Shown: in pieces, positions 1 to 64,000 of the stretch
Numbering within the stretch: the stretch's first letter is position 1
Layout: each line of letters starts with the position of its first letter
Source: an uncultured Nitrososphaerota archaeon
GTDB lineage: Archaea; Thermoproteota; Nitrososphaeria; Nitrososphaerales; Gagatemarchaeaceae
DNA: 64,000 bases
Assembly (NCBI GenBank): GCA_963718895.1
Contig: CAVRAG010000008.1
Location: 32,001 to 96,000, forward strand
Reading direction: 5' to 3'
Program-made: the position numbers and the translations under genes
Notes under the pieces: generated by a model
The model's database searches: none
What the model was told of the DNA's origin: nothing
What the model saw: the letters and a program-made list of their open reading frames with translations, nothing else

Positions 1-2178
1 GCGAGGGGTTCCGTCACTCTCAGCCCCAACTCCGAGCAGCAGCCGATACTTCCGATCTCGAACATGAACCTCACGTCGGGGATGCAGGGCTGGACGACGT
101 CCCACAGTCCTACACGCTCAGCAGCAACCGCTCGGCGGTAGGAGCTCCCCCCAGTTCATCACCTACAACGGCACCTATCCATCGTCGAACCCTACGTCGG
201 TGATGTCGTTCAACCTCAACTTCACGAACAACGACGCCCTCGGCCAGCCCTATGAGATAGCCAGGGTCTCGGTCTTGGTCGACCAGAACTGGGGGGTGCC
301 CAGCATCCAGCCCGTGACTCTCAGCTGGGGGCCAAGCGCCACTTTCACCAACAACCCTCCTTCGGTGGTGGGGAACAACATCACCTGGGTCTCGAGCTAC
401 CCCGGATATGACATCGGCCCCGGGCAGTCGCAGGGATATCCGAGCCTGACTGAACCTCTGACCTGGACCGCGATCATCCCGAGGACCTACGGGACCTTCT
501 ACAACACGGTAGTTGTATCGTGGATAAAGAACGACCTCGGTCCAGGCGACTGCAGCCCTCCCGGACCGTCTTGCCCGTTCGTCGAGACGACAATCACGAC
601 GACGAACGCCACCATAACCCTTAGCGAGGTCTCCAGGTCGGGCACCCTCGGGACGTCCAAAGGGGTCGTTCTGCCTGACACGCCCGGGGCGATGCCCAGC
701 GGCGTCTCGGCGGGCTACGACGCCAACGCCATGACCACGTCCTCGGAGAGCGGTCCAGGTAGCATGTACATCGACTACAAACCGTCGTTCAACTCGGTCC
801 CGTTGGCCGACGGGCAGCAGCTGACGAGCAACGTCAACTTCACCACCTCATTCTCCCTCGACTCGGCCACGGCGGCGAGCCTAACGACGTCGGGGTGCTG
901 CACGCTCTCTTGGGCGTCCAGCCTTGACGGCATCAACGCGCCGCGCAACTCCCTAATTCTCTACAAGGCCTACCTTACGCAATCTATTCTCTTCAGCGGT
1001 GCCACAACCGCTGGTACGCTTGCGACAACGCTCCAAGACACCCCAGCATCTTGGACGCCTAGTGGTGGGTAGGTGACTATCTCCAATACACTTCAGGACC
1101 TGCTCTGGGGCAAACTCTTGAAATCACGGCCAACACTGCGAACACAATTATGACAGGCGCATTCAACCCGGCTCCGACGCCAGGAGGAGGCGATACCTTC
1201 ATTATCAGCGGCCAGACCTATGAGCTGCCCGTTGGCGGGACGTCCCCAGACGCGACAGCCTGTGGAATAACGCCGCACTCAGTAGACTATGTCAACCCTA
1301 CCGCGCAGAATGACTTCAACCCGTCGGGGTGGGTCAACAACTACGCCACCTTCAACCCCAGCACCTGCTCGCCAGCTTGGCTCAACCCGATGGGCGAGTG
1401 GTATAGCGGCACGTACACGCTGACTATGACGGTAACGATGACCGTCCCCGGCCAGAACCCGCACGGCGTGGGATATCCGCCCGGCGTCTCGATTCACCTC
1501 GACGACATCGGCCTCGCACTTAGGCCCCAGCCAACCACCTCCTACGGCACGACGACCTTCGAGATACCCACGGGCCTGACCTACGCCCAAGTGCAGGGTC
1601 TCGAGGTGGGCATCAACGCCACAGTGGCCTCACAGGCCCCGCTCGGGCCGCCTGCAAACACGACGATTTACGCCTACGTCGCTGACAACTCGCGGTTCGT
1701 CTACAACCCGGTCCTCTGGGTCCAGATTGGGTCGGCGACGTTCATGAACGCAGCCACGATCGACTCGTTCACGGCGCTTCCCAACGCGGCCTACTACATG
1801 AATCTGCAGTTCCGGGAAGCCCGGAGGTCGGGGACCTGGCCGTGAGAGTGAACGCCACTTCGCCCATCTCGACCGTCAGCGGGACCTTCCAGGTCAACCT
1901 CGTCGTCTACGCAGTAGTTCAGACTTTCAACCAGACGCGGGCCGTCGTCGAGTTCAAGAACCAGGGGACCACGCCTCTCAATCTGCTCTCCGCTGGTGAT
2001 ATCCGGCCCCGGCTCAGCATCGTCTGCCACATTCCCTCTGACCTTCTACGTGAGTTCCGGGCAGACAGTGGTCCTCCCCGTGAACCTTATCTGGCTGCCG
2101 GGGCAGGTCTACACGGCTACCGTGACCACCACCGGCGGCGTCACCTACTCCCGATCGTTCACGGCCCCCCTCTCCTAA
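1..2178 (+). CDS. Large secreted/cell-surface protein (adhesin/pilin-accessory-like), 5' end outside window, split by several frameshifts
   Basis: ORFs 200-1072, 1150-1845, 1842- and 1996-2178 share T/S/G/N-rich beta-strand composition and join by single-base shifts (e.g. near 1067, WTPSG continues in another frame as VGDYLQYTSGPALGQTLEITANTANTIMTG). C-terminus FKNQGTTPLNL...YTATVTTTGGVTYS resembles archaeal pilin-like/Ig folds. Confidence 0.65.
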
Positions 2179-2341
2179 AGGTTGGGGGCAGAACGCCCTT
2201 ATATCTGAGCACGAGCCGCGATGAGACTTTGTCGGTACTGTCTGCGGCTGACTGCTCGAGAGCCGGCAGAGCGCCAAGTCGTCTTCGGTCCTGAGGTGGA
2301 CAACCCGATGAGAAAAAAAGGGAAGGGAGGAGCGGAACCCC

Positions 2342-2920
2342 TTAGGCGACCGTCGCGGTCACCAGAAGGAGGACTCCGTACTCCTGCCCGTTCACTTGTA
2401 CGTCGAGGCGCAGCGTGTTGTAGGTCTGGCCCTTGAAGTTGGCGTGTGCGCCAGCCGCAAAGATGAACGACCCTGGGTTGGCGCTACTGGCGCCAGCGAG
2501 CGTGCCCTGTCCCACGAGGTGAGCCTGGTGCGGGCCCATCACCGCGGAGCCGGTGCCGAAGGTGTAGGTCGTGCCGTCGATGGAGATGGTTCCAGACGTC
2601 AGGGAGAGCGCGTACCCGCCCTTGTAGGCGCCGGTCACCGTGAGCGTCGCGGTGCCCGCTGCGGGTCCGGACTTCACGCTGTCGGTCGCCGTCGGGGAGG
2701 CTATCACGTGCCACACCCCGTTGGTGCTGGTGAAGGTGATCGTCTGACCGACGGTCAGAGCGGTCGGGGCTGGGATGACTGAGGTGCTGGTGGTGCTGGT
2801 CGCGCTCGTCGCGATCAGGGTTGTGTTCTGAGTCGCCGCCATCGCGGGGACTGCCAGAAGCAGCGCTACCATCGCGAAGACGGAGGCTGCGCCGATTGCT
2901 GCGATTTTTGCTGTCTTCAT
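2342..2920 (-). CDS. Secreted hypothetical protein
   Basis: Signal peptide MKTAKIAAIG...AVPAMA, Thr-rich linker, TATATA about 30 nt upstream, T-rich terminator-like tract downstream. Confidence 0.75.
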   Translation of the reverse strand: MKTAKIAAIGAASVFAMVALLLAVPAMAATQNTTLIATSATSTTSTSVIPAPTALTVGQTITFTSTNGVWHVIASPTATDSVKSGPAAGTATLTVTGAYKGGYALSLTSGTISIDGTTYTFGTGSAVMGPHQAHLVGQGTLAGASSANPGSFIFAAGAHANFKGQTYNTLRLDVQVNGQEYGVLLLVTATVA

Positions 2921-2980
2921 TTGTCGTCAGGGCTGTCGAACGCCCTGAGAGTATATAGCGCCCGGGAATGCGCCGTCTGG

Positions 2981-3010
2981 ACGCGGGGTTCAGATACAGG
3001 GTTCAGAACA
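2981..3010 (+). repeat. Direct repeat, left copy (ACGCGGGGTTCAGA and GGGTTCAGAACA)
   Basis: 2981-2994 is identical to 4886-4899; 2999-3010 is identical to 4891-4902. Confidence 0.8.
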
Positions 3011-3038
3011 GTCTACCGACCTAGGAGGTCCATCCGGC

Positions 3039-3255
3039 TCAGGGCTCGAGCCTTTTCAGCTCGGGGACGGCGTCGAAGTCGGCATGATAGCTCACCAGCT
3101 CCCTGATTCCGTTCCTGATCGCCGCGGCCGCGTGGATGACATCCCTAGGCTTGAGGCCCTCTCTCTGCCAACTCCTGCGCCCTCACTATCACCCCCGAAT
3201 GGACCGTGAGCAGCTTCAGCTTTGGCAGGTTGAGAAAGCTCTTCCCTTGCAGCAT
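3039..3255 (-). pseudogene. vapC: 5'-truncated VapC/PIN toxin remnant
   Basis: Manual translation GKSFLNLPKLKLL...AQELAE / GLKPRDVIHAAAAIRNGIRELVSYHADFDAVPELKRLEP* with one frameshift; homologous to the C-half of the PIN protein at 25261-25767. Confidence 0.75.
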
Positions 3256-3349
3256 AATCCAAGCAAGATTCCCGGACACAAGGTGAATGGAGATCGTACC
3301 CGAATTATTGGACAGAGCATGGCGGCGTGAACGAATGATTTATACACTC

Positions 3350-3366
3350 GTTACCGTAGTAGTAAC
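3350..3366 (+). promoter_or_regulatory. Inverted repeat GTTAC-N7-GTAAC between TATA box and start codon; putative autorepression operator
   Basis: TTTATA at 3339-3344, then the inverted repeat, then ATG at 3370. Confidence 0.5.
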
Positions 3367-3369
3367 ATA

Positions 3370-3996
3370 ATGTCGTACTATGAGCTCTGGACGATCATGG
3401 GAAGATGGAGGTCAGAGTTCTCCACAGAAGATTTCGCCATCGCCTTCTCTAGCCCTGACCCCCGAAAGGTCCTTTTCGACATGACGAGCAAGGGCCTCCT
3501 GGAGCGAACAAGTCGTGGAATGTACAAGGTGATGAGTCCAGACCGCTACCTGAACTCAAGGTACGACGTCGGAGACGCCTATGAGATCCTGAAGACCGCC
3601 GAGAGGCCGTACGCCCTGACCAACGTGGACAGTGTGTTCGTGTGGACGCGCGGCGGGTACAACGCGAATCGATTCTTCGGGTCCTATCCGATATACATCA
3701 GGGTCAAGAAGTCAGACGTTGAGTACTGGACGAAATACTTCGCACTCAGAGGAAAGAAATCCATGTTGGAGGGCGCTAGACCAAAGGAAACCCTCTACGG
3801 AATCTATTTCGTTCTTCTTCCGGCGGCCGGGCTCAGGTTCGAAGTGGTCAACGGATTGAAGGTCGATGCTCTCAATGACGCTGTCGAGGTCTGTCTCAAA
3901 GATCCCTACACGTACGGACCCGCCCTGGAGATGCTCGACAAACTGTACAACCTTGGCTTGGGCGCAAGATATGAAGGTCCGCCGATTACTGGATGA
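3370..3996 (+). CDS. AbiEi-like type IV TA antitoxin / wHTH regulator
   Basis: N-terminal wHTH ending KGLLERTSRGMY; ATGA overlap with downstream nucleotidyltransferase. Confidence 0.65.
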   Translation: MSYYELWTIMGRWRSEFSTEDFAIAFSSPDPRKVLFDMTSKGLLERTSRGMYKVMSPDRYLNSRYDVGDAYEILKTAERPYALTNVDSVFVWTRGGYNANRFFGSYPIYIRVKKSDVEYWTKYFALRGKKSMLEGARPKETLYGIYFVLLPAAGLRFEVVNGLKVDALNDAVEVCLKDPYTYGPALEMLDKLYNLGLGARYEGPPITG

Positions 3997-4766
3997 CTGG
4001 GTCGAGCCTCGCGGCGCGGGAAGCCGAGATACTGCGTCTCCTGGGCGTCCTTCACAGGAGGGGTGGTGGATTCACCCTGATAGGAGGTTATGCGGTCGAT
4101 GCATATTCTGCGCTTCCCAGATACTCCGTCGACTGCGACATAGTCGCCTCAACCGAAGCGAGCGAGAGGGTCTCATCGTTGCTGAACGAGGAGGGCTACG
4201 AAAAGGGAGAGATGCATCGGAACGAGTCAGAGGGGATCGAATCCAGAAAGTTCGTGAAGAGGGTAGGTGAGGACCAAGTATCCGTCGACCTGATGGTCGG
4301 AGGGGTGCGCTGTCGCCAGACCGAGGCCGTCTGGAAGGAAGACGAAGTGCGAAGTACCTCGAAGGAACTCCGAGTCGTGGGGGTAAGTGGCTCAGTCCTA
4401 TCGCGCGTGGCCTCGAAGGAGTTGTTGCTCGCGCTGAAGTTGCATTCAGGGAGGGACCCAGACCTTAGGGACGTTGTGATGCTGGCGGCTGGAGCCGACT
4501 GGAACACCGTGGGCGAGCTGAGCAGCAGGGGGTCGAAGGCAAGGGTCATCCTCCAGTTGGAAGCCGACGTCCGTATATTAGGTGATGACGAGTTCGAAGG
4601 ACGCTTGAAGGCATACTTCGGTTTGAGGAAGGGCGCGCGACAGGCGCATCGGCGGAACGCTGAATCAGGTCAGGAAGATTCTGGAGAGGGTCCGGCTGGC
4701 AGAATTCTCTGCCTAGTGAACCCACCCGCGCCTGAAGGCTGTGGGCTTCCTGCCCAGCCACCCTGA
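3993..4766 (+). CDS. AbiEii-like nucleotidyltransferase toxin (probable frameshift near C-terminus)
   Basis: LIGGYAV...RYSVDCD and LLALKLHSGRDPDLRD motifs of the AbiEii/AbiGii NTase fold. Confidence 0.75.
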   Translation: MTGSSLAAREAEILRLLGVLHRRGGGFTLIGGYAVDAYSALPRYSVDCDIVASTEASERVSSLLNEEGYEKGEMHRNESEGIESRKFVKRVGEDQVSVDLMVGGVRCRQTEAVWKEDEVRSTSKELRVVGVSGSVLSRVASKELLLALKLHSGRDPDLRDVVMLAAGADWNTVGELSSRGSKARVILQLEADVRILGDDEFEGRLKAYFGLRKGARQAHRRNAESGQEDSGEGPAGRILCLVNPPAPEGCGLPAQPP

Positions 4767-4885
4767 GGATCAGGGGATGGAAGCCTTCACGCAGGGAGAA
4801 GGAGAAAGCCGCGTCTTTTCGGCGCGAACCGGAATGATTCCCGAATCTAACAAGAGTAATTAGGGCTCGCATCGGGGCCCAAGGA

Positions 4886-4902
4886 ACGCGGGGTTCAGAA
4901 CA
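4886..4902 (+). repeat. Direct repeat, right copy
   Basis: ACGCGGGGTTCAGAACA, matching both sub-repeats at 2981-3010. Confidence 0.8.
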
Positions 4903-4935
4903 TTAAAGTACACTTTTGGAGATTGAGCTCAAACC

Positions 4936-5604
4936 GTGCCAACAGCGACGATAATTTCCGTCCTCAACCTCCTCTCCGGCGCGGTCGCCCTCCTCATCAG
5001 CTACTACGCCTACAAGAACAACCGGCTCGTGGGCAGCATCCTCCTCAGGTACATCAGCGTCGGGTTCCTGCTCCTCGGGTTGAGCCTCTTCCTCCAGGCG
5101 GGGACGGAGACCATCGTCAGCGTGACCGCCATAGACGCCCTCAGGGTCCGGGGAATCCAGGTGGTCGCCTTCCTCCTCTACACGGCGCTCCAGCTGATAG
5201 CCTACGGGGTCTTCGCCTGGGGGTACGGCCTCTCGTTCCTCTCGCGGGCGACCTCGAAGAGCGCGACGATCCCGGCCGTCCTCGCGAGCACGAGCGCCGT
5301 GACGAAGAAGCTGCTGGAGGGCATCGTCTTCATCCTCGCCATCTACCTCGCCTCCCAGGCCGCGATAGTCGTCCTGCTCTTCCTCATCGTCTATCACGGC
5401 GTGAGGGTCTTCACCCACACCCAGTCCAACCTCGCCCTGATGGTCCTCTTCGGGTTCGCCCTCATCTTCCTCGCCCACGTCATCATCCTTGTCGCGGCCC
5501 TCACGCTCGGAGCGACCCTGAACCTCGTGGGGAACACAATCGAGTTCTGCGGGTTCCTCTCCCTGCTCTTCTTCCTCTACTGGAGTGGTCGCGTTGTCAG
5601 CTGA
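4936..5604 (+). CDS. Polytopic (about 6-7 TM) membrane protein
   Basis: Successive hydrophobic helices; TTAAAG about 30 nt upstream; overlaps next gene. Confidence 0.8.
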   Translation: MPTATIISVLNLLSGAVALLISYYAYKNNRLVGSILLRYISVGFLLLGLSLFLQAGTETIVSVTAIDALRVRGIQVVAFLLYTALQLIAYGVFAWGYGLSFLSRATSKSATIPAVLASTSAVTKKLLEGIVFILAIYLASQAAIVVLLFLIVYHGVRVFTHTQSNLALMVLFGFALIFLAHVIILVAALTLGATLNLVGNTIEFCGFLSLLFFLYWSGRVVS

Positions 5605-5875
5605 GCGCCCGAGGTCCGCCCTCAAGATCTACCTGGACATCCTCGTGACCGTCCGGGACGAGGGGAACACCAGGCCGACGCGCATCCTCTACCGGGCGAA
5701 CCTCTCCCACGACCGGCTCGTGAAGTACCTCGGGGAGCTCAGCTCGAAGGGGCTGCTCGAGGAGAAGACCGACGCCGACGGCAAGTACTATACGCTCACC
5801 CAGAAGGGGCTGGACTTCATCAACCAGATCAAGAAGGCCGAGGCTTTCGTCATGGGCTTCGGCCTGGCGATTTGA
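5585..5875 (+). CDS. Winged-helix transcriptional regulator (COG3432/ArnR1-like)
   Basis: RSALKIYLDIL...TRILYRANLS...KYLGEL..KGLL...YTLTQKG pattern. Confidence 0.85.
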   Translation: MVALSAERPRSALKIYLDILVTVRDEGNTRPTRILYRANLSHDRLVKYLGELSSKGLLEEKTDADGKYYTLTQKGLDFINQIKKAEAFVMGFGLAI

Positions 5876-6106
5876 GGCGGACGAGCTCGAGACGCGCGAA
5901 TCTCACGTATGTTAGAGATTCCATAAAGCAAGCTCGGTCGCGTGCAACCAATAGTCTAACATTGTCAGACCGACTTGACAACTTGCTCATCTACGGCTAG
6001 CTCCCGTGCATTTTTGCGCATTTACTAGGCGAAATATTATAGATATTGGTCAGAATCCACACGTAAAGGTACCCTGAACTATGTGTAATCTCTAAACTTA
6101 TATACA

Positions 6107-7000
6107 GTGACATTGTACTCGATGACGTTTGACATGGCAAACAGGCCAAGAGGTCTGCTGTACGAGCGAAACGTTTCGCTCTCGGTGAGCAGACACACAT
6201 TCACGCGGCCGGACCAGATCTTCAGGGTGGGTGGCTTCGGAAGGAGCACGTCCAACAGCTCCAGAAGATACTCCAGCCCCATCAAGGTCAATTCTGTCAA
6301 TCCGATCCTGAGCCCCCCCACCATCCGGTCGTTTGCCTTCACGCAAACGCCGAGAGCGGAGGCGGAATCTGCAGTCACGCCCATGATGCAGTCCGTCTCC
6401 GCGGTCGGCAACTTCCCCAGCCCGCTTCCGGGCCTGGGCTCGGGTGCTTTCGGCCTCGGCTCCGCGGTAAGCTCGAGGCTGAAGATGTCGTCCTCTCTGA
6501 AGAAGATGCTCCTCTCGGCCGTCCCAGGCTTCTTCGGACTGATGGGGCTCGGGCAACTGTACGAGAAGAGGCGGAAGACGGGCTCGTTCTTCTTCGGTGC
6601 CGGTGCCCTGCTTAGCATCTTTTCGTCCTGGTACACGATCCTCCCTGAGAGGATCTTCTCGTTCGTCTCAGGAGGCGCCGCGCTTCCTCCCTACGCTCTG
6701 ACCTGGATGTCCCGCTTCACGGGCTACAACTCCTCGCTCGGCGAGCTCTCGATAGTTCTCCTCGCATTCATCCCTGCGCTCTGGGCGCTCCAGCTCTACG
6801 ATTCAGTCTCTCCCATAATGATCGCAGTCCAGGCGGCTGCGAGACCGCTCTCCGCGGCTCCCGCCATCCCGAAGGCGCTCCCGATTGCGACAAAGAGCAA
6901 TGGCGTAAAGAGCCGCGAGGAAGCGGAAGAGAGCGTAAAGAAGCTCGCCAATGACCTGATGAAGACGAAGTCGCTCTTCAGCTATCTCTGGGAAAGATAA
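6107..7000 (+). CDS. Membrane protein with TM2-like PGFFGLMGLGQLY motif (start uncertain)
   Basis: Hydrophobic helices; paralog of 13772-14889. Confidence 0.65.
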   Translation: MTLYSMTFDMANRPRGLLYERNVSLSVSRHTFTRPDQIFRVGGFGRSTSNSSRRYSSPIKVNSVNPILSPPTIRSFAFTQTPRAEAESAVTPMMQSVSAVGNFPSPLPGLGSGAFGLGSAVSSRLKMSSSLKKMLLSAVPGFFGLMGLGQLYEKRRKTGSFFFGAGALLSIFSSWYTILPERIFSFVSGGAALPPYALTWMSRFTGYNSSLGELSIVLLAFIPALWALQLYDSVSPIMIAVQAAARPLSAAPAIPKALPIATKSNGVKSREEAEESVKKLANDLMKTKSLFSYLWER

Positions 7001-7040
7001 ATACTCGGACTAGCGCGAACCAAAAGAGGACTGGTTAGCG

Positions 7041-8060
7041 CTGAAAATAGCAATCTGCACCCATCTGAGCCTCTCCTACATGGGTGGCGGCGAAAGGGAG
7101 ATGTGCGAACTCGGAATCGAGCTCGCTAACAGAGGGCATGAAGTCGAATTCTACGCGCTGCCTTTCCTTATGGGGTGCGAAGCCCAAAGCAGACCCAGTC
7201 GACAGTGTCCTCGGGGGCATTCCATACCATGAAGGTGTGGACGCACAGAGAGTCCGTGACGGACGTCGCCTATACGTTTCTACCATCCTCTCTCTACACT
7301 CAATTTTCGAGTAAAAGGCAAGAGGATCGCTTCATTCCATTCTCAAGCATTCTTCTTGAGATCAGTTAGTCCCCGAGCTATGGCATTGATACCTATCGGC
7401 GGCCTCCTACGGACACGAAGCTCATTGGTCCACTCGAACTCCGAGTCGTTCGACGCAATCCACACCCACCATCCTCACCCGACAATAAAGCATCCCCAGA
7501 CCTACATCATTCCGGGCTGGGTTGACACCCAGGTATTCAAGCCCACTGGACCAAAGAATGAGGAGTTTACGGTGCTTTTCTCCGGAAGGGCGTTGTGGCA
7601 GAAGGGTTGGGACATCTATGTCAGCTTGGCGAAGAAGATGAAGGATTCGGGTATGCGTTTTGTCTACGTGGGCGGAGCAGTCAAGGACGAAATCATCCAC
7701 TCACTCGGGTTCCAAGGGAACATGCTCGCACTTTCTAGAATCTACAATAGCTCGCATGTTCTCATGGACCCTGTTAGGGCTGATACATTCGGAAGAGTCG
7801 CTGTAGAGTCTATGGCCTGCGGGACCCCCGTTGTTACTACTCCATCACCCTCTCACCGAGAGCTGAATCTGCCATTCGTGTTTGGAAATTCTTTGGACGA
7901 TTATGCGGCGTCGGTTCGGCACCTTAGGGCGCTTTGGGAAGCGGGCAGCCCGTATAGTCGACTCTCACAGCAATGTACAAGCGCCGCGAACACCTTTGAT
8001 TTCAAGAACACGGTTACCCAGTATGAAAAGATGTTCTTTGAAGTGCTTCATGCCAATTGA
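7041..8060 (+). CDS. Glycosyltransferase family 4 (frameshifted)
   Basis: N-terminus LKIAICTHLSLSYMGGGERE...RGHEV by manual reading; C-terminus DTFGRVAVESMACGTPVVTT. Confidence 0.85.
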
Positions 8061-8239
8061 GTCCACCTCGCTGGCGCTCTAGCTCCGCTCGGAGGTCTCC
8101 AAGTGTGATTCATCTGCTTGAGCGGGACCATCGAATTGAGACTGAATCACGCAGGGCCGGTGTCGACTCGCTCGATGACCTTCCACTCGGACGAGAACAA
8201 GTTTTGTGTCCCTTGTATGGGTGCGAAGGTTAAGACCAA

Positions 8240-10136
8240 TTGAGCGCTGCGAGGTCACCTTGGATAAGAAATCTTGTGTCTTTGAGATTACTGTTGCTAA
8301 TGATTGGACTATACTGCGCAATCATGTCTTATGTAGTGATTCTTAGGTTCAATGCGTTTCAAACCAACGCATTCGATTTTGGAATCTTCAATCAGGCTTT
8401 TTCCACAGCCTTGAAAGGAAAGTTGTTCTTCGAGACGCCTGATCAACACATAATTCTCTCTGGAAGTTTTCTGGGCACACACTTCAACTTGCTCATGTTT
8501 CTGCTACTGCCCATCTACGCGCTCATGCCGCTCGCACAAACGTTGCTCGTCCTCCAGACTCTATTCATTGGGATGGCAGCTTTGCCAGTCTATCTAATTG
8601 CTCGACGAATAATCAAAAATGAAAATCTTGCTTTGATAATGGCATTCGTATTTTTAGTAAATCCTGCTACATTGTCCCTCAATCTTTACGACTTCCACCT
8701 GGAAGCTTTCCTGCCATTCTTCCTTGGCATGTTCTTCTATTTCTATCTTAGTCCGCGAATTGGCGGGGCTACGGACTTTTCTTGGGGCTTTCGCTCATCA
8801 CAATTGAGTTTGCAGCGGTGCTAGTGGTTGCCATTTGTGTAGCCCACACGCTCCGCTCGATGGTGAGGAAACCTAGGTCGCGTCGTTTCCTCGGTTTCAA
8901 CCTTGACAGGATGCATGTAACAATTCTATTCTCGACAGTCGCCTTCTCAGTCGCGTATTTCTATATCGCTATTTATTTGTCGGCCGCGCTTTCAGGAACG
9001 AGTACCTCAGTACAAGGAATCCTTGCTGGATTCGTGACAGCACCCAAGAACGCCAACACCTTCTACATCATATCGGAGTTTTGGATGCTGCCTCTCGTGA
9101 GTCTAATGTTCTTGCCACTGCTCGCCCCGAGTCAGCTCGTCATGGTTCTACCATGGTTCATTGTAACGTTGCTTGTTAGCAGTAGTCCAACAGAGTTCAG
9201 TCTCGGGTACCAAAGCGCAGGCGCGTTTGTCGTCCCATTCCTGACATTGGCGCGATATTTTCCATAGGAAAGATCCATGCGAGAAATATAGATTTGCGGG
9301 GATTGCTGGTCGGCATTTTTCTGTTCTCCCTGATCCTCAGTCCTTTCAATCCTTTAACACAAAATCGCATCCCAGGAATCACATACCAAGAGGGATTCCC
9401 GTCAGTCACGTCGCATGACCAGGTCTTGCAAGCTGCGTTGGCATTGATCCCATCAAACGCATCGGTCCTAACTCAAGACAACTTGTTCCCCCAAGTCAGC
9501 AATAGGCTTGAGGCATATGTCTATCTGACGAGCAACAAGACTTCCATTGATTTCGTTTTGGGTGATTCGGAGTCGTCCTGGTATTCGCAAGAAATCTGGG
9601 GGACTCAAAGCATGAAGAGCTGGCTTCCCTACTTTCTCTCAACCGGGCGATACGGCTTCCTCGTGAACGATGACGGAGTCGTTCTCCTTGAAGCGAACTA
9701 TTCCGGATCTGTTCTTCTATCAGGAAGGACTAGTTACGTCTACAATTACCAGTCACTAAGCCTCTATTCTGGGTCGAGGGAGTCTGACTCTACATCCTTA
9801 AGCGGAACAGTACTGGTTCATAGCAACACTGACTTGTCCGGCGTAACGTTCTGGTTCGGTCCGTATGCATCTCTTCCTCCAGGTCAATACAACGCAACCT
9901 TCTATCTCAAAACTGATCAAAGCACCACCGGCTCTCTGAAACTGATGGTGTCGAATTTCATCAGTGCCACTGACGCCACACTACTTGCTGAACGTAACGT
10001 GAGTCTAACAAGCTTCTCAGCGCCAGACATTTGGACCGCGATTACCGTCCCTTTTGTCTACTCTCCACAGCAAGCTATCACAGGTAAGTTGGAGTTCAAG
10101 GGGTTCGACTCGTCGGGTGGTCCTTGCTACCCATAG
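8240..10136 (+). CDS. DUF2079 family membrane protein (GT-C-like), split over three ORFs
   Basis: AFDFGIFNQ, SFLGTHFN, YDFHLEAF, IPSNASVLTQ and FGPYASLPPGQY motifs. Confidence 0.8.
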
Positions 10137-10173
10137 ACTACATTCAGGTGACTTATGTCGGAACTGATGGGTT

Positions 10174-11233
10174 GTGAGGTTCGATTTGAGAATCGCGTTC
10201 TGCCATACCTACAGCCTAAGCTTCGGCGGAGGCGGCGAGTACTTTCTCTCAGGACTGGCGAACTATCTCAGTGGAAGGGGGCACGAGGTCAGCATTCACT
10301 GTGTTCCCATCCGCAAAGGGGTTGCCAAGGTCAAGCTATCAGAATCGGTGGAGGTTTGCCAGAGTCCCCTTCATGGGATATCAGCAGACGTATGCTACTT
10401 CGTATACATGCCTCTTGTTACCAAACTCTTCGTCACGAATTGTCCAAAGATTTGCAGGGCTTCATGGGGCGGCCGTCAATTCACCCAATCAACCGTATAA
10501 TCTTCGGGAGGGTCCGATGATTGCACTCGTGCATCTATTAGTGCGAGGATTCGGGACGACGCTTCTGCGAGAGTTTGATGCTATTCATACCGTGAACGCG
10601 AGCGAGAGCACTGCTCCCGTACCAACATACAACATCCCAAATTGGGTGGACTGCAGCAAGGCTGCAATGTGCTTGTCCGAAAAGCAGAGAGATCGGAGAG
10701 TTTTCAAAGCCTATTACGTTGGTCGACCAACTGCGAATCGGGGATTCGAGGACTTTCTCAAGCTGACCACCCTTGTCGATGTACCCGAAATTCAATTTGT
10801 CACTGTTACTCCAGCGGAAAGCGACCCCGGGACCAATCCTCGCATAGCAAGCTTAGGGTACGTTCCGCATGAGAAGATTTCCGAAGTCTTGACGGATGCA
10901 GACGTCTTGATTCAACCGATTCGGAATGAGACATTCGGAAGGATTATTCTTGAATCACTCGTATGTGGGACACCCGTTATCACCACACCGTCAACCCAAC
11001 ACATCGCGTTTGGCGTGCCTCTCCTGTACGCTGCTACGGCTAACGAAATGCGAAATCAACTGCTCAAGTTGTATGCACTTTGGAGATTCAAGCGGAGTGA
11101 ATATGATCACATGTGCAAACTTGGCGTGACTGCCGCTCTGAAGTATGATCGAGACATCGTTCTGCCGAAGCTAGAAATGATGCTGAAAGAGGTTGCTACC
11201 GGAAACTCCAAGCCCCGGAGTCACGTGGCGTGA
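10174..11233 (+). CDS. Glycosyltransferase family 4 (frameshift near 10455)
   Basis: RIAFCHTYSLSFGGGGE...RGHEV and ETFGRIILESLVCGTPVITT; paralog of 7041. Confidence 0.85.
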
Positions 11234-11252
11234 ATGACGCGGTATCCTCGAA

Positions 11253-12290
11253 ATGAAGAAAACTTTGATAGCGCCTTCCAAGAGCAGCGGTGGTAAGCTC
11301 TCTTCCCAAAAACTTGCTATCGCGCTTGGTGCCACGGTGATCTCCGCCGAGTTGCCACTCCGTCGAATCAAATCGGAGGTCGTCAAGAACAGATTTGATG
11401 TAGTAGACATACAGCTTGAATATCGTACATTCGGTTCGCATTTGCGAACATTGACGAATCTGCCGGCATTGGTCTTTCTTCTCAACGGGGTGGCCGAGGT
11501 GTTTGTGACTGTCCATGGTGTGCTTACCTATGAGTCATTGCGCGGTCAGAGACTCCGAGGCTTGAAATGGTTCGCATTTCTGACATCCCTCAGGCTCGCG
11601 GGCCTCTTCGGCTGTCACATGGTGGTTCACACTGACGAAATGCGGCGCGAGTTAATCAGATACGGCCTCAGAGATGCGGTCGTAATTCCCCATGGCAGCG
11701 GGCCCTTGTCCTATCGACCACAGGATACACGCGTAGGAACGTCCTCTTCTTCGGCTTTGTTCGGCCTAGAAAGGGGATCGAGAACCTCATTTCAGCATTC
11801 GGGCAAGTTATCCAAACTTATCCTAAATCGCAGTTGGTGATAGCGGGAGGGGTGAGTGATTCGAGAGAGACACCCTATCTCCACCAACTGATAGAACTAG
11901 TGGAGCAGCTTAAAGTTCAGACGAACGTGAAATTTAGAGCTAGTTTCTCGGCGAGTCCGACATGAACTCTCTTGCTGCCGAGTCAGGGATATTGGTCCTA
12001 CCGTATCTGGACCGCTATGTAGAAGTGAGCGGCGTCGTCCATGACTTCGCGGTTATGGAATGGCGGTGCTTTGCAGCGACACTCCCAGATTTGCAGAGCT
12101 TCGTGACGGATCGACTGTTTAAAGGTAAAGCCGACACCTTCTCATCTTGGAGACTCTTTATGTAAGATGCTCGGGGATTTAGAGCTGAGAGAGAGACTTG
12201 TAGGAACTTATCCAGGTTGAAAAAATTGAACCTTTGAAGTCCGTGGCAGAGATGCGTCAAGTGATCTACGGTCAACACGAGAAATTTCGC
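11253..12290 (+). CDS. Glycosyltransferase family 4-like (multiple frameshifts, end approximate)
   Basis: VTVHG, VIPHG, then in shifted frames VLFFGFVRPRKGIENLI and LVLPY..SGVVH. Confidence 0.7.
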
Positions 12291-12883
12291 TTGAGATCGA
12301 GGAGTTGACTTTCTACTACCAATCGGCATCTCGCTTTCTTGTCTCTCTCAGTCGTAGGGACATTAGAGACCATGGGAATGAAATTGATGAGAGCAGTCTT
12401 GCTTCAGAGAAATCGAATAGACCTCGAAACACGAGCTACAATTCGAGTTGCCTGAAGGAGTTCTAGCATTGCAACTTTCGATCAGTTCGGGGGTCCACGA
12501 TCGGCTCAATTTGATAGCAGCAATCCTCTTCACCTCCTATGACTAGCTTGTGGCGGGACCAAGGATTCGGACTGAACACAAAAACAAGCATCGACCGAAG
12601 CCCAGCTGGGATGCGATCTGGTTCGGTTTTCGCCATCCTCGTTATGCGTTATCGCTTTCTCTCGGCCTTATTGATTATGAAGATGTGCTAAGACGCCAGT
12701 AACCAAGGACCTCGCTGTCTTGCAAAGTCGGTATGCCTCAGTCCAAAGGGGTGGAATTCCCTTGTCAACGCTTACACAAGAAGAAATCCAGAGGAGGCTC
12801 ACCCTGCTTAGTCCATCCAAGAAAGAAACGCTTAGGGCTCATTCTGCGAATGGTATACCTTCCTCTATGCAGCAACTAGATGG

Positions 12884-13396
12884 TTGCGACCTGAAGTCGT
12901 CATAGTAACCGGAGTTCTATACGGACTATCGAGCGCAGCAGTACTTCAAGCCATGGAAGACAACGCTTGTGGGAAGCTCATTTCTGTTGACCTGCCAGTC
13001 TCAATGCACAAAATCAACATCGTGAACGGGCAGTCTATTCAGACAGGCTTCGCATCAGGAGGCCGTACAATAGGTTCGGCTATACCTCAGTCACTTAGGA
13101 GCCGGTGGGAGTTGCGGCTCGGCAACTCTTTAGAAGTGCTGCCGGATGTAATTTCGGGCCTGCCGACCTTGTCCATGTTCATTCACGATAGTCTTCACAC
13201 GCGGGACCACATGCTCGCGGAATACAGACTTGGGTACGAGAGGCTTCAGGCAGGAGGTCTCCTCGTATCCGATGACATATCTTACAATGCGGCTTGGAAA
13301 GAATTTTGCACGCTAAAGCAGGAACGGGGTGTCGAACTAACGAAAGGCATAAAGGGCAACAAATTCGGTTTCTTAGTTAAGTCAAACACGCAATAG
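12884..13396 (+). CDS. Class I SAM-dependent methyltransferase (Methyltransf_24-like); N-terminus probably upstream and frameshifted
   Basis: RPEVV..TGV.YG.SS, LISVDLP, FIHDSLHT, GGLLVSDD. Confidence 0.8.
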   Translation: MRPEVVIVTGVLYGLSSAAVLQAMEDNACGKLISVDLPVSMHKINIVNGQSIQTGFASGGRTIGSAIPQSLRSRWELRLGNSLEVLPDVISGLPTLSMFIHDSLHTRDHMLAEYRLGYERLQAGGLLVSDDISYNAAWKEFCTLKQERGVELTKGIKGNKFGFLVKSNTQ

Positions 13397-13771
13397 CCGA
13401 AAACCTAAGGATATACAACTGAGCCGGGGGAAGGATAACCAGGTAAAAGACCAGCACACCAGCAGCTACAACTGCAATGACCAAGGCAATCAGTCCTGCA
13501 TTCCCTGCGGCTATCGAAACGAAACGCTCCGGCATTAGCGTCAACTTTTGCATTGCCGAACTAAATGATAATGCCATTGTCGTCCCGGTAATTGTAACGC
13601 CGGGCAGGTTCTATTAATGCTTTCGGAGATGAATCGAAAGTACTCCTTCGGAACGAGTGGAGAGTCAGATATGCGAGTAGTCTCGCGGAATTCACGTTCG
13701 ACTCTGAAGTGTGTGCTTGGACACTTGAAATACTGGCATTCAGGGGGTCTAGAACAGAAGACAAGGGAACC

Positions 13772-14889
13772 TTGGCAGTCCCAAGCGAGCCAAAGCGGAC
13801 GCCGCGAAGCCCGTCGCATACCGCTGGCTAGCGGGCCTGCTTCCCGCGCTCCTGAGCGGGCTCGTCCTCGCTGCGATTCTCCTGATCATGCGGCGCCCGG
13901 GGTTCATCACGAACAGCTCTGCGTTCAACGCCGGCGGCTACCTCCAAGATTATTCTGCCCAAGGATACTATCAGTTCCTCATATCGTTGCTCGGCATCGT
14001 CTCAGGAGCCTCGTTCGCGGCCTTTCTGCTCGGCATCCGGTCCGTCTGGTATCCCTACACCGTGGTCCGGGCCAGGAAGGTGGCGTTCGCGCTCGTCAAC
14101 TGGCTCGCGGCGGTCACCATCGTGTGCTTCATCCTGTCGCTGTTCCTGGTGGTCCTCCCTGTGAGCGAGGTCGTGGCGTTCGGCGTCCTGACGGCCCTCA
14201 GCGTGTCCTTCGCCTTGCTCGGGCACCGGAGCCACTGGGCGAGCGGGCTTCCCGAAGAGCTGGTCCTGGCGATGGAGTCGGACACGCCGCTCTATGAGCT
14301 TCAGTCTATCGACCTCGACACCAGCCAGATCGTCTCCATCACGGAGGCCGACGTGCACGTCGCTCCGCCCTCACCTCAGGCCGCGGCTGCAACAGCCCCG
14401 TCGAGATTCGGCCTCTCCCGTGCCTCTGTCGAGGACGTCGCGCTCGCGGCCATCCCGGCGTTCTTCGGGTTGATGGGCCTGGCGCAGCTCAGGGAGGGCA
14501 GGTGGTCGAAAGGAGGTTCGTTCCTGGCCATCGGGATGATGCTCGGCGCCCTTTCCTCCTGGTATCTCATCCTGCCCACGAGGATTGGGGAGTTCTTCTC
14601 CAAGCAATCGATGCCGGCCGTGACCTCTCTGAGCTGGGTACCCTCGGCTGTCGGAAGCGGCGCGGTTGACACTTGGGTGGTCGGCGGCCTCCTCGGCGCG
14701 TTCTTCATTCTCTGGCTGTTCCAGCTCTCGGACACGATGAGGTACATTAGCCGGCCAACGGTGACTCGACCCGCGTCATCCGCGTTCTCCAAGCTGAAAG
14801 CAGCGCTCATCTCCGACAAGGAGGAGTTGGACCTCATCGCTCGCTCTCCCGGCAGACTGGTCTCTCGGCCTTCCGCCTTCTCTGCATGA
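13772..14889 (+). CDS. Membrane protein, paralog of 6107-7000 (start uncertain)
   Basis: LAAIPAFFGLMGLAQL...SSWYLILP versus LSAVPGFFGLMGLGQL...SSWYTILP. Confidence 0.75.
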
Positions 14890-14968
14890 CAAAGGGCCAC
14901 ACCTGCCCCGTCTGTATTCCTTGACTGTAAATACCCTCGGACCCTTGCGACCTGCTAGGCGCTGCGCT

Positions 14969-15181
14969 TTGACCAGTCAGATCGAGGAGCGACACAGGCA
15001 GATCCTGACGGCGATCTTCACCGTCAGCCAGCCGCCAGGGCTTGTCGAGAGCAGGCTCCAAACCCTCAAGGGGCTGGTGGACGCTCGCGTGAACTCGGTC
15101 GAAGAGACGGTCTGGGTCGAGTTCGACCCTTCGGTCATCTCCGAGGCCGAAATCAAGCTTGCCTGCTCGCAGGCACGGTAG
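14969..15181 (+). CDS. HMA/CopZ-like small domain lacking CxxC
   Basis: VESRLQTLKGLVDARVNSVEETVWVEFDPSVISEAEI follows the HMA fold pattern. Confidence 0.5.
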   Translation: MTSQIEERHRQILTAIFTVSQPPGLVESRLQTLKGLVDARVNSVEETVWVEFDPSVISEAEIKLACSQAR

Positions 15182-15295
15182 CGCCTCCCCACACCCAACC
15201 CGGCCGATGGACGTCTTGCAGGTCGACCAACTCTCTCGGGAGCCCTCTGCGGACGGCGGAAAGCGATTGGTCTTACAAGTAAGACGCATGGGACT

Positions 15296-15832
15296 TCAGA
15301 GCAGCGTCAGCCCAATGGCCTGGTCGCTGATTTCCGCCACGACTTTCTGGCCCGCGTCCTGGAACGCCGAGACGAAGAAGCTCGAGAGATAGAGGGACCA
15401 CTTCCTCCCGAACGGATGCGTGAGCGTGATCGACTTTGGCGAGTTTGAAGATTCGCTGTAGTCGTACAGCGACGTGACGGACGCGTTCTCGCGGATGAAC
15501 GTCAGCACGTTGGGGACGGACTCGTGGCCCCACTTGCCGAGCGCGTACGCCTTGGGGACGCTGTGGCCGGAGGCCGCCCCGGCTGCGATGATGTCCTCGT
15601 CGCTCGTGGCTGCGAGTATCCTCTCGAACGCGCTTATGCTGAGGGAGATCGTCCCGAGCCTCTTTCGGTGTCTTCCCACATCGATGTAATCCGCGAGAAG
15701 CTGGTTCACGAGCGTGTTGACGCTGACCTTCTTCCGCGCCGCTTCTTCTTCGAGCCCCAGGAGGACGGCAGAATCTATTCTGAAGGAACGGTTCTCGGTC
15801 TTTCTCTTCTGAGGAGTGAAGTTCTCCTCCAT
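15296..15832 (-). CDS. Ribbon-helix-helix regulator with V4R-like C-terminal domain
   Basis: RSFRIDSAVLLGLEEEAARKKVSVNTLVNQLL; HPFGRKWS motif; TTATA upstream. Confidence 0.7.
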   Translation of the reverse strand: MEENFTPQKRKTENRSFRIDSAVLLGLEEEAARKKVSVNTLVNQLLADYIDVGRHRKRLGTISLSISAFERILAATSDEDIIAAGAASGHSVPKAYALGKWGHESVPNVLTFIRENASVTSLYDYSESSNSPKSITLTHPFGRKWSLYLSSFFVSAFQDAGQKVVAEISDQAIGLTLL

Positions 15833-15975
15833 AACTTTCTTCTCGCTTGCCCTCTTTATATAAGCATGTTTCGCGCAAAAGGGCGTTTTACGGCAATTCC
15901 GGGCCCGCGGAGCCCAATCCAGGCTCGGATGGTAAGCGGAAGCGATTACCCTCCCGCGCCCGACCGCGCCCCGCG

Positions 15976-16230
15976 TTAGACTATCTTCTTGGCCTCGAAG
16001 ATCTCGCAGTTCTCGAACGCGAGCTCCTTCTTTGAGAGAGTGTGGAACAGGAATCCCTTGTAGCTGGTCAGGTATTGCCACGTCTTGTTGAACCCGAGCC
16101 CTCCGGGGTTGTTTATCACGACCACGGGCCTGTCCATCTTCTCCACTATCTTCAGGAACTCAATGACGTCCACGGTGATCTTGGGCCCTAGGACCGCTTT
16201 GGCCTTTGCGTTCTGGTCTTCCCCTTCCAA
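15976..16230 (-). CDS. Hypothetical protein
   Basis: Clean ORF with host-like codon usage, WQYLTSYKGFLF. Confidence 0.6.
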   Translation of the reverse strand: MEGEDQNAKAKAVLGPKITVDVIEFLKIVEKMDRPVVVINNPGGLGFNKTWQYLTSYKGFLFHTLSKKELAFENCEIFEAKKIV

Positions 16231-16303
16231 ATCGCCCTCCGCGCAAACCGGAATTCTCTATTAAGCTTTGACCGTCCGCGCTGCGCAAGGACCGCCTTCG
16301 CGC

Positions 16304-16729
16304 TCACGCCTTGATGATGTCGTTCCAGCCCTTGGCGAGCTGCCACGCCTGCTTGACGAACCCGCTCTGGGGCCCCCTCTCCGGTATCGACTGGAGCTTC
16401 AGCTGGTAGACGGCCTGGGTCTTCTTCCTCTTGTCGTTCCAGACGAGGACGTCCCTCTCGACGAACCCCATGTCGAGCAGCTTCCTCAGTAGCTTCACGT
16501 AGAAGTTGTGGTAGCTGTACTTCACCCCGAGCTTCCCGGCCTCGAGGTCCTTGGCGAAGAACCGCATCTCGCGCTTCGTCATCGAGAGGTTTGCGCCCGA
16601 TTTCATCCTGCCGATGAGCGTTTTCGCGGCGTCGATGGTCTCCTTCCTCTCGCCGAAGAGCACGGCGAGGACGTCACCGTTGTTTATCAGCTTCTCATTC
16701 CAGTACAACTTGATGCTCTTGGATGCCAA
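16304..16729 (-). CDS. Hypothetical basic protein, wHTH-like
   Basis: Host-like codon usage; LRKLLDMGFVER wing pattern. Confidence 0.7.
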   Translation of the reverse strand: MASKSIKLYWNEKLINNGDVLAVLFGERKETIDAAKTLIGRMKSGANLSMTKREMRFFAKDLEAGKLGVKYSYHNFYVKLLRKLLDMGFVERDVLVWNDKRKKTQAVYQLKLQSIPERGPQSGFVKQAWQLAKGWNDIIKA

Positions 16730-16739
16730 GAGTCAGCCT

Positions 16740-17210
16740 TCACTCATCTGGCGTCGGAACTTTCCACTTGGAGAGGTCAACCACGCTTACGCCCAACTTC
16801 GCGGAGTGTTCTATCATGTACTTGTCGCTGGTGAGGATCGCTAGGTCGTGGCGCCTCGCGGTCGCGATATGAAATGAGTCGAAATAGCTCAGGCCCCTCC
16901 TCCCACCGTGACTAAGGTACAACGACATCGCTTCCTCTGCTATCTCGCCGCTCATCGGGTACGGCGTGTGAGGAATCGACTTCATGTCCGCGACAAAGTC
17001 CCTTGCGACGTCGATTGGTGCACCGTCAGCCCTGATGGCGGAGATGGCATCGTCGTACACCTCCGATGACGTTCTCAGCACCAACGCTCCCTTCCCGGAT
17101 TCCCCGATCACCGCGGCCGCTTGGGACTCGCACCGTCCTCCCCTCAGAAAGAAGAAGAACAGGTCCGTGTCGCCGACCAGGACGCGGGCGCGGTCGCTAT
17201 CTTCCGCCAT
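16740..17210 (-). CDS. vapC: VapC PIN-domain toxin
   Basis: GDTD, SSEVYDD, LSYFDSFHIATA, ILTSD. Confidence 0.85.
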   Translation of the reverse strand: MAEDSDRARVLVGDTDLFFFFLRGGRCESQAAAVIGESGKGALVLRTSSEVYDDAISAIRADGAPIDVARDFVADMKSIPHTPYPMSGEIAEEAMSLYLSHGGRRGLSYFDSFHIATARRHDLAILTSDKYMIEHSAKLGVSVVDLSKWKVPTPDE

Positions 17211-17427
17211 TCGAGACCAGCTCCTCAGCCCTCTCTTCCAGCTCCTCCCACTCTGAGCGAATCAGGCCGCGATACTTCCCGCGGAGCTCGTCGACCCCAA
17301 CGAGAGGACGAAGCTCGACGACATCCCCTTTGGTTGTGACCTTGAAGCGTCTCGACTTGAACTTCCGTCTCAGCTCTATCGGGAGAAGTATTCTTCCTTT
17401 CTCATCGGCCTCGACGACGGCGTTCAA
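17197..17427 (-). CDS. vapB: AbrB/MazE-type antitoxin
   Basis: DEKGRILLPIELRRK; overlaps vapC. Confidence 0.85.
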   Translation of the reverse strand: MNAVVEADEKGRILLPIELRRKFKSRRFKVTTKGDVVELRPLVGVDELRGKYRGLIRSEWEELEERAEELVSNGGR

Positions 17428-17429
17428 AT

Positions 17430-17451
17430 TCCCACCGGTGTACTAGTGGGA
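17430..17451. promoter_or_regulatory. Operator-like inverted repeat TCCCAC-N10-GTGGGA
   Basis: Directly upstream of the vapB start. Confidence 0.55.
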
Positions 17452-17537
17452 GGTCCTTAAGAACCCACCGCCGCTCATCGAGGGGGCCATGATAATCTTG
17501 AGGAAAAATTCTCAACGTTTATCAACCCCGGTGCACT

Positions 17538-18910
17538 ATGTACATTGCTTGGTTTATAGAGGCGTCCGGCGTCTCACCCTGTCCAGCCTCCTCGTCGTTT
17601 GTCTTGTGGTACTGGTGTTCGCGACCCTGCCTGTGGTCCGTGCCCAGTCGGTCGTGGCGACGATCCCGGTAGGGCCTGTGCCCATGGCCGTCGCCTACGA
17701 CCCGGGGAAGGGTGAGGTCTTCGTGGCGAATCAGGGTGTCTTTTCGAGCTTGCAGAATGGCAATGTCTCGGTGATAAACGACGCGACGAACGCGCTCGTG
17801 ACTACGGTCACCGTGGGATTGAACCCCGACGGCATCGCCTACGACTCTGGTAAGGGTGAGATCTTCGTGGCGAACCACGGCACGCTCGAGCGGCGGCTCT
17901 GTCTCGGTGATAAGCGACGCCACGAACACCGTAGTCGCGACCATCTACGTCGGACTCCATCCTTGGGGCGTCGCATACGACCCCGCCGAGGGAGAGGTCT
18001 TCGTCGCGAACTACGGCGTGGGCAGTCCCTCGGGTACGGTCTCAGTGATAAGCGACACCACCAATACTGTCGTCGCGTCGGTCACGGTGGGAGCGGGGCC
18101 GTTTGCACTCGCCTACGATCACGCCACCGGAGAGGTCTTCGCCACGAACCTCGTGGACAACACCGTCTCTGTGATAACGGACGGGTCAATCTCAGGGGAC
18201 ACCGCGAACGCGGTAGAGGTCACCATCCCCGTAGGGACGACTCCCGACGCCGTCACCTACGATTCGGGCAACGGAGACGTCTACGTGGCGAACGAGGGCA
18301 CCGGAACCGGCTCTGTCTCGGTCATAGATGGTCCCAGCGAGACGGTCGTCGCAACCGTGACCGTCGGAGCGTACCCGACCGGCATCGCCTACGACTCGGG
18401 CCAGGGGGAGGTCTTCGTGGCGAACGACGCCTCGCCCACGGGAACGCTCTCGGTGATAGATGACTCCAGCAACACGGTCACGGACACGGTCCCGCTTGGA
18501 GTCAATTGCTACGCTATCGCCTACGACTCGGCCAAGGGCGAGCTCTTCGTGACGAATCAGGTCGTACACGGCAACGCACTTGTAGTCTCCGACACTTCGA
18601 GCACAACGACCACTTCGACCACACTAGCTCCACGAGCACCAGTACTGCCACCTCGACCCTACCTCCTCCCGCGATCCCCGTTTGTCCCAGCACCTTCGGA
18701 GGCGTCCTCATGCCTTCGGGCGCCACGTTCACCGACTCTTACGGCAACACCTGGGTCGCCCCGAGCGGCAGCGATGGCGGAGGCGTCTGGAGCAGCTACT
18801 TCTTTGCAGGACCAGCGACCATCATCCCGCCCCCTATGCTCGCAGGCTGGGCCGGCGTCTACGGTACCTACGGCGCGCAGCAGGGCTGGATAATCACCTT
18901 CTTCTGCTAG
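17538..18910 (+). CDS. Secreted YVTN/YncE beta-propeller protein with Thr linker and uncharacterised C-terminal domain (two frameshifts)
   Basis: Signal peptide; seven repeats of VGxxPxxxAYDxxxGEVFVAN; joins ORFs 17489, 17856 and 18506. Confidence 0.85.
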
Positions 18911-19047
18911 GCGGCACCTGCGGTTCCGATGCCGGCACTCGGGGCTGGGTCGTAAGCTTCTACTGCGCCTAGGCTGCGCTCGGCGCTGCGAGTGTACTGA
19001 CGATTTAGGCACAACATTATTATCGGTCATGCCTTCGCACGAAATCC

Positions 19048-19452
19048 GTGTACATCAGGACGAAGGTGGTGAACGGGAACCGGTACGTCTACCTGGTGGA
19101 GGGTCGCAGAGACGCGGGCCGCGTAAGACAGAGGGTCGTCTGTTACATCGGACCGCTCACCAGGGCCGCGACGGGAATCCCTGAGTCCGTGAAGGGCGCT
19201 CTATCGCGGTCGGGCATCGATTGGGACGATGTGAACCGCCAGCTGGCCCTGATACCGCTCACCTTCGACGAGCTCTCCGAAGTGAGGCGTTCCAACTACG
19301 CCAGGTCTCTGGGCGCGAGGCGTACGGGTCGCCCCGCGCAGGGCTCCAGACCGCGTCCCGAGGGCGAGCTCGCCGCCCTCTCCGCTGTCGCCGCGGCAAG
19401 GTTCAGGGAGCTGTTCGAGACCGCGGGCGAAAGGGAGTACAGGATGAGATGA
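19048..19452 (+). CDS. Small protein with beta-sheet DNA-binding N-terminus; putative antitoxin/regulator
   Basis: MYIRTKVVNGNRYVYLVEGRRDAGRVRQRVVCYIGPL resembles IS1634-transposase and SSV-integrase N-termini. Confidence 0.6.
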   Translation: MYIRTKVVNGNRYVYLVEGRRDAGRVRQRVVCYIGPLTRAATGIPESVKGALSRSGIDWDDVNRQLALIPLTFDELSEVRRSNYARSLGARRTGRPAQGSRPRPEGELAALSAVAAARFRELFETAGEREYRMR

Positions 19453-20037
19453 CCTCGAGCAAGGGCAGGTCGAAGACCAGCGCCGGGAAAGCGCCGCGTG
19501 ACCTTGCGGCCGAGCGCGTTCGTCTCGCGTCTGAAGAGGGAGCCCAACGATCTGAAGAGGAAGCTTCTCCTCCTCGGGTACCTCGGCGAGACACTCTCGA
19601 AGGAGGGGGTCTCCCTTTACCTTGTGGGAGGCCAGGCCGTCGAGGCGTACACCGCCGGACAGTTCACGACCGGTGACATCGACATCACGACAACCAAGAA
19701 GGCGGAGACCGAGAGGGCACTCGTGCGGCTGGGGTTCACGATGGAGGGGATGGTCTGGCTGAACGCCGCGCTCGGAGCGGCCGTGCACATCGTCGGCACG
19801 CATCCGACGCGAAGCGAGAGGACCCGCGCCATCGAGGTCGGGCCCTACAGGGTCAACATCGTGGGAGTCGAGGACCTCATCATCGACAGGCTGGAGGCGG
19901 CAAAGTTCTGGAAGAGCGAGCGGGATTCGGAGCAGGCGACGGTCCTCTACCAGGTCTTCAGGGGGGCGATCGACCTCGAGTACCTCAGAAAGAGGGCGGC
20001 GGAAGAGGGGGTCCAGGACATCCTTCCGGACGGCTGA
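19449..20037 (+). CDS. Nucleotidyltransferase (DUF6036-like); frameshift near 5' end
   Basis: LVGGQAVEAYT...TTGDIDI, EDLIIDRL; ATGA coupling at 19449. Confidence 0.75.
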
Positions 20038-20100
20038 CGGATCCAGTACCCTGGCCTGCATCCGGGGCTGGATTGTTGCTCTCCACTCCGCCTCGAACGA

Positions 20101-20322
20101 TTAAGAGCGAGTCGTCCTCGGGGTGGTCAGGGTCCTCACGCGGCGGATGTCCTCTTCGATGCGGGCGAATTGCTTGTCATCGGTGAGCACCCCTGCGAAG
20201 GTCGAGAGCTGCGGTTTTCCGGATATCAGCCGGTCGATCACGTCGCTGAAACTCTCCCCTTTGGCCTTCGCTCAGGAGCTTTCTGTAGACATCCTCCCGA
20301 TGGCCAGATTCTTTACTGCCAC
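20101..20322 (-). pseudogene. vapB: Orphan COG1753-type VapB antitoxin (frameshifted)
   Basis: Manual reading across shifts: VKNLAI/REDVYRKLL/AKAKGESFSDVIDRLI...LSTFAGVL; no toxin follows. Confidence 0.7.
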
Positions 20323-20487
20323 ACACAGAGATGTATGCGTACCTGCATAAAAAAAGCCACCCACAAAACCGGTACACACCGATGATATTGATGCCGGAGA
20401 CACCATGCCTTCGCAGGCTCGAAACCGGGTTGCAGTGCCGATTTCCGGGCTCAACAACCGCCGCGGCGGACTCCATTCGTCCAAGGG

Positions 20488-20950
20488 TCAGCTCGGGAGA
20501 GGGAGAAGCTCGCAGATCTCCTTGAGGTTCCTCGTGTACCAGCGCAGGTTGTCCGCGGTCCTGCTGTTGAGGAAGGCCTCCTGGGTGATCGTCGAGGCGT
20601 ACTCCGAGACGAGGGTGTACTCGAAGACGGTCTTGACCTTCGTCCTCGGGCCCATCGCCCTCGAGGAAGACGAGCTGGTCGAAGGACTTGAAGAGCCCGC
20701 CGGGCGACTGCCTCGTGGCGAAGCAGACCTCGGGGTCGGCCCTGGTGACCTCCACGTAGACCTCTACCCTGACCTTACCCAGCCTCGCGAGGACCTCGAC
20801 CTTCGAGCCAAGCGCGAGCTTCCCCGGCGGTATGGCCTCGGAGGTGATGACATCAGGGTAGAGCTTCGGTAGGTAGGAGGGGTCGGTGAGGACGGCCCAG
20901 ACCGTGCTCGCGGGCGACTCGATCTCGATGATGTCTTCGACCCTCGTCAT
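20488..20950 (-). CDS. SRPBCC/polyketide cyclase family protein (frameshift)
   Basis: IEIESPASTVWAVLTDP...NLKEICE. Confidence 0.8.
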
Positions 20951-21021
20951 GGTTGTTCACCCCCCGGCCCGGCTATTAAATGCGGGGGTTTACTACGGCG
21001 GCACTCGGGGCCGGACCCCTG

Positions 21022-21492
21022 CTACTTCTTCACGGGCTCGGGGTTGCGGAGCTCCGAGAGCTCCTTCAGGTTCTTCATGTACATCTCCTCGTTCAGGGAC
21101 GCGGCCTGGGTCAGCTGGAAGAGGTCGAAGCCCGGCCCGAAGTAGGCGACGGAGACCTTGAACTCGAATACCGCCTTCACAACGGTGCCCTCGGGGATCC
21201 CCTCGAGCTCTATGACCTCCGAGAAAGACTCGAACGCGCCGCCCCTCCGTCCCACGACCACGAACCTCTTGTTGGGGACCAGCTCGGCGACCCTCGTCCT
21301 AAACTCAATCAGCCGCTTGCCCACCCTCCCGCTGAGCGAGCGGGCCTGTCCGACCACTGCGCGGCCCGGCGGGTCGACCGTGATGTTGAGCAGGTCGGGG
21401 TATAGCTTGGGGATGAAGTTGGCATCGGTAAGGACGTCCCAGACGGCCTCGGGCCCGGCGTCCACGAGGAAGCTCGCCTGGACTCTGGCCAT
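21022..21492 (-). CDS. SRPBCC family protein
   Basis: VDAGPEAVWDVLTD...NLKELSE. Confidence 0.85.
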   Translation of the reverse strand: MARVQASFLVDAGPEAVWDVLTDANFIPKLYPDLLNITVDPPGRAVVGQARSLSGRVGKRLIEFRTRVAELVPNKRFVVVGRRGGAFESFSEVIELEGIPEGTVVKAVFEFKVSVAYFGPGFDLFQLTQAASLNEEMYMKNLKELSELRNPEPVKK

Positions 21493-21555
21493 GGGCTTGG
21501 CGGAGCGTCGCCCCTTATTAAGCCGACGGGAGGTCGGTCCCATCGCTTCGCTGGG

Positions 21556-22026
21556 TCAGCGCTTTCTCGCGGGCATGGGGCGCAGCTCAGAAATCTCCTT
21601 CAGCGTGTTGGAGTAAGACTCCAGGTTGTCCCTGACGAGGTTCTGGACGAGGGCCAGGCTGAGCGCCTTCCCGATGTAGCCGCGGGACAGCTCGTATTCG
21701 AAGACCGTCCTCGCCTCCGTCCCGCCCGCCCTGGCCGCGAGGGTCGTGCGCTGCTTGAACGACTCGAAGAGCCCTCCGGGACGGTGGACCACCGTCAGCC
21801 TCGCCTTCGGCGACATCTCGGAGACCTCGAGCAAGATCTCGACCTTCCTCCGGCCGGCCTTGCCCGTGAGGTGGTACCTCTGCCCGACGAACGAGCGCCC
21901 GGGCGGGTCGATCCTGACCAGGATGGCGTCCCTGAAGAGCTTGACTATGTACGACATGTCCGTCAGCACGTCCCAGACGGCATCCACCGAGGCCTCGATC
22001 TGGACCACTCTCTGGATCTTCGCCAT
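21556..22026 (-). CDS. SRPBCC family protein
   Basis: IEASVDAVWDVLTD...TLKEISE. Confidence 0.85.
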   Translation of the reverse strand: MAKIQRVVQIEASVDAVWDVLTDMSYIVKLFRDAILVRIDPPGRSFVGQRYHLTGKAGRRKVEILLEVSEMSPKARLTVVHRPGGLFESFKQRTTLAARAGGTEARTVFEYELSRGYIGKALSLALVQNLVRDNLESYSNTLKEISELRPMPARKR

Positions 22027-22080
22027 GCTCGCTTCAACCGATCCGGCGCTATATATAGCTCGGGCGAACTCCGCGATGAA

Positions 22081-22102
22081 TCGAGCTTGATATCAAGCTG
22101 GA
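22081..22102. repeat. 22-bp double palindrome, copy 1
   Basis: TCGAGCTTGA-TA-TCAAGCTGGA, intergenic. Confidence 0.85.
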
Positions 22103-22206
22103 GGCCGAGTCAGAGGCGACCACCGATTCGCCAGGCCTACAGGCGCGAATGCCCTGAGCAACGTGACGTCCTTGAAATCGAAGCGAGGGGGCCTTGACGC
22201 GGCCCG

Positions 22207-22653
22207 TCATCTGCTCTTGGATCCCGCCATGGGGTCGACCGTCCTAATGATCTGGCCCCTCCATTCCAATTCACTGACTCTCAATAACTCCGAGTCATGG
22301 GTGTAGACCTCAAGGACTCTATTTGCCAAGAAGCTCGCGAGAATGAGCGAATCCCTTCCGCCTAGCGCGTATCGCTCCGCTAGGTTCATCGCGAGCACCG
22401 TGGTCGACTTTGTCTGGTTGAAGAAGACCATGAACGGCAATCTGAGGAGTATCTCAAGCCTCCTTCTCGCCTCCTGTCTCGTCCAGCTCTGGCCGTATAC
22501 GAGAACGTGGTAGGCCTCGTGCATGACGGTCGGGTTTACAGCACACACGAACTCCGGAGAGAGTGACCGAAGGAAACTCCCGACCGTCTCATGCTCGGGA
22601 TACTTTGAATCGAGCATGTAGCAAACTATGTTTGAATCCAGACCGATCGGCAT
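22207..22653 (-). CDS. vapC: VapC PIN-domain toxin
   Basis: LDSNIV, VMHE, GGRDSLILA, YTHD. Confidence 0.85.
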   Translation of the reverse strand: MPIGLDSNIVCYMLDSKYPEHETVGSFLRSLSPEFVCAVNPTVMHEAYHVLVYGQSWTRQEARRRLEILLRLPFMVFFNQTKSTTVLAMNLAERYALGGRDSLILASFLANRVLEVYTHDSELLRVSELEWRGQIIRTVDPMAGSKSR

Positions 22654-22895
22654 CAGGCCTTCTCCTTCCAGATTGACTTCATCCTCGCAGGTCCTGGGTT
22701 CGTGGGTTTCCCGGTCCTTCTTGGTTCTGATTCGAGCACCTTCAGGAATTCGGCCACCCTGTCTTCCTTCCTGCCCGGAACCAGCACGACGCCCGCCTCG
22801 GTCTTCTTAATCACGATGTGCACGCCGAGGCCCTCCCGGAACTCAGGAGGTATCAGGACCCTGCCTTTCGTGTCGATTTTGGCTGTCGTCTCCAT
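22653..22895 (-). CDS. vapB: AbrB/MazE-type antitoxin
   Basis: KIDTKGRVLIPPEFRE. Confidence 0.85.
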   Translation of the reverse strand: METTAKIDTKGRVLIPPEFREGLGVHIVIKKTEAGVVLVPGRKEDRVAEFLKVLESEPRRTGKPTNPGPARMKSIWKEKA

Positions 22896-22918
22896 GTCCC
22901 ACTAGATATCAGTGGGAC
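22896..22918. promoter_or_regulatory. Operator-like inverted repeat GTCCCACT-N7-AGTGGGAC
   Basis: Between the TATA element and the vapB start. Confidence 0.65.
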
Positions 22919-22975
22919 TATAAAAAGGGCCGCTGGCCGCGGCCTGATGCGTGACTGGGCGGAGACCGAGGCTTA

Positions 22976-22997
22976 GCGAGCTTGATATCAAGCCTGA
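22976..22997. repeat. 22-bp double palindrome, copy 2
   Basis: GCGAGCTTGA-TA-TCAAGCCTGA. Confidence 0.85.
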
Positions 22998-23018
22998 TGA
23001 CTATCGGGGCACCAGCGG

Positions 23019-23612
23019 ATGCCCTTTATCAGCGACCACGACCACCGTCGACCGTTGACGACTTACGTCGTTGCACCCCCGACGTCCGGCGATTACGTCT
23101 TCTGGCTTTTGTCCCTCGTCCTGTTCGCCGCGCTGGTCCTGGTGATCGTCGTCGCCCTCGCGCCGAGGATGCGGAGCAGCAGGGCGTACAGGAACAAGGT
23201 CGTAGCGGTACTCGCAGTCGTCATCGTGCTCGTGGCTTCGGGCTTTTTCGACCTCGACCCCTTCGCCGGGAACACCGTCGCCGTCTCGCAGGAGGCGTTG
23301 ACCATGAGCGCCCCCGCCCTCTTCTCCGTCACGCTGAACGCCGACCAGGTCAAGGAGGCCTTCGTGGTGAACCTGAGCACCTGGAACGTCGGGATATCCG
23401 GTGCCTCCGGCGGCGACAAAGGGTCCGAACTCAACATCGGAGCCTATCCGCTCTCGAACGGGGCGAGCGCGGACGTCATCTCGGATGAGCAGCTGAACCT
23501 CGTGGTCGTGGCGAGCAGCGGCCAGTACTTCATCCTCGGACCGAGCGACTTCCAGGCCTTTGTCGCCGACTTTTCAGCCCACGTCGCTCCTGTGACCAAC
23601 GCCACCCCCTAG
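23019..23612 (+). CDS. Membrane protein with PH-like soluble domain
   Basis: Two TM helices followed by a beta-rich domain ending YFILGPSDFQAF. Confidence 0.65.
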   Translation: MPFISDHDHRRPLTTYVVAPPTSGDYVFWLLSLVLFAALVLVIVVALAPRMRSSRAYRNKVVAVLAVVIVLVASGFFDLDPFAGNTVAVSQEALTMSAPALFSVTLNADQVKEAFVVNLSTWNVGISGASGGDKGSELNIGAYPLSNGASADVISDEQLNLVVVASSGQYFILGPSDFQAFVADFSAHVAPVTNATP

Positions 23613-23959
23613 GCGCCAAACACCCCTGCCCGATCGACCGGCATCTGGTCGTCTCCTTCAGGAGCGACCGGAATCAAGAAGGGCGCAGCCAGCGGCCGCA
23701 AGCACCACTCGGCGGGGGTTGGGATCACGGTTCTGCGCGTTTGTGGAACCGCACGGCCGCGTCGTGGGGCCTGCCTTCCACCGGGGCGATATCAATCGGG
23801 ACGCTCGGATCGACCGTCCCTAGGATGGCCTCCCTAATCCCTGAATCATGGGGTGCCGGGTCCGCCTCGAAGCCGTCCAGGAACGCGAGGAGTCCTCATG
23901 GATTGTGTTCGCAACCGTCATATATCGACCCCGGCTCGATGCGACGAGAGAGGAGAGAC

Positions 23960-24733
23960 GAGCGCTGCCCTGGCCCAGGATCCTGACGGCCGACGAGAAG
24001 CAGACAATCAGCCCGCATCAGGGCAGGATGGAGCAGGTGGTCGTCAGCAGCTTCCCGCTCTCTCGAAGCGGGGTGGGCCTGGTACGAGAAGGACCAGGGC
24101 GTGGTCGCGTGGGCCTTCCGCAACGCCGACTCCAGCCGGCACAGCATGGTCCTGCTGCGAAACTCCTACTACTTCGGGGACGCGTACTGGTCGATCTACT
24201 CCTCGAACCCCGGGTTCCGAACCTCTTTCCTCGGCGGGGGCTCGCCGCCGCGCCCGCTCGCGGCTACGAACGTGCCCCAGAGCGCCGCCCCGCTCGGGCT
24301 CGTCCAGTTCGACGGTTTCCAGCAGGCCATCGTCTGCTTCGTGATCACCCTCTCACCGGGACAGGCCTGGGCGATGCTCGAGCGGGGCTTCGACCAGATG
24401 GGCCCACCCGCCGACGTAGCTGTCTACGAAGCGACGCCGCTGGCCGGCGGAGAGTACTGCATAGCGAGCGACCTCCGGGCGGTCAGCGAATGGGACGACC
24501 AGACGCGGACCCGGCTCGGCGCGTACACGCCGAACCCCTCGACCTTCAACACGTGGCTCTTCCAGGCGGAGAACGGCGCCCCTTATCGGAAGGTATTCGA
24601 CGGCGACGCGGTGGCCAAGGGGAGGTGCTCGCAGGCACCGGCAGTCAAGCCGATGTCCCAGCCGGCCAGCGAGACGCGGGACATGTTCCCTCCCGTGTTC
24701 CCGGACGTCCTCTCGCCTCCGCTCAACCCCTGA
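23960..24733 (+). CDS. Hypothetical protein (start approximate; frameshift near 24075)
   Basis: Coherent frame VVAWAFRN...YYFGDAYWSIY...FVITLSPGQAWAMLERGF. Confidence 0.6.
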
Positions 24734-24772
24734 GAACACTTGCGGTATCGGCTGGCCCAGGTCACGACCATA

Positions 24773-24794
24773 TCGAGCTCGATATCGAACTTGA
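24773..24794. repeat. 22-bp double palindrome, copy 3
   Basis: TCGAGCTCGA-TA-TCGAACTTGA. Confidence 0.85.
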
Positions 24795-24904
24795 GCAGAC
24801 CTCATCCTAGGAGCGACTCGAGCCGGATCCGCCTCAGCCCCGGCACGTTTCCGAGCTGCGGCCCCCGGGGTCGCACGTGTAACTGGGCGCGGGAGCGAGG
24901 CTTG

Positions 24905-24926
24905 TCGAGCTTGATTTCACGCTGGA
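24905..24926. repeat. 22-bp double palindrome, copy 4
   Basis: TCGAGCTTGA-TT-TCACGCTGGA. Confidence 0.75.
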
Positions 24927-24965
24927 GAGAGCGTCAGTCCGCCCGGGGGAGGGCACGAGACACAC

Positions 24966-25185
24966 CTAGCTGTACGCGATTATCCAGCCCAGGTGCCCGC
25001 CGAAGGTCCCGTACACCCCGTCCCAGCCCTGCTCCATGAGGATTGGGACCGAGGTGATCGGACCCACGAAAAAGTAGGTCACTATGCCCCCGCCCGCCAC
25101 GGTCCACGTGTTCCCGAACGAGTCCGCGAAGGTCAGCCCCGGCGGCACAAGGACGCCCCCCCGTCGCGTCGGCGCCGGGCATCAT
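24966..25185 (-). CDS. Stand-alone homolog of the C-terminal domain of the YVTN protein (homopolymer frameshift)
   Basis: GVLVPPGLTFADSFGNTW...YFFVGP...GWDGVYGTFGGHLGWII versus GVLMPSGATFTDSYGNTW...YFFAGP...GWAGVYGTYGAQQGWII. Confidence 0.7.
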
Positions 25186-25260
25186 AACCAACGACCGGGA
25201 GCTGCGCTCCCTTGACATCCCGACGTTCTGGTGACCGACCCCATCCGGAGGACTGCTTCC

Positions 25261-25767
25261 TCAGGGTGGCGGCGTCTCTGGGTTCTTTTCATTTGCGGCC
25301 CTGCCTCTCCCTCCGGATCGGTCGGGCGCACCGATTATCGCCCCTATCCTCTCCAGATCGACGTGGCGGATCCCAGGCGCCTTGGCGAAGTGGTGGTCGT
25401 CCGAGACGAACGTCTCCAGCCCCTTGGCGAGGGCCGATGCACAGTGAAGCGCGTCCCTCGGGCGCAGGTCCGTCGTCTCCATCAGCCCCTCTGCCCTGGC
25501 GGTGACTGCCAGGGTCGCTTCGAGGAACCTGAGGCCGGGGAACCGGAGGAGCTTCTTTTCCGCCGCGACCCCGTCCTCCCTCCCTATGGCCCTGCTGACC
25601 GCCCAGACCACCTCGTCCCAGGTCATGACCGAGGTGTACGCCACCATACGTCCTTCCTCTATCTCGTCGAGGACCCTTCTAGCAGCCTTCGACCTTCCGC
25701 CGGTCGCGGTTTCTCCAAGGAGAGGGAGGACGAAGACGTTGGAATCAACGTAGACCGGTTCGTTCAA
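25261..25767 (-). CDS. vapC: VapC PIN-domain toxin
   Basis: YVDSNVF, TWDEV, LRPRDALHCASA, VSDDHHF. Confidence 0.9.
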   Translation of the reverse strand: MNEPVYVDSNVFVLPLLGETATGGRSKAARRVLDEIEEGRMVAYTSVMTWDEVVWAVSRAIGREDGVAAEKKLLRFPGLRFLEATLAVTARAEGLMETTDLRPRDALHCASALAKGLETFVSDDHHFAKAPGIRHVDLERIGAIIGAPDRSGGRGRAANEKNPETPPP

Positions 25768-26005
25768 GCATCTCTTCCTCCAGGATACTCTCGACGTCGA
25801 CCCTGCGCTTCGGCTTCTCGCCCATGGTCTCGATGAAGTAGTCCACGTAGCTTCCTGGCGCAGGAGACGGGCGCTTCAGGACTATCTCGTCCCCCCGGAG
25901 CTCAACGATCACCTCGGTCCCCTCGACGAGCCCTGCCCTGTCCCTCAGCTCCTTCGGGATCACCACCTGGCCTTTGGGTCCAATCACACGGGTCAACCGC
26001 GGCAT
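25745..26005 (-). CDS. vapB: AbrB/MazE-type antitoxin
   Basis: IGPKGQVVIPKELRDRAGLVEGTEV. Confidence 0.9.
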   Translation of the reverse strand: MPRLTRVIGPKGQVVIPKELRDRAGLVEGTEVIVELRGDEIVLKRPSPAPGSYVDYFIETMGEKPKRRVDVESILEEEMLERTGLR

Positions 26006-26442
26006 AGCTTTCATGCAAGTACAACTACAGCTTATAGTTAAGTGCCACCTAACCGTGCTTTCCATCGCGGGCAGCGATGCGACACCTTTCGGACGCGGCG
26101 GCGGTTCCCATGGGGGAGGGGAGGACTGTCCCAACCAACGGTCGTCGGACTGCCTCCCTCGGCCTCCACCGATCCATCGAACGCGGGCAGCGTCTAGGCG
26201 CGCGTCCCTGCAAATCATGCAAAGATTACAGTTTACGCTCAGTTCCCCTGCAGGGGAACATCGCAAGTGGCGCCCTCTAAATGTATAGTGTATCCTGCAG
26301 GGACATAAACCAGCTCGTGGGAGCAAAGGATGGTGATGGCGTCGGACGATAAAAAATCGCAATGCCGTGTGTCCCTTAAGGGGTACAGATTCGGGTGGTT
26401 CCATGTCCGACCCCCGACACACTATGTTTTGCCTGAGTCAGA

Positions 26443-26733
26443 TCATAAGCCTATGGAAGGTTCGTAGATGGATGCCATTTTCCGGAGTCGGCGTATGCGG
26501 GGCGAGGAAGACTTCAACTTTCCATCCGTTACTCTCGGGTCAATTCGTTGGACTGCCAGGAGTCCTGCCTTACGTTCCCTCGCTGCAGCTCCGCCCTCCT
26601 TTCGCCTGACCTCCGCTCTGAGTGCTGCTTTCGTCACTTCCGTTGCAGAGATATGCAGTTCCATGAGTTTGTAAAACAGAGCCTCGTCGATCTTGATGGT
26701 CAGTACTTTCTTGGGATGCTGAGCAGACTCCAT
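26443..26733 (-). CDS. Orphan RHH (CcdA/VapB-like) antitoxin, possibly degenerate
   Basis: VLTIKIDEALFYKLMELHISATEVTKAALRAEVRRKE; perfect inverted repeat TGTGGGAC-AA-GTCCCACA at 26733-26750. Confidence 0.6.
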   Translation of the reverse strand: MESAQHPKKVLTIKIDEALFYKLMELHISATEVTKAALRAEVRRKEGGAAARERKAGLLAVQRIDPRVTDGKLKSSSPRIRRLRKMASIYEPSIGL

Positions 26734-26898
26734 GTGGGACAAGTCCCACACTCCATTTAAGCGCCACGTACACGCTGAGCGTGGTCTTCGGCACTTCTAG
26801 ACCCGCTAGACCATGCCCCCCACGGCCTCAACTAGGCGACTTCCGGGACCGAATACCCCGATTTGGGCTCCTTTTAGCAGGACCTGATCTTTGCCGGT

Positions 26899-27245
26899 CT
26901 AGGCCAGTTCATCCGACCGGGACGCGCTGAGACGCCTTGCTGCAACCTTCAGGAGCAGTTCGTCGTCGGTGACGAGCAGGTGGCCGCCCTCGAGCGCGGC
27001 GACGAGGTAGGAGGCGTCGTAGAACGTCAGGCCCTCTCTGCAGGCGCTCCCAAGGACAGCGGGTAGTGAAGACGCTCTCGCTCCCGACATGGACGGATAG
27101 GACCGTCTCGACATACGCCTGGCGACTTGCCGCGCCCCGGGGCTCGTAGTCCGCGAGGTCCGGCGTGCAGCCTCCGATCAGCCTCCTGATTCTGCCCTGG
27201 TGAAAGAGGTTCAGGATGGCCGATCAGTGGGAGAGACTCACCTCG
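26899..27245 (-). pseudogene. vapC: Degraded VapC toxin
   Basis: SAILNLF...PDLADYE fragment and GLTFYDASYLVAA...LVTDDELL; N-terminus disrupted. Confidence 0.75.
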
Positions 27246-27468
27246 AGTCCCTGTCCTCTCTTATCGCACGGACCCAGTCCTTCTTCGAGACCTTCCGGAT
27301 TATGGTGCCCACGGTGTCGGCTCGTTTGAGCGACCGCTCCTGCTCCCTCTCACGGACCGCGTCCTCGATTGCCTTCCTGATGACGTCCGCCGGCACGATG
27401 CCGAGACCTTTCATCTTGCGCGCGAGCTCTTCCGGGACCTTGGCTGACACTGTAACGCTCTTGCCCAT
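27238..27468 (-). CDS. vapB: RHH (CcdA/VapB-like) antitoxin
   Basis: SVTVSAKVPEELARKMKGLGI...VIRKAIEDAVR...WVRAIREDRD. Confidence 0.85.
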   Translation of the reverse strand: MGKSVTVSAKVPEELARKMKGLGIVPADVIRKAIEDAVREREQERSLKRADTVGTIIRKVSKKDWVRAIREDRDSR

Positions 27469-27520
27469 CGCTACCGTAGGGCAGTAACTCGCTGTTGATT
27501 TAACCATCCATGTGCAATTA

Positions 27521-27542
27521 TCCAGCTTGATATCGAACTTGA
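27521..27542. repeat. 22-bp double palindrome, copy 5
   Basis: TCCAGCTTGA-TA-TCGAACTTGA. Confidence 0.85.
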
Positions 27543-27566
27543 TTCATGCCGCTTGAGCCAGAAACT

Positions 27567-28756
27567 CTAGGATGGTTTCGCCCTCCCGAAGAAGTAGTAG
27601 AGCAGCGCTATGCCGAGGACGTAGAACCCGCAGGCGATGAACCAGGGGACCTCCAGGAGCCCGACGGAGAGCAGGTAGCCGCCGGCGAGGACGCTGACGC
27701 TGTTCGGGAGGCGGAAGATGATGTTGGTGAGGCCGCTCACGAGGCCGCGCTGCTCCTGGGGGAAGAGGCCCATGACGAACGAGTCCGTGATCGGGCCCGG
27801 ACATGTTCATCAGGGCGGTCCTCACGATGTAGCACCCCGCGGCGAGGTTCACGTTGGTGATGAACGCCATTGCGAGCATGAAGAAGGTCGAGGACCCGGT
27901 GGTGAGGACTATCGCCCTGACCTGGCCGAACCTCCTGGCCAGGGCCGGGCTCGCCAGCGCCGAGAACCCGATGAAGATGTTCGAGACCGCGAGGACCGGC
28001 CCGCTGTAGTAGTCGCCGACCCCGAACCGCAGCGAGAGCCAGGTCGCGAATATGGGTATGATGAAGCCCGCGCCGAGCCCGATGCTGCCGGAGAATATCG
28101 CGATCTTCGCCAGCGCGCGCTTGTTCCTGAGGCCCGCCCACCTCCGGGGACCCTCGCGCGGGTCCCGGTACTTCCTCAGGATCGCCGCCGTGGCCACGGG
28201 GGTGATGAAGCTCGCGAGGGCGAATATGGCGAGGAAGGTGCGGTGGACCGTGTAGCTGTCCAGCGAGAGGGCGGTCTCAACGGCGGGCAGGAAGACCGGG
28301 ATCGAGGAAGCCCACCCCCGAGCCCAGGTTGCTGACCACGAAGGAGAGGGAGAACGCCTTGGGCCTGCTCAGCTCCGTCGTCTGGTCGGCGATCAGGGCG
28401 TTCCAGGTCGTGGTCGAGGCCCCCTCGGACATCCCGCCTATCAGGGCCGCGAAGAGCAGGAGCGAGAAGTTGGAGGTGACGGCGAAGACCAGGAAGCTGC
28501 AGGACCCCGCGAACGCCCCCGCGACCAGGATGAGCCGCCGGCCGTACACGTCGGACGCTATCCCTAACGGTATCGCGGACACTATTGCGGCCGCGCCCTC
28601 GACCCCGATCAGGAGCCCGATCTGGGCGGCCGTGAAGCCCACCTGGAGGAACCAGGCGCTGATGGCGACGAGGATGAACCCGAACGCGACGAAGTTGGGT
28701 ATGGCCGAGTAGATCAGGAGCGAGACCCTCAGCGGCACCCCAGACTCGTCCGTCAA
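27567..28756 (-). CDS. MFS transporter (two frameshifts)
   Basis: GIASDVYGRR and LARRFGQ motif A; TM helices across three ORFs. Confidence 0.85.
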
Positions 28757-28895
28757 TCCCGGTCCAGCCCACCCGCAATCGCTTATCCGTGTTGCGGGCA
28801 GGTTTCTTTGCGCTCGCGACGCCCTTCACCGGGCCGTCCGGACAGCGGTCGCGGCGCGAAGCTGAATTCTGGGAGAACCGCGACCGAGCCATCCT

Positions 28896-28917
28896 TCAAG
28901 CTTGATATCGAGCTCGA
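28896..28917. repeat. 22-bp double palindrome, copy 6
   Basis: TCAAGCTTGA-TA-TCGAGCTCGA. Confidence 0.85.
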
Positions 28918-28968
28918 TTAAGACCGAGGACTGATCACACGCTCGGAAACGCATCCTCTCGACGCCAG

Positions 28969-29380
28969 CTAGCTCAGGAAGAAGATGGGACTCCTGAACG
29001 GCTTCCTTCGCGACTCATCGATCAGCTCCTTCTCGCGGTTCGCGAAGAGGGCTCCTGACCTTATCGCGTACGCTACGGCGAAGGTGTAACAGTCGGCCAA
29101 TGATATGGACCTCTCGCACTTGATCTCCGAGGCCGCGAGGTGTATCGCGGGGTCGTCCTCGACGACGATGTATCCCGAGGCGATCATCGCGTCGATCTTG
29201 GCCCGCGCCGCTTCGTGTCCGACCTTCCTGCAGAGGATGTACGCGGTCTCGGCGATGTTCACCATGCTCACGTGGGGCAGGATGTTCTTCGCCCGCACCT
29301 TGGCGAGCAGCTCGTCGCCTTTGGGAGTGCCCTCGAGCATCTCGATCAGGACGCTCGAGTCGAAGGCCAGTTCTCCCTCA
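28969..29380 (-). CDS. vapC: VapC PIN-domain toxin (start approximate)
   Basis: AFDSSVLIE, NIAETAYILCRK, ISLADC. Confidence 0.85.
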
Positions 29381-29644
29381 GGTGTACCTTCGCTCGAGCT
29401 CGTCCTCTCCTCGCCTGTCTTCGGACCGACCCTCCCGCAGCGCGCTTCGGATCTCTGCCGAGGAACGTCCGGTCGGTTTCACGGCCTCCATCAGAAGACG
29501 CTCATTCCTCCTGGACTTGGCCAGCAGGTACTCTATGACCTCCTCGTAATCGACCCTTCTCCCTCTCTTTGACTGCAACTCGCCGGCTACCTTCAGCAGT
29601 TCGCGACGCGTTCGGGCAGAGATCGTGATGGTTGTGCTATCCAT
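29378..29644 (-). CDS. vapB: VapB-type antitoxin
   Basis: TTITISARTRRELLKVAGELQ...VDYEEVIEYLL; directly upstream of vapC. Confidence 0.8.
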   Translation of the reverse strand: MDSTTITISARTRRELLKVAGELQSKRGRRVDYEEVIEYLLAKSRRNERLLMEAVKPTGRSSAEIRSALREGRSEDRRGEDELERRYT

Positions 29645-29777
29645 TGTCTCCATAGCCACAATAGTCGTCATGGATATTTAAGGCCTGTCCCGAGCGACTC
29701 CTCGCAGTTCAGCGGACAGGGATGCGATCTCTCGGTCTCGACGTCGTTGTTATTAGTCTCGGCTTCCGACTCACATC

Positions 29778-30167
29778 GTGCTCCAGATCGACTGCTCAGA
29801 GCTGTCGCCCGACGAGAAGCTCGCGCTGGCCTCTGAGATATCTGACGCCCTCGAGGGGAGGGCCCTGGCGCTCGTGAAGCTCGACGCCATCGTCTTCGAC
29901 CAGCTTTCAGACGAGAAGGTCGGAGTCGACACACTGCAGCCGATCGTCAGCGACTTCGTATCTCGGAGGAAAGACTCGCAGTACTACGCAGTGGAGGTGA
30001 AAGGGGAGACCGTGATGGTACATTCGGCCGACCCCATCGCGGCAGCGAGGAGGAAGACCGAGTACACCCTGCCGCCGAACCTGAGGCAGTGCCCCTACTG
30101 CTCCTTCATCACCCAGTACGAGGAGGAGTACACGGTCCACATGAGGGCCCACCTCTTCGGGGTCTGA
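29778..30167 (+). CDS. Hypothetical protein with C-terminal C2H2 zinc finger
   Basis: CPYCSFITQYEEEYTVHMRAH. Confidence 0.75.
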   Translation: MLQIDCSELSPDEKLALASEISDALEGRALALVKLDAIVFDQLSDEKVGVDTLQPIVSDFVSRRKDSQYYAVEVKGETVMVHSADPIAAARRKTEYTLPPNLRQCPYCSFITQYEEEYTVHMRAHLFGV

Positions 30168-30175
30168 AGCGCGGC

Positions 30176-31000
30176 TCAGGCGCCCATGGCGCGGACGTTC
30201 TGGCCGGCCGTCAGCTCGACCAGCTTGAACCTGAGCTGCGGCACTTTGGCAGCGTAGGACCGTTCGCCGACGAGACCGACCATGCCGAAGATGCCCTCGA
30301 TGAGGCCGGCGCACAGCCCGTATGTCGTCCAGCTATCCTTGACGCCCTCGCTGCTGGCGAAGATCGGGTCCCTGACGACGACGCCGACGGTGCCCCGCTC
30401 CATCTGGGAGAGGTCGAAGCTGGCCAGCCCCCACCCGCTGGTCCGCAGCTCGTCTTCGGCCGTGAGCAGCATCGCCTGCTGGGACGTCCCGGGGCTGGAC
30501 CTTCTGAGCGACCTCGTCAGGGCGAGCCCGGACTGCCTGCCCATCGCGAAGAGGACGAGGTTCCCCGTCTCCTCCGGGTACTTCGAGAACGAGCTCTCCA
30601 CCTGGACCAGGTTCTCTGTGGAGGTGATCACGAGCCTCGACCCGTCGAGGGCGACCACCGGGAAGAGGAACCGGTTGTATCGCGGGATCGCCATCTCGGT
30701 TCCCTGGGCCGATTCGACGACCAAGAGTCCCCTGAGGAGGCCGAGCAGCGTCTCGATGGAGACGTCGGAGGACTCCAGGCCGACGTTGGCAGAGATGATG
30801 AAGAGCTTGGTCTCCGGCATGCTCTGGGACTCCAGGCCGAAGAGCTCCACCCTGTGGTCCCGGAAGAGGACCAGCATCATCGCCAGGGCCTCGACGTGGT
30901 CCTTGCCCACCACCACCAGTTCGGTGACCTTGCGCTCGCTGGGCTGTTTCATCCCGAGGATGCGCGGGAGGTACTCCGCGGGCTTTGGCGGGAGCGTCAT
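30176..31000 (-). CDS. ACT-like plus V4R domain protein
   Basis: GKDHVEALA ACT-like start; LFAMGRQSG, SGWG, GLIEGIFG. Confidence 0.7.
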   Translation of the reverse strand: MTLPPKPAEYLPRILGMKQPSERKVTELVVVGKDHVEALAMMLVLFRDHRVELFGLESQSMPETKLFIISANVGLESSDVSIETLLGLLRGLLVVESAQGTEMAIPRYNRFLFPVVALDGSRLVITSTENLVQVESSFSKYPEETGNLVLFAMGRQSGLALTRSLRRSSPGTSQQAMLLTAEDELRTSGWGLASFDLSQMERGTVGVVVRDPIFASSEGVKDSWTTYGLCAGLIEGIFGMVGLVGERSYAAKVPQLRFKLVELTAGQNVRAMGA

Positions 31001-31345
31001 TGGGAACGCCCGTCGGCTTCCCCTTCATAAAGCATACCTGCTAACCTGAGCCGCGGCTTCCACCGCCGGCCGTCCAACTCTTTTTCCCGCCCCCCGAAAG
31101 TCACTGTCGCGCGCTTGCCTAGGGATGAGAGGCCGGGCGACCGCGGTCGCGCCTCCCGATTCGCGGAGGCACGGTGAAATACCATTAGTCTTACTTGTAA
31201 GACGGGTCCCCCATCGTGGCTGATGACCGCCTGCTCCCCGTCGAGGGCCGATCCGCTTTCACCATACCAACGTCGAACCCGTCGTCAGATGGGCGTCGAT
31301 CTCCGCAAAGGGATATAATTGGTTCACCGGAGGGCGTTGATGCAT

Positions 31346-32557
31346 ATGCCTGCCAAGACGCTGACGATGGACAACCTTGACCTGGAAGGGAAGAGAGTCT
31401 TCGTAAGGGTCGACATCAACACTCCGGTACATCCTGAGACCGGTGAGTTGCTCGAGCTGAGCAGGATCGAGGAGGCGGCCATAACGATTCGTGACCTGCC
31501 CAGGTCGGTCGCGGTGGTGGCTTCGCACCAGGGCAGGGTCGGAAGGTACGACTACATCTCGATGGAGAAGCACGCCAAGGCGCTCTCCAAGGTCCTCGGG
31601 AGGGAGGTCCGGTTCGTCCAGGACGTCTTCGGGGAGGCTGCGAAGGCGGCCATCGACGGCTCGAGCCCGGGGGACGTCATAGTCCTTGACAACCTGAGGT
31701 TCACGGCGGAGGAGAACGTCGAGTTCTCGCCTGCCGACGCCGAGAAGACGATCCTCGTCACGCGGCTGAGGCCCCACCTGGACGCCTGCATCCTCGACGC
31801 GTTCCCGACCGCCCACAGGTCCCCGCCCTCGATAGTCGGGTTCGCCGGGCTGATGCCCACCTGCGCGGGAAGGACCGTGGCAAGGGAGCTGATGAAGCTG
31901 GAGCGCATCTTCGGCATAGAGAAGGGCCCCTACGTCACGGTGCTGGGCGGGGCCAAGGTGACCGACAGGATAGAGGCGATCGACGCCTTGATAGCGAACA
32001 ACAGGGCAGACAAGATCCTGCTCTCGGGGCTCGTCGCGTTGGTCTTCCTCAAGTCCAAGGGCAAGTACAGGGGTTCGCTGCAGGTCGAGAACGAGCAGAA
32101 GATGCTGGTCAAGGCCCGAACGCTCCTCGACGACCATCCCGGGAGCTTCGAGCTGCCCATCGACGTGGCGGTGAGGCTCGACGGGTCGAGAAAGGAGCTG
32201 GACGTCTCGGAGGTGACCGAGAAGATGGCGGTCCTCGACGTCGGGAGCAAGACCGTGGACAGGTACTCGCGTTTCATCAAGGGAGCGGGGACCGTCTTCA
32301 TGAGCGGCCCTCCTGGGGCGTTCGAGTACGAGGAGTTCGCCTTCGGCACCGAGATGCTCCTCAAGGCGATGGCGGACTCGTTCGGCACGACGATAGTCAG
32401 CGGAGGGCACCTCACGGCCGCGCTTCACAGGTTCGGGGTCCACGACTCGATCGACCACGTCAGCACGGCGGGAGGGGCGCTGGTCCAGTACCTCGCGGGC
32501 AAACGATTGCCTCTTATGGACGCGCTCGAGAGGGCAGCCGCGAAGTGGAGCGAATGA
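31346..32557 (+). CDS. pgk: Phosphoglycerate kinase
   Basis: RVDINTP, SHQGR, LDNLRF, LGGAKV, VSTAGGA. Confidence 0.95.
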   Translation: MPAKTLTMDNLDLEGKRVFVRVDINTPVHPETGELLELSRIEEAAITIRDLPRSVAVVASHQGRVGRYDYISMEKHAKALSKVLGREVRFVQDVFGEAAKAAIDGSSPGDVIVLDNLRFTAEENVEFSPADAEKTILVTRLRPHLDACILDAFPTAHRSPPSIVGFAGLMPTCAGRTVARELMKLERIFGIEKGPYVTVLGGAKVTDRIEAIDALIANNRADKILLSGLVALVFLKSKGKYRGSLQVENEQKMLVKARTLLDDHPGSFELPIDVAVRLDGSRKELDVSEVTEKMAVLDVGSKTVDRYSRFIKGAGTVFMSGPPGAFEYEEFAFGTEMLLKAMADSFGTTIVSGGHLTAALHRFGVHDSIDHVSTAGGALVQYLAGKRLPLMDALERAAAKWSE

Positions 32558-33747
32558 TCAGAGTTGGCATAAACGGCTACGGAACAATCGGAAGGCGAGT
32601 AGCTGACGCTGTGGGGCTCCAGGAAGACATGGAACTCGTCGGCGTCACGAAGGCGAAGCCCGACTACAGGGCCACCATGGCGATCGAGAAGGGCATTCCC
32701 GTCTACGTCGCCAACAGCGAGCACGGCGCGGCCTTCGACAAGGCGAAGGTCCCCTACGCGGGCGCCCTCGGCGACCTGCTCAAGCTGGTCGACGTAGTGA
32801 TCGACGCGACGCCCGAGCTGGGAGCGGAGTACAAGCCCGTCTACGAGATGGCGGGTGTGAAGGCGCTCTTCCAGGGAGGAGAGGAGCACGAGCTGACCGG
32901 GTCGTCCTTCGTCGCCCAGTGCAACTTCGATTCGGTGCGTGGGAGGAACATGACCCGCGTCGTGAGCTGCAACACGACGGGCCTGTGCAGGGTGCTTCAC
33001 GCGCTCGACGAGCAGTTCGGCATAGTCAAGGCGCGGGCGGTGCTGGTGCGGAGGGCCGCCGACCCGGACGAGATCTCAAAGGGACCGATCGACGCGATCG
33101 TCCCCGACCCGACCACCCTGCCGTCGCACCACGGCCCCGACGTCCAGACGGTCCTCAACGGGCTCAAGATAACGACGATGGCGGTCAAGGTCCCCGTCAC
33201 GCACATGCACCTGCACAGCCTGATGGTCACGCTCAAGAACCCCCCGACCAGGGAGCAGGCGGTACAGGCCCTGCGCGACGCTCCGAGGACCCTACTCGTC
33301 ACCGGCAAGTCGGGGTTCAAGTCGACCGCACAGGTCGTAGATTGGGCGAGGGAGAAGGGACGGCCCCGCAACGACGTCTACGAGGCGGTGGTCTGGTCCG
33401 ACTCGGTCTCGATGGTCGACGATGAGGTCTGCCTCTTCCTCGGCGTCCAGCAGGAGGCGATAGTGGTCCCCGAGAACGTCGACGCGGTGCGCGCGCTCGC
33501 CAGCGACGTCGCGGCCGCAGACTCGATCAGGACGACCGACCTCTCGATGGGGATAGCCCACCGCGGGCTAGAAGTGCCCTTCGATGGCCCGCGGCCTGTA
33601 GGGAGCCTCGAGCCTCTTCACCTCGTCCGCCGAGAGCTTGATCTCGAGCGCCGCGACGAGCTCCTCGAGCTGCGCGGGCCTGCTCGTCCCGATGATGGGC
33701 GAGACCACGCCAGGCTTGCTCAGTATCCACGCCAGGGCCACCTGTGA
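32554..33747 (+). CDS. gap: Archaeal type II glyceraldehyde-3-phosphate dehydrogenase (true stop probably near 33570)
   Basis: INGYGTIGRRVADA, RVVSCNTTGL, QEAIVVPENVDA. Confidence 0.95.
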   Translation: MIRVGINGYGTIGRRVADAVGLQEDMELVGVTKAKPDYRATMAIEKGIPVYVANSEHGAAFDKAKVPYAGALGDLLKLVDVVIDATPELGAEYKPVYEMAGVKALFQGGEEHELTGSSFVAQCNFDSVRGRNMTRVVSCNTTGLCRVLHALDEQFGIVKARAVLVRRAADPDEISKGPIDAIVPDPTTLPSHHGPDVQTVLNGLKITTMAVKVPVTHMHLHSLMVTLKNPPTREQAVQALRDAPRTLLVTGKSGFKSTAQVVDWAREKGRPRNDVYEAVVWSDSVSMVDDEVCLFLGVQQEAIVVPENVDAVRALASDVAAADSIRTTDLSMGIAHRGLEVPFDGPRPVGSLEPLHLVRRELDLERRDELLELRGPARPDDGRDHARLAQYPRQGHL

Positions 33748-34548
33748 AGGCGTGGCGCCCTTCTCCTTCGCCACGTCCCTCAGCACGTCGAGGATGTCGA
33801 AGTCCTGGGGCTTGAAGAACCGCTCCTTCAGGAGCCTGTCGCCCTCGTACCTCCTGCCCACAGGCTTCTTGTTCCGGCGGTACTTGCCGCTGAGGAATCC
33901 CCGCGCCAGGGGGCTCCACGGGATTATGCCGACCCCGCGGCTCCTGCAGAGCGGGATCATCTCCCTCTCCTCCTCGCGGTAGGCCAGGTTGTAGTGGTCC
34001 TGCATCGAGACGAACCGCTCGAGCCCGAGCCTCTCGCTCATGTCGAGCGCCTCGGCGAACTGCCACGCCCACATGCTCGAGGCGCCGATGTAGTTCACGC
34101 TCCCGTCCCTGACCAGGTCGTTCAGCGACCGGAGGGTCTCCTCGATGGGCGATTCGTAGTCCCATCTGTGGATCTGGTAGAGGTCGATGTACTCGGTCCC
34201 CAGCCGCTCGAGCGAGCGCCTCGCCTCGTGCCTGATGTGCTTCCTCGAGAGCCCCTTGTCGTTCGGGCCGGGGCCCATGGGGTTGTAGACCTTGGTCGCT
34301 ATCACGAGGTCCTCCCTCCTCCCCTTGATGGCCCTTCCCAGGATCTCCTCGGACCTGCCTTCGGAGTACATGTCAGCCGTGTCGAAGAAGTTGATCCCGA
34401 GGTCGATGGCCCGGTCGATTATGGGCTTGGATTGACTGTAGTCGAGGGTCCAGGAGAAGTATCCTGACTTCATCCCCCCGAAGCTCATGCAGCCTATGCA
34501 GAGGCGAGAGACCTTGAGCCCGCTGCCGCCGAGTCTGACATAATCCAT
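33568..34548 (-). CDS. Aldo/keto reductase
   Basis: FFDTADMYS, IDLYQIHRWD, PWSPLARG. Confidence 0.95.
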   Translation of the reverse strand: MDYVRLGGSGLKVSRLCIGCMSFGGMKSGYFSWTLDYSQSKPIIDRAIDLGINFFDTADMYSEGRSEEILGRAIKGRREDLVIATKVYNPMGPGPNDKGLSRKHIRHEARRSLERLGTEYIDLYQIHRWDYESPIEETLRSLNDLVRDGSVNYIGASSMWAWQFAEALDMSERLGLERFVSMQDHYNLAYREEEREMIPLCRSRGVGIIPWSPLARGFLSGKYRRNKKPVGRRYEGDRLLKERFFKPQDFDILDVLRDVAKEKGATPSQVALAWILSKPGVVSPIIGTSRPAQLEELVAALEIKLSADEVKRLEAPYRPRAIEGHF

Positions 34549-34619
34549 GACGGCGCCCTCCCTGCAGCGGCGACCTAATCAGAGTTGCGCCGGCGCTTCG
34601 ACGTGCCGAATGCTGGCAA

Positions 34620-35432
34620 TCAGGGTCTGATATCGACTCGGGCGATCGTCCGCCTTCTCACAAGGGCGAGTGCCAGCAGCCCGGCCGCCGCGACAAGCGG
34701 TAGCGCAAGCCCGAACTGGGGCACTGAGGAGGTCGGAGGTGCGTTGGACCCAATCTGGGCGGGCGTGAATGCCGTCGTCGGTATGATCGCCATGTTGGCG
34801 GGCGAGCCGGTCGACCAGGCCAGGTCGATTCCGGACTGCGAGTCGCAGGTCTCAAAGTAGTCGACCTCGATTGCGTAGTTGCCAGAGGAGGCAACCGTGA
34901 CTGCGCCCGACGTCGCAGAGGTCGGAGCGTGGACTCCGCCATCGTCTACCACAAGGTTAGCCGCGGAGATGGTCGAACTCCCCGGCGTCGTGTTGATGTA
35001 GAGCCAGGAGCCGTCGTCGCTGGTCAGCTGGAAGTAGTACGTCGTGCCGGCAACCAGGAAGATGTACCCGGTCCACTCGGTGCTGAACTCCGTGTTAAGG
35101 AACGAGGTGCTGCCCACGGTGAATCCGGTCCCAGTCCCAGGTCCCGAGGCCGTGGTGCTCTCAACCCAGTAGAAGCCCGTGGAAGCGCCGTGGGCCACGT
35201 TGGGGTCGATCTCTGTGGCGGTCGGCGGTGCAGCGGAAGGAGTCCCGGCAGGGGGCGATGTCTCTGTCGTGCAGGTGGGCCAAGCCGCCATCGGGCTTCC
35301 GAAGAAAGTGCCCTTCCAGAACGCGGCGTACAGCCCGGTTGTGGGCGGTGCTGCGACCGGAAGCACAGCAAGAGCAGGCGTAGCGAAGAGGATCGAGATT
35401 GCAACCGCCGTGAGCATTGTCTTTCGGTTCAT
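34620..35432 (-). CDS. Secreted PA14-domain protein with PEF(G)-CTERM-like anchor
   Basis: FSTEWTGYI, LTSDDGSWLYI, IEVDYFE; tail VPQFG-TM-RRR. Confidence 0.85.
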   Translation of the reverse strand: MNRKTMLTAVAISILFATPALAVLPVAAPPTTGLYAAFWKGTFFGSPMAAWPTCTTETSPPAGTPSAAPPTATEIDPNVAHGASTGFYWVESTTASGPGTGTGFTVGSTSFLNTEFSTEWTGYIFLVAGTTYYFQLTSDDGSWLYINTTPGSSTISAANLVVDDGGVHAPTSATSGAVTVASSGNYAIEVDYFETCDSQSGIDLAWSTGSPANMAIIPTTAFTPAQIGSNAPPTSSVPQFGLALPLVAAAGLLALALVRRRTIARVDIRP

Positions 35433-35561
35433 AGGACGTACAGCGACACGGCTCTGTGTTAATAAGCTTCATGAAGTGCAGAGAAAGGCGGATGAATCTG
35501 AAATTCATGCATGAATGGTCGGGCTGGGACCATAACTTGGACACGCGCCCGATGGTCTGAG

Positions 35562-36773
35562 TTAGACCCTTGCAGCTGCCTCGGCTGCGCTCCTAAGCAC
35601 GTACCTCGGCGTCTTGAAGTCCTTGATGAGCGACTTCACCCTCTTCTTGACGACGTCCGAGGGCTTCTTGCCGTGGACCACGATCCCGATGAGCTCGCCT
35701 ATCTCCTCCATCTGGGCGGGGCCCATCCCCATCCGCGTCACCTCGTTGGTCCCTATCCTGCAGAGGTTGTCGATGATGATGTTGGACTCCTCGAGGCGCT
35801 TGGCGATGAACCCGCTCTTGGTCTTGTCGTAGCCGAGCAGGACCTGGTGCGACTTTGAGTACCCGTGGGAAGCGCCCCTGACGCTGACCTCGTGCTCCTG
35901 CAGGGACTTGCCGAGCGCCTGCGAGTTCTTGATGACCGCCTGGGCGTAGCTCTTCCCGAACTGAAGGAGCTCTGTCAGCGTGAGCGCGAGCGATGCCACC
36001 CTGTTCCAGTGGATGTTGTCGACAATCATAGGGTAGAGGTCCGCGGCCACCCTCTTGAAGACCTCCTCGTTGTTCCCGAGGATGATGCCGCCCTGGGGCC
36101 CCGGGAAGGTCTTGTGCGTCGAACCCATCAGCAGGGAGCAGCCCTCCCTGAGGGGGTCCTGGAACTCCCCGCCGGCGAGGAGGCCCATGACGTGGGACCC
36201 GTCGTAGACGCAGAGGGCTTCCTCCGCCGACCCGCATATCTCCTTGACCGGGTGTGGAAACGGTATGAAACTGGACCCGAAGATTATCAGGTTGGGCCTC
36301 TCGGCCTCGAGGAGCTTCTTCGTCTCCTTGGCGTCGATGTTCACGGCGTCCTTGTCGTAGGGGAAGTAGATGTCCTTCAGGCCGAAGAGCCTTCCAAGGC
36401 TGTCCTGGGTGAACCCCTGGTATCCGCCGTCGCTGGGGTTGACCGAGAGTATCTTGTCCCCTCGCTTGGTGAGGCCCTGGAGCACCGCCATGTCCGCGAT
36501 GTGGCCGGAGAGAGGGCGGACGTCCGCGAACCTCGCGTTGAAGACCTTCCTCGCCACCTCCTCTGCGAGAGCCTGGACCTCGTCGGTGAACCTCGAGCCG
36601 CGGTAGAACTTGTCCGAAGCCGTGTACCTGTTGCAGAAGTCGGTCGTGAGCATCCTCCTCGCCTCGGGGCTGGCGAAGTTCTCCGAGGCGATCAGGTTGA
36701 GGCACTCGGTGTTCCGCCACTGCTCGTGGAGGGTGACGGCGTTTTCGAGCCTCTCAAGATAGTGATAAGACAA
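35562..36773 (-). CDS. glyA: Serine hydroxymethyltransferase
   Basis: LNLIASEN, YDGSHVMGL, STHKTFPGPQGG. Confidence 0.95.
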   Translation of the reverse strand: MSYHYLERLENAVTLHEQWRNTECLNLIASENFASPEARRMLTTDFCNRYTASDKFYRGSRFTDEVQALAEEVARKVFNARFADVRPLSGHIADMAVLQGLTKRGDKILSVNPSDGGYQGFTQDSLGRLFGLKDIYFPYDKDAVNIDAKETKKLLEAERPNLIIFGSSFIPFPHPVKEICGSAEEALCVYDGSHVMGLLAGGEFQDPLREGCSLLMGSTHKTFPGPQGGIILGNNEEVFKRVAADLYPMIVDNIHWNRVASLALTLTELLQFGKSYAQAVIKNSQALGKSLQEHEVSVRGASHGYSKSHQVLLGYDKTKSGFIAKRLEESNIIIDNLCRIGTNEVTRMGMGPAQMEEIGELIGIVVHGKKPSDVVKKRVKSLIKDFKTPRYVLRSAAEAAARV

Positions 36774-36886
36774 GTTTTTGCGCTGTGGCCGCCAGAACAT
36801 CGTTATTTAAGATTGGGATTGCCGGAGCACGGCGAAAACTGCCCGAATTCCAAAGCCTCAAATGGCGGAGCGGCCGCCGGTCCCCT

Positions 36887-37901
36887 GTGAGGCTGGTCCT
36901 TGCGGGCTTCGGGGTCGTCGGACAGAGCTTTGCGGAGCTGCTCGCGCTCAAGCAGAGGGAGCTCGCCAGCGCCTACGGGCTCGTACCGAGGGTCGTCGCC
37001 ATAGTCGACAGCACCGGCTCCGTCACCGACGAGCGCGGCCTGGACGTCAGGAAGATGATAAGGTCAAAGAGGCGACGTGGCTCGGTCCGGACCCGCGGCG
37101 ACGGGAGGACGACCGCCGAGATAATCAAGCAGACGGAGGCGGACGTCATGGTCGAGACGACGCCCACCGACTTCAGGACGGGGGAACCGGGCCTCGGGCA
37201 CATCAGGGCGGCGTTCATCTCGAAGAAGAGCGTCATCACGTGCAACAAGGGGCCGCTGGGGGTCGCGTTCCACGCCCTGGCAGAGCTCGCGAGCCACAAC
37301 TCGGTGCAGTTCAGGTACAGCGGCGCCGTGGGGGGCGGGACGCCCATCCTGGACTTCGGGAGGACCTGCTCGATCGGGGACGAGATAACGAGGGTCACCG
37401 GGATACTCAACGGGACCTGCAACTTCATCCTGACCAAGATGGAGCAGGGCCACCTGAGCTTCGCGAGACGCCCTGGCCCTGGCGCAGAAGGAGGGGTACG
37501 CGGAGACGGACCCCTCGCTCGACATAAACGGGTTCGACACTGCCGTAAAGCTCGTGATCATCGCGAACCACCTGAGCCTGAGCAGGGGCACCATCAGGGA
37601 CGTCGCCGTGAAGGGGATTGCGGATATCTCGCCCGGGGAGGTAGCCCGCGCGGCCTCGAAAGGCAGGGCTCTGAGGCTCATCGCGACCGCGGGCGAGAGG
37701 CTCTCGGTCGCCCCCGCCATGATAGCCAGGGACGACCCCCTCTGCATCAGCGGCCCCCTCAACGCCGTCAAGTTCCACTGCCGGTATTCCGGGCCAAAGG
37801 TGATCGTCGGGAAGGGCGCCGGCGGGCCCGAGACTGCGTCCTCTCTCCTCAGAGACCTGATTGAAATACGCGGCTCGATGGGCGGGGGGCGTACGCCATG
37901 A
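36887..37901 (+). CDS. hom: Homoserine dehydrogenase (frameshift near 37468)
   Basis: GFGVVG, TCNKGPL, GILNGTCNFIL, GKGAGGPETA. Confidence 0.9.
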
Positions 37902-39344
37902 AGATCGTGATGAAGTTCGGCGGGACTTCGGTCGCCGACGGGAAGAGGATAAGGCACGTGGCGGCCCTGGCCGGACGGTTCTCGCCTGGGAACCAGCTGG
38001 TCGTCGTCTGCTCGGCCATGGGGGACGTGACGGACCAGCTCGTCGCGCTCACCGAGGAGGCCAGGAGCGGGGCTGAGAAGGCGGTCGAGGCCAGGCTCGT
38101 AGCGATCAGGGAGAGCCACGCAGCGGCGCTGAAGGAGGCGGTGAAGTCGCCCGAGATCGCGACGAAGGTCAGGCGTAGAATGGCCGAGACTCTCAACCAG
38201 CTGGAGCAGCTTGCCCGCGGGTCGACGATCCTCAGGGAGCTCACCCCGAGGTCGAGGGACGGGATACTCTCCTGCGGGAGAGAGGCTCTCGAACCCCATA
38301 GTCTGGGGCGCGCTCCTCGAGCAGGGGCTGGACTCGGTCTACCTGACGGGGGGCGAGGCCGGGATAATGACCGACGACAACTTCGGCGACGCCGCGCCCC
38401 TGATGGAGGTGACGGGCTACCAGGTCAAGGAGACCCTGGGCCAGGTCTTGGCCGAAGGGAAGGTCCCGGTCGTGACCGGCTACATCGGCGCGACCCAGGG
38501 GGGCGAGACCACGACGTTCGGCCGCGGGGGCTCGGACCTCACGGCCACGGTGATCGCTTCCTCCATCGGCGCCGACGAGGTGTGGATCTGGACCGACGTC
38601 GACGGCCTCATGACCGCAGACCCAAAGACCGTGCCCGAGGCGCGGGTCCTGACCGAGGTCTCGTACGCCGAGGCAGGCGAGATGGCCGTCTTCGGCGCCA
38701 AGGCGCTTCACCCCCGCACCCTCGAGCCTGTCGCCGAGAAGGGGATACCCGTCCGATTCAGGAACACGTTCAAGCCCGACCACCCCGGGACCGTGGTAAA
38801 GCGCGACCCGAGGGCCTACGCGAAGAACATAGTGAAGTCGGTCGCGCTGGTCAAGGGGGTCGCGATCATCACGTTGACCGGGGCGAGCATGGTGGGCCGC
38901 CCGGGGAGCGCGGCGAGGATCTTCGAAGTGGTGGCCAGGAGCGGTACCAACATCCTGATGATCTCGCAGAGCGTCTCGGAGTCGAACATCAGCATGGTCG
39001 TGAACCGCCCGTCCATGCAGAGGGCGGTGAACGCGCTGGAGCTCATGATGCTGGGGCCGGGAGGGCTCAGGCAGGTCAACTACGAGGACGACGTCAGCGC
39101 GGTCGCGGTCGTCGGCGGCGGGATGAGGGGCGCCAGGGGGATAGCGGCCAAGGTCTTCGGCGCCGTCGCCTCGAGCGGGATCAACGTGAGGATGATCGCC
39201 CAGGGCTCCTCCGAGCAGAACATATCGTTCGTCGTCCATGAGGCCGACGCCAAGGAGGCGGTAAGGGCGGTCCACAGGGCGTTCCGGCTGGACAGGCTAA
39301 ATAGTGGAAAGCTCGCTCCGTCGAAGCCGCAGAGCAACGATTGA
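37898..39344 (+). CDS. lysC: Aspartate kinase (frameshift near 38275)
   Basis: MKFGGTSV, GRGGSDLTA, WTDVDG, two ACT domains. Confidence 0.95.
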
Positions 39345-41150
39345 AGATTCACTACACCGTCTCGATGGGTCAGCCCGCGACGCACTACTTCCGGGTGGCC
39401 ATGAGGCTAGAGGGGCTGAGGGGCGCGCTCCCGAGCGACCTCCTCAGGCTCGCCATGCCGGTCTGGACTCCGGGTTCCTACTCGGTCAGGGACTTCTCGA
39501 GGAACGTCCTCGACCTCGAGGCGGTCGACGCCTCGGGCAAGAGGCTGCAGGTGGAGAGGGACGCCAAGGACAGCTGGGTCGTCTCGCTCGCGGGTTCGGA
39601 CGCGCTCGAAGTCACCTACCGGGTCTACGCCTTCAGGCACGACACGAGCCAGAGCTATCTCGACTCGGACCACGCGATAATCAACGGCGCGAGCGTGTTT
39701 CTTTACGTCGACGGCGAGCAGAGCCACCCGCTCACCCTTGAGGTCGTCCCCCACGAAGGCTGGTCGGTCGTCGCCACGGGGTTGGAGCCCCTGGTTCCCG
39801 GCGGCTGGACGTTCGCCGCCCCGAACTACGACGTCCTGGTCGACTCGCCGGTCGAGGTCGGCGCACAGCTCGTCCACTCGTTCGAGGTGCGGGGCGTGAC
39901 GCATCAGGTCTCGATATTCGCGGCGAAGCCCATCGATGAAGCGACGTTCGTGGCCGACATCAAGAGAATCGTCGAGCACACCATCCCCATCTTCGGTGAG
40001 GTCCCGTACTCCAGGTACGTCTTCCTGGTCGACTTCACCGACCAGGGGTACGGCGGGCTCGAGCACCTGAACAGCACCCACTGCATAGCAGGGTACCTCA
40101 TGATGGAGCCCCCCTCGGAGTACAGGCGGCTCCTCGCGCTCTTCAGCCACGAGTTCTTCCACACTTGGAACGTGAAGCGGATGAGGCCCGTCGCTCTCGG
40201 ACCGTTCGACTACTCGCGAGAGAACTACACGAAGTCGCTCTGGATATCCGAGGGCATCACCAGCTACTTCGAGAACGTCATCCTCAGGAGGGCCGAGATC
40301 GTCACGGCCCCCGAGTACCTCGACTTCATCTGCGATGACATCAGCGAGGTCAAGTCCCTTCCGTCGAGCCGGTCGCAGACCCCCGAAGAGTCGAGCTTCG
40401 ACACCTGGATCAAGCTGTACAGAGAAGACGAGAACTCGCCGAACGTCTCACCCTCGTACTACCGGCAGGGCGCCGTCCTCGGCACGCTGCTCGACCTGGA
40501 GATCAGGAGGTCTACTGGGGGCGCGAAGGCGCTCGACGACGTGATGCGCAGGGTGTACTCCGAGACGTACAAGGCAGGGAGGGGGTTCACCGACGACGAG
40601 TTCGAGCGAGCGTGCACGGAGGTCTCCGGAGGGGCCGCCGAAGAGATCTTCAAGCGATACGTCAGGGGGAGGGAGGAGTTCGATCTCGACCGTTATCTGG
40701 GGTACGCGGGGCTCAGGCTCCTCCCCAAGTCCGCTCCCTGCGTTCCCGAAGGGTTCCTGGGGATCAGGATGAAGCCGGGGCAGGGGCTCACGGTCCAGAA
40801 CAGGCTCTTTGGGACCCCTGCAGAACTCGCCGACATCTCCGCAGGAGACGAGATAATCGCGCTCGACGGACTGAGGATGGACGGGCAGAGGCTGCCCTTC
40901 TACATCTCAACCAAGAAGCCGGGGACCGAGGTGGAGGTCCTGTCTTCGAGGGAGGGGATCGATCCGGCACACGAAGGCCCGAGTCGCGGAGAAACGGCCG
41001 CTCGAGTTCAGGGCGCAGAAGAAGGAGGGCGCAGGAGCCGAGGAGAGGCAGCTCTTCCGCTCGTGGACGCTCTCAGACTGGGACGCGCCCCTGCAGTACG
41101 AGGACCACAAAGTGTCGCCGGGCCGCTCTAGGCGGCTGGACTACTTCTGA
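39341..41150 (+). CDS. M61 family glycyl aminopeptidase with PDZ domain (frameshift near 40957)
   Basis: MPVWTPGSY, GGLEHLNST, HEFFHTWNVKR, EGITSY. Confidence 0.92.
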
Positions 41151-41155
41151 GCCGC

Positions 41156-41554
41156 TCAGGGACCGTCGGCCGGAAGCGTGTCCTTGATGAAGTCCCGGCG
41201 GATCGGAGTGAAGAACTCGACTAGCGTCGTGTCGGCTCCCGCGTCGATCTTGAGTCCGTGCGTGACGGAAGGGGGGATATAGTAGGAGTCCCCTTTCTTC
41301 ATCTTCCACGATTTCTCTCCCACCCTGAAGACCCCGCTCCCCTCGAGGCAGACTCCGTACTGCGCCTGGGGATGAGAGTGCAGAGGCACTTCGGAACCGC
41401 CATTGAGCTTGTACAGGGCTGCGGTCGCCCCGGAGTTGTTGACGAGGATCCTTCTCCGGACCCCCGGCATGAAGTCGTGCCATGACTCGGTCTTGTCGCT
41501 CCAGAATCCCGCCGCGTTGTAATCGTTTTCAGTCCCTTTCGTTGTGTTGGACAA
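41156..41554 (-). CDS. Cupin domain protein
   Basis: HSHPQAQ...GDSYYIPPSVTHG. Confidence 0.85.
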   Translation of the reverse strand: MSNTTKGTENDYNAAGFWSDKTESWHDFMPGVRRRILVNNSGATAALYKLNGGSEVPLHSHPQAQYGVCLEGSGVFRVGEKSWKMKKGDSYYIPPSVTHGLKIDAGADTTLVEFFTPIRRDFIKDTLPADGP

Positions 41555-41716
41555 TCGCGGACTGCGACTTTGGCTCAGCCTATATAAATTTCAGGCCGAG
41601 AAAGTGAGGGGGAGGCTCGGCGGCAGAGGCCGTCGGGACAGGGCCCATACCTCACGGTGGGCGATAATCGTAAAGAAGAAGCACTATCGGACCGCGTGGG
41701 TTAGACGAGTCGTCCT

Positions 41717-42034
41717 CTAGTGGCTTGCCTTTGATACGATTTCGGATGAGATCTCGTCGCGGGTCTTTCCCTCGGTGGAGATACCCAGCCGCTTTGCCGT
41801 GTCTATGAGGGTATCGCCTGTGCCGGGAATTGCGGGAGCAGACGCGACCGCTGGCGCAGGAGCGCCCGCCACGAGGGGGACGTCGCCAGACGCAACCTTG
41901 GATGCGTCGTTGAACTCCTTTCTCGCTAGGCCAATCGACTTTGCCAGTTCTGGAATCTTCTTCGGACCGTACATCAGGAAGACGATTGCCACAACTGCGA
42001 TCACTACCCATTGCAGTGGATCAGTTAGTGCCAT
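41717..42034 (-). CDS. tatA: Twin-arginine translocase TatA/E
   Basis: TM helix plus YGPKKIPELAKSIGLARKEF. Confidence 0.9.
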   Translation of the reverse strand: MALTDPLQWVVIAVVAIVFLMYGPKKIPELAKSIGLARKEFNDASKVASGDVPLVAGAPAPAVASAPAIPGTGDTLIDTAKRLGISTEGKTRDEISSEIVSKASH

Positions 42035-42211
42035 GCTTGAAACGGCGTTGCGAGGAGTTATTTAAGCGTTAGCGGGTCCGATGGGACCTGTGCTAAGTTG
42101 ACGGGTGATAAACAAAGGTGTTAAGCATTGGGCGATGAGAAAACGACAACTGACCACAAGCATGGACATATCCATGTACAATCGTCGCTGGTCAAGAGAT
42201 GACCGAGCACA

Positions 42212-42715
42212 TTGAGTAAGTCTCAACCTATTCTCGTTGCGCTTCTCACATCTTCGATCACATTTCTCCAAGGTGCTTACGTTTGGGTAATCACAGACAA
42301 TCCCATACTTGACATGTTCTACGGTGAACATGGGATAAATGGCATTGCAATTGCGTTAAGGGACGCTACCATCTCAATGACATGGCTTCCAAGTATGTCA
42401 AGGTTCCTCGACTATGTTTGTATGACAGTGCTGATTGTGGTATTTTCATCCGTGTATCTTCTCTCAAAAGGTTCGAGGCTTTTGGCTCTCCTCAATTCAT
42501 TCGCAGTATCAACATTCTTGTTGGTCGAACTTTCACTACTCGTGTACTTTTTCGATAACACCGACTTCTACGTTCACTTCACAGACTCCTCTCCGCAATG
42601 GTTCACCAATGAATTCGTCTTGGTGGTGTGCGGCGCTGCGCTCATGGTGTCTGTCTCTTTTGAGTTCTATGTTCGCAGAGTCAATCCTGAAATCTTGCGG
42701 AGGTTTTCAAGATGA
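42212..42715 (+). CDS. Hypothetical membrane protein, AT-rich
   Basis: About four hydrophobic helices; composition differs from flanks. Confidence 0.55.
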   Translation: MSKSQPILVALLTSSITFLQGAYVWVITDNPILDMFYGEHGINGIAIALRDATISMTWLPSMSRFLDYVCMTVLIVVFSSVYLLSKGSRLLALLNSFAVSTFLLVELSLLVYFFDNTDFYVHFTDSSPQWFTNEFVLVVCGAALMVSVSFEFYVRRVNPEILRRFSR

Positions 42716-42829
42716 GGTGCACCACCCGAAGGTCAACAGGCCTTGCCATCCCCCAGACACCTAACAGGACCTCCGAGGGACAGGGAAGTGGCGCGGCGCC
42801 GCGACCGGCTCCGAAAGCTGACCCTCCAC

Positions 42830-44366
42830 TCAGAGATACTCCCACACCTTCTTCCCCTTGTAGTTGTAGACGATCGACTTCGGCGCAGTCACGTAGTTGA
42901 TCGTGTAGCTGATGCCGGACTCCCCGATCCCCGAGTCCTTTCTCCCGCCGTAGGGGTAGTAGCCTATGCCGTGTCGTGGCTGGTCGTTGATGTAGATCGC
43001 TCCGACCTCCAGGGTGCGGATCAGCCGCCGGATGCGGTTCATGTCCCGCCCGAAGACCGCCGCATCGAGGCCGTACCTCCTGCCGTTCGCCAGCTCGATG
43101 GCCTGTCTCAGGTCTGAGAACGGCGTGATGGTCGCGATGGGGGCGAAGACCTCACCTCTGTAGAGCTCGGTGGTCACGAGGACCTCGCCCGAGACCTCGA
43201 GCAGGGTGGGCTCGACGTAGTTCGTCTCGAAGGCCCGGCCACCGGTCAGGACCAGGGCGCCCTTCGCCTCGGCGTCGCGAGTGGCTTCGCGCATCGTGGC
43301 CGCCGCATCCATGTCCAGGAGTGGGCCCATGGTCGTCTCGGGCTCCCTGGGGTCCCCCACCCTTATCTTGCCCAGCTCTCCGACGACGAGGCGCTTGAGT
43401 TCGTCGTAGACCCTCTGCTCCACGAAGACGTGCTTGATGGCGTCGCACCTCTGTCCCGCGAAGCTGGTCATCCCACCCACGATCTTCTGGGCGCTTGCCG
43501 GAAGGTCTGCATCGTCTAGCACGATTGCAGGGTCGCCGCCGCCAAGCTCGAGCACGTACCTCTTTATCCCCGCGAGCTTCAGGATCTCCCTGCCGCTCTG
43601 GGTGCTCCCCGTCAGCGTTATCCCCGCGACCCTCTCGTCGCTAGCGATCTTTGCAAGCTGCGAACCCCTCATCGTGAGGACGGCCAGTGCCTTCTTCGGG
43701 AACCCCGCAACCTCGAGCACCCTCGCCAGGAGGAGCGACGCGATAGGCGTGGAAGAGGCTGGTTTGATCGATTATCGCGTTGCCCGCTATCGTCGAGTAG
43801 ACGAGCTTGTTCACGGCGTCGAAGAGCGGATAGTTGAAGGGGTTTATGGCGAGCACGACCCCGATGGGCTCCCTCCGCACGAGTCCCTCGGTCTCGATTG
43901 TCTCGCCGCTCCAGTCGCCGGGGATGTAGTCGCCGATCAGCTTCCTGGTGTCGAAGTCAGATTTCCTCAGCCGTTCCACCGCTGCCCGTACCTCGCCCAG
44001 CGCGCCGGCTCCGGTCTTCCCGGCGTTGACAGTCAGGACGGCCGCAAAGTCCTCAGTGTACTCCTCCATCAGGTCGGCGGCCCTGTGGTAGACGTCCAAC
44101 CTCCTAGTTCCCGGCATCTCCCTCAGTGCCGCGCGGCCCTCCTGGAAGACCTGGGCGAAGGCGCCGGAGGCTATCTTCTCACTTAGTACGGGGACCTGCG
44201 CGACGACGGAGAGGTCGATGGGAGACCTGACGTCAGACCAGTCCTCGCCCGAGTACCAGCTCCCTGCGAGGAACGTCTTGAACCTAGGGAGCACGCCGTC
44301 CTCCAGGGTGTCACAAATGGGGTCAAACGCATCCGATTTCAGTTTGATTTCCGGCTGGGTCACCAT
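42830..44366 (-). CDS. gapN: Non-phosphorylating glyceraldehyde-3-phosphate dehydrogenase (frameshift near 43770)
   Basis: ALDH motifs ELGGGDP, GQRCDAIK; GDYIPGDW; C-terminus IVYNYKGKKVWEY typical of archaeal GAPN. Confidence 0.9.
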
Positions 44367-44606
44367 GATGCACTCAGTGGTGGCGCGAGCCTTGTTAACC
44401 TATTCGCCCGGCGTGCACGGGCCAGATGGAGTGCGGAGACTGGTACGCGGCGAGCAGCTTTTGACCAGCATCAGATTGCATACAGATTGCGGACCTGAAC
44501 GAGCTTTGGGGCCAATCCGGTCCTTTCGAGAGATATGGAGCCCAAATTCATGTCTCCTAATTTCTGCTTCATATCGCTTAAATTAGAAGCTCGAATCGAA
44601 TACCCG

Positions 44607-45458
44607 ATGAAGAAAACTCTATCGACAGTACTACTCGGCTTCCTCCTCGTCACAACCTCGTTCATCATCTTCGCCCCCGCGGTTCGTGCCAACGTGGCGT
44701 ACACGGTCCAAGTCGGCTATGCCGACGACCTCAGAGCCGCGCCCAACTTCCCCAGTCCATGGTGCGGCTCACCCAACGTTGCGCTCTTCGCCAGTGTTGG
44801 CGATAGTGTCTGCGCAGGTAGCGGGCCGACCTGGGACGACGGTGCCATCCTCATCACCAACACAGGATCGAGTTCGTTCACCATCAACAGCCTAACGGTT
44901 CTTGAACCAAACGACTGGTGCGGCTCCGGTGGTTGTACCATCTGGGGCGGCTACCTCCCGTTCATTCTAGCACCGGGCAAGCAGGCAATATTCGCCCAAA
45001 CGAGCGGACAGAACTTCGACACCAGCGACTTCGGACTTCCTGGGATCGGACCTTCACTGACTGACAACTGCAATGCAGGCGCAGAGCAGGGCTCAGCAAC
45101 TTGTGTCAACAACATTCCCACCGTCGAATTCACGGTAAACGGCGTCCAGTCCAACTTCAAGGACGTCGGATTCACTCTGGACACCGGCGGATTCGACGCG
45201 GTCAACTCCAACCCATGTCCTGACAACGGCAACCCCAACAGCAGCAACGACCAACCAGGCGCATGCAACGAATCTCTCCAGTGGAGAGATATCTCCTCAA
45301 CCTGCGGTATCACATGCCCCGGCGGAAACCCAACACCCACAGTGCCTGAATTCGGATTCCCAATCGTCCTCGTCGCGGCCTTAGGCCTCCTAGCCCTGGT
45401 CCTCGTCAGGAAAGCCGTACTGCCACGCAGAATCGTTCCAGCAAGAACGTTAACGTAA
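44607..45458 (+). CDS. Secreted Cys-rich protein with PEFG-CTERM anchor
   Basis: Signal peptide; VQVGYADDLR; tail VPEFG-TM-RK. Confidence 0.8.
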   Translation: MKKTLSTVLLGFLLVTTSFIIFAPAVRANVAYTVQVGYADDLRAAPNFPSPWCGSPNVALFASVGDSVCAGSGPTWDDGAILITNTGSSSFTINSLTVLEPNDWCGSGGCTIWGGYLPFILAPGKQAIFAQTSGQNFDTSDFGLPGIGPSLTDNCNAGAEQGSATCVNNIPTVEFTVNGVQSNFKDVGFTLDTGGFDAVNSNPCPDNGNPNSSNDQPGACNESLQWRDISSTCGITCPGGNPTPTVPEFGFPIVLVAALGLLALVLVRKAVLPRRIVPARTLT

Positions 45459-45594
45459 GCAATCTGAAGAACCTAGTTGGTCAACCGACCACTAGGCCCC
45501 TCCTGTTTTCGGGAGGCGCGACCGGTCTTTCACGGGTACTGGATTCGAGCCCAGGAACCAAACCGATATCTACCGGCGCGCACAACAATCGCCG

Positions 45595-45729
45595 ATGCCG
45601 ATCTGTCCCAAGTGCAAGAAGCTGATAAGCGCGAACAACTATTCACGACACCTCAGGAGGTGCGGCACCCAGCACAAGCACGGGCCGGCCACCCTCGACC
45701 ACCCCGAGAACTTCTACATGAAGATCTGA
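45595..45729 (+). CDS. 44-aa C2HC zinc-finger microprotein
   Basis: Manual translation MPICPKCKKLISANNYSRHLRRCGTQHKHGPATLDHPENFYMKI. Confidence 0.7.
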   Translation: MPICPKCKKLISANNYSRHLRRCGTQHKHGPATLDHPENFYMKI

Positions 45730-45846
45730 GACGGCCGAGGGACGAGATGGGGCCTCTTCGGAGGTTCCAGGCCCCCGGTTCGACGCCGGGCCTTTCCCCG
45801 GGTGTGGCGAGAGAGTTATTAGCCACCAAAAACGCGGCCTCCGAAC

Positions 45847-46170
45847 ATGTCTTCATCCAAGCCCTTTCGCAAGGAAGAAATCGCAGGCAAGATCGTGATC
45901 GACTCGACCGGTAGGAACACCGGCAAGGTCAGCGACGTCACCTTCACACTCGATGGCAAGATAACCCTGATTGTCGAGAAGAACGACGGCGGCGAGCTCC
46001 AGATACCCATGACGAGGGTCATGGGCGTCTCCGACAACGTCATCGTCAGGGACGAATCCACCCCAAGGATGGGCCCCGTCACCCCGGGGATGGTCGCCTG
46101 CAGGTCCTGCGGACGCGAAGCGCCCATCGGGACTCTCTGGTGCCCGTCGTGCGGTAAGTCACTCGCCTAG
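45847..46170 (+). CDS. PRC-barrel plus zinc-ribbon protein
   Basis: GKIVIDSTGRNTGKVSDV; CRSC...CPSCG. Confidence 0.85.
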   Translation: MSSSKPFRKEEIAGKIVIDSTGRNTGKVSDVTFTLDGKITLIVEKNDGGELQIPMTRVMGVSDNVIVRDESTPRMGPVTPGMVACRSCGREAPIGTLWCPSCGKSLA

Positions 46171-46290
46171 GCCTCCGGTCTCGGCCTCCCTTATCCGGGG
46201 AGGCCTCACCCTACCACCGAAACTGGACTTTCCGACTAGGCAAGACTATGCAGAAGCTTTATCATGCGGCACTCTGGCGCGAATTCTGTT

Positions 46291-47166
46291 ATGACGCTCT
46301 CAGCTAGCATAGGGAACTACTGGGAGCTGATCAAGCCCAAGATCGTGCTTCTCCTGGTCTTCACCGGGGTCGCCGGGATGCTCGTCGCCTACAAGGAGGC
46401 GGGAGTCCCCATCTCGGGCGTCCAGCTCATAGTCGGGTTCGCGGCGATATTCCTCGGCTCCGCGGGCGCCGAGGTGCTGACGAACTACCACGACAGGGAC
46501 ATCGACGGCATCATGAAGCGGACGAACCACCGACCGATACCAAGCGGCAGGATCACGGAGAGGAGGGCCCTCATCTTTGGGTTCGCGACATCCATACTCT
46601 CGGTCGTGCTCGCCTACTGGTTCAACGCGCTGGCAGCCGCCTTCATGGTCATCGGCCTCGTCGACAACGTGGTGGTCTACTCGCTCTGGCTGAAGCGCAG
46701 GTCCTGGCTCAACATAATCCTCGGAGGGATCTCGGGCGGTATGCCCGTGCTCGTGGGCTACGCCGCCATCGCAGGAACGGTCTCCGCCCTGGCGATATTC
46801 ATGAGCGCGCTGGTCATAGTATGGATCCCGACCCACATCTGGTCCCTCGCCATAAGGACCAGGCAGGACTACGTCAACGCAAAGATCCCGATGCTCCCGG
46901 TGGTGGTGAGCATGAGGGTCGCGACGGTCTGCATCGCGATCACGAGCAGCCTGCTGGCGGTCTTCTCGCTCTCGATCTTCTTCGTCGCGACGGTCAGCCT
47001 CTTCTACGTCGTCTCGGCCGTCGCATGCGGTGCGGCGATCCTCGGATACAGCGTCAAGCTGGTCATCGACAGGACCGAGAAGACGGCCTGGACGCTCTTC
47101 AAGATCTCGAGCCCCTACCTCGCCATCATCTTCACGGTGCTCGTGATGAACTTCTGGGTATTCTAG
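46291..47166 (+). CDS. cyoE: Protoheme IX farnesyltransferase (heme o synthase)
   Basis: LIKPKI, DRDIDGIMKRTNHRPIPSG, WIPTHIWSLA. Confidence 0.95.
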   Translation: MTLSASIGNYWELIKPKIVLLLVFTGVAGMLVAYKEAGVPISGVQLIVGFAAIFLGSAGAEVLTNYHDRDIDGIMKRTNHRPIPSGRITERRALIFGFATSILSVVLAYWFNALAAAFMVIGLVDNVVVYSLWLKRRSWLNIILGGISGGMPVLVGYAAIAGTVSALAIFMSALVIVWIPTHIWSLAIRTRQDYVNAKIPMLPVVVSMRVATVCIAITSSLLAVFSLSIFFVATVSLFYVVSAVACGAAILGYSVKLVIDRTEKTAWTLFKISSPYLAIIFTVLVMNFWVF

Positions 47167-47174
47167 GCGCCGTC

Positions 47175-48767
47175 TCAGATCTGCTTGTGGACCATGGCCA
47201 CTTCCCTCACGTAGAAGTACTCGTCCACGCGGACAAGCAGCGTCGTGACGTCGTAGGCTCTGCGGATCGCCGCCCTCGCGGTCGAGGCCAGCTCCCTGAC
47301 CCCCAGCTTGTCCATGTCGACGCAGCCGCCCTGCGCTATGCCCATGGTGTGCATCCCCTTCGCGTGGTAGCTCCGGAGCTCGGGGAGCGTCTTCGACCAG
47401 CTGAGTCCGTAGTTCCTGATCAGACTGCCCGCGATCGTCTCGAGGACGCCCGCGTAGGCCTCGATGGCCACCTGTTCCTTGCCCGGAAAGCCCACCGCGT
47501 ACTCCTTGAGGTGTGCGGCTATCTGCATGTAGATTGCCGCGCCGCCCGGCACCGTCCTGGGGTCCTTCTTGGCGTTCCTGAAGAGGCGGACGACGTTCTT
47601 GACCACCCGCTCGGTCTCGTCGACGTGCTCGAGCGAGCTCCCACGGATCAGTATCGTCGACCCCTTGGGCGCCTCGATGATGACGTACTCGAGCCCCTCT
47701 ATCTTCTCCACCTTGAGCGCGTCAACCTGGCCGAGGTCCTTGGCCTCGATGTTCTTCACGTCGCCGACGGTCGTGGCTCCCGTCGCCTCGGCGACCGCGT
47801 CCATGTCCTCCTGGCCGATGAGCTCGAAGGCCGTGATTCCCCGCCTGGCCATCTCGTCGGCCACGGGCTGAACGATCTTCGCCCTGCAGAAGACCACCTT
47901 GGCGCCCGCCCTGTCGACCGCGTCGACCAGCGCGTCGTTCATGCGGCGCTCCTCCTTCTTGAACTTCCCGACCTGCTGCGCCTCTGTGATGTCGAGCTTG
48001 ATGTGGAAGGCCCCCTGTCCTTTCATCAGTATCTCGAGAGGCTTGTTGTCGAAGGTCTTGTTGACCACGGCGACCTTGACGTTGTGAAGCTCCTCCGGCA
48101 TGCTGGGATGGAGCCTCTCCTTCTTGACCATCACGCCCTTTATGAGACGGCTGTCGGCCACCGAGCCACCGCTCTTGGTGACAACGCGGATGCGCTTCAG
48201 GTCGATCCCGCCCTGCGACTCGGCCCTCGCGGCGGCCTCCAGGAGCGAGGCGCGGAGACCGGGCGTGAGCAGCTTCCTGCCGCACTCGGCTACGTCGAGG
48301 ATCTGGTTCCTGGAGTCACCCTTCTCGGCCGCGGCCTTCTCTATCACGACGAGCGCTTCCTTCGTGGCGGCCAGGTAGCCCCTCAGTATGACGTTGGGGT
48401 GGACCTTCTTGTCCATGAGCCTCTCGGACTCCCTGAGCAATCCGGCGATGATTATGACCATCGTCGAGACCCCGTCGCCCACCTCCTCCCGGTGCAGCTT
48501 AGCCGCCTCCGAGAGGGTCTTGACTGCGGGGTACTGGACCTCGAGCTCCTTCAGCATCTCCACCGAGTCCTTCGTGACCTTGATGATCCGCTCAGGACCC
48601 CTGTTGAAGGTCACCATCTTGTATGCGCCCCGGGGTCCGAGCGCGCTCTCGACCTTCTGGGCCGACATCGCGGCGAGGTTGAGGTTCTGCCTCCACGCGC
48701 GCTTCCCCCTCAGCCGCCCGAAGTTGGGAGAGATGACGTCTTTGTTCGACGTTGTGTCCTTCTCCCC
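47175..48767 (-). CDS. Divergent group II chaperonin (TCP-1/thermosome family); start uncertain
   Basis: LGPRGAYKMV, VGDGVST, HPNVILRGY, STILIRG, LLVRVDE. Confidence 0.85.
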   Translation of the reverse strand, partial: GEKDTTSNKDVISPNFGRLRGKRAWRQNLNLAAMSAQKVESALGPRGAYKMVTFNRGPERIIKVTKDSVEMLKELEVQYPAVKTLSEAAKLHREEVGDGVSTMVIIIAGLLRESERLMDKKVHPNVILRGYLAATKEALVVIEKAAAEKGDSRNQILDVAECGRKLLTPGLRASLLEAAARAESQGGIDLKRIRVVTKSGGSVADSRLIKGVMVKKERLHPSMPEELHNVKVAVVNKTFDNKPLEILMKGQGAFHIKLDITEAQQVGKFKKEERRMNDALVDAVDRAGAKVVFCRAKIVQPVADEMARRGITAFELIGQEDMDAVAEATGATTVGDVKNIEAKDLGQVDALKVEKIEGLEYVIIEAPKGSTILIRGSSLEHVDETERVVKNVVRLFRNAKKDPRTVPGGAAIYMQIAAHLKEYAVGFPGKEQVAIEAYAGVLETIAGSLIRNYGLSWSKTLPELRSYHAKGMHTMGIAQGGCVDMDKLGVRELASTARAAIRRAYDVTTLLVRVDEYFYVREVAMVHKQI

Positions 48768-48774
48768 CTAACGC

Positions 48775-49375
48775 TCAGTGACGGTGCTGAGAGCGAATGA
48801 CGGCGTCGGATATCAGCTCGACGCGGTCAAGCCAGCCGAGGCCCAGGTCCAGTTCGCTCATGAGCCGCAGGGGCACGAGGGGGACCTTTGTGCCGATCGA
48901 CATAGACCTCGTCGGGAGTGAAGTCGAGCGGGTCTCCCCACTCCCACTCGGCGACCTTGATCTGCTCATCGCCGAGGATTTTGACCTTGACGTCGTTCAG
49001 CGTCAGCTCCGCGTAGTTGCTCTTGATGTAAACCGGGAGCATCTTTCCCTCGACGTCCGCCTCCCTCTGGAGCTTCTGCTCGACCACGGCCGGCGAGAGG
49101 GTCTGGTACCCCGCCATGATCGTGCAGATCTCCTTGGTGCCTTCCCTGGTCGTGAGAATCTCGATGAAGTCTGCCTGGACGTTCACCCCGTGCATGATCT
49201 CGCCAGCGTCGCCGCCTATCGCCCACTTGGCGTGGACGTCTTTCAGGCTCTCGCCGATCTTGATGACCGCCTTGAGGACCGGCTGACTGAGCATGACGAT
49301 CTCCTCAGGCTTGGGAACCTTGCTCCCCAGCATCGGGATGTCTGGCAGGGGCCTCCCACCGGGGATGTTGAGCAA
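48775..49375 (-). CDS. Nucleotidyltransferase-fold protein (frameshift near C-terminus)
   Basis: WAIGGDAGEIMHGVNVQADFIEILT resembles the NTase N-terminal motif. Confidence 0.55.
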
Positions 49376-49477
49376 CCACAGACCTCCACCGGACGCCTAA
49401 AACACGTGCGATATTACCTCTTCTGTCGACGCCAAATCGAGCATTCGCCTATATGCCCGCTTCTCCGAAGGACGGCC

Positions 49478-49699
49478 ATGATCTGCCCTAGTTGCAAGGA
49501 GTATGTCTTTGTCAATAATCCGCTGGAGTGTCCGAAATGTCACTTTGGAGTTCGCCTGTGTAAGCCCTGTTTCGGCACGGGCGAGGTCGAGTTCTGGGCC
49601 TCAGGGTTAACCTATCACGGGAAACGCGAGATGAGAAAGTGCGATGCCTGTTCAGGTCTGGGCCTGGTAGAAGCAGCCGAAACAAAGAAGCCGGCGTAA
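49478..49699 (+). CDS. Small zinc-finger protein with DnaJ-type CxxCxGxG motifs
   Basis: CPSC, CPKC, CKPCFGTG, CDACSGLG. Confidence 0.7.
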   Translation: MICPSCKEYVFVNNPLECPKCHFGVRLCKPCFGTGEVEFWASGLTYHGKREMRKCDACSGLGLVEAAETKKPA

Positions 49700-49753
49700 G
49701 AAAACACCTGGGATGGCCCGTCCCCGAAGGACGGACCATGGTCAGTTTGCTGC

Positions 49754-51557
49754 CTAGATGCCGCCTGTCCCCGCGGACAGAGGCCCTGGGTTCTTCAGGT
49801 ACTGGATGATCCCATCGGCCACGACAAGCGCCGAGGCGCCTGCCGGGTGCGTCCCTCCGGTAGTCGTATTGCTTCCGACGGGAAGGGTCGATCTCGCCCG
49901 CCGCGAAGAGGTTCTGTGCGGTCCAGTGCTGTCCCCATTTGTTGAACACGGAGACTGTGGGGTCGACGCCGATTCTGGCGCCGCCCCGCGTGTGTGCCGA
50001 CCAGTTCGTAATGTGACCGGTCAGAGGGGTGGCCGCCGCACCAATAGTGACGTTTGTTGCACCCATCTTGGTCAAGATGGCCGCATACTGAGGTGCCTGT
50101 GCGTTGGAACAGTTCGTCCCGTTCGCCACTATGTCCATGGTTTGTCTGGCCAATGGATCTCCGTAGGCGTCGTTGTAGTGGGGGTCGAGGTCCACGAAAT
50201 TGTCTGTCGTAGCCGGGAAGGTCCCAGAGCCGGCGAAGCTGAGATTCTGCTTCGTGACAAGGAACTTGTTCGCGAGGCTCGCCTTGTAGTTGCTGCCGAT
50301 GTTGTTAGCGCTCGCGGACCCTGCAATTCCGAGGTTGCCTGGGCCTGAGCCCATGTACGAGCCTACCATGAGCCTGCTGCCGCCTATGAAGTTCATGCCC
50401 GTATGGTCGAAATTGTCGTCAGCAAGGTCCAGTATCTGTGTCCCACCTCCCTGGCCGTTGCCAGCCGAATATGCGTTTCCTCCGATCGCAAGTGTACCTG
50501 TCGCTGACCTCGATGGCCCACCGGCAGGCTGCGCAATTCCCCTGCCCAGTGTCCCGGTTATGGTCGTGGGGTTGTAGTTCGTGCCTATCCCGGACAACAT
50601 CATGAGTCGCACGATGTTGAACCCCCAGAGGCAGTTCGCGAATATCTTCGCGGGCTGGACGTGGATGTTGCCCATGAAATCGTAGTATCGGACGGCCGTA
50701 ATCTGTCCGTTGCTGTTCGAGTCGAGCCTGAAGATGTAGTTGTTTACCCTGAGATCCAGATTGCCGCTCTTCAGCGCGGCAGGGATTGTTCTGTAGGCGG
50801 AGTTCGCCTTGGCTCCTGTCTCGCATACGTAGTTACAGCCCTCGCCACACCAACCGTCGTAGACGCACGCGTTCACCTGCACTCCATATTGGTTCATGTA
50901 CGGTTGAGTTGCAAGCGAGACCGGCACGGGGTGGGGACTGTAGCCCAGGGCTTCGCAGGCGTTCGCATAGGCCGTTCCGGTCGGCGTGGCTGGGCACGGA
51001 GGCATGGGAAAGTTGGAGTTCGGCTGGAACGGCGATTGGTTGGTGCCGCAGACCCCCCAGGCCTGCTCCCAGTCCGCGTAGTAGGGGACGAGGTCGTTAT
51101 ACTCGTACGGATAGTCGAAGACGTCATGGTTGGGGACGGCCGCGTCCAGGTACGCCTTGCCGTATCTGCTGACCGTCGACGAGTACATCGAATATACCCA
51201 GTTGCTGTATCGGCCCATCTGGCCTCCGTAGTGCTGAGTGGCACCACCAACCCCATGACCCGCCGTATGGACCTGGCCCGATGTGTTGCGACGGACGGGA
51301 AGTGCCATCTGGGTGGTGTTGTTCCTCATGGTGAAGGTCGAGAGCGAAAGGGGATGGTCGAACTTCCTGTTCCAGGCAATTCCCCACTCGTCATATTTGA
51401 TTGGCGCGAAGTCGGTCTGGTAGTTCCAGTACGGGCCCTTTTCCAACCCTACCACCTTGTAGCCCGCGAGGGCTAGCTTGACAGTTACGTCTCCTCCCAT
51501 TGCTCCCTGGCCAAGTACGACCGCGTCCACCGGCTGATGCTGAATTACTTGAGACAT
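49754..51557 (-). CDS. GMC oxidoreductase, gluconate 2-dehydrogenase flavoprotein-like (copy A; frameshift near 49885)
   Basis: VVLGQGAMGG, LEKGP, GVGGATQHYGG, DLDPHYNDAYGDPL, HTRGGARIG. Confidence 0.9.
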
Positions 51558-51559
51558 CT

Positions 51560-52786
51560 CTAGTCGCCTCCCGCCCCAGCGGTGTACCCAAACGCCGCTT
51601 GGAACTGTGCGAGGCTCACAGGCTTCAGCTTGGTAGGTGTCGTCGCTACCATGAGCGCCTGCGGCGTTAGCCCCTCGTTGTAGAAGTTGCCTGTGTTGAC
51701 TCCGTTGAATCCCACGTATTCCCAACCTACCATGCCTCTGTTGCCTCCGTGCATGGGGTCCATCAGGAAGCCGCAGTAGGTCATGAAGAAGAGCTCAGAG
51801 AAGAAATCCGCAGGATTGATGTTGTTGAACGACGACGCGCCGGGTTTTCCCCCCGCAAGGTCGGTGAGCACCTGAGCCCTCACGGTTGGACTGAGTGTCT
51901 CGAATGCTCCGCCATAGGCGCTGCTTGAGTAGCTCTCCAGACCAAGCACTCCGAAGCGCCAGAACGCGCGAAAGTTGAAGGAGTACTGGTATCCGTAGCC
52001 CGCCGAGATCGACCCTGCCACCGTGCCTCCTTGGTACGTCACGCCATCGACGGTGATTGGTCCTTTCGTTCCTGGTGGTACGAATGGGCCTTGGGCGTAC
52101 ATGTTGCCAGCTTTGCCGTACTCTCCGGCAAGTTGCCTGTCGATGAAGAAGAGAGCTCCTGCCTCCTTCCCACCAGGGCCGTTGCTGTCTGACGGAATGA
52201 TTGTCTCGATCGCCGCTTCTATTGCCGCGGCCTCCTGGGACCCGAGCGTCTGCAACCCGTCGGCCACACTCATGAGGCTCTGCGTCTCATTCTGAAGTGC
52301 ACTGACCTGTGAGTTCGCGCTCGTCACAGCCGAGTTAAGCGAGGTGACCTGGCCGTTCAGGCTGGTAATCTGTCCGTTGGCGCTCGTGAGCGCCTGTTGG
52401 GTCGCCGTGAGCTGCGAGCTTGCAGTGTTAAGCTGCGCGCTCACCCCGCTCAACTGAGAGTTCGCGCTCGAGAGCTGGGCCTGGGTCGAGGTCAGCTGGT
52501 TGTTCAGCGAGGAGACCTGGCCCTGGGCCGAGCTGAGCTGAGATGCGGTCGAGTTGAGCTGGTTCTGCGTTGAAGAGAGCTGATTTTGGGTAGAGCTGAG
52601 CTCGTTCTGGAGGGAGGCCAATGTGCTGCTCGAGTTGCTATTATTCGTACCTATCAGGCTGTTGTAATATGCGACACTTGCAACGCCTGCCACTGCGGCA
52701 CCTGCAACTACGCCGGCGCCGATCTTTAGAAACGATCTGCGGTCAGCTGGTTTTTGCTGCCCGCTGGACTGGCTGCTATCGGCCAT
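51560..52786 (-). CDS. Gluconate 2-dehydrogenase subunit-3-like protein with Tat signal and coiled-coil insert (copy A)
   Basis: DRRSFLK; heptad repeats; IIPSDSNGPGGKEAG..FFIDRQLAG; GFLMDPMHGGNRGMVGW. Confidence 0.88.
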   Translation of the reverse strand: MADSSQSSGQQKPADRRSFLKIGAGVVAGAAVAGVASVAYYNSLIGTNNSNSSSTLASLQNELSSTQNQLSSTQNQLNSTASQLSSAQGQVSSLNNQLTSTQAQLSSANSQLSGVSAQLNTASSQLTATQQALTSANGQITSLNGQVTSLNSAVTSANSQVSALQNETQSLMSVADGLQTLGSQEAAAIEAAIETIIPSDSNGPGGKEAGALFFIDRQLAGEYGKAGNMYAQGPFVPPGTKGPITVDGVTYQGGTVAGSISAGYGYQYSFNFRAFWRFGVLGLESYSSSAYGGAFETLSPTVRAQVLTDLAGGKPGASSFNNINPADFFSELFFMTYCGFLMDPMHGGNRGMVGWEYVGFNGVNTGNFYNEGLTPQALMVATTPTKLKPVSLAQFQAAFGYTAGAGGD

Positions 52787-52790
52787 CCCT

Positions 52791-52817
52791 AATACGTATG
52801 TTATATTCCTATATAAC
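52791..52817 (-). promoter_or_regulatory. Promoter/operator of GMC operon A
   Basis: GTTATA-TTCCTA-TATAAC inverted repeat overlapping TATA; 26/27 identical to 56194-56220. Confidence 0.7.
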
Positions 52818-53226
52818 GTTACTCTGGTCTACGGTCCTGAGATTTGCATCCTCTGGTCGCGAGGACCTAGGCCGGTCTGCGCTTACGCAAAAGGCCGTCC
52901 CGGCCGAATCACTGACGACAGAAGGTCGGCGAAAATCGGCGCATCGGACCCGGGCGCGTTTCACGCACCAATCTGAGTGACTCTCGTGGGAACCATTGGT
53001 AGGATTCTGGGGGAGTCGGGCCTTGTGCGGGCAACCTATGGCTGACAGCACGTGCGCGCGCCACTACGCTATAAGACGCCGTTAACTAGGTCCCAGAAAG
53101 GTCGCCCCTCTCGGCCCTCATTCTCTTTCCCCACACGAACCCGCCTTGCTGATGACTCGCCTTACCCAAAGAGGGAAAAGATTCCCTGGAGCAACGGGCG
53201 AGGCTCTCCGCACACTACTCACGCGC

Positions 53227-55023
53227 CTACACCAACGGACCTGGGTTCAGAAGGTACTTCTTGATGCCTTCCGCCCCGACGTAGGTGGTCGGGCCGATGG
53301 CGTGGGTTCCGGCGGTCACGCTGCTGCCGTGGGTGTTGGTGATCTCGCCTCCGGCGAAGAGGTTTGGCGTGGTCCATGCCTGCTGGTACTTGTTGAAGAC
53401 CGAGGACGTCGCGCTGCTCCCTATCCTGCAGCCGCCTCTGGTGTGCGCCTGCCAGTTATCCATGTGGGTGGTGCCCGCGGCGGTACCCTTGTTGAGGGTC
53501 ACGTTAGACGCGCCAAGTTTTGTCAGGATCGGCTCCATCAAGGGAGCCAGGTAGGTCGCCCCATTGATGGCGTTGTTAGCCCAGTCCATGGTTATCCTCT
53601 CCAGAGGGTCACCATAGATGTCGTTGTGGTGGGGGTCTAGGTCGAGATGCCATCGGGTGTCTGCGAGCTCCGCGGGAGCCGGTCCCATACCAACCGTCAG
53701 CTTCGTGGGGAGGTAGCGGTTCTTCAGGGAAGCCTTGTAGGCGCTTCCCATGCTGTTGATGGTGGCCGCGCCTGCGATCCCTGAGAAGTTCGCCGGTCCG
53801 CCTCCCTGATATCCCCCGACGCTCACAACTCCGCCTCCAATGAAGTTCAGGCCTGTATGGTCGAAGTTGTCGTCGGCGAAGTCGTAGATGGAGACTCCAC
53901 CGGCGCTCGCGTTCCCTGCGCTGTAGGAGTTGCCTCCTATCGGGAGGGTGCCGCTGGCGCTGGCGCCGCCCACGGTGCCGGTGGCGGTGACCCCTCGCCC
54001 GATTGTCCCGGTGCCGTTCGTCGGGTTGTATGTCTGGCCGATACCCGACAGCTGCATCATCCTCGGGATGTTGAAGCCCCAGAGGCCGTCCCAGAACACA
54101 GTGCCCGGCTGGATGTGGACGTTCCCAGACGCATCATAGTATCTAGCCTGGGTCACCTTCCCCGAAGAGTCCGTATCGAGCCTGAACGCGTAGCTGTTCG
54201 TCTTCATGGTGAAGTTCCCGGTCTTGAGCGCCGCAGGGATGACCCTGAATGCCGAGTTCGCCTTCGCCCCCACCTCGCAGACGTAGTTGCAGGCTGCCCC
54301 GCACCACCCGTCGTAGACGCAACCGTTGACCGGGACTCCGTACTGGTTCATGTAGGCCTGCGACGCCAGCGAGGTCGGGGTCGGGTAGGGCGTGTACCCC
54401 AGAGTCTCGGCGGTGTTCATCCATTCCGTCCCCTGCTGGGTCTGAGGGTGAGGGGGCATCGGGAAGTTCTTGCTCATCGGGACCAGCGAACCCATGTTGG
54501 TGCCCGCGAGACCCCAAGCCTGTTCCCACTGGACGTAGAAGGGCTCGTATTCCTCGTACGTCATCGGCCAGTCCTGGACGTCGTTGGTGGGGTCGATGGT
54601 GCTAAGGAAGTTCGGGCCATACCTGCTAGCCGTCATCGATGCCATCTGGTAGTTCCAGGGACCGTACCTGCCCATTGCTCCGGCGTAGTGTTGCGCCATG
54701 CCTCCGACACCGTGTCCCTGCACGATGATCTGGAGAGACGTGTTCCTCCGCGCCGGAAGCGCATACTGGCTGTCGTTGTTCCTTATGGTGTAGGTGGACA
54801 TGGGCAGAGGGTGGTCGAACTTTCTGTGGAACCCGATCCCCCACTCATCGTACTTCACCGGGGCGAAGTCGGAGTTGAAGTCCCAGTACGGGCCCTTCTC
54901 GATTCCTACGACCTTGTATCCGGCCTGCGCCAGCTCGGTCGCGACGATCCCGCCCGTCACGCCGAGGCCAAGAACCACTACGTCGGCCGCGGGGTCCTGG
55001 ATCACATTGGTTGACGAAGACAT
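53227..55023 (-). CDS. GMC oxidoreductase, gluconate 2-dehydrogenase flavoprotein-like (copy B)
   Basis: VVLGLGVTGG, IEKGP, GGMAQHYAG, HTRGGCRIG. Confidence 0.9.
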   Translation of the reverse strand: MSSSTNVIQDPAADVVVLGLGVTGGIVATELAQAGYKVVGIEKGPYWDFNSDFAPVKYDEWGIGFHRKFDHPLPMSTYTIRNNDSQYALPARRNTSLQIIVQGHGVGGMAQHYAGAMGRYGPWNYQMASMTASRYGPNFLSTIDPTNDVQDWPMTYEEYEPFYVQWEQAWGLAGTNMGSLVPMSKNFPMPPHPQTQQGTEWMNTAETLGYTPYPTPTSLASQAYMNQYGVPVNGCVYDGWCGAACNYVCEVGAKANSAFRVIPAALKTGNFTMKTNSYAFRLDTDSSGKVTQARYYDASGNVHIQPGTVFWDGLWGFNIPRMMQLSGIGQTYNPTNGTGTIGRGVTATGTVGGASASGTLPIGGNSYSAGNASAGGVSIYDFADDNFDHTGLNFIGGGVVSVGGYQGGGPANFSGIAGAATINSMGSAYKASLKNRYLPTKLTVGMGPAPAELADTRWHLDLDPHHNDIYGDPLERITMDWANNAINGATYLAPLMEPILTKLGASNVTLNKGTAAGTTHMDNWQAHTRGGCRIGSSATSSVFNKYQQAWTTPNLFAGGEITNTHGSSVTAGTHAIGPTTYVGAEGIKKYLLNPGPLV

Positions 55024-55025
55024 CT

Positions 55026-56189
55026 CTAGGCGCTCCCCTTCTGGAACTGGGCGAGGCTCGCCGGTTTCAGCGGTACCGGGGTCGTCGAGACCATCAGCTG
55101 CTTGGGAGTGTAGCCTTCACCGTAGAAGTTCCCCGTGTTCACGCCGTTGAACCCCACATACTCCCAGCCGACCATGTTCCGGTTGCCGCCGTAGATGGGG
55201 TCCATGAGGAACCCGCACCAAACCAGCATCGTCAGCTCGTAGGCAAAATCGACGGGGTTTATGCTGGCGAAGGAGGTCGGCTTGCCGTTCCAAAGGTCCT
55301 GCAGTGCAGCAAGTTGGTTCGCCGCCGAGAGAGTCTCGAAGTTCCCACCGTAGGCGCTGTTCGCGTACGCCTCGAACGCGGCTAGGCCATATCTGAAGAA
55401 CTCCCGCATGTTCATCTGGTACTGGTATCTCGTACCCGCCGTGACTCGTTGGACCGGGGTGCCGCTCGAGTAGGTCACGCCCTGCACCGTGACGGGGCCC
55501 TTCAGTCCGGACATGATGAACGGCCCCTGCATGTAGACGTTCCCGTTCTTTCCGTAGTCACCGGCCAGGACGCGGTCCATGAAGTATATCGCCCCGGCCT
55601 CCTTTGCGCCAGGACCGTTGCTGTCAGAGGGGATTATCGTTTCCGCTATCGCCGCGAGGACGGATTGCTCGCTGTTCGACAAAGTGAGGAACCCCATCGT
55701 CGTGTCTATCTGGACTTGGAGGGCTGCAGCGCTGGCGTTCGCGCCCGACACGGCTGAGTTGAGCGAGGTCACCTGGCCGTTCAGGCTTGTGATCTGCCCG
55801 TTCGCGCTCGTCAGAGCCTGCTGGGTCGCCGTGAGCTGACTGTTCACGCCGCTCAGCTGAGAGTTCGCGCTGCTGAGCTGGGCCTGGGTCGAGGTAAGCT
55901 GGTTGTTCAGCGAGGAGACCTGCCCCTGCGCCGAGGAGAGCTGGGACGCCGTCGAGTTGAGCTGGTTCTGCGTGGAACTGAGCTGCTCCTGGGTAGAGGA
56001 GAGCTGGTTCTGAAGCGCGGCCACCGAGCTGCTCGAGCTGTTGTTGTTTCCGCCTACGACGCTGTTGTAGTATGGTACTTCTACAACGGTAGCTATTGCG
56101 GCGCCCGCGACCACGCCAGCGCCGATCTTTAGGAACGTCCTGCGGTCAGCAGGTTTTGGCTGCCCGCCAGACTGGCTGCTGTCTGCCAT
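55026..56189 (-). CDS. Gluconate 2-dehydrogenase subunit-3-like protein with Tat signal and coiled-coil insert (copy B)
   Basis: DRRTFLK; heptads; GPGAKEAG; DPIYGGNRNMVGW. Confidence 0.88.
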   Translation of the reverse strand: MADSSQSGGQPKPADRRTFLKIGAGVVAGAAIATVVEVPYYNSVVGGNNNSSSSSVAALQNQLSSTQEQLSSTQNQLNSTASQLSSAQGQVSSLNNQLTSTQAQLSSANSQLSGVNSQLTATQQALTSANGQITSLNGQVTSLNSAVSGANASAAALQVQIDTTMGFLTLSNSEQSVLAAIAETIIPSDSNGPGAKEAGAIYFMDRVLAGDYGKNGNVYMQGPFIMSGLKGPVTVQGVTYSSGTPVQRVTAGTRYQYQMNMREFFRYGLAAFEAYANSAYGGNFETLSAANQLAALQDLWNGKPTSFASINPVDFAYELTMLVWCGFLMDPIYGGNRNMVGWEYVGFNGVNTGNFYGEGYTPKQLMVSTTPVPLKPASLAQFQKGSA

Positions 56190-56193
56190 TCGC

Positions 56194-56220
56194 AATACAT
56201 ATGTTATATTCCTATATAAC
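56194..56220 (-). promoter_or_regulatory. Promoter/operator of GMC operon B
   Basis: Same inverted repeat as 52791-52817. Confidence 0.7.
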
Positions 56221-56401
56221 TTATGTGTTGCATCTTCAGCGGACACGTTACAAATTCCCCCGAAGAGCTGTTCTATTTCTGCGAAATCTTCACGATTCCC
56301 AGGGAAAAAGCCAGAACTGCCCCTGATAATTCCTCTAGACTCATTGTTCGAAACTCTTAAAAGAACTATGACGGGCCCCTCGTTTTGGAGAACCTGAAGG
56401 A

Positions 56402-57032
56402 ATGCAAATAGAGCAAAAGAGAAACGGTATCGGTACTGGAGCTGTTGTAGCAGCGGTGGTTGTCGTCGTATTGATAGCCGCGGCGGGCTACTTCATCTTC
56501 TTCCCGGGCTCCTCCTCCACTACTACTAGGCAACACTATGACGACCACAACGACCACAACGACAACTCCAACGACCTCCACCACGACCACGTCCACAACT
56601 AGCCCGACGACGACTTCCACGACCAGCACCACCACGACATCGACGACTAGCACCACTACGACCACTAGCACGACGAGCACTACGAGTACTACGTCAACTC
56701 AGACCACGTCGACAACCTCAACGACCTCGCAGGCCGCCCCGGTAAAGATCAGCATGCCGAGCGGCGTTGGTGGCAACCAGCAACTGAACTTCGCGCCTCC
56801 AAGCGTGACGGTATCAGCCGGGACGACGATAATCTTCACCAACAACGACACGGTTACGCATAACGTCGACTGGCAGTCCGTCCCAAGCGGGTCGACCATA
56901 ACCGCAGGCACGACCTCGCCGAACATGAAAGGGGGCCAGACCTACACAGTAACCCTCACGGTTCCTGGTACCTACAACTACGTCTGCGACTTCCACTCCT
57001 GGATGAAGGGCACCATCACCGTGACGCCGTAG
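56402..57032 (+). CDS. Membrane-tethered plastocyanin-like cupredoxin with Thr/Ser linker (frameshift near 56530)
   Basis: N-terminal hydrophobic anchor; type-1 copper ligands THNV and YVCDFHSWM. Confidence 0.9.
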
Positions 57033-57108
57033 CCGAAGACCGAGAGGCACGATAAGCCAATCACGAAAGACGCGCAAGCGAGGGCCCCATGGAGCTCGCT
57101 CGCGCTCC

Positions 57109-57130
57109 CTTTTTTTCCTCTCCTTTTTCC
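57109..57130 (+). terminator. Pyrimidine/T-rich terminator-like tract
   Basis: T7 run followed by CT-rich tract between convergent genes. Confidence 0.5.
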
Positions 57131-59094
57131 TAGATCAACCGCACCGATTCGAAGGATTCCGAGATAACCTCACCCATCTCCCTCCCGGCCAGGTTGCAAT
57201 CACCAACCGTCACCACCGAGCCCACCCTTCCGATGAAGAACGAATACGGCCCATTGTTGGGGAGCCGGCCGGTGTTGAGGACGACCGTCACCCGCCCTCT
57301 TCTCGTCGTCTTGACACCTGTGTAGACGTTGAAGAGTTCGACGGAATCTTCTCTCACCTCGCTGATGAAGGCGTTGGGAGTGAAGACGACGCCGGCCCTG
57401 AGGGCCCTCTCGTAAAGATAGGGCAGCTGGAGCGACCACTGCGTCTCGAGGCCCGGTGCAGGGTCGCGGGTGACCAGCTCCACTTGCGAACCCCCTTTCG
57501 AGAGCATCTCCGAGAGCGCGAGCCCCACTACGAACCCGGGCTCGTCGAGTATCATGACCTCGCTCCCGACCTCGGCCCCGGAGAGAACCTGGTCGACGGT
57601 CAGCGCGAGCTCGTTACCCTTGATCGTGCAGTAGTCATATTGCTGCAGGCCGTCCCTTATCGGTCTCGATCCGGTGGCTATTACGACCGCGTCGGGCCGC
57701 TCTTCTGCGACGACGTAGCCGGCCACCTCGGGCGACCCTATCTCCTTCCGCAGCTCTATTCTGACCCCGAGAAGGCGGAGCTGGCCCTCGTACCACTTGA
57801 GCACCGTGCCGAAGTCGTCCCTTCCGGGGAGCCTCTTCGCTAGGTTGACCTGTCCCCCAATCGTCGAGCTCCCCTCATAGATGACTACTTCGTGGCCCGC
57901 CGCGGCTGCGGTGCGCGCCGCCTCGAGTCCGGCCACTCCCGCGCCCACAACCAGCACCTTCTTCCTCACGGAGGCGATGGGCAGATTCTCGAGCCCATCC
58001 TCCGACTCGCGGCCGACGAGAGGGTTGACGGTGCACCTCATGGGCACGTTACGCAGCATGTTGCCAATGCACTTCTGATTGTCTCCCAGGCAGAAACGAA
58101 TCTGGTCGAGGCGCCCCTCCCTGGTCTTGTTCGGCAGGTCCGGATCGGCGATGAGCGCCCGCGTCATCCCGACGAGGTCGGCTGTCCCGTCCTCGAGTAT
58201 CGATTCGGCGAGCACGGGGTCGACGATCCTGCCGGCGGCCCCGACGACCGTCTCGGGCAACGCACGCTTGAACGCGCCCACCGACTCGAGCAGGTAGCCG
58301 GGAGCCTCGTACATCGGCGCAATGGCGACGTGCATCCGCTGGTGCTCGAACCCCGCGTCGACGTTGAGGAAGTCGAGCTCGGCCCGGAGAGAGACCGCGA
58401 CGGCGACTTCGTCGGAGAGCGAGTTCCCCGACGGGAACCCGTCACCCGCGTCGACCCGCATCCCGACAGCCAGCCGCCCACGGGTCTCGGCGCGTATGCC
58501 CGTGATGATCTCCGACAGGAGCCTCGTGCGGTTGGCGAGCGAACCGCCGTATTGGTCTTCCCTGCGATTGGTCGCGCTGGAGTAGAACTCCTCGAGGAGC
58601 ATCCCGTGGGTGGCGTGCAGGTCTACGCCGTCGAAACCCCCTCTCGCGATGTATCCCGCGGCTTTCACGTGGTCCTCCACCAGAGTCCTGATCCCCCGGG
58701 CGTCGTAGGCCTGGGGAGTCACTCGCTTGATCCCGCCTGGGACGCTCGAGGCGCTCCTGGTCGCGCTCCGGTTTCCTCCCGCCGCCGAGAGCTCCATGAA
58801 CGCCTTGGCGCCGTGCCTGTGAATTGCTTCGCAAAGGCCCGAATAGTGCGGGATCACTCGTTCGTCGAACCCCTTGTACGGCCAGGCGTCGACGGGCCCC
58901 TCCGGGAACTCTCCGAGGTCCCTGATCGCGGTCGCCATAGAGACCTCGACGAGCCCGACGCCGCCCTTGGCGCGCCGCTCGAGATAGCTCGTCAGGGTCT
59001 TCATGTCGTAGAGGGTGTTGTGTGGGAGGAGCTGGAGCCTGTTCTTGAGCTGGATCGGTCCGACCCGCAGGGGTTCGAAGAGCTTCTCGAACAT
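57130..59094 (-). CDS. NADH:flavin oxidoreductase (OYE/FadH-TMADH family)
   Basis: LFEPLRVGPIQLKNR, DGVDLHATHG, NRREDQYGGS, VVGAGVAGLEAA. Confidence 0.92.
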   Translation of the reverse strand: MFEKLFEPLRVGPIQLKNRLQLLPHNTLYDMKTLTSYLERRAKGGVGLVEVSMATAIRDLGEFPEGPVDAWPYKGFDERVIPHYSGLCEAIHRHGAKAFMELSAAGGNRSATRSASSVPGGIKRVTPQAYDARGIRTLVEDHVKAAGYIARGGFDGVDLHATHGMLLEEFYSSATNRREDQYGGSLANRTRLLSEIITGIRAETRGRLAVGMRVDAGDGFPSGNSLSDEVAVAVSLRAELDFLNVDAGFEHQRMHVAIAPMYEAPGYLLESVGAFKRALPETVVGAAGRIVDPVLAESILEDGTADLVGMTRALIADPDLPNKTREGRLDQIRFCLGDNQKCIGNMLRNVPMRCTVNPLVGRESEDGLENLPIASVRKKVLVVGAGVAGLEAARTAAAAGHEVVIYEGSSTIGGQVNLAKRLPGRDDFGTVLKWYEGQLRLLGVRIELRKEIGSPEVAGYVVAEERPDAVVIATGSRPIRDGLQQYDYCTIKGNELALTVDQVLSGAEVGSEVMILDEPGFVVGLALSEMLSKGGSQVELVTRDPAPGLETQWSLQLPYLYERALRAGVVFTPNAFISEVREDSVELFNVYTGVKTTRRGRVTVVLNTGRLPNNGPYSFFIGRVGSVVTVGDCNLAGREMGEVISESFESVRLI

Positions 59095-59220
59095 CCTTCT
59101 TGCGGTCCCGCCCGATGTCTAATAACGGTTGCACAGAGGGAGCCCAGATCGACTGGCGCAACCCGATAGGATACGTCATCCCGTTTATATCTCACCGGAC
59201 TCCCAGAGAACCGAACAGAG

Positions 59221-59616
59221 TTGTTCTCAAAGCCCGAGGTCGACTACCTGAAATCCCAGCACCTGGCCCGCATCGCCACTGCCTCGAGGAAGGGCGTCCC
59301 GGAGGTCTCTCCGGTGGGGTTCCAGTACGACGGGAAGTACATCTTTGTCGGGAGTCATGACCAGAAGATCTTCTTCACGACCCAGAGGTACAACAACATC
59401 AAGAACGGAAACCCCCACGTCTCGATAGTCGTCGACGACCAGGTCTCGATCGACCCATGGAGAGTCCGCGGGATAAAGATATCCGGAGAGGCAGAGGTCG
59501 TCGAGCACAATGGGATGTTCGGCCCGGGCAGATATCTGCGAATCACCCCCAAGACCTCGAGGAGCTGGGGGATAGAACCCGGCGACGGCTCCTTTGGCAA
59601 GAAGAAGGCTCACTGA
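59221..59616 (+). CDS. PPOX-class (pyridoxamine 5'-phosphate oxidase-like, putatively F420-binding) protein
   Basis: LARIATA..G.PEVSPVGF, NPHVSIVVDD..SIDPWRVRGI. Confidence 0.85.
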   Translation: MFSKPEVDYLKSQHLARIATASRKGVPEVSPVGFQYDGKYIFVGSHDQKIFFTTQRYNNIKNGNPHVSIVVDDQVSIDPWRVRGIKISGEAEVVEHNGMFGPGRYLRITPKTSRSWGIEPGDGSFGKKKAH

Positions 59617-59707
59617 AGCGCGTGGGGCCACGGCGCCAACACTCCCGCAAGATAGAGCGGAGGGACAAGGAAAGAGTATATAGTGAGCGCCAGACCCGCA
59701 GAATGAA

Positions 59708-60094
59708 ATGGCCAACTTCGTCTACAAACCTTACAAGGAGATAATCATCCACGAGATAAGGGAGCTCGATATTCAAGCCTTCATGGAGGGATATGTCTCA
59801 CAATTGCTTTCACAGGGACAGACCGGGATCACGCCGATCGCATCCTGGGTCGATGGGATAGCGTTCTATCTGGGCAACTTCATGGAGACGCCCGACCTCG
59901 TGAAGGAGAAGCTCGACGGGCGGATCCACTGGGCGGCCGTCTACTTCGCCCGGACCAGTTTCCAACCCGAGAAGAAGGTCGTCGTGAGCGGACGCGACTA
60001 CGTCGTCAAGTTCGTCAAGGCGGACGCCAACCCCGACTTCGTGGGACTGGGCGAGTTTCTCAACAAGCGCCCGGCGCCCGAAGCCCCGTCCTAG
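59708..60094 (+). CDS. Hypothetical archaeal protein
   Basis: YKPYKEIIIHE, WVDGIAF; TATATA upstream. Confidence 0.7.
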   Translation: MANFVYKPYKEIIIHEIRELDIQAFMEGYVSQLLSQGQTGITPIASWVDGIAFYLGNFMETPDLVKEKLDGRIHWAAVYFARTSFQPEKKVVVSGRDYVVKFVKADANPDFVGLGEFLNKRPAPEAPS

Positions 60095-60357
60095 AGATAG
60101 TCGCGGACCTCCTTGCCGTCTTGGTCTGCCTTCAGGACGAGCGTGAGCTGCTCCTTGTCGTTCAGACTACGCCAGTGGGCGGCCTGCTGCTCGGTGACTT
60201 CGTATTCAACGTAGTCGAACTCCGACCGCGAACCCGCCTTGGCGTCCTGGGCCGCGGCCGGCCTACCAATGTCTGGCACCTTGATCGTCGGCAAAGGGCG
60301 AGACCCTATGGCCATCCCGACTTTATCAACGCTTCCGGGCTGCCATGCATGGGACAT
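60091..60357 (-). CDS. Hypothetical protein
   Basis: Short ORF with host-like codon usage, convergent with previous gene. Confidence 0.45.
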   Translation of the reverse strand: MSHAWQPGSVDKVGMAIGSRPLPTIKVPDIGRPAAAQDAKAGSRSEFDYVEYEVTEQQAAHWRSLNDKEQLTLVLKADQDGKEVRDYL

Positions 60358-60523
60358 CTGCTATGTCAGGGGAGGAACCAGGAAGCCGCGCGACGTGCTC
60401 CCGAGGCTCCTAGAGCATCGCGGCGCTGCGACATGTTAGGAGACCCTGAGCCGCTAGCCAAACTACAGCAACACACGCCGATAACTTATGTTATTCCTAT
60501 GTGACTTAAATAGCCGATTCGGA

Positions 60524-61624
60524 ATGCGCCGCCCTATGCGAACTAGGGGAGGCCTCGCGACCCGAGCTTTGGCTATAATCGTCATCGTCATTGTGGCAGT
60601 GGTTGGTGTCGCCGGATACATGGCCATGGCAACGCCGGGTTCCAGTTCTCCCAGCTCTTCCAGTTCTTCGAGCTTTTCGAGCCTGCCGACGACCACGACT
60701 ACGTCCTCTTCCTTCTCGAGCCTGGTGACGACCACATCCTCGCCTACGACGTCTAGTACCTCGACCCCCACGACTAGCTCTACACTGTCCACAACCTCGA
60801 CGCAGACGACCATCAGCAGCCTGCCACCTACGACTTCGAGCACGACCACGACCAGTTCGACACCAACGACTACCAGTTCGACGAAGACCACAACCAGCAG
60901 CACGACCACCACAACAAGCACGACCGCCACAACGACCTCGTCACTTTCCAGCACCTCTTCAGCCACGGCGACGACGTCTTGCTTGCCGTCTATCAGCTTC
61001 ACAAGTCAGCCTGCGAGCGTCTTTGTGCCGATGTTCAATGCCTACTCAGCCATGAGTGGGACTTTCTCGGTCACAATGAACCAACAGACTTTCAGCTACA
61101 CCGCTGGTTACACAGTGGTGTACGCAAGCGCGACGACCTACAAAGTCAGCGTCGACTCATCGGCATACGCGAGTTCCACGACGATGTGGCTTCTCAAGAA
61201 CGGGACCATCGCGGGAATAGACTACGCCACCATGAACTACACGGGCGCGGCAGCGCAGTCGTACTACCAGAGTTCTCGACTCTTCACCGCCTGGAGCACA
61301 GAGACAGCCTTCGGGCAGCAGCTAGCAACCGTGTACCCATTGGCGACGGCATACTTCCACTCCACGGGGACCTCGACAGTGACGGTTGGATCCACCACGG
61401 TCGCCGAAACGAACTACGCTGCAAACTCGCTTCCGGAAGTCGCTCCGACCTGTGATGGCGGAAGCGTTACCCTGACAACCGCCGGCATGTCCTTGGGGAT
61501 ACCAAGCGGGGCGAGCTACTTGTTCCCGATCGGAGTAAGTGTCGCGGGCAGCGCTATAACGCCTGGGAACGTTGCAGTCAGCTTCAGCATCTCATCCCAG
61601 ATAACCTCGATCAAGGTAGCCTGA
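60524..61624 (+). CDS. Membrane-anchored Thr/Ser-rich surface protein
   Basis: Basic N-terminus, hydrophobic helix, long T/S linker, globular domain with WLLKNGT. Confidence 0.8.
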   Translation: MRRPMRTRGGLATRALAIIVIVIVAVVGVAGYMAMATPGSSSPSSSSSSSFSSLPTTTTTSSSFSSLVTTTSSPTTSSTSTPTTSSTLSTTSTQTTISSLPPTTSSTTTTSSTPTTTSSTKTTTSSTTTTTSTTATTTSSLSSTSSATATTSCLPSISFTSQPASVFVPMFNAYSAMSGTFSVTMNQQTFSYTAGYTVVYASATTYKVSVDSSAYASSTTMWLLKNGTIAGIDYATMNYTGAAAQSYYQSSRLFTAWSTETAFGQQLATVYPLATAYFHSTGTSTVTVGSTTVAETNYAANSLPEVAPTCDGGSVTLTTAGMSLGIPSGASYLFPIGVSVAGSAITPGNVAVSFSISSQITSIKVA

Positions 61625-61980
61625 GAGCGATTATGGCGAGCCGGGCATCACCCGGTCCGTCTCAATCCTGTCTCCTCTCGAAAGAATCAGGAGGCCCTTC
61701 GACTTTCTTGCGGCATCTGCGAATCCTGTTTGCTGGGCGTTCGCATCTCCCGTTCTCGTCAAATCAGAGTTGGTGTCGTCCCTAACCGTGCTCCACCGAG
61801 TCCTCTGGTATTGCTATGAGCTCTCGGCTGAAGGTCCACGCTTCTGTCTGCTTCCCGCCTACCGAAAGCGACTTCTCTGCTTCGACCATACCCGCGGGTC
61901 AAATCGAATTTACAGAGACAAGAACTGTAATTGAGCAGCCTCCTTCTAAGCGGGAATCAGGAAACAGCGTGCAATTCGCG

Positions 61981-62706
61981 ATGGAGAGCTTGGAGACCGA
62001 GGTCAGAGGACTTTCTAGATTGCTCGACCAAGCGCAAGCTCCCCTGATGGCGATACTTCCCCACAACACCCTGGAATATGCTGAGGCAGCGCAGCAGGCC
62101 GGTGCCGATGCGTTGATCCTCGGCATCGACAAGACCGAGTCGATGTTCCCGGGGCTCTTCGGCAGCTACGAGCTCCAGGAGGACTCCATACTCGGCATCG
62201 TCTCGACCTCCTCGATCCCGGTCGGCATCTCCATAGGAGACTCCCGCCCCCTGACGCCAGAGGGGTGGGAGAGGATAGTGGGCAGGTCCTTCAGCTTCGT
62301 GAACATGTTCGCCCACCACATGCCGCCGTTCGTCCTCACGGACGAGAGGATCGACAAGCTCGTCTCCATAGGCGCTGGTTACATGGTGGAACAGATCAAG
62401 AGCCTCTCCGAGATGAGCCAGGTGAAGGCACTCGAGGCGGCCATCGTCTCCCCCCAGGGGCAGACGCACGTCTTCAGCGTACTGGACCTCTCCACGCTCC
62501 GGATGATCTCGAAGCTCTCGTCCAAGCCTGTCATCCTGAGGGCGCAGAAGAGGCTCGAGGCAGGAGATTTCAGGAGCATAGCCGAGGCCGGCCTGAAGGG
62601 GCTGAGCCTCGATCCGTCGGCTCTGGAGCCGGGTGTGGAAGCATATAGGGATGCGATAACAACCTTCAGGTCTAGAGTGACGAGTTCTGTCCAAACGAGC
62701 GGGTAA
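61981..62706 (+). CDS. Hypothetical TIM-barrel-like protein
   Basis: AEAAQQAGADALIL, IPVGISIG alternating beta/alpha pattern. Confidence 0.6.
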   Translation: MESLETEVRGLSRLLDQAQAPLMAILPHNTLEYAEAAQQAGADALILGIDKTESMFPGLFGSYELQEDSILGIVSTSSIPVGISIGDSRPLTPEGWERIVGRSFSFVNMFAHHMPPFVLTDERIDKLVSIGAGYMVEQIKSLSEMSQVKALEAAIVSPQGQTHVFSVLDLSTLRMISKLSSKPVILRAQKRLEAGDFRSIAEAGLKGLSLDPSALEPGVEAYRDAITTFRSRVTSSVQTSG

Positions 62707-63412
62707 CATCAAAGCGGTCATCCTCGCCGGCGGGCTGGGGACGCGTCTTCGGCCGTACACCCTGTTCCTCCCGAAGCCCATGCTCCCGGTGGGGCACAGG
62801 CCGATCCTCGAGCACATAGTGGAGTGGCTGAAGCAGAACGGCATCGAGGACCTGATCATCTCGACCGGGTATCTCGGGAAGGCCATCGAGGACTACTTCG
62901 GCGACGGCGGAGAGTTCGGGGTGAGGATAGAATACGCCCGCTCAAGAAGGCCCCTCGGCATAGCGGGGCAGCTGCGCAACGCGGAGAGCATGCTCGGCGA
63001 CCGGTTCGTCTGTCTCTACGGCGACGCCATCCTCGAGTTCGACCTCAGGAGACTGGTAAAGTTCCACGCCGAGAAGCGCGCCATGCTCACGATGGCGCTC
63101 ATGGAGGAGAGGATTCAGGGGAAGTACGGGGTCATAGAGCTCGAGGGCAGCGGCCGGATCAAGCGGTGGAAGGAGAAGCCGGTGATCCAGAACGACATTA
63201 ACATCGGGTGCTACGTGATGCAAAAGTCCTACCTCGGGTACATTCCCGCCGGCTCGACCTATGGGATGAAGGAGGCGTTCGAGGACGCGATGAATCACCA
63301 CGAACCTCTGTTCGGGCTGAAGGTCGAGGGCACCTTCAGGGACATCGGCGACAGGGCCGCCTTCAGAGAGGCCGACGAGTACTACTCGAAGCTCTACGGG
63401 AAGGTCCCCTAG
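62687..63412 (+). CDS. NDP-sugar pyrophosphorylase family nucleotidyltransferase (start approximate)
   Basis: KAVILAGGLGTRLRPYT..PKPMLPVG, YGD, DIG. Confidence 0.92.
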   Translation: MSKRAGNIKAVILAGGLGTRLRPYTLFLPKPMLPVGHRPILEHIVEWLKQNGIEDLIISTGYLGKAIEDYFGDGGEFGVRIEYARSRRPLGIAGQLRNAESMLGDRFVCLYGDAILEFDLRRLVKFHAEKRAMLTMALMEERIQGKYGVIELEGSGRIKRWKEKPVIQNDINIGCYVMQKSYLGYIPAGSTYGMKEAFEDAMNHHEPLFGLKVEGTFRDIGDRAAFREADEYYSKLYGKVP

Positions 63413-63427
63413 TCAGGGCGAATCCAG

Positions 63428-64000
63428 ATGAGCGTGGTCATCTTCGAGGACGACCGTTGGTCAGACTTCCAGCCCCTCAGCTCTACGAGGCACGTCGGAC
63501 AGCAGATACTCGGCAGAGGATCGATAATCGAAGAGGTCAAGGGGCGCGTGGACGACGAGGTCTCGCTGTCGGGCAGGAGCTATCTGGCCAAGAGTGTGGA
63601 GGAGGATACGAACCTGTCCTACAACGAGCGGGTCGACGGGAGCGTCCTGGCTGTGAACGCGAGGATCAACCCCCTCAAAGAGTTCGAGGAGATGGTCGCC
63701 GGGAAGTCGAACTTCGCCCTGCTCGACAGGGGGGAGGTCGCGATCGCACTGCTCACAAAGAAGAGCTTCGAGTCGGCCTCCGCCGCCGACGGGACGCTTG
63801 CGCAGAGGAAGCTCGCCTCGGCCGCGAAGAGCCTCGAGCGGATCGAGACCGTCGAGCCAATCTTGTTCAGGTACCCCTGGGAGATGCTCGCGGCCAACGG
63901 CCTCGCGCTGGAGACCAAGGCTGCAGGGACGGGAGACAAGAGGCTCGCCATCAGCCCGGACGCGGAGGTCGAGGAGTTCGTCACCTTCGACCCCACCACG
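63428..64000 (+). CDS. GlmU-like putative sugar nucleotidyltransferase, N-terminal part (runs off window)
   Basis: MSVVIFEDDRWSDFQPLSSTRHV, VNAR, YPWE. Confidence 0.75.
   Translation, partial: MSVVIFEDDRWSDFQPLSSTRHVGQQILGRGSIIEEVKGRVDDEVSLSGRSYLAKSVEEDTNLSYNERVDGSVLAVNARINPLKEFEEMVAGKSNFALLDRGEVAIALLTKKSFESASAADGTLAQRKLASAAKSLERIETVEPILFRYPWEMLAANGLALETKAAGTGDKRLAISPDAEVEEFVTFDPTT

What the first reader, a model, noticed from the sequence alone, without database searches (positions are those of the whole stretch)
49754..57032. Duplicated Tat-exported GMC dehydrogenase on a coiled-coil stalk, beside a tethered cupredoxin instead of cytochrome c
Seen: two tandem operons, each a subunit-3-like gene plus a flavoprotein gene. 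Between the twin-arginine/hydrophobic segment and the subunit-3 domain lie about 15-17 uninterrupted, almost uncharged S/T/N/Q heptads (LSSTQNQ LNSTASQ LSSAQGQ...). The flavoproteins show no signal peptide and carry a C-x5-C-x3-C-x3-C motif. No CxxCH cytochrome subunit is adjacent, but a divergently transcribed type-1 copper protein on a long Thr/Ser tether is. Known: proteobacterial gluconate 2-dehydrogenase is a flavoprotein, a Tat small subunit and a cytochrome c, with no such stalk. Inference: a rod of roughly 16-18 nm (0.15 nm per residue) holds the enzyme out toward the S-layer, and the flexibly tethered cupredoxin carries electrons back to the membrane. tatA and cyoE lie within about 8 kb.
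Basis: partly seen in the sequence, partly recalled or inferred. Interest (0 to 1): 0.75.

Follow-up and report, generated by a model that had tools for sequence, protein, structure and literature searches.

The report
Stalked, cytochrome-free archaeal sugar dehydrogenase operons
A soil archaeon carries six copies of an exported flavin/iron-sulfur dehydrogenase whose small helper subunit has grown a long, uncharged coiled-coil rod, and which seems to pass electrons to membrane-tethered copper proteins instead of the cytochrome c used by bacteria.

Summary
Window 49754-57032 carries two tandem gamma-alpha operons of the bacterial "direct-electron-transfer" FAD dehydrogenase type (BcGDH, fructose DH, gluconate 2-DH). 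Beside them is a divergent type-1 copper protein with a membrane anchor and a Thr/Ser tether.

- **Stalk:** the gamma (PF13618, twin-arginine) subunits hold 14-19 unbroken heptads that are almost uncharged. AlphaFold2 gives one helix, residues 53-165.
- **Family:** the genome has six such operons. Homologues sit in one genus of non-ammonia-oxidising Thaumarchaeota and in related MAGs. Their linkers are coiled coils in 92 of 99 and Thr-rich in 4 of 99.
- **Cytochrome c:** none was found in the genome.
- **Cupredoxin link:** a cupredoxin lies directly upstream of only 5 of 37 operons. All five fall in one clade with the cupredoxin domain fused to terminal-oxidase subunit II.
a conserved cytoplasmic nucleotidyltransferase-fold gene ("X") accompanies the operons, and four genes here carry frame breaks, probably assembly errors.
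- **Not shown:** membrane anchoring (a conserved A-x-A site allows signal cleavage), any S-layer relation, and cupredoxin docking.

Verdict: a new variant of a known enzyme system. The electron route and the rod's role are plausible inferences only.

The parts
48775..49375 (-). Gene X: a conserved cytoplasmic protein of about 200 aa with a nucleotidyltransferase fold (TM1012-like). It is split over two frames in this assembly.
   Evidence: All 4 X genes of the genome lie beside ss-fp operons, and the C-terminal piece sits in a second ORF. The C-terminus diverges from 17 homologues. Foldseek best match is 2ewr, E 2.1e-13, TMt 0.85. No Pfam or NCBIfam hit.
49754..51557 (-). fp1: flavoprotein (alpha) of operon 1, with no signal peptide. 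It has a frame break near 49889-49891.
   Evidence: A contig from run X2 lacks one base at 49889, which restores the frame.
50823..50867 (-). fp1 Cys motif CVYDGWCGEGCNYVC (Fe-S cluster loop).
   Evidence: The equivalent fp2 loop aligns to the BcGDH Cys212-Cys222 loop.
51560..52786 (-). ss1: gamma / subunit-3 protein (408 aa) with a twin-arginine N-terminus, a stalk and a PF13618 domain.
   Evidence: PF13618 E 4.2e-23, residues 184-362.
52286..52621 (-). ss1 stalk: 16 uninterrupted heptads (residues 56-167).
52661..52744 (-). ss1 twin-arginine motif plus Gly/Ala-rich hydrophobic segment (residues 15-42). This is either a signal peptide or a signal anchor.
53227..55023 (-). fp2: flavoprotein (alpha) of operon 2, 598 aa, intact.
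   Evidence: 6a2u_B E 2.3e-15; invariant H112, C235, C241, C249.
54277..54321 (-). fp2 Cys motif CVYDGWCGAACNYVC (Fe-S cluster loop).
55026..56189 (-). ss2: gamma / subunit-3 protein (387 aa from the ATG at 56189).
   Evidence: PF13618 E 3.3e-26. (68% identical to ss1)..
55695..56033 (-). ss2 stalk: continuous predicted helix, residues 53-165.
   Evidence: 14 strict heptads.
56402..57032 (+). Type-1 copper protein: N-terminal membrane anchor, a Thr/Ser tether of about 75 aa, and a cupredoxin domain. There is a frame break at about 56520-56540.
   Evidence: An intact orthologue lies in L010.
41717..42034 (-). tatA (context).
   Evidence: PF02416 E 2.6e-10. TatC lies elsewhere in the genome.
46264..47166 (+). 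UbiA-family prenyltransferase, cyoE/ctaB-like (context).
   Evidence: PF01040 E 1.9e-54. The heme O synthase assignment rests on the family only.

Best explanation
The region encodes two of six paralogous gamma-alpha modules of a cytochrome-free archaeal version of the bacterial FAD-dependent dehydrogenase complexes (BcGDH, fructose DH, gluconate 2-DH type).

**Shown**
- Alpha is an FAD flavoprotein with the family's Cys-rich Fe-S loop and no signal peptide.
- Gamma is the PF13618 twin-arginine subunit that carries alpha across the membrane by Tat hitchhiking in the bacterial enzymes.
- Gamma bears a 14-19-heptad, almost uncharged coiled coil whose sequence and register are under purifying selection.
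- A cytoplasmic nucleotidyltransferase-fold protein X travels with the operons.
- No c-type cytochrome is detectable in the genome.

**Inferred**
- The coil forms a parallel, probably trimeric rod of about 15-20 nm. Having no salt bridges, it would stay stable in an acidic medium. It bundles the gamma-alpha units and spaces them from whatever holds its N-terminal end, most simply the uncleaved twin-arginine segment in the membrane.
- Substrate electrons (sugars or polyols; specificity unknown) go from FAD to the Fe-S cluster, then to a membrane-tethered type-1 copper protein, then to the cupredoxin-fused subunit II of the heme-copper oxidase, then to O2.
- X acts in the cytoplasm on maturation or export.
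For: **Family**
- PF13618 hits: E 4e-23 and 3e-26.
- fp2 matches only GDH and FDH large subunits in the PDB (7 of 7).
- The fp2 loop aligns to the BcGDH loop whose Cys212, Cys218 and Cys222 ligate the 3Fe-4S cluster (PMC6719666 passages).
- H112, C235, C241 and C249 are invariant in 41 of 41 archaeal and bacterial alphas.
- The bacterial relatives fetched have the order ss, fp, then an ORF with two or more CxxCH in 50 of 67 loci.

**Stalk**
- 14-19 heptads in five paralogues, about 5 in the sixth.
- All paralogue indels are exactly 7 residues.
- Aligned stalk positions are 83-95% identical between paralogues, against 52-71% in the globular domain. Different heptads within one stalk are only 41% alike.
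- Codons for identical residues still differ in 25-38% of cases, so this is selection and not recent gene conversion.
- AlphaFold2 gives one helix, residues 53-165.
- The best PDB sequence matches to the stalk are the P22 gp26 tail needle (E 2.5e-4) and SlaB chain 8qox_B (E 5e-4; 25% identity over 120 aligned residues). SlaB is described as a trimeric membrane-bound coiled coil (PMC10903991 passages).
- Of 99 full-length homologues, 92 have a coiled-coil linker, 4 a Thr-rich linker and 3 neither. Linker lengths are bimodal, 20-60 or 100-160 aa.
- The 67 bacterial homologue genes are mostly about 240-260 aa, too short to hold a stalk.

**No cytochrome c**
- No PF13442 or PF00034 hit in the genome, which is 80.5% complete.
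- No ORF in the genome with two or more CxxCH.
- None in the 33 archaeal loci.

**Cupredoxin**
- One lies 63-212 bp upstream of the ss gene in 2 of 6 operons of this genome and in 3 of 31 elsewhere. The genome has 15 cupredoxin genes in 3.1 Mb.
- The five adjacent cupredoxins form one clade (support 94/97) with the domain fused to COX2 and with a cox-operon cupredoxin.

**X**
- 4 of 4 X genes in this genome lie beside these operons. X lies within 1.5 kb of 14 of 24 fully visible operons elsewhere. None is present in the 67 bacterial loci.

**Tat machinery**
- TatA and TatC are present.
Against: **Anchoring is unproven**
- A31-x-A33 is conserved (57 and 64 of 78 sequences) at a typical signal-peptidase distance from RR.
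- AlphaFold2 gives residues 1-52 pLDDT below 50 and no helix.
- The hydrophobic segment is Gly/Ala-rich, like the cleaved bacterial signals.

**The cupredoxin link is limited**
- 32 of 37 operons have no adjacent cupredoxin.
- The five linked cases probably come from only two ancestral arrangements. Related genomes are not independent.
- 8 of the 58 bacterial loci with visible downstream sequence also lack a cytochrome gene. Loss of beta therefore does not by itself imply a copper acceptor.

**Other gaps**
- Oligomer number, substrate, expression and any S-layer relation were not tested.
- The genome is incomplete (80.5%) and its assembly carries indels.
Confidence: 0.55

Rival explanations
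1. The twin-arginine signal is cleaved. The coiled coil is then only an oligomerisation module, giving a dimer or trimer of gamma-alpha units. The complex is free in the space outside the membrane or held by another partner, and the rod is not a membrane-anchored spacer.
For: - A-x-A is conserved 16 residues after RR.
- The N-terminal 52 residues have low confidence and no helix.
- Bacterial gamma signals of similar length end in A-x-A or a lipobox-like Cys.
Against: - Neither ss nor fp has any other anchor (sequence).
- An archaeon has no outer membrane to retain a free enzyme (established knowledge).
- The hydrophobic segment and the following E-[IV]-P-Y-Y are unusually conserved: G29 in 74 of 78, P39 in 59 of 78.
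- Four to five heptads would be enough for oligomerisation, yet one length class keeps 13-18.
- Four homologues replace the coil with a Thr-rich spacer, which cannot oligomerise.
- Four homologues have 57-98 residues before RR, which looks like a cytoplasmic domain.
Confidence: 0.3
2. Electrons do not pass through cupredoxins. The Fe-S cluster reduces membrane quinones, or another unidentified membrane protein, and the neighbouring cupredoxin gene is coincidental or serves another pathway.
For: - 32 of 37 operons lack an adjacent cupredoxin.
- Cytochrome-free operons also occur in Alphaproteobacteria (L023, L029, L035, L037-L039, L062).
- For thaumarchaeal PQQ dehydrogenases the literature leaves both quinone and blue copper proteins open (PMC7300363 passage).
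Against: - By my estimate from 15 cupredoxin genes in 3.1 Mb, chance would put about 0.3 cupredoxins within 1 kb upstream of 37 operons. Five were seen.
- The arrangement is kept across species in two operon types.
- The adjacent cupredoxins share a clade with the oxidase-fused domain.
- If the rod is anchored, the Fe-S cluster would sit about 15-20 nm from the quinone pool.
Confidence: 0.25
3. The S/T/N/Q region is a disordered, glycosylated low-complexity linker and not a coiled coil.
For: - The composition is 62% S/T/N/Q.
- Four homologues do carry Thr-rich linkers in its place.
- One to three N-x-S/T sequons occur per stalk.
Against: - L/I/V sits at every seventh position for 14-19 repeats.
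- Indels come only in sevens.
- Position-specific conservation is 89% on average between paralogues.
- A confident continuous helix is predicted.
- DNA-level repeats are weak, 63-79% matches over at most 3.5 copies.
Confidence: 0.04
4. The operons in the window are decaying pseudogenes, with frame breaks in fp1, the cupredoxin and X.
For: Frame breaks are seen in these three genes and in a nearby aldehyde dehydrogenase.
Against: - An independent contig (run X2, 49850-50121) lacks one base at 49889, exactly where the fp1 frame breaks.
- fp6 on another contig is also split, which points to a general indel problem in the assembly.
- The reading frames are otherwise open and conserved.
Confidence: 0.05

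Closest known systems
Burkholderia cepacia FAD glucose dehydrogenase, gamma-alpha-beta (PDB 6A2U and 8HDD), and Gluconobacter fructose dehydrogenase (7W2J)
   Same: The alpha subunit is homologous (E about 2e-15). It has an FAD-binding N-terminus, a His aligned to the FAD-linked His105, and a Cys-rich loop aligned to the 3Fe-4S site. The small gamma subunit carries a twin-arginine signal while alpha has none.
   Different: - There is no multihaem beta subunit.
- Gamma carries a coiled coil of 100-130 aa.
- The Cys spacing is C-x5-C-x3-C-x3-C, against CC-x4-C-x3-C.
- The gamma Cys that forms the inter-subunit disulfide is not conserved among the six paralogues.
- An extra cytoplasmic gene X is present.
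- The host is an archaeon.
Proteobacterial gluconate 2-dehydrogenase-type operons (for example the Pantoea, Pseudomonas and Achromobacter loci L026, L054, L059, L069)
   Same: The gene order is small subunit (PF13618) then flavoprotein. The four-Cys loop is conserved.
   Different: The bacterial gamma genes are mostly about 240-260 aa with no stalk. A three-CxxCH cytochrome gene follows in 50 of 67 loci. No X is present.
SlaB, the S-layer stalk protein of Sulfolobus acidocaldarius (PDB 8QOX chain B)
   Same: It has a long S/T/N/Q/L-rich, nearly uncharged heptad helix. The match is 25% identity over 120 aligned residues, E 5e-4 by sequence. SlaB is described as a trimeric coiled coil standing on the membrane of an acidophile.
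   Different: The SlaB coil is C-terminal, followed by a transmembrane segment, and carries Ig-like domains that hold the S-layer. Here the coil is N-terminal and carries an enzyme. No common descent is shown; VIA-align scores of this size are usual for any long helix.
Thaumarchaeal blue-copper electron carriers, and PQQ dehydrogenases proposed to feed them
   Same: A published hypothesis holds that Thaumarchaeota lack cytochrome c and use plastocyanin-like proteins, and that external dehydrogenases may reduce them (PMC7300363 passages).
   Different: That proposal concerns PQQ enzymes. An FAD/Fe-S gamma-alpha enzyme, its gene linkage to a cupredoxin and a cupredoxin-COX2 fusion are not mentioned in the passages I read.
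caa3-type oxidases (cytochrome c domain fused to subunit II). This comparison is recalled, not tested.
   Same: An electron-carrier domain is fused to the C-terminus of COX2.
   Different: The fused carrier here is a type-1 copper domain, not a haem c domain.
TM1012-like putative nucleotidyltransferases (PDB 2EWR), the ANT(2'')/LnuA fold
   Same: The gene X model matches at E 2.1e-13, TMt 0.85, 24% identity. ESM Atlas neighbours carry PF10706 in 12-73% of members.
   Different: X is about 40 aa longer. The canonical D-x-D/E motif is reduced to one invariant Glu. X is linked to dehydrogenase operons. The function of TM1012 itself is not known.

Membership tests
FAD-dependent dehydrogenase complex of the BcGDH/FDH type (gamma-alpha-beta) | Catalytic flavoprotein homologous to the BcGDH/FDH large subunit | tested here: met
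   fp2 against the PDB: 7 of 7 hits are GDH or FDH large subunits, best E 2.3e-15. The Pfam GMC_oxred_N and GMC_oxred_C hits are only sub-threshold.
FAD-dependent dehydrogenase complex of the BcGDH/FDH type (gamma-alpha-beta) | Cys-rich loop that binds the 3Fe-4S cluster | tested here: met
   The loop aligns to BcGDH residues 212-222. C235, C241 and C249 are invariant in 41 of 41. Cluster type and occupancy cannot be tested from sequence.
FAD-dependent dehydrogenase complex of the BcGDH/FDH type (gamma-alpha-beta) | Small PF13618 subunit with a twin-arginine signal, encoded just upstream of a signal-less alpha (hitchhiker export) | tested here: met
   PF13618 is above cut-off. RR-x-F is invariant and Lys at +4 is present in 75 of 78. 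A two-base gap separates it from the alpha ATG. Export itself was not tested.
FAD-dependent dehydrogenase complex of the BcGDH/FDH type (gamma-alpha-beta) | Multihaem cytochrome c (beta) subunit | tested here: not met
   None was found in the operons. No PF13442 or PF00034 hit and no ORF with two or more CxxCH in the 80.5%-complete genome.
Parallel coiled coil | Unbroken heptad register with hydrophobic a/d positions, kept by evolution | tested here: met
   14-19 heptads with a = L/V/I and d = L/T/A. Indels are all 7 residues. A helix is predicted for residues 53-165. The number of strands was not tested.
Type-1 (blue) copper protein | Cupredoxin domain with His, Cys, His and Met ligands | tested here: met
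   PF00127 E 1.1e-15. H108, C150, H153 and M156 are invariant in 25 of 25.
Uncleaved Tat signal anchor (Rieske-like) | The twin-arginine segment is retained as a transmembrane helix in the mature protein | tested here: inconclusive
   The hydrophobic segment is conserved, but there is a conserved A-x-A and the N-terminus has low confidence and no helix. No signal-peptide predictor was available.
Polymerase-beta-like nucleotidyltransferase fold (gene X) | The fold, and the catalytic hG[GS] ... D-x-D/E motif | tested here: inconclusive
   The fold is met: 2ewr E 2.1e-13, TMt 0.85. A GG motif is present, but only one acidic residue (E78) is invariant where D-x-D/E is expected (the motif is recalled).

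The most novel reading that the evidence does not exclude
The near-identical rods of the five long-stalk paralogues co-assemble. Different sugar or polyol dehydrogenases would then be displayed together on shared, acid-proof coiled-coil masts of about 17-20 nm. These would be wired by long-tethered cupredoxins to a cupredoxin-fused terminal oxidase. The result would be a haem-c-free, copper-only extracellular respiratory relay in acid-soil Thaumarchaeota, with X as its dedicated cytoplasmic maturation factor.
Probability: 0.12. Interest if true: 0.8.

Novelty: new variant of a known kind. Interest (0 to 1): 0.55.

Why it matters
These enzymes are studied for direct-electron-transfer biosensors, and only bacterial three-subunit forms are characterised. 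An archaeal form would show how monoderm, cytochrome-c-free cells wire external oxidation of sugars or alcohols into respiration. Its distinguishing parts are the lack of a cytochrome, a rigid uncharged rod on the export subunit, a linked blue-copper carrier and a new accessory protein.

It also points to a possible energy source for the abundant but uncultured group I.1c Thaumarchaeota of acid soils and peat. The main text of the family's genome paper does not mention it (term search only; supplements closed).

The strict conservation of an apparently low-complexity rod is a testable structural puzzle.

Tried and rejected
**Calls that gave no support**
- Complex prediction of fp2, the ss2 domain and the cupredoxin domain, with the cupredoxin as partner: score 0.04 against a mark of 0.32, so no support and no verdict.
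- Foldseek of the ss2 model against the PDB found nothing at E <= 0.001.
- VIA-align wide returned only long coiled coils, because the helix dominates. The fold of the gamma domain was therefore not compared with solved gamma subunits.
- A profile of alignment A4 against PDB sequences gave 0 hits at E <= 0.1.

**Hypotheses rejected**
- Recent gene conversion as the cause of stalk identity. Synonymous differences are 25-38% in the stalk against 40-54% in the domain.
- The stalk as a general surface-display module. phmmer of the stalk against all ORFs of the genome found only the five ss paralogues, plus two weak unrelated coiled coils at E 0.002-0.005.
- X in bacterial operons. None was found in 67 loci.

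**Sequencing runs**
- No RNA holder was listed, so nothing can be said about expression.
- The contigs laid did not cover 56358-56611, so the cupredoxin frame break could not be checked.
- A one-base omission at 50026 in one X1 contig (depth 2.4) is not shared by the X2 contig and was not interpreted.

**Tools and literature**
- A literature search for 'gluconate 2-dehydrogenase' plus 'Thaumarchaeota' found 2 papers. Judged from title and abstract only, both are soil community surveys.
- In the main text of PMC10640624 the terms gluconate, cupredoxin, plastocyanin, blue copper and S-layer occur 0 times. Supplements could not be read and may list these genes.

Full report
**What is there**

On the minus strand of the window lie two back-to-back two-gene operons. 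The first is ss1 (51560-52786, 408 aa) with fp1 (49754-51557). The second is ss2 (55026-56189, 387 aa) with fp2 (53227-55023, 598 aa). In both, two bases separate the small-subunit stop from the flavoprotein ATG.

- ss1 and ss2 hit Pfam PF13618 (gluconate 2-dehydrogenase subunit 3) at E 4.2e-23 and 3.3e-26. Their TAT_signal hits are sub-threshold.
- fp2 finds only seven distinct PDB sequences. All are large subunits of FAD glucose dehydrogenase (6a2u_B, 8hdd_A) or fructose dehydrogenase (7w2j_A and mutants), at E about 2-6e-15.
- The flavoproteins start directly with the dinucleotide-binding GxGxxG motif and have no signal peptide.
- The motif C-x5-C-x3-C-x3-C sits at fp1 residues 231-245 and fp2 residues 235-249.
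- In the HMMER alignment this loop lies on the BcGDH loop. According to the passages I read in PMC6719666, that loop holds Cys212, Cys218 and Cys222 as ligands of a 3Fe-4S cluster, and Cys213 in a disulfide to the gamma subunit.
- In an alignment of 41 archaeal and bacterial alphas, C235, C241, C249 and H112 are invariant. H112 aligns to the FAD-linked His105.

The Cys motif is therefore the family's known Fe-S site, not a new feature.

**The stalk**

Between the twin-arginine/hydrophobic segment and the PF13618 domain, ss1 has 16 and ss2 has 14 uninterrupted heptads.

- Position a is L/V/I, position d is L/T/A, position c is mostly S, position g is mostly Q.
- Only 2 of 112 and 1 of 98 residues are charged.
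- AlphaFold2, run on a 78-row alignment, gives a single helix for residues 53-165 with block pLDDT 88-95 over residues 61-140. That is about 17 nm at 0.15 nm per residue.

The genome (3.13 Mb, 11 contigs, 80.5% complete) holds six ss-fp operons. Five have long stalks of 14-19 heptads. The sixth, on contig C3, has about five heptads and about 75 residues ahead of its RR motif.

- Among the five long forms, every stalk indel is exactly seven residues.
- Aligned stalk positions are 83-95% identical, against 52-71% in the globular domain.
- Different heptads of one stalk are only 41% alike, so the identity is position-specific and not a matter of composition.
- Codons for identical residues still differ in 25-38% of cases in the stalk, against 40-54% in the domain. 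DNA-level tandem repeats are weak. This is purifying selection, not recent gene conversion or repeat expansion.
- A phmmer search with the stalk against all ORFs of the genome finds only these five proteins at convincing E-values. The rod belongs to this enzyme and is not a general display module.
- The best PDB sequence matches of ss2 are the P22 gp26 tail needle (4lin_A, E 2.5e-4) and chain 8qox_B (E 5.1e-4). The latter is SlaB. The passages of PMC10903991 that I read describe it as a trimer whose 132-residue C-terminal helices form a membrane-inserted coiled coil.
- VIA-align gives SlaB Z 7.2 with 25% identity over 120 residues, the highest identity in a list made up otherwise of generic coiled coils.

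I infer a parallel, probably trimeric coil. The trimeric nature of gp26 is recalled. The strand number here was not tested.

The lack of charge means the coil does not depend on salt bridges. That fits an acidic medium. Relatives come from peat and bog MAGs (record titles). Near-identical contigs occur in soil metagenome runs. The abstract of PMC10640624 calls the group abundant in acidic soils. This is an inference.

**Distribution**

A word-index search with the ss1 domain gave 320 proteins at E <= 1e-3 among 2178 candidates. The named ones among the best 120 are from Thaumarchaeota, Nitrososphaerales and Bathyarchaeia MAGs.

- Of the 99 of those 120 that are full-length, 92 have a coiled-coil linker (three or more heptads), 4 a Thr-rich linker and 3 neither.
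- Linker lengths fall into two classes, 20-60 aa and 100-160 aa.
- In the GTDB family of the window's genome, the ss1 domain was found in 13 of 97 genomes, counting G000. These are 12 of 22 other genomes of the same genus and 0 of 74 in nine other genera, often with 5-8 matches per genome.
- PF13618 was found in 5 of 301 sampled genomes of the class.
- In the species-representative genome collection the best 80 loci comprised 13 archaeal and 67 bacterial loci.
- The bacterial ss genes are mostly about 240-260 aa and have no stalk. In 50 of 67 loci the flavoprotein gene is followed by an ORF with two or three CxxCH (48 loci with three, 2 with two). Of the other 17, nine end at a contig edge and eight (L023, L028, L029, L035, L037-L039, L062) truly lack it.

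**No cytochrome c**

- None of the archaeal loci has an ORF with two or more CxxCH.
- The genome has no PF13442 or PF00034 match and no non-overlapped ORF with two or more CxxCH. The 21 single motifs are mostly in proteins whose sequence context looks like zinc ribbons or alcohol-dehydrogenase-type metal sites.
- One PF01578 (CcsA/CcmF-like) gene exists at C7:555244-557247 with no cytochrome nearby.
- Absence is limited by the 80.5% completeness.

**The cupredoxin**

The Thr-rich ORF 56538-57032 carries a PF00127 domain (E 1.1e-15). Its ligands H108, C150, H153 and M156 are invariant in 25 of 25 aligned sequences.

The membrane anchor MQIEQKRNGIGTGAVVAAVVVVVLIAAAGYFIFFPGSSSTTT starts at 56402, in another frame. 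The orthologue in L010 has anchor, tether and domain in one frame. The window gene therefore carries a frame break at about 56520-56540. The ATG lies 212 bp from the ss2 ATG, divergently oriented.

- In this genome a second operon (op6 on C3) also has a divergent, anchored, long-tethered cupredoxin 172 bp upstream.
- In other genomes, 3 of 31 distinct ss genes with at least 1 kb of upstream sequence visible have a cupredoxin 63-190 bp upstream (L010, L017, L098). Two more have cupredoxins of a different clade 2.3 and 6.3 kb away.
- With 15 cupredoxin genes in 3.1 Mb, chance would give roughly 0.3 such neighbours among 37 operons. This is my estimate. The five cases probably reduce to two conserved arrangements, and related genomes are not independent.
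- Three of the five linked operons are short-stalk forms, so the cupredoxin link does not depend on the long rod.
- In a tree of 20 cupredoxin domains, the five adjacent ones fall in one clade (UFBoot 94, SH-aLRT 97). The clade also holds a free cupredoxin of the oxidase operon and the C-terminal domain of a COX2-cupredoxin fusion. The window protein is 70% identical to that fused domain.
- Pfam confirms COX2 plus Copper-bind in one protein, next to a COX1-COX3 fusion.

This makes the route Fe-S cluster, tethered cupredoxin, oxidase, O2 plausible. It parallels the published idea that Thaumarchaeota use blue copper proteins in place of cytochrome c and that external PQQ dehydrogenases may feed them (PMC7300363 passages). 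A docking prediction gave no support and is not evidence either way.

Downstream of fp1 lies gene X (48775-49375, minus strand). It is about 200 aa, has no signal or transmembrane segment, and has no Pfam or NCBIfam hit.

- The genome has four X genes, and all four sit beside ss-fp operons.
- Elsewhere X lies within 1.5 kb of 14 of 24 fully visible operons, in several orientations. It is absent from the 67 bacterial loci.
- An AlphaFold2 model (pLDDT 85) matches the Thermotoga TM1012 "putative nucleotidyltransferase" (2ewr, E 2.1e-13, TMt 0.85, 24% identity). It matches LnuA, ANT(2'')-Ia and MenT more weakly.
- ESM Atlas neighbours are archaeal hypothetical proteins that partly carry PF10706.
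- The family is small: 32 representatives at E <= 1e-30 and 134 at E <= 1e-10 among 1.84 billion.
- Only one acidic residue (E78) is invariant where the fold's D-x-D/E motif is expected (the motif is recalled).

I infer a cytoplasmic maturation or export factor. Its activity is unknown.

**Frame breaks**

Five genes are each split between two frames:
- fp1, near 49889-49891
- the cupredoxin
- X
- the aldehyde dehydrogenase at 42830-44366
- fp6 on C3

A contig of an independent soil-metagenome run (X2, 49850-50121, depth 3.5) lacks one base at 49889, exactly where the fp1 frame breaks. Assembly indels are the likeliest cause. The other sites were not covered.

**Is the rod anchored?**

This is the weakest link.

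For an anchor:
- Neither ss nor fp has any other hydrophobic segment.
- The segment RRxFLKIGAGVVAGAAVA[ST]VVE[IV]PYY is strikingly conserved: G29 in 74 of 78, A33 in 64 of 78, P39 in 59 of 78.
- A rod or a Thr-rich spacer only makes sense if one end is fixed.
- Four homologues have 57-98 residues ahead of RR.

Against an anchor:
- A31-x-A33 is a conserved, well-placed signal-peptidase motif.
- The segment is Gly/Ala-rich, like the cleaved bacterial signals.
- AlphaFold2 gives it low confidence and no helix.

No signal-peptide predictor was available. I put anchoring by the uncleaved signal at about one half.

**Comparison and verdict**

The system works like, and is homologous to, the gamma-alpha core of the bacterial FAD dehydrogenase complexes. 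It fails the membership test for the three-subunit complex because beta is missing. It adds three things:
- a conserved polar coiled-coil rod on the hitchhiker subunit
- a recurrent gene link to a specific cupredoxin clade
- an accessory nucleotidyltransferase-fold protein

My searches found no description of these. The evidence is a term search of the main text of the Gagatemarchaeaceae genome paper, a search for 'gluconate 2-dehydrogenase' with 'Thaumarchaeota', and listings. Supplements were closed.

It is a new variant of a known kind. The S-layer part is untested.

Noticed in passing
window 42830-44366 (-); window 48775-49375 (-); G000 C3:17212-18997: Further genes are split between two frames: an aldehyde dehydrogenase (PF00171 positions 176-461 in one ORF, the N-terminal part in another), gene X, and the sixth flavoprotein. 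This suggests a general indel problem in the assembly and may lower its completeness estimate.
   Followed up: partly
L107 (G000 C7:260000-275000), ORFs 8211-9191, 5829-8204, 5066-5557, 4415-4900, all on the minus strand: This is the terminal oxidase operon. It holds a COX2 fused to a C-terminal type-1 copper domain, a COX1-COX3 fusion, and two further anchored cupredoxins. The second of these has lost the Cys and His ligands.
   Followed up: partly
G000 C7:555244-557247 (-): A 667-aa CcsA/CcmF-like protein (PF01578, E 1.6e-18) sits in a genome where no c-type cytochrome was found.
   Followed up: no
window 44535-45458 (+): A secreted Cys-rich protein of 307 aa with no Pfam hit. Its C-terminus reads ...PTVPEFGFPIVLVAALGLLALVLVRK, which looks like a PEF-CTERM-type archaeosortase sorting signal (recalled, not tested).
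   Followed up: no
window 60488-61624 (+): Another protein with an N-terminal anchor, a Ser/Thr tether of about 100 aa and a C-terminal domain with no Pfam hit. Tethered surface proteins seem common in this organism.
   Followed up: no
window 57130-59094 (-): An Old-Yellow-Enzyme / pyridine-nucleotide-disulfide-oxidoreductase fusion (654 aa, 2,4-dienoyl-CoA-reductase-like architecture) lies convergent with the cupredoxin gene.
   Followed up: no
G000 C3:16064-17209; homologues P0039, P0109, P0116; loci L017, L098: The short-stalk gamma subunits carry a helical-looking extension of 57-98 residues ahead of the twin-arginine motif. These are the forms most often next to a cupredoxin (3 of the 5 linked cases).
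   Followed up: partly
L028 (Chloroflexota MAG), ORFs 2573-3163, 3988-4893, 4906-6663: A bacterial homologue with a Gln/Ala/Pro-rich linker in the small subunit. It has no cytochrome gene and has a cupredoxin-like ORF about 800 bp upstream. This may be a parallel solution in another lineage.
   Followed up: no
L035, L037, L038, L039 (Xanthobacteraceae and other Alphaproteobacteria MAGs): Tandemly duplicated ss-fp operons with no cytochrome c gene occur in bacteria too.
   Followed up: no
window 49478-49699 (+): A small ORF with two CxxCxGxG motifs gives a sub-threshold DnaJ zinc-finger hit. It lies convergent with fp1, between fp1 and X. A different small Cys-rich ORF lies between operons 3 and 4.
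   Followed up: no
window 8001-14000: G+C falls to 0.48-0.51, against about 0.60 elsewhere in the window.
   Followed up: no
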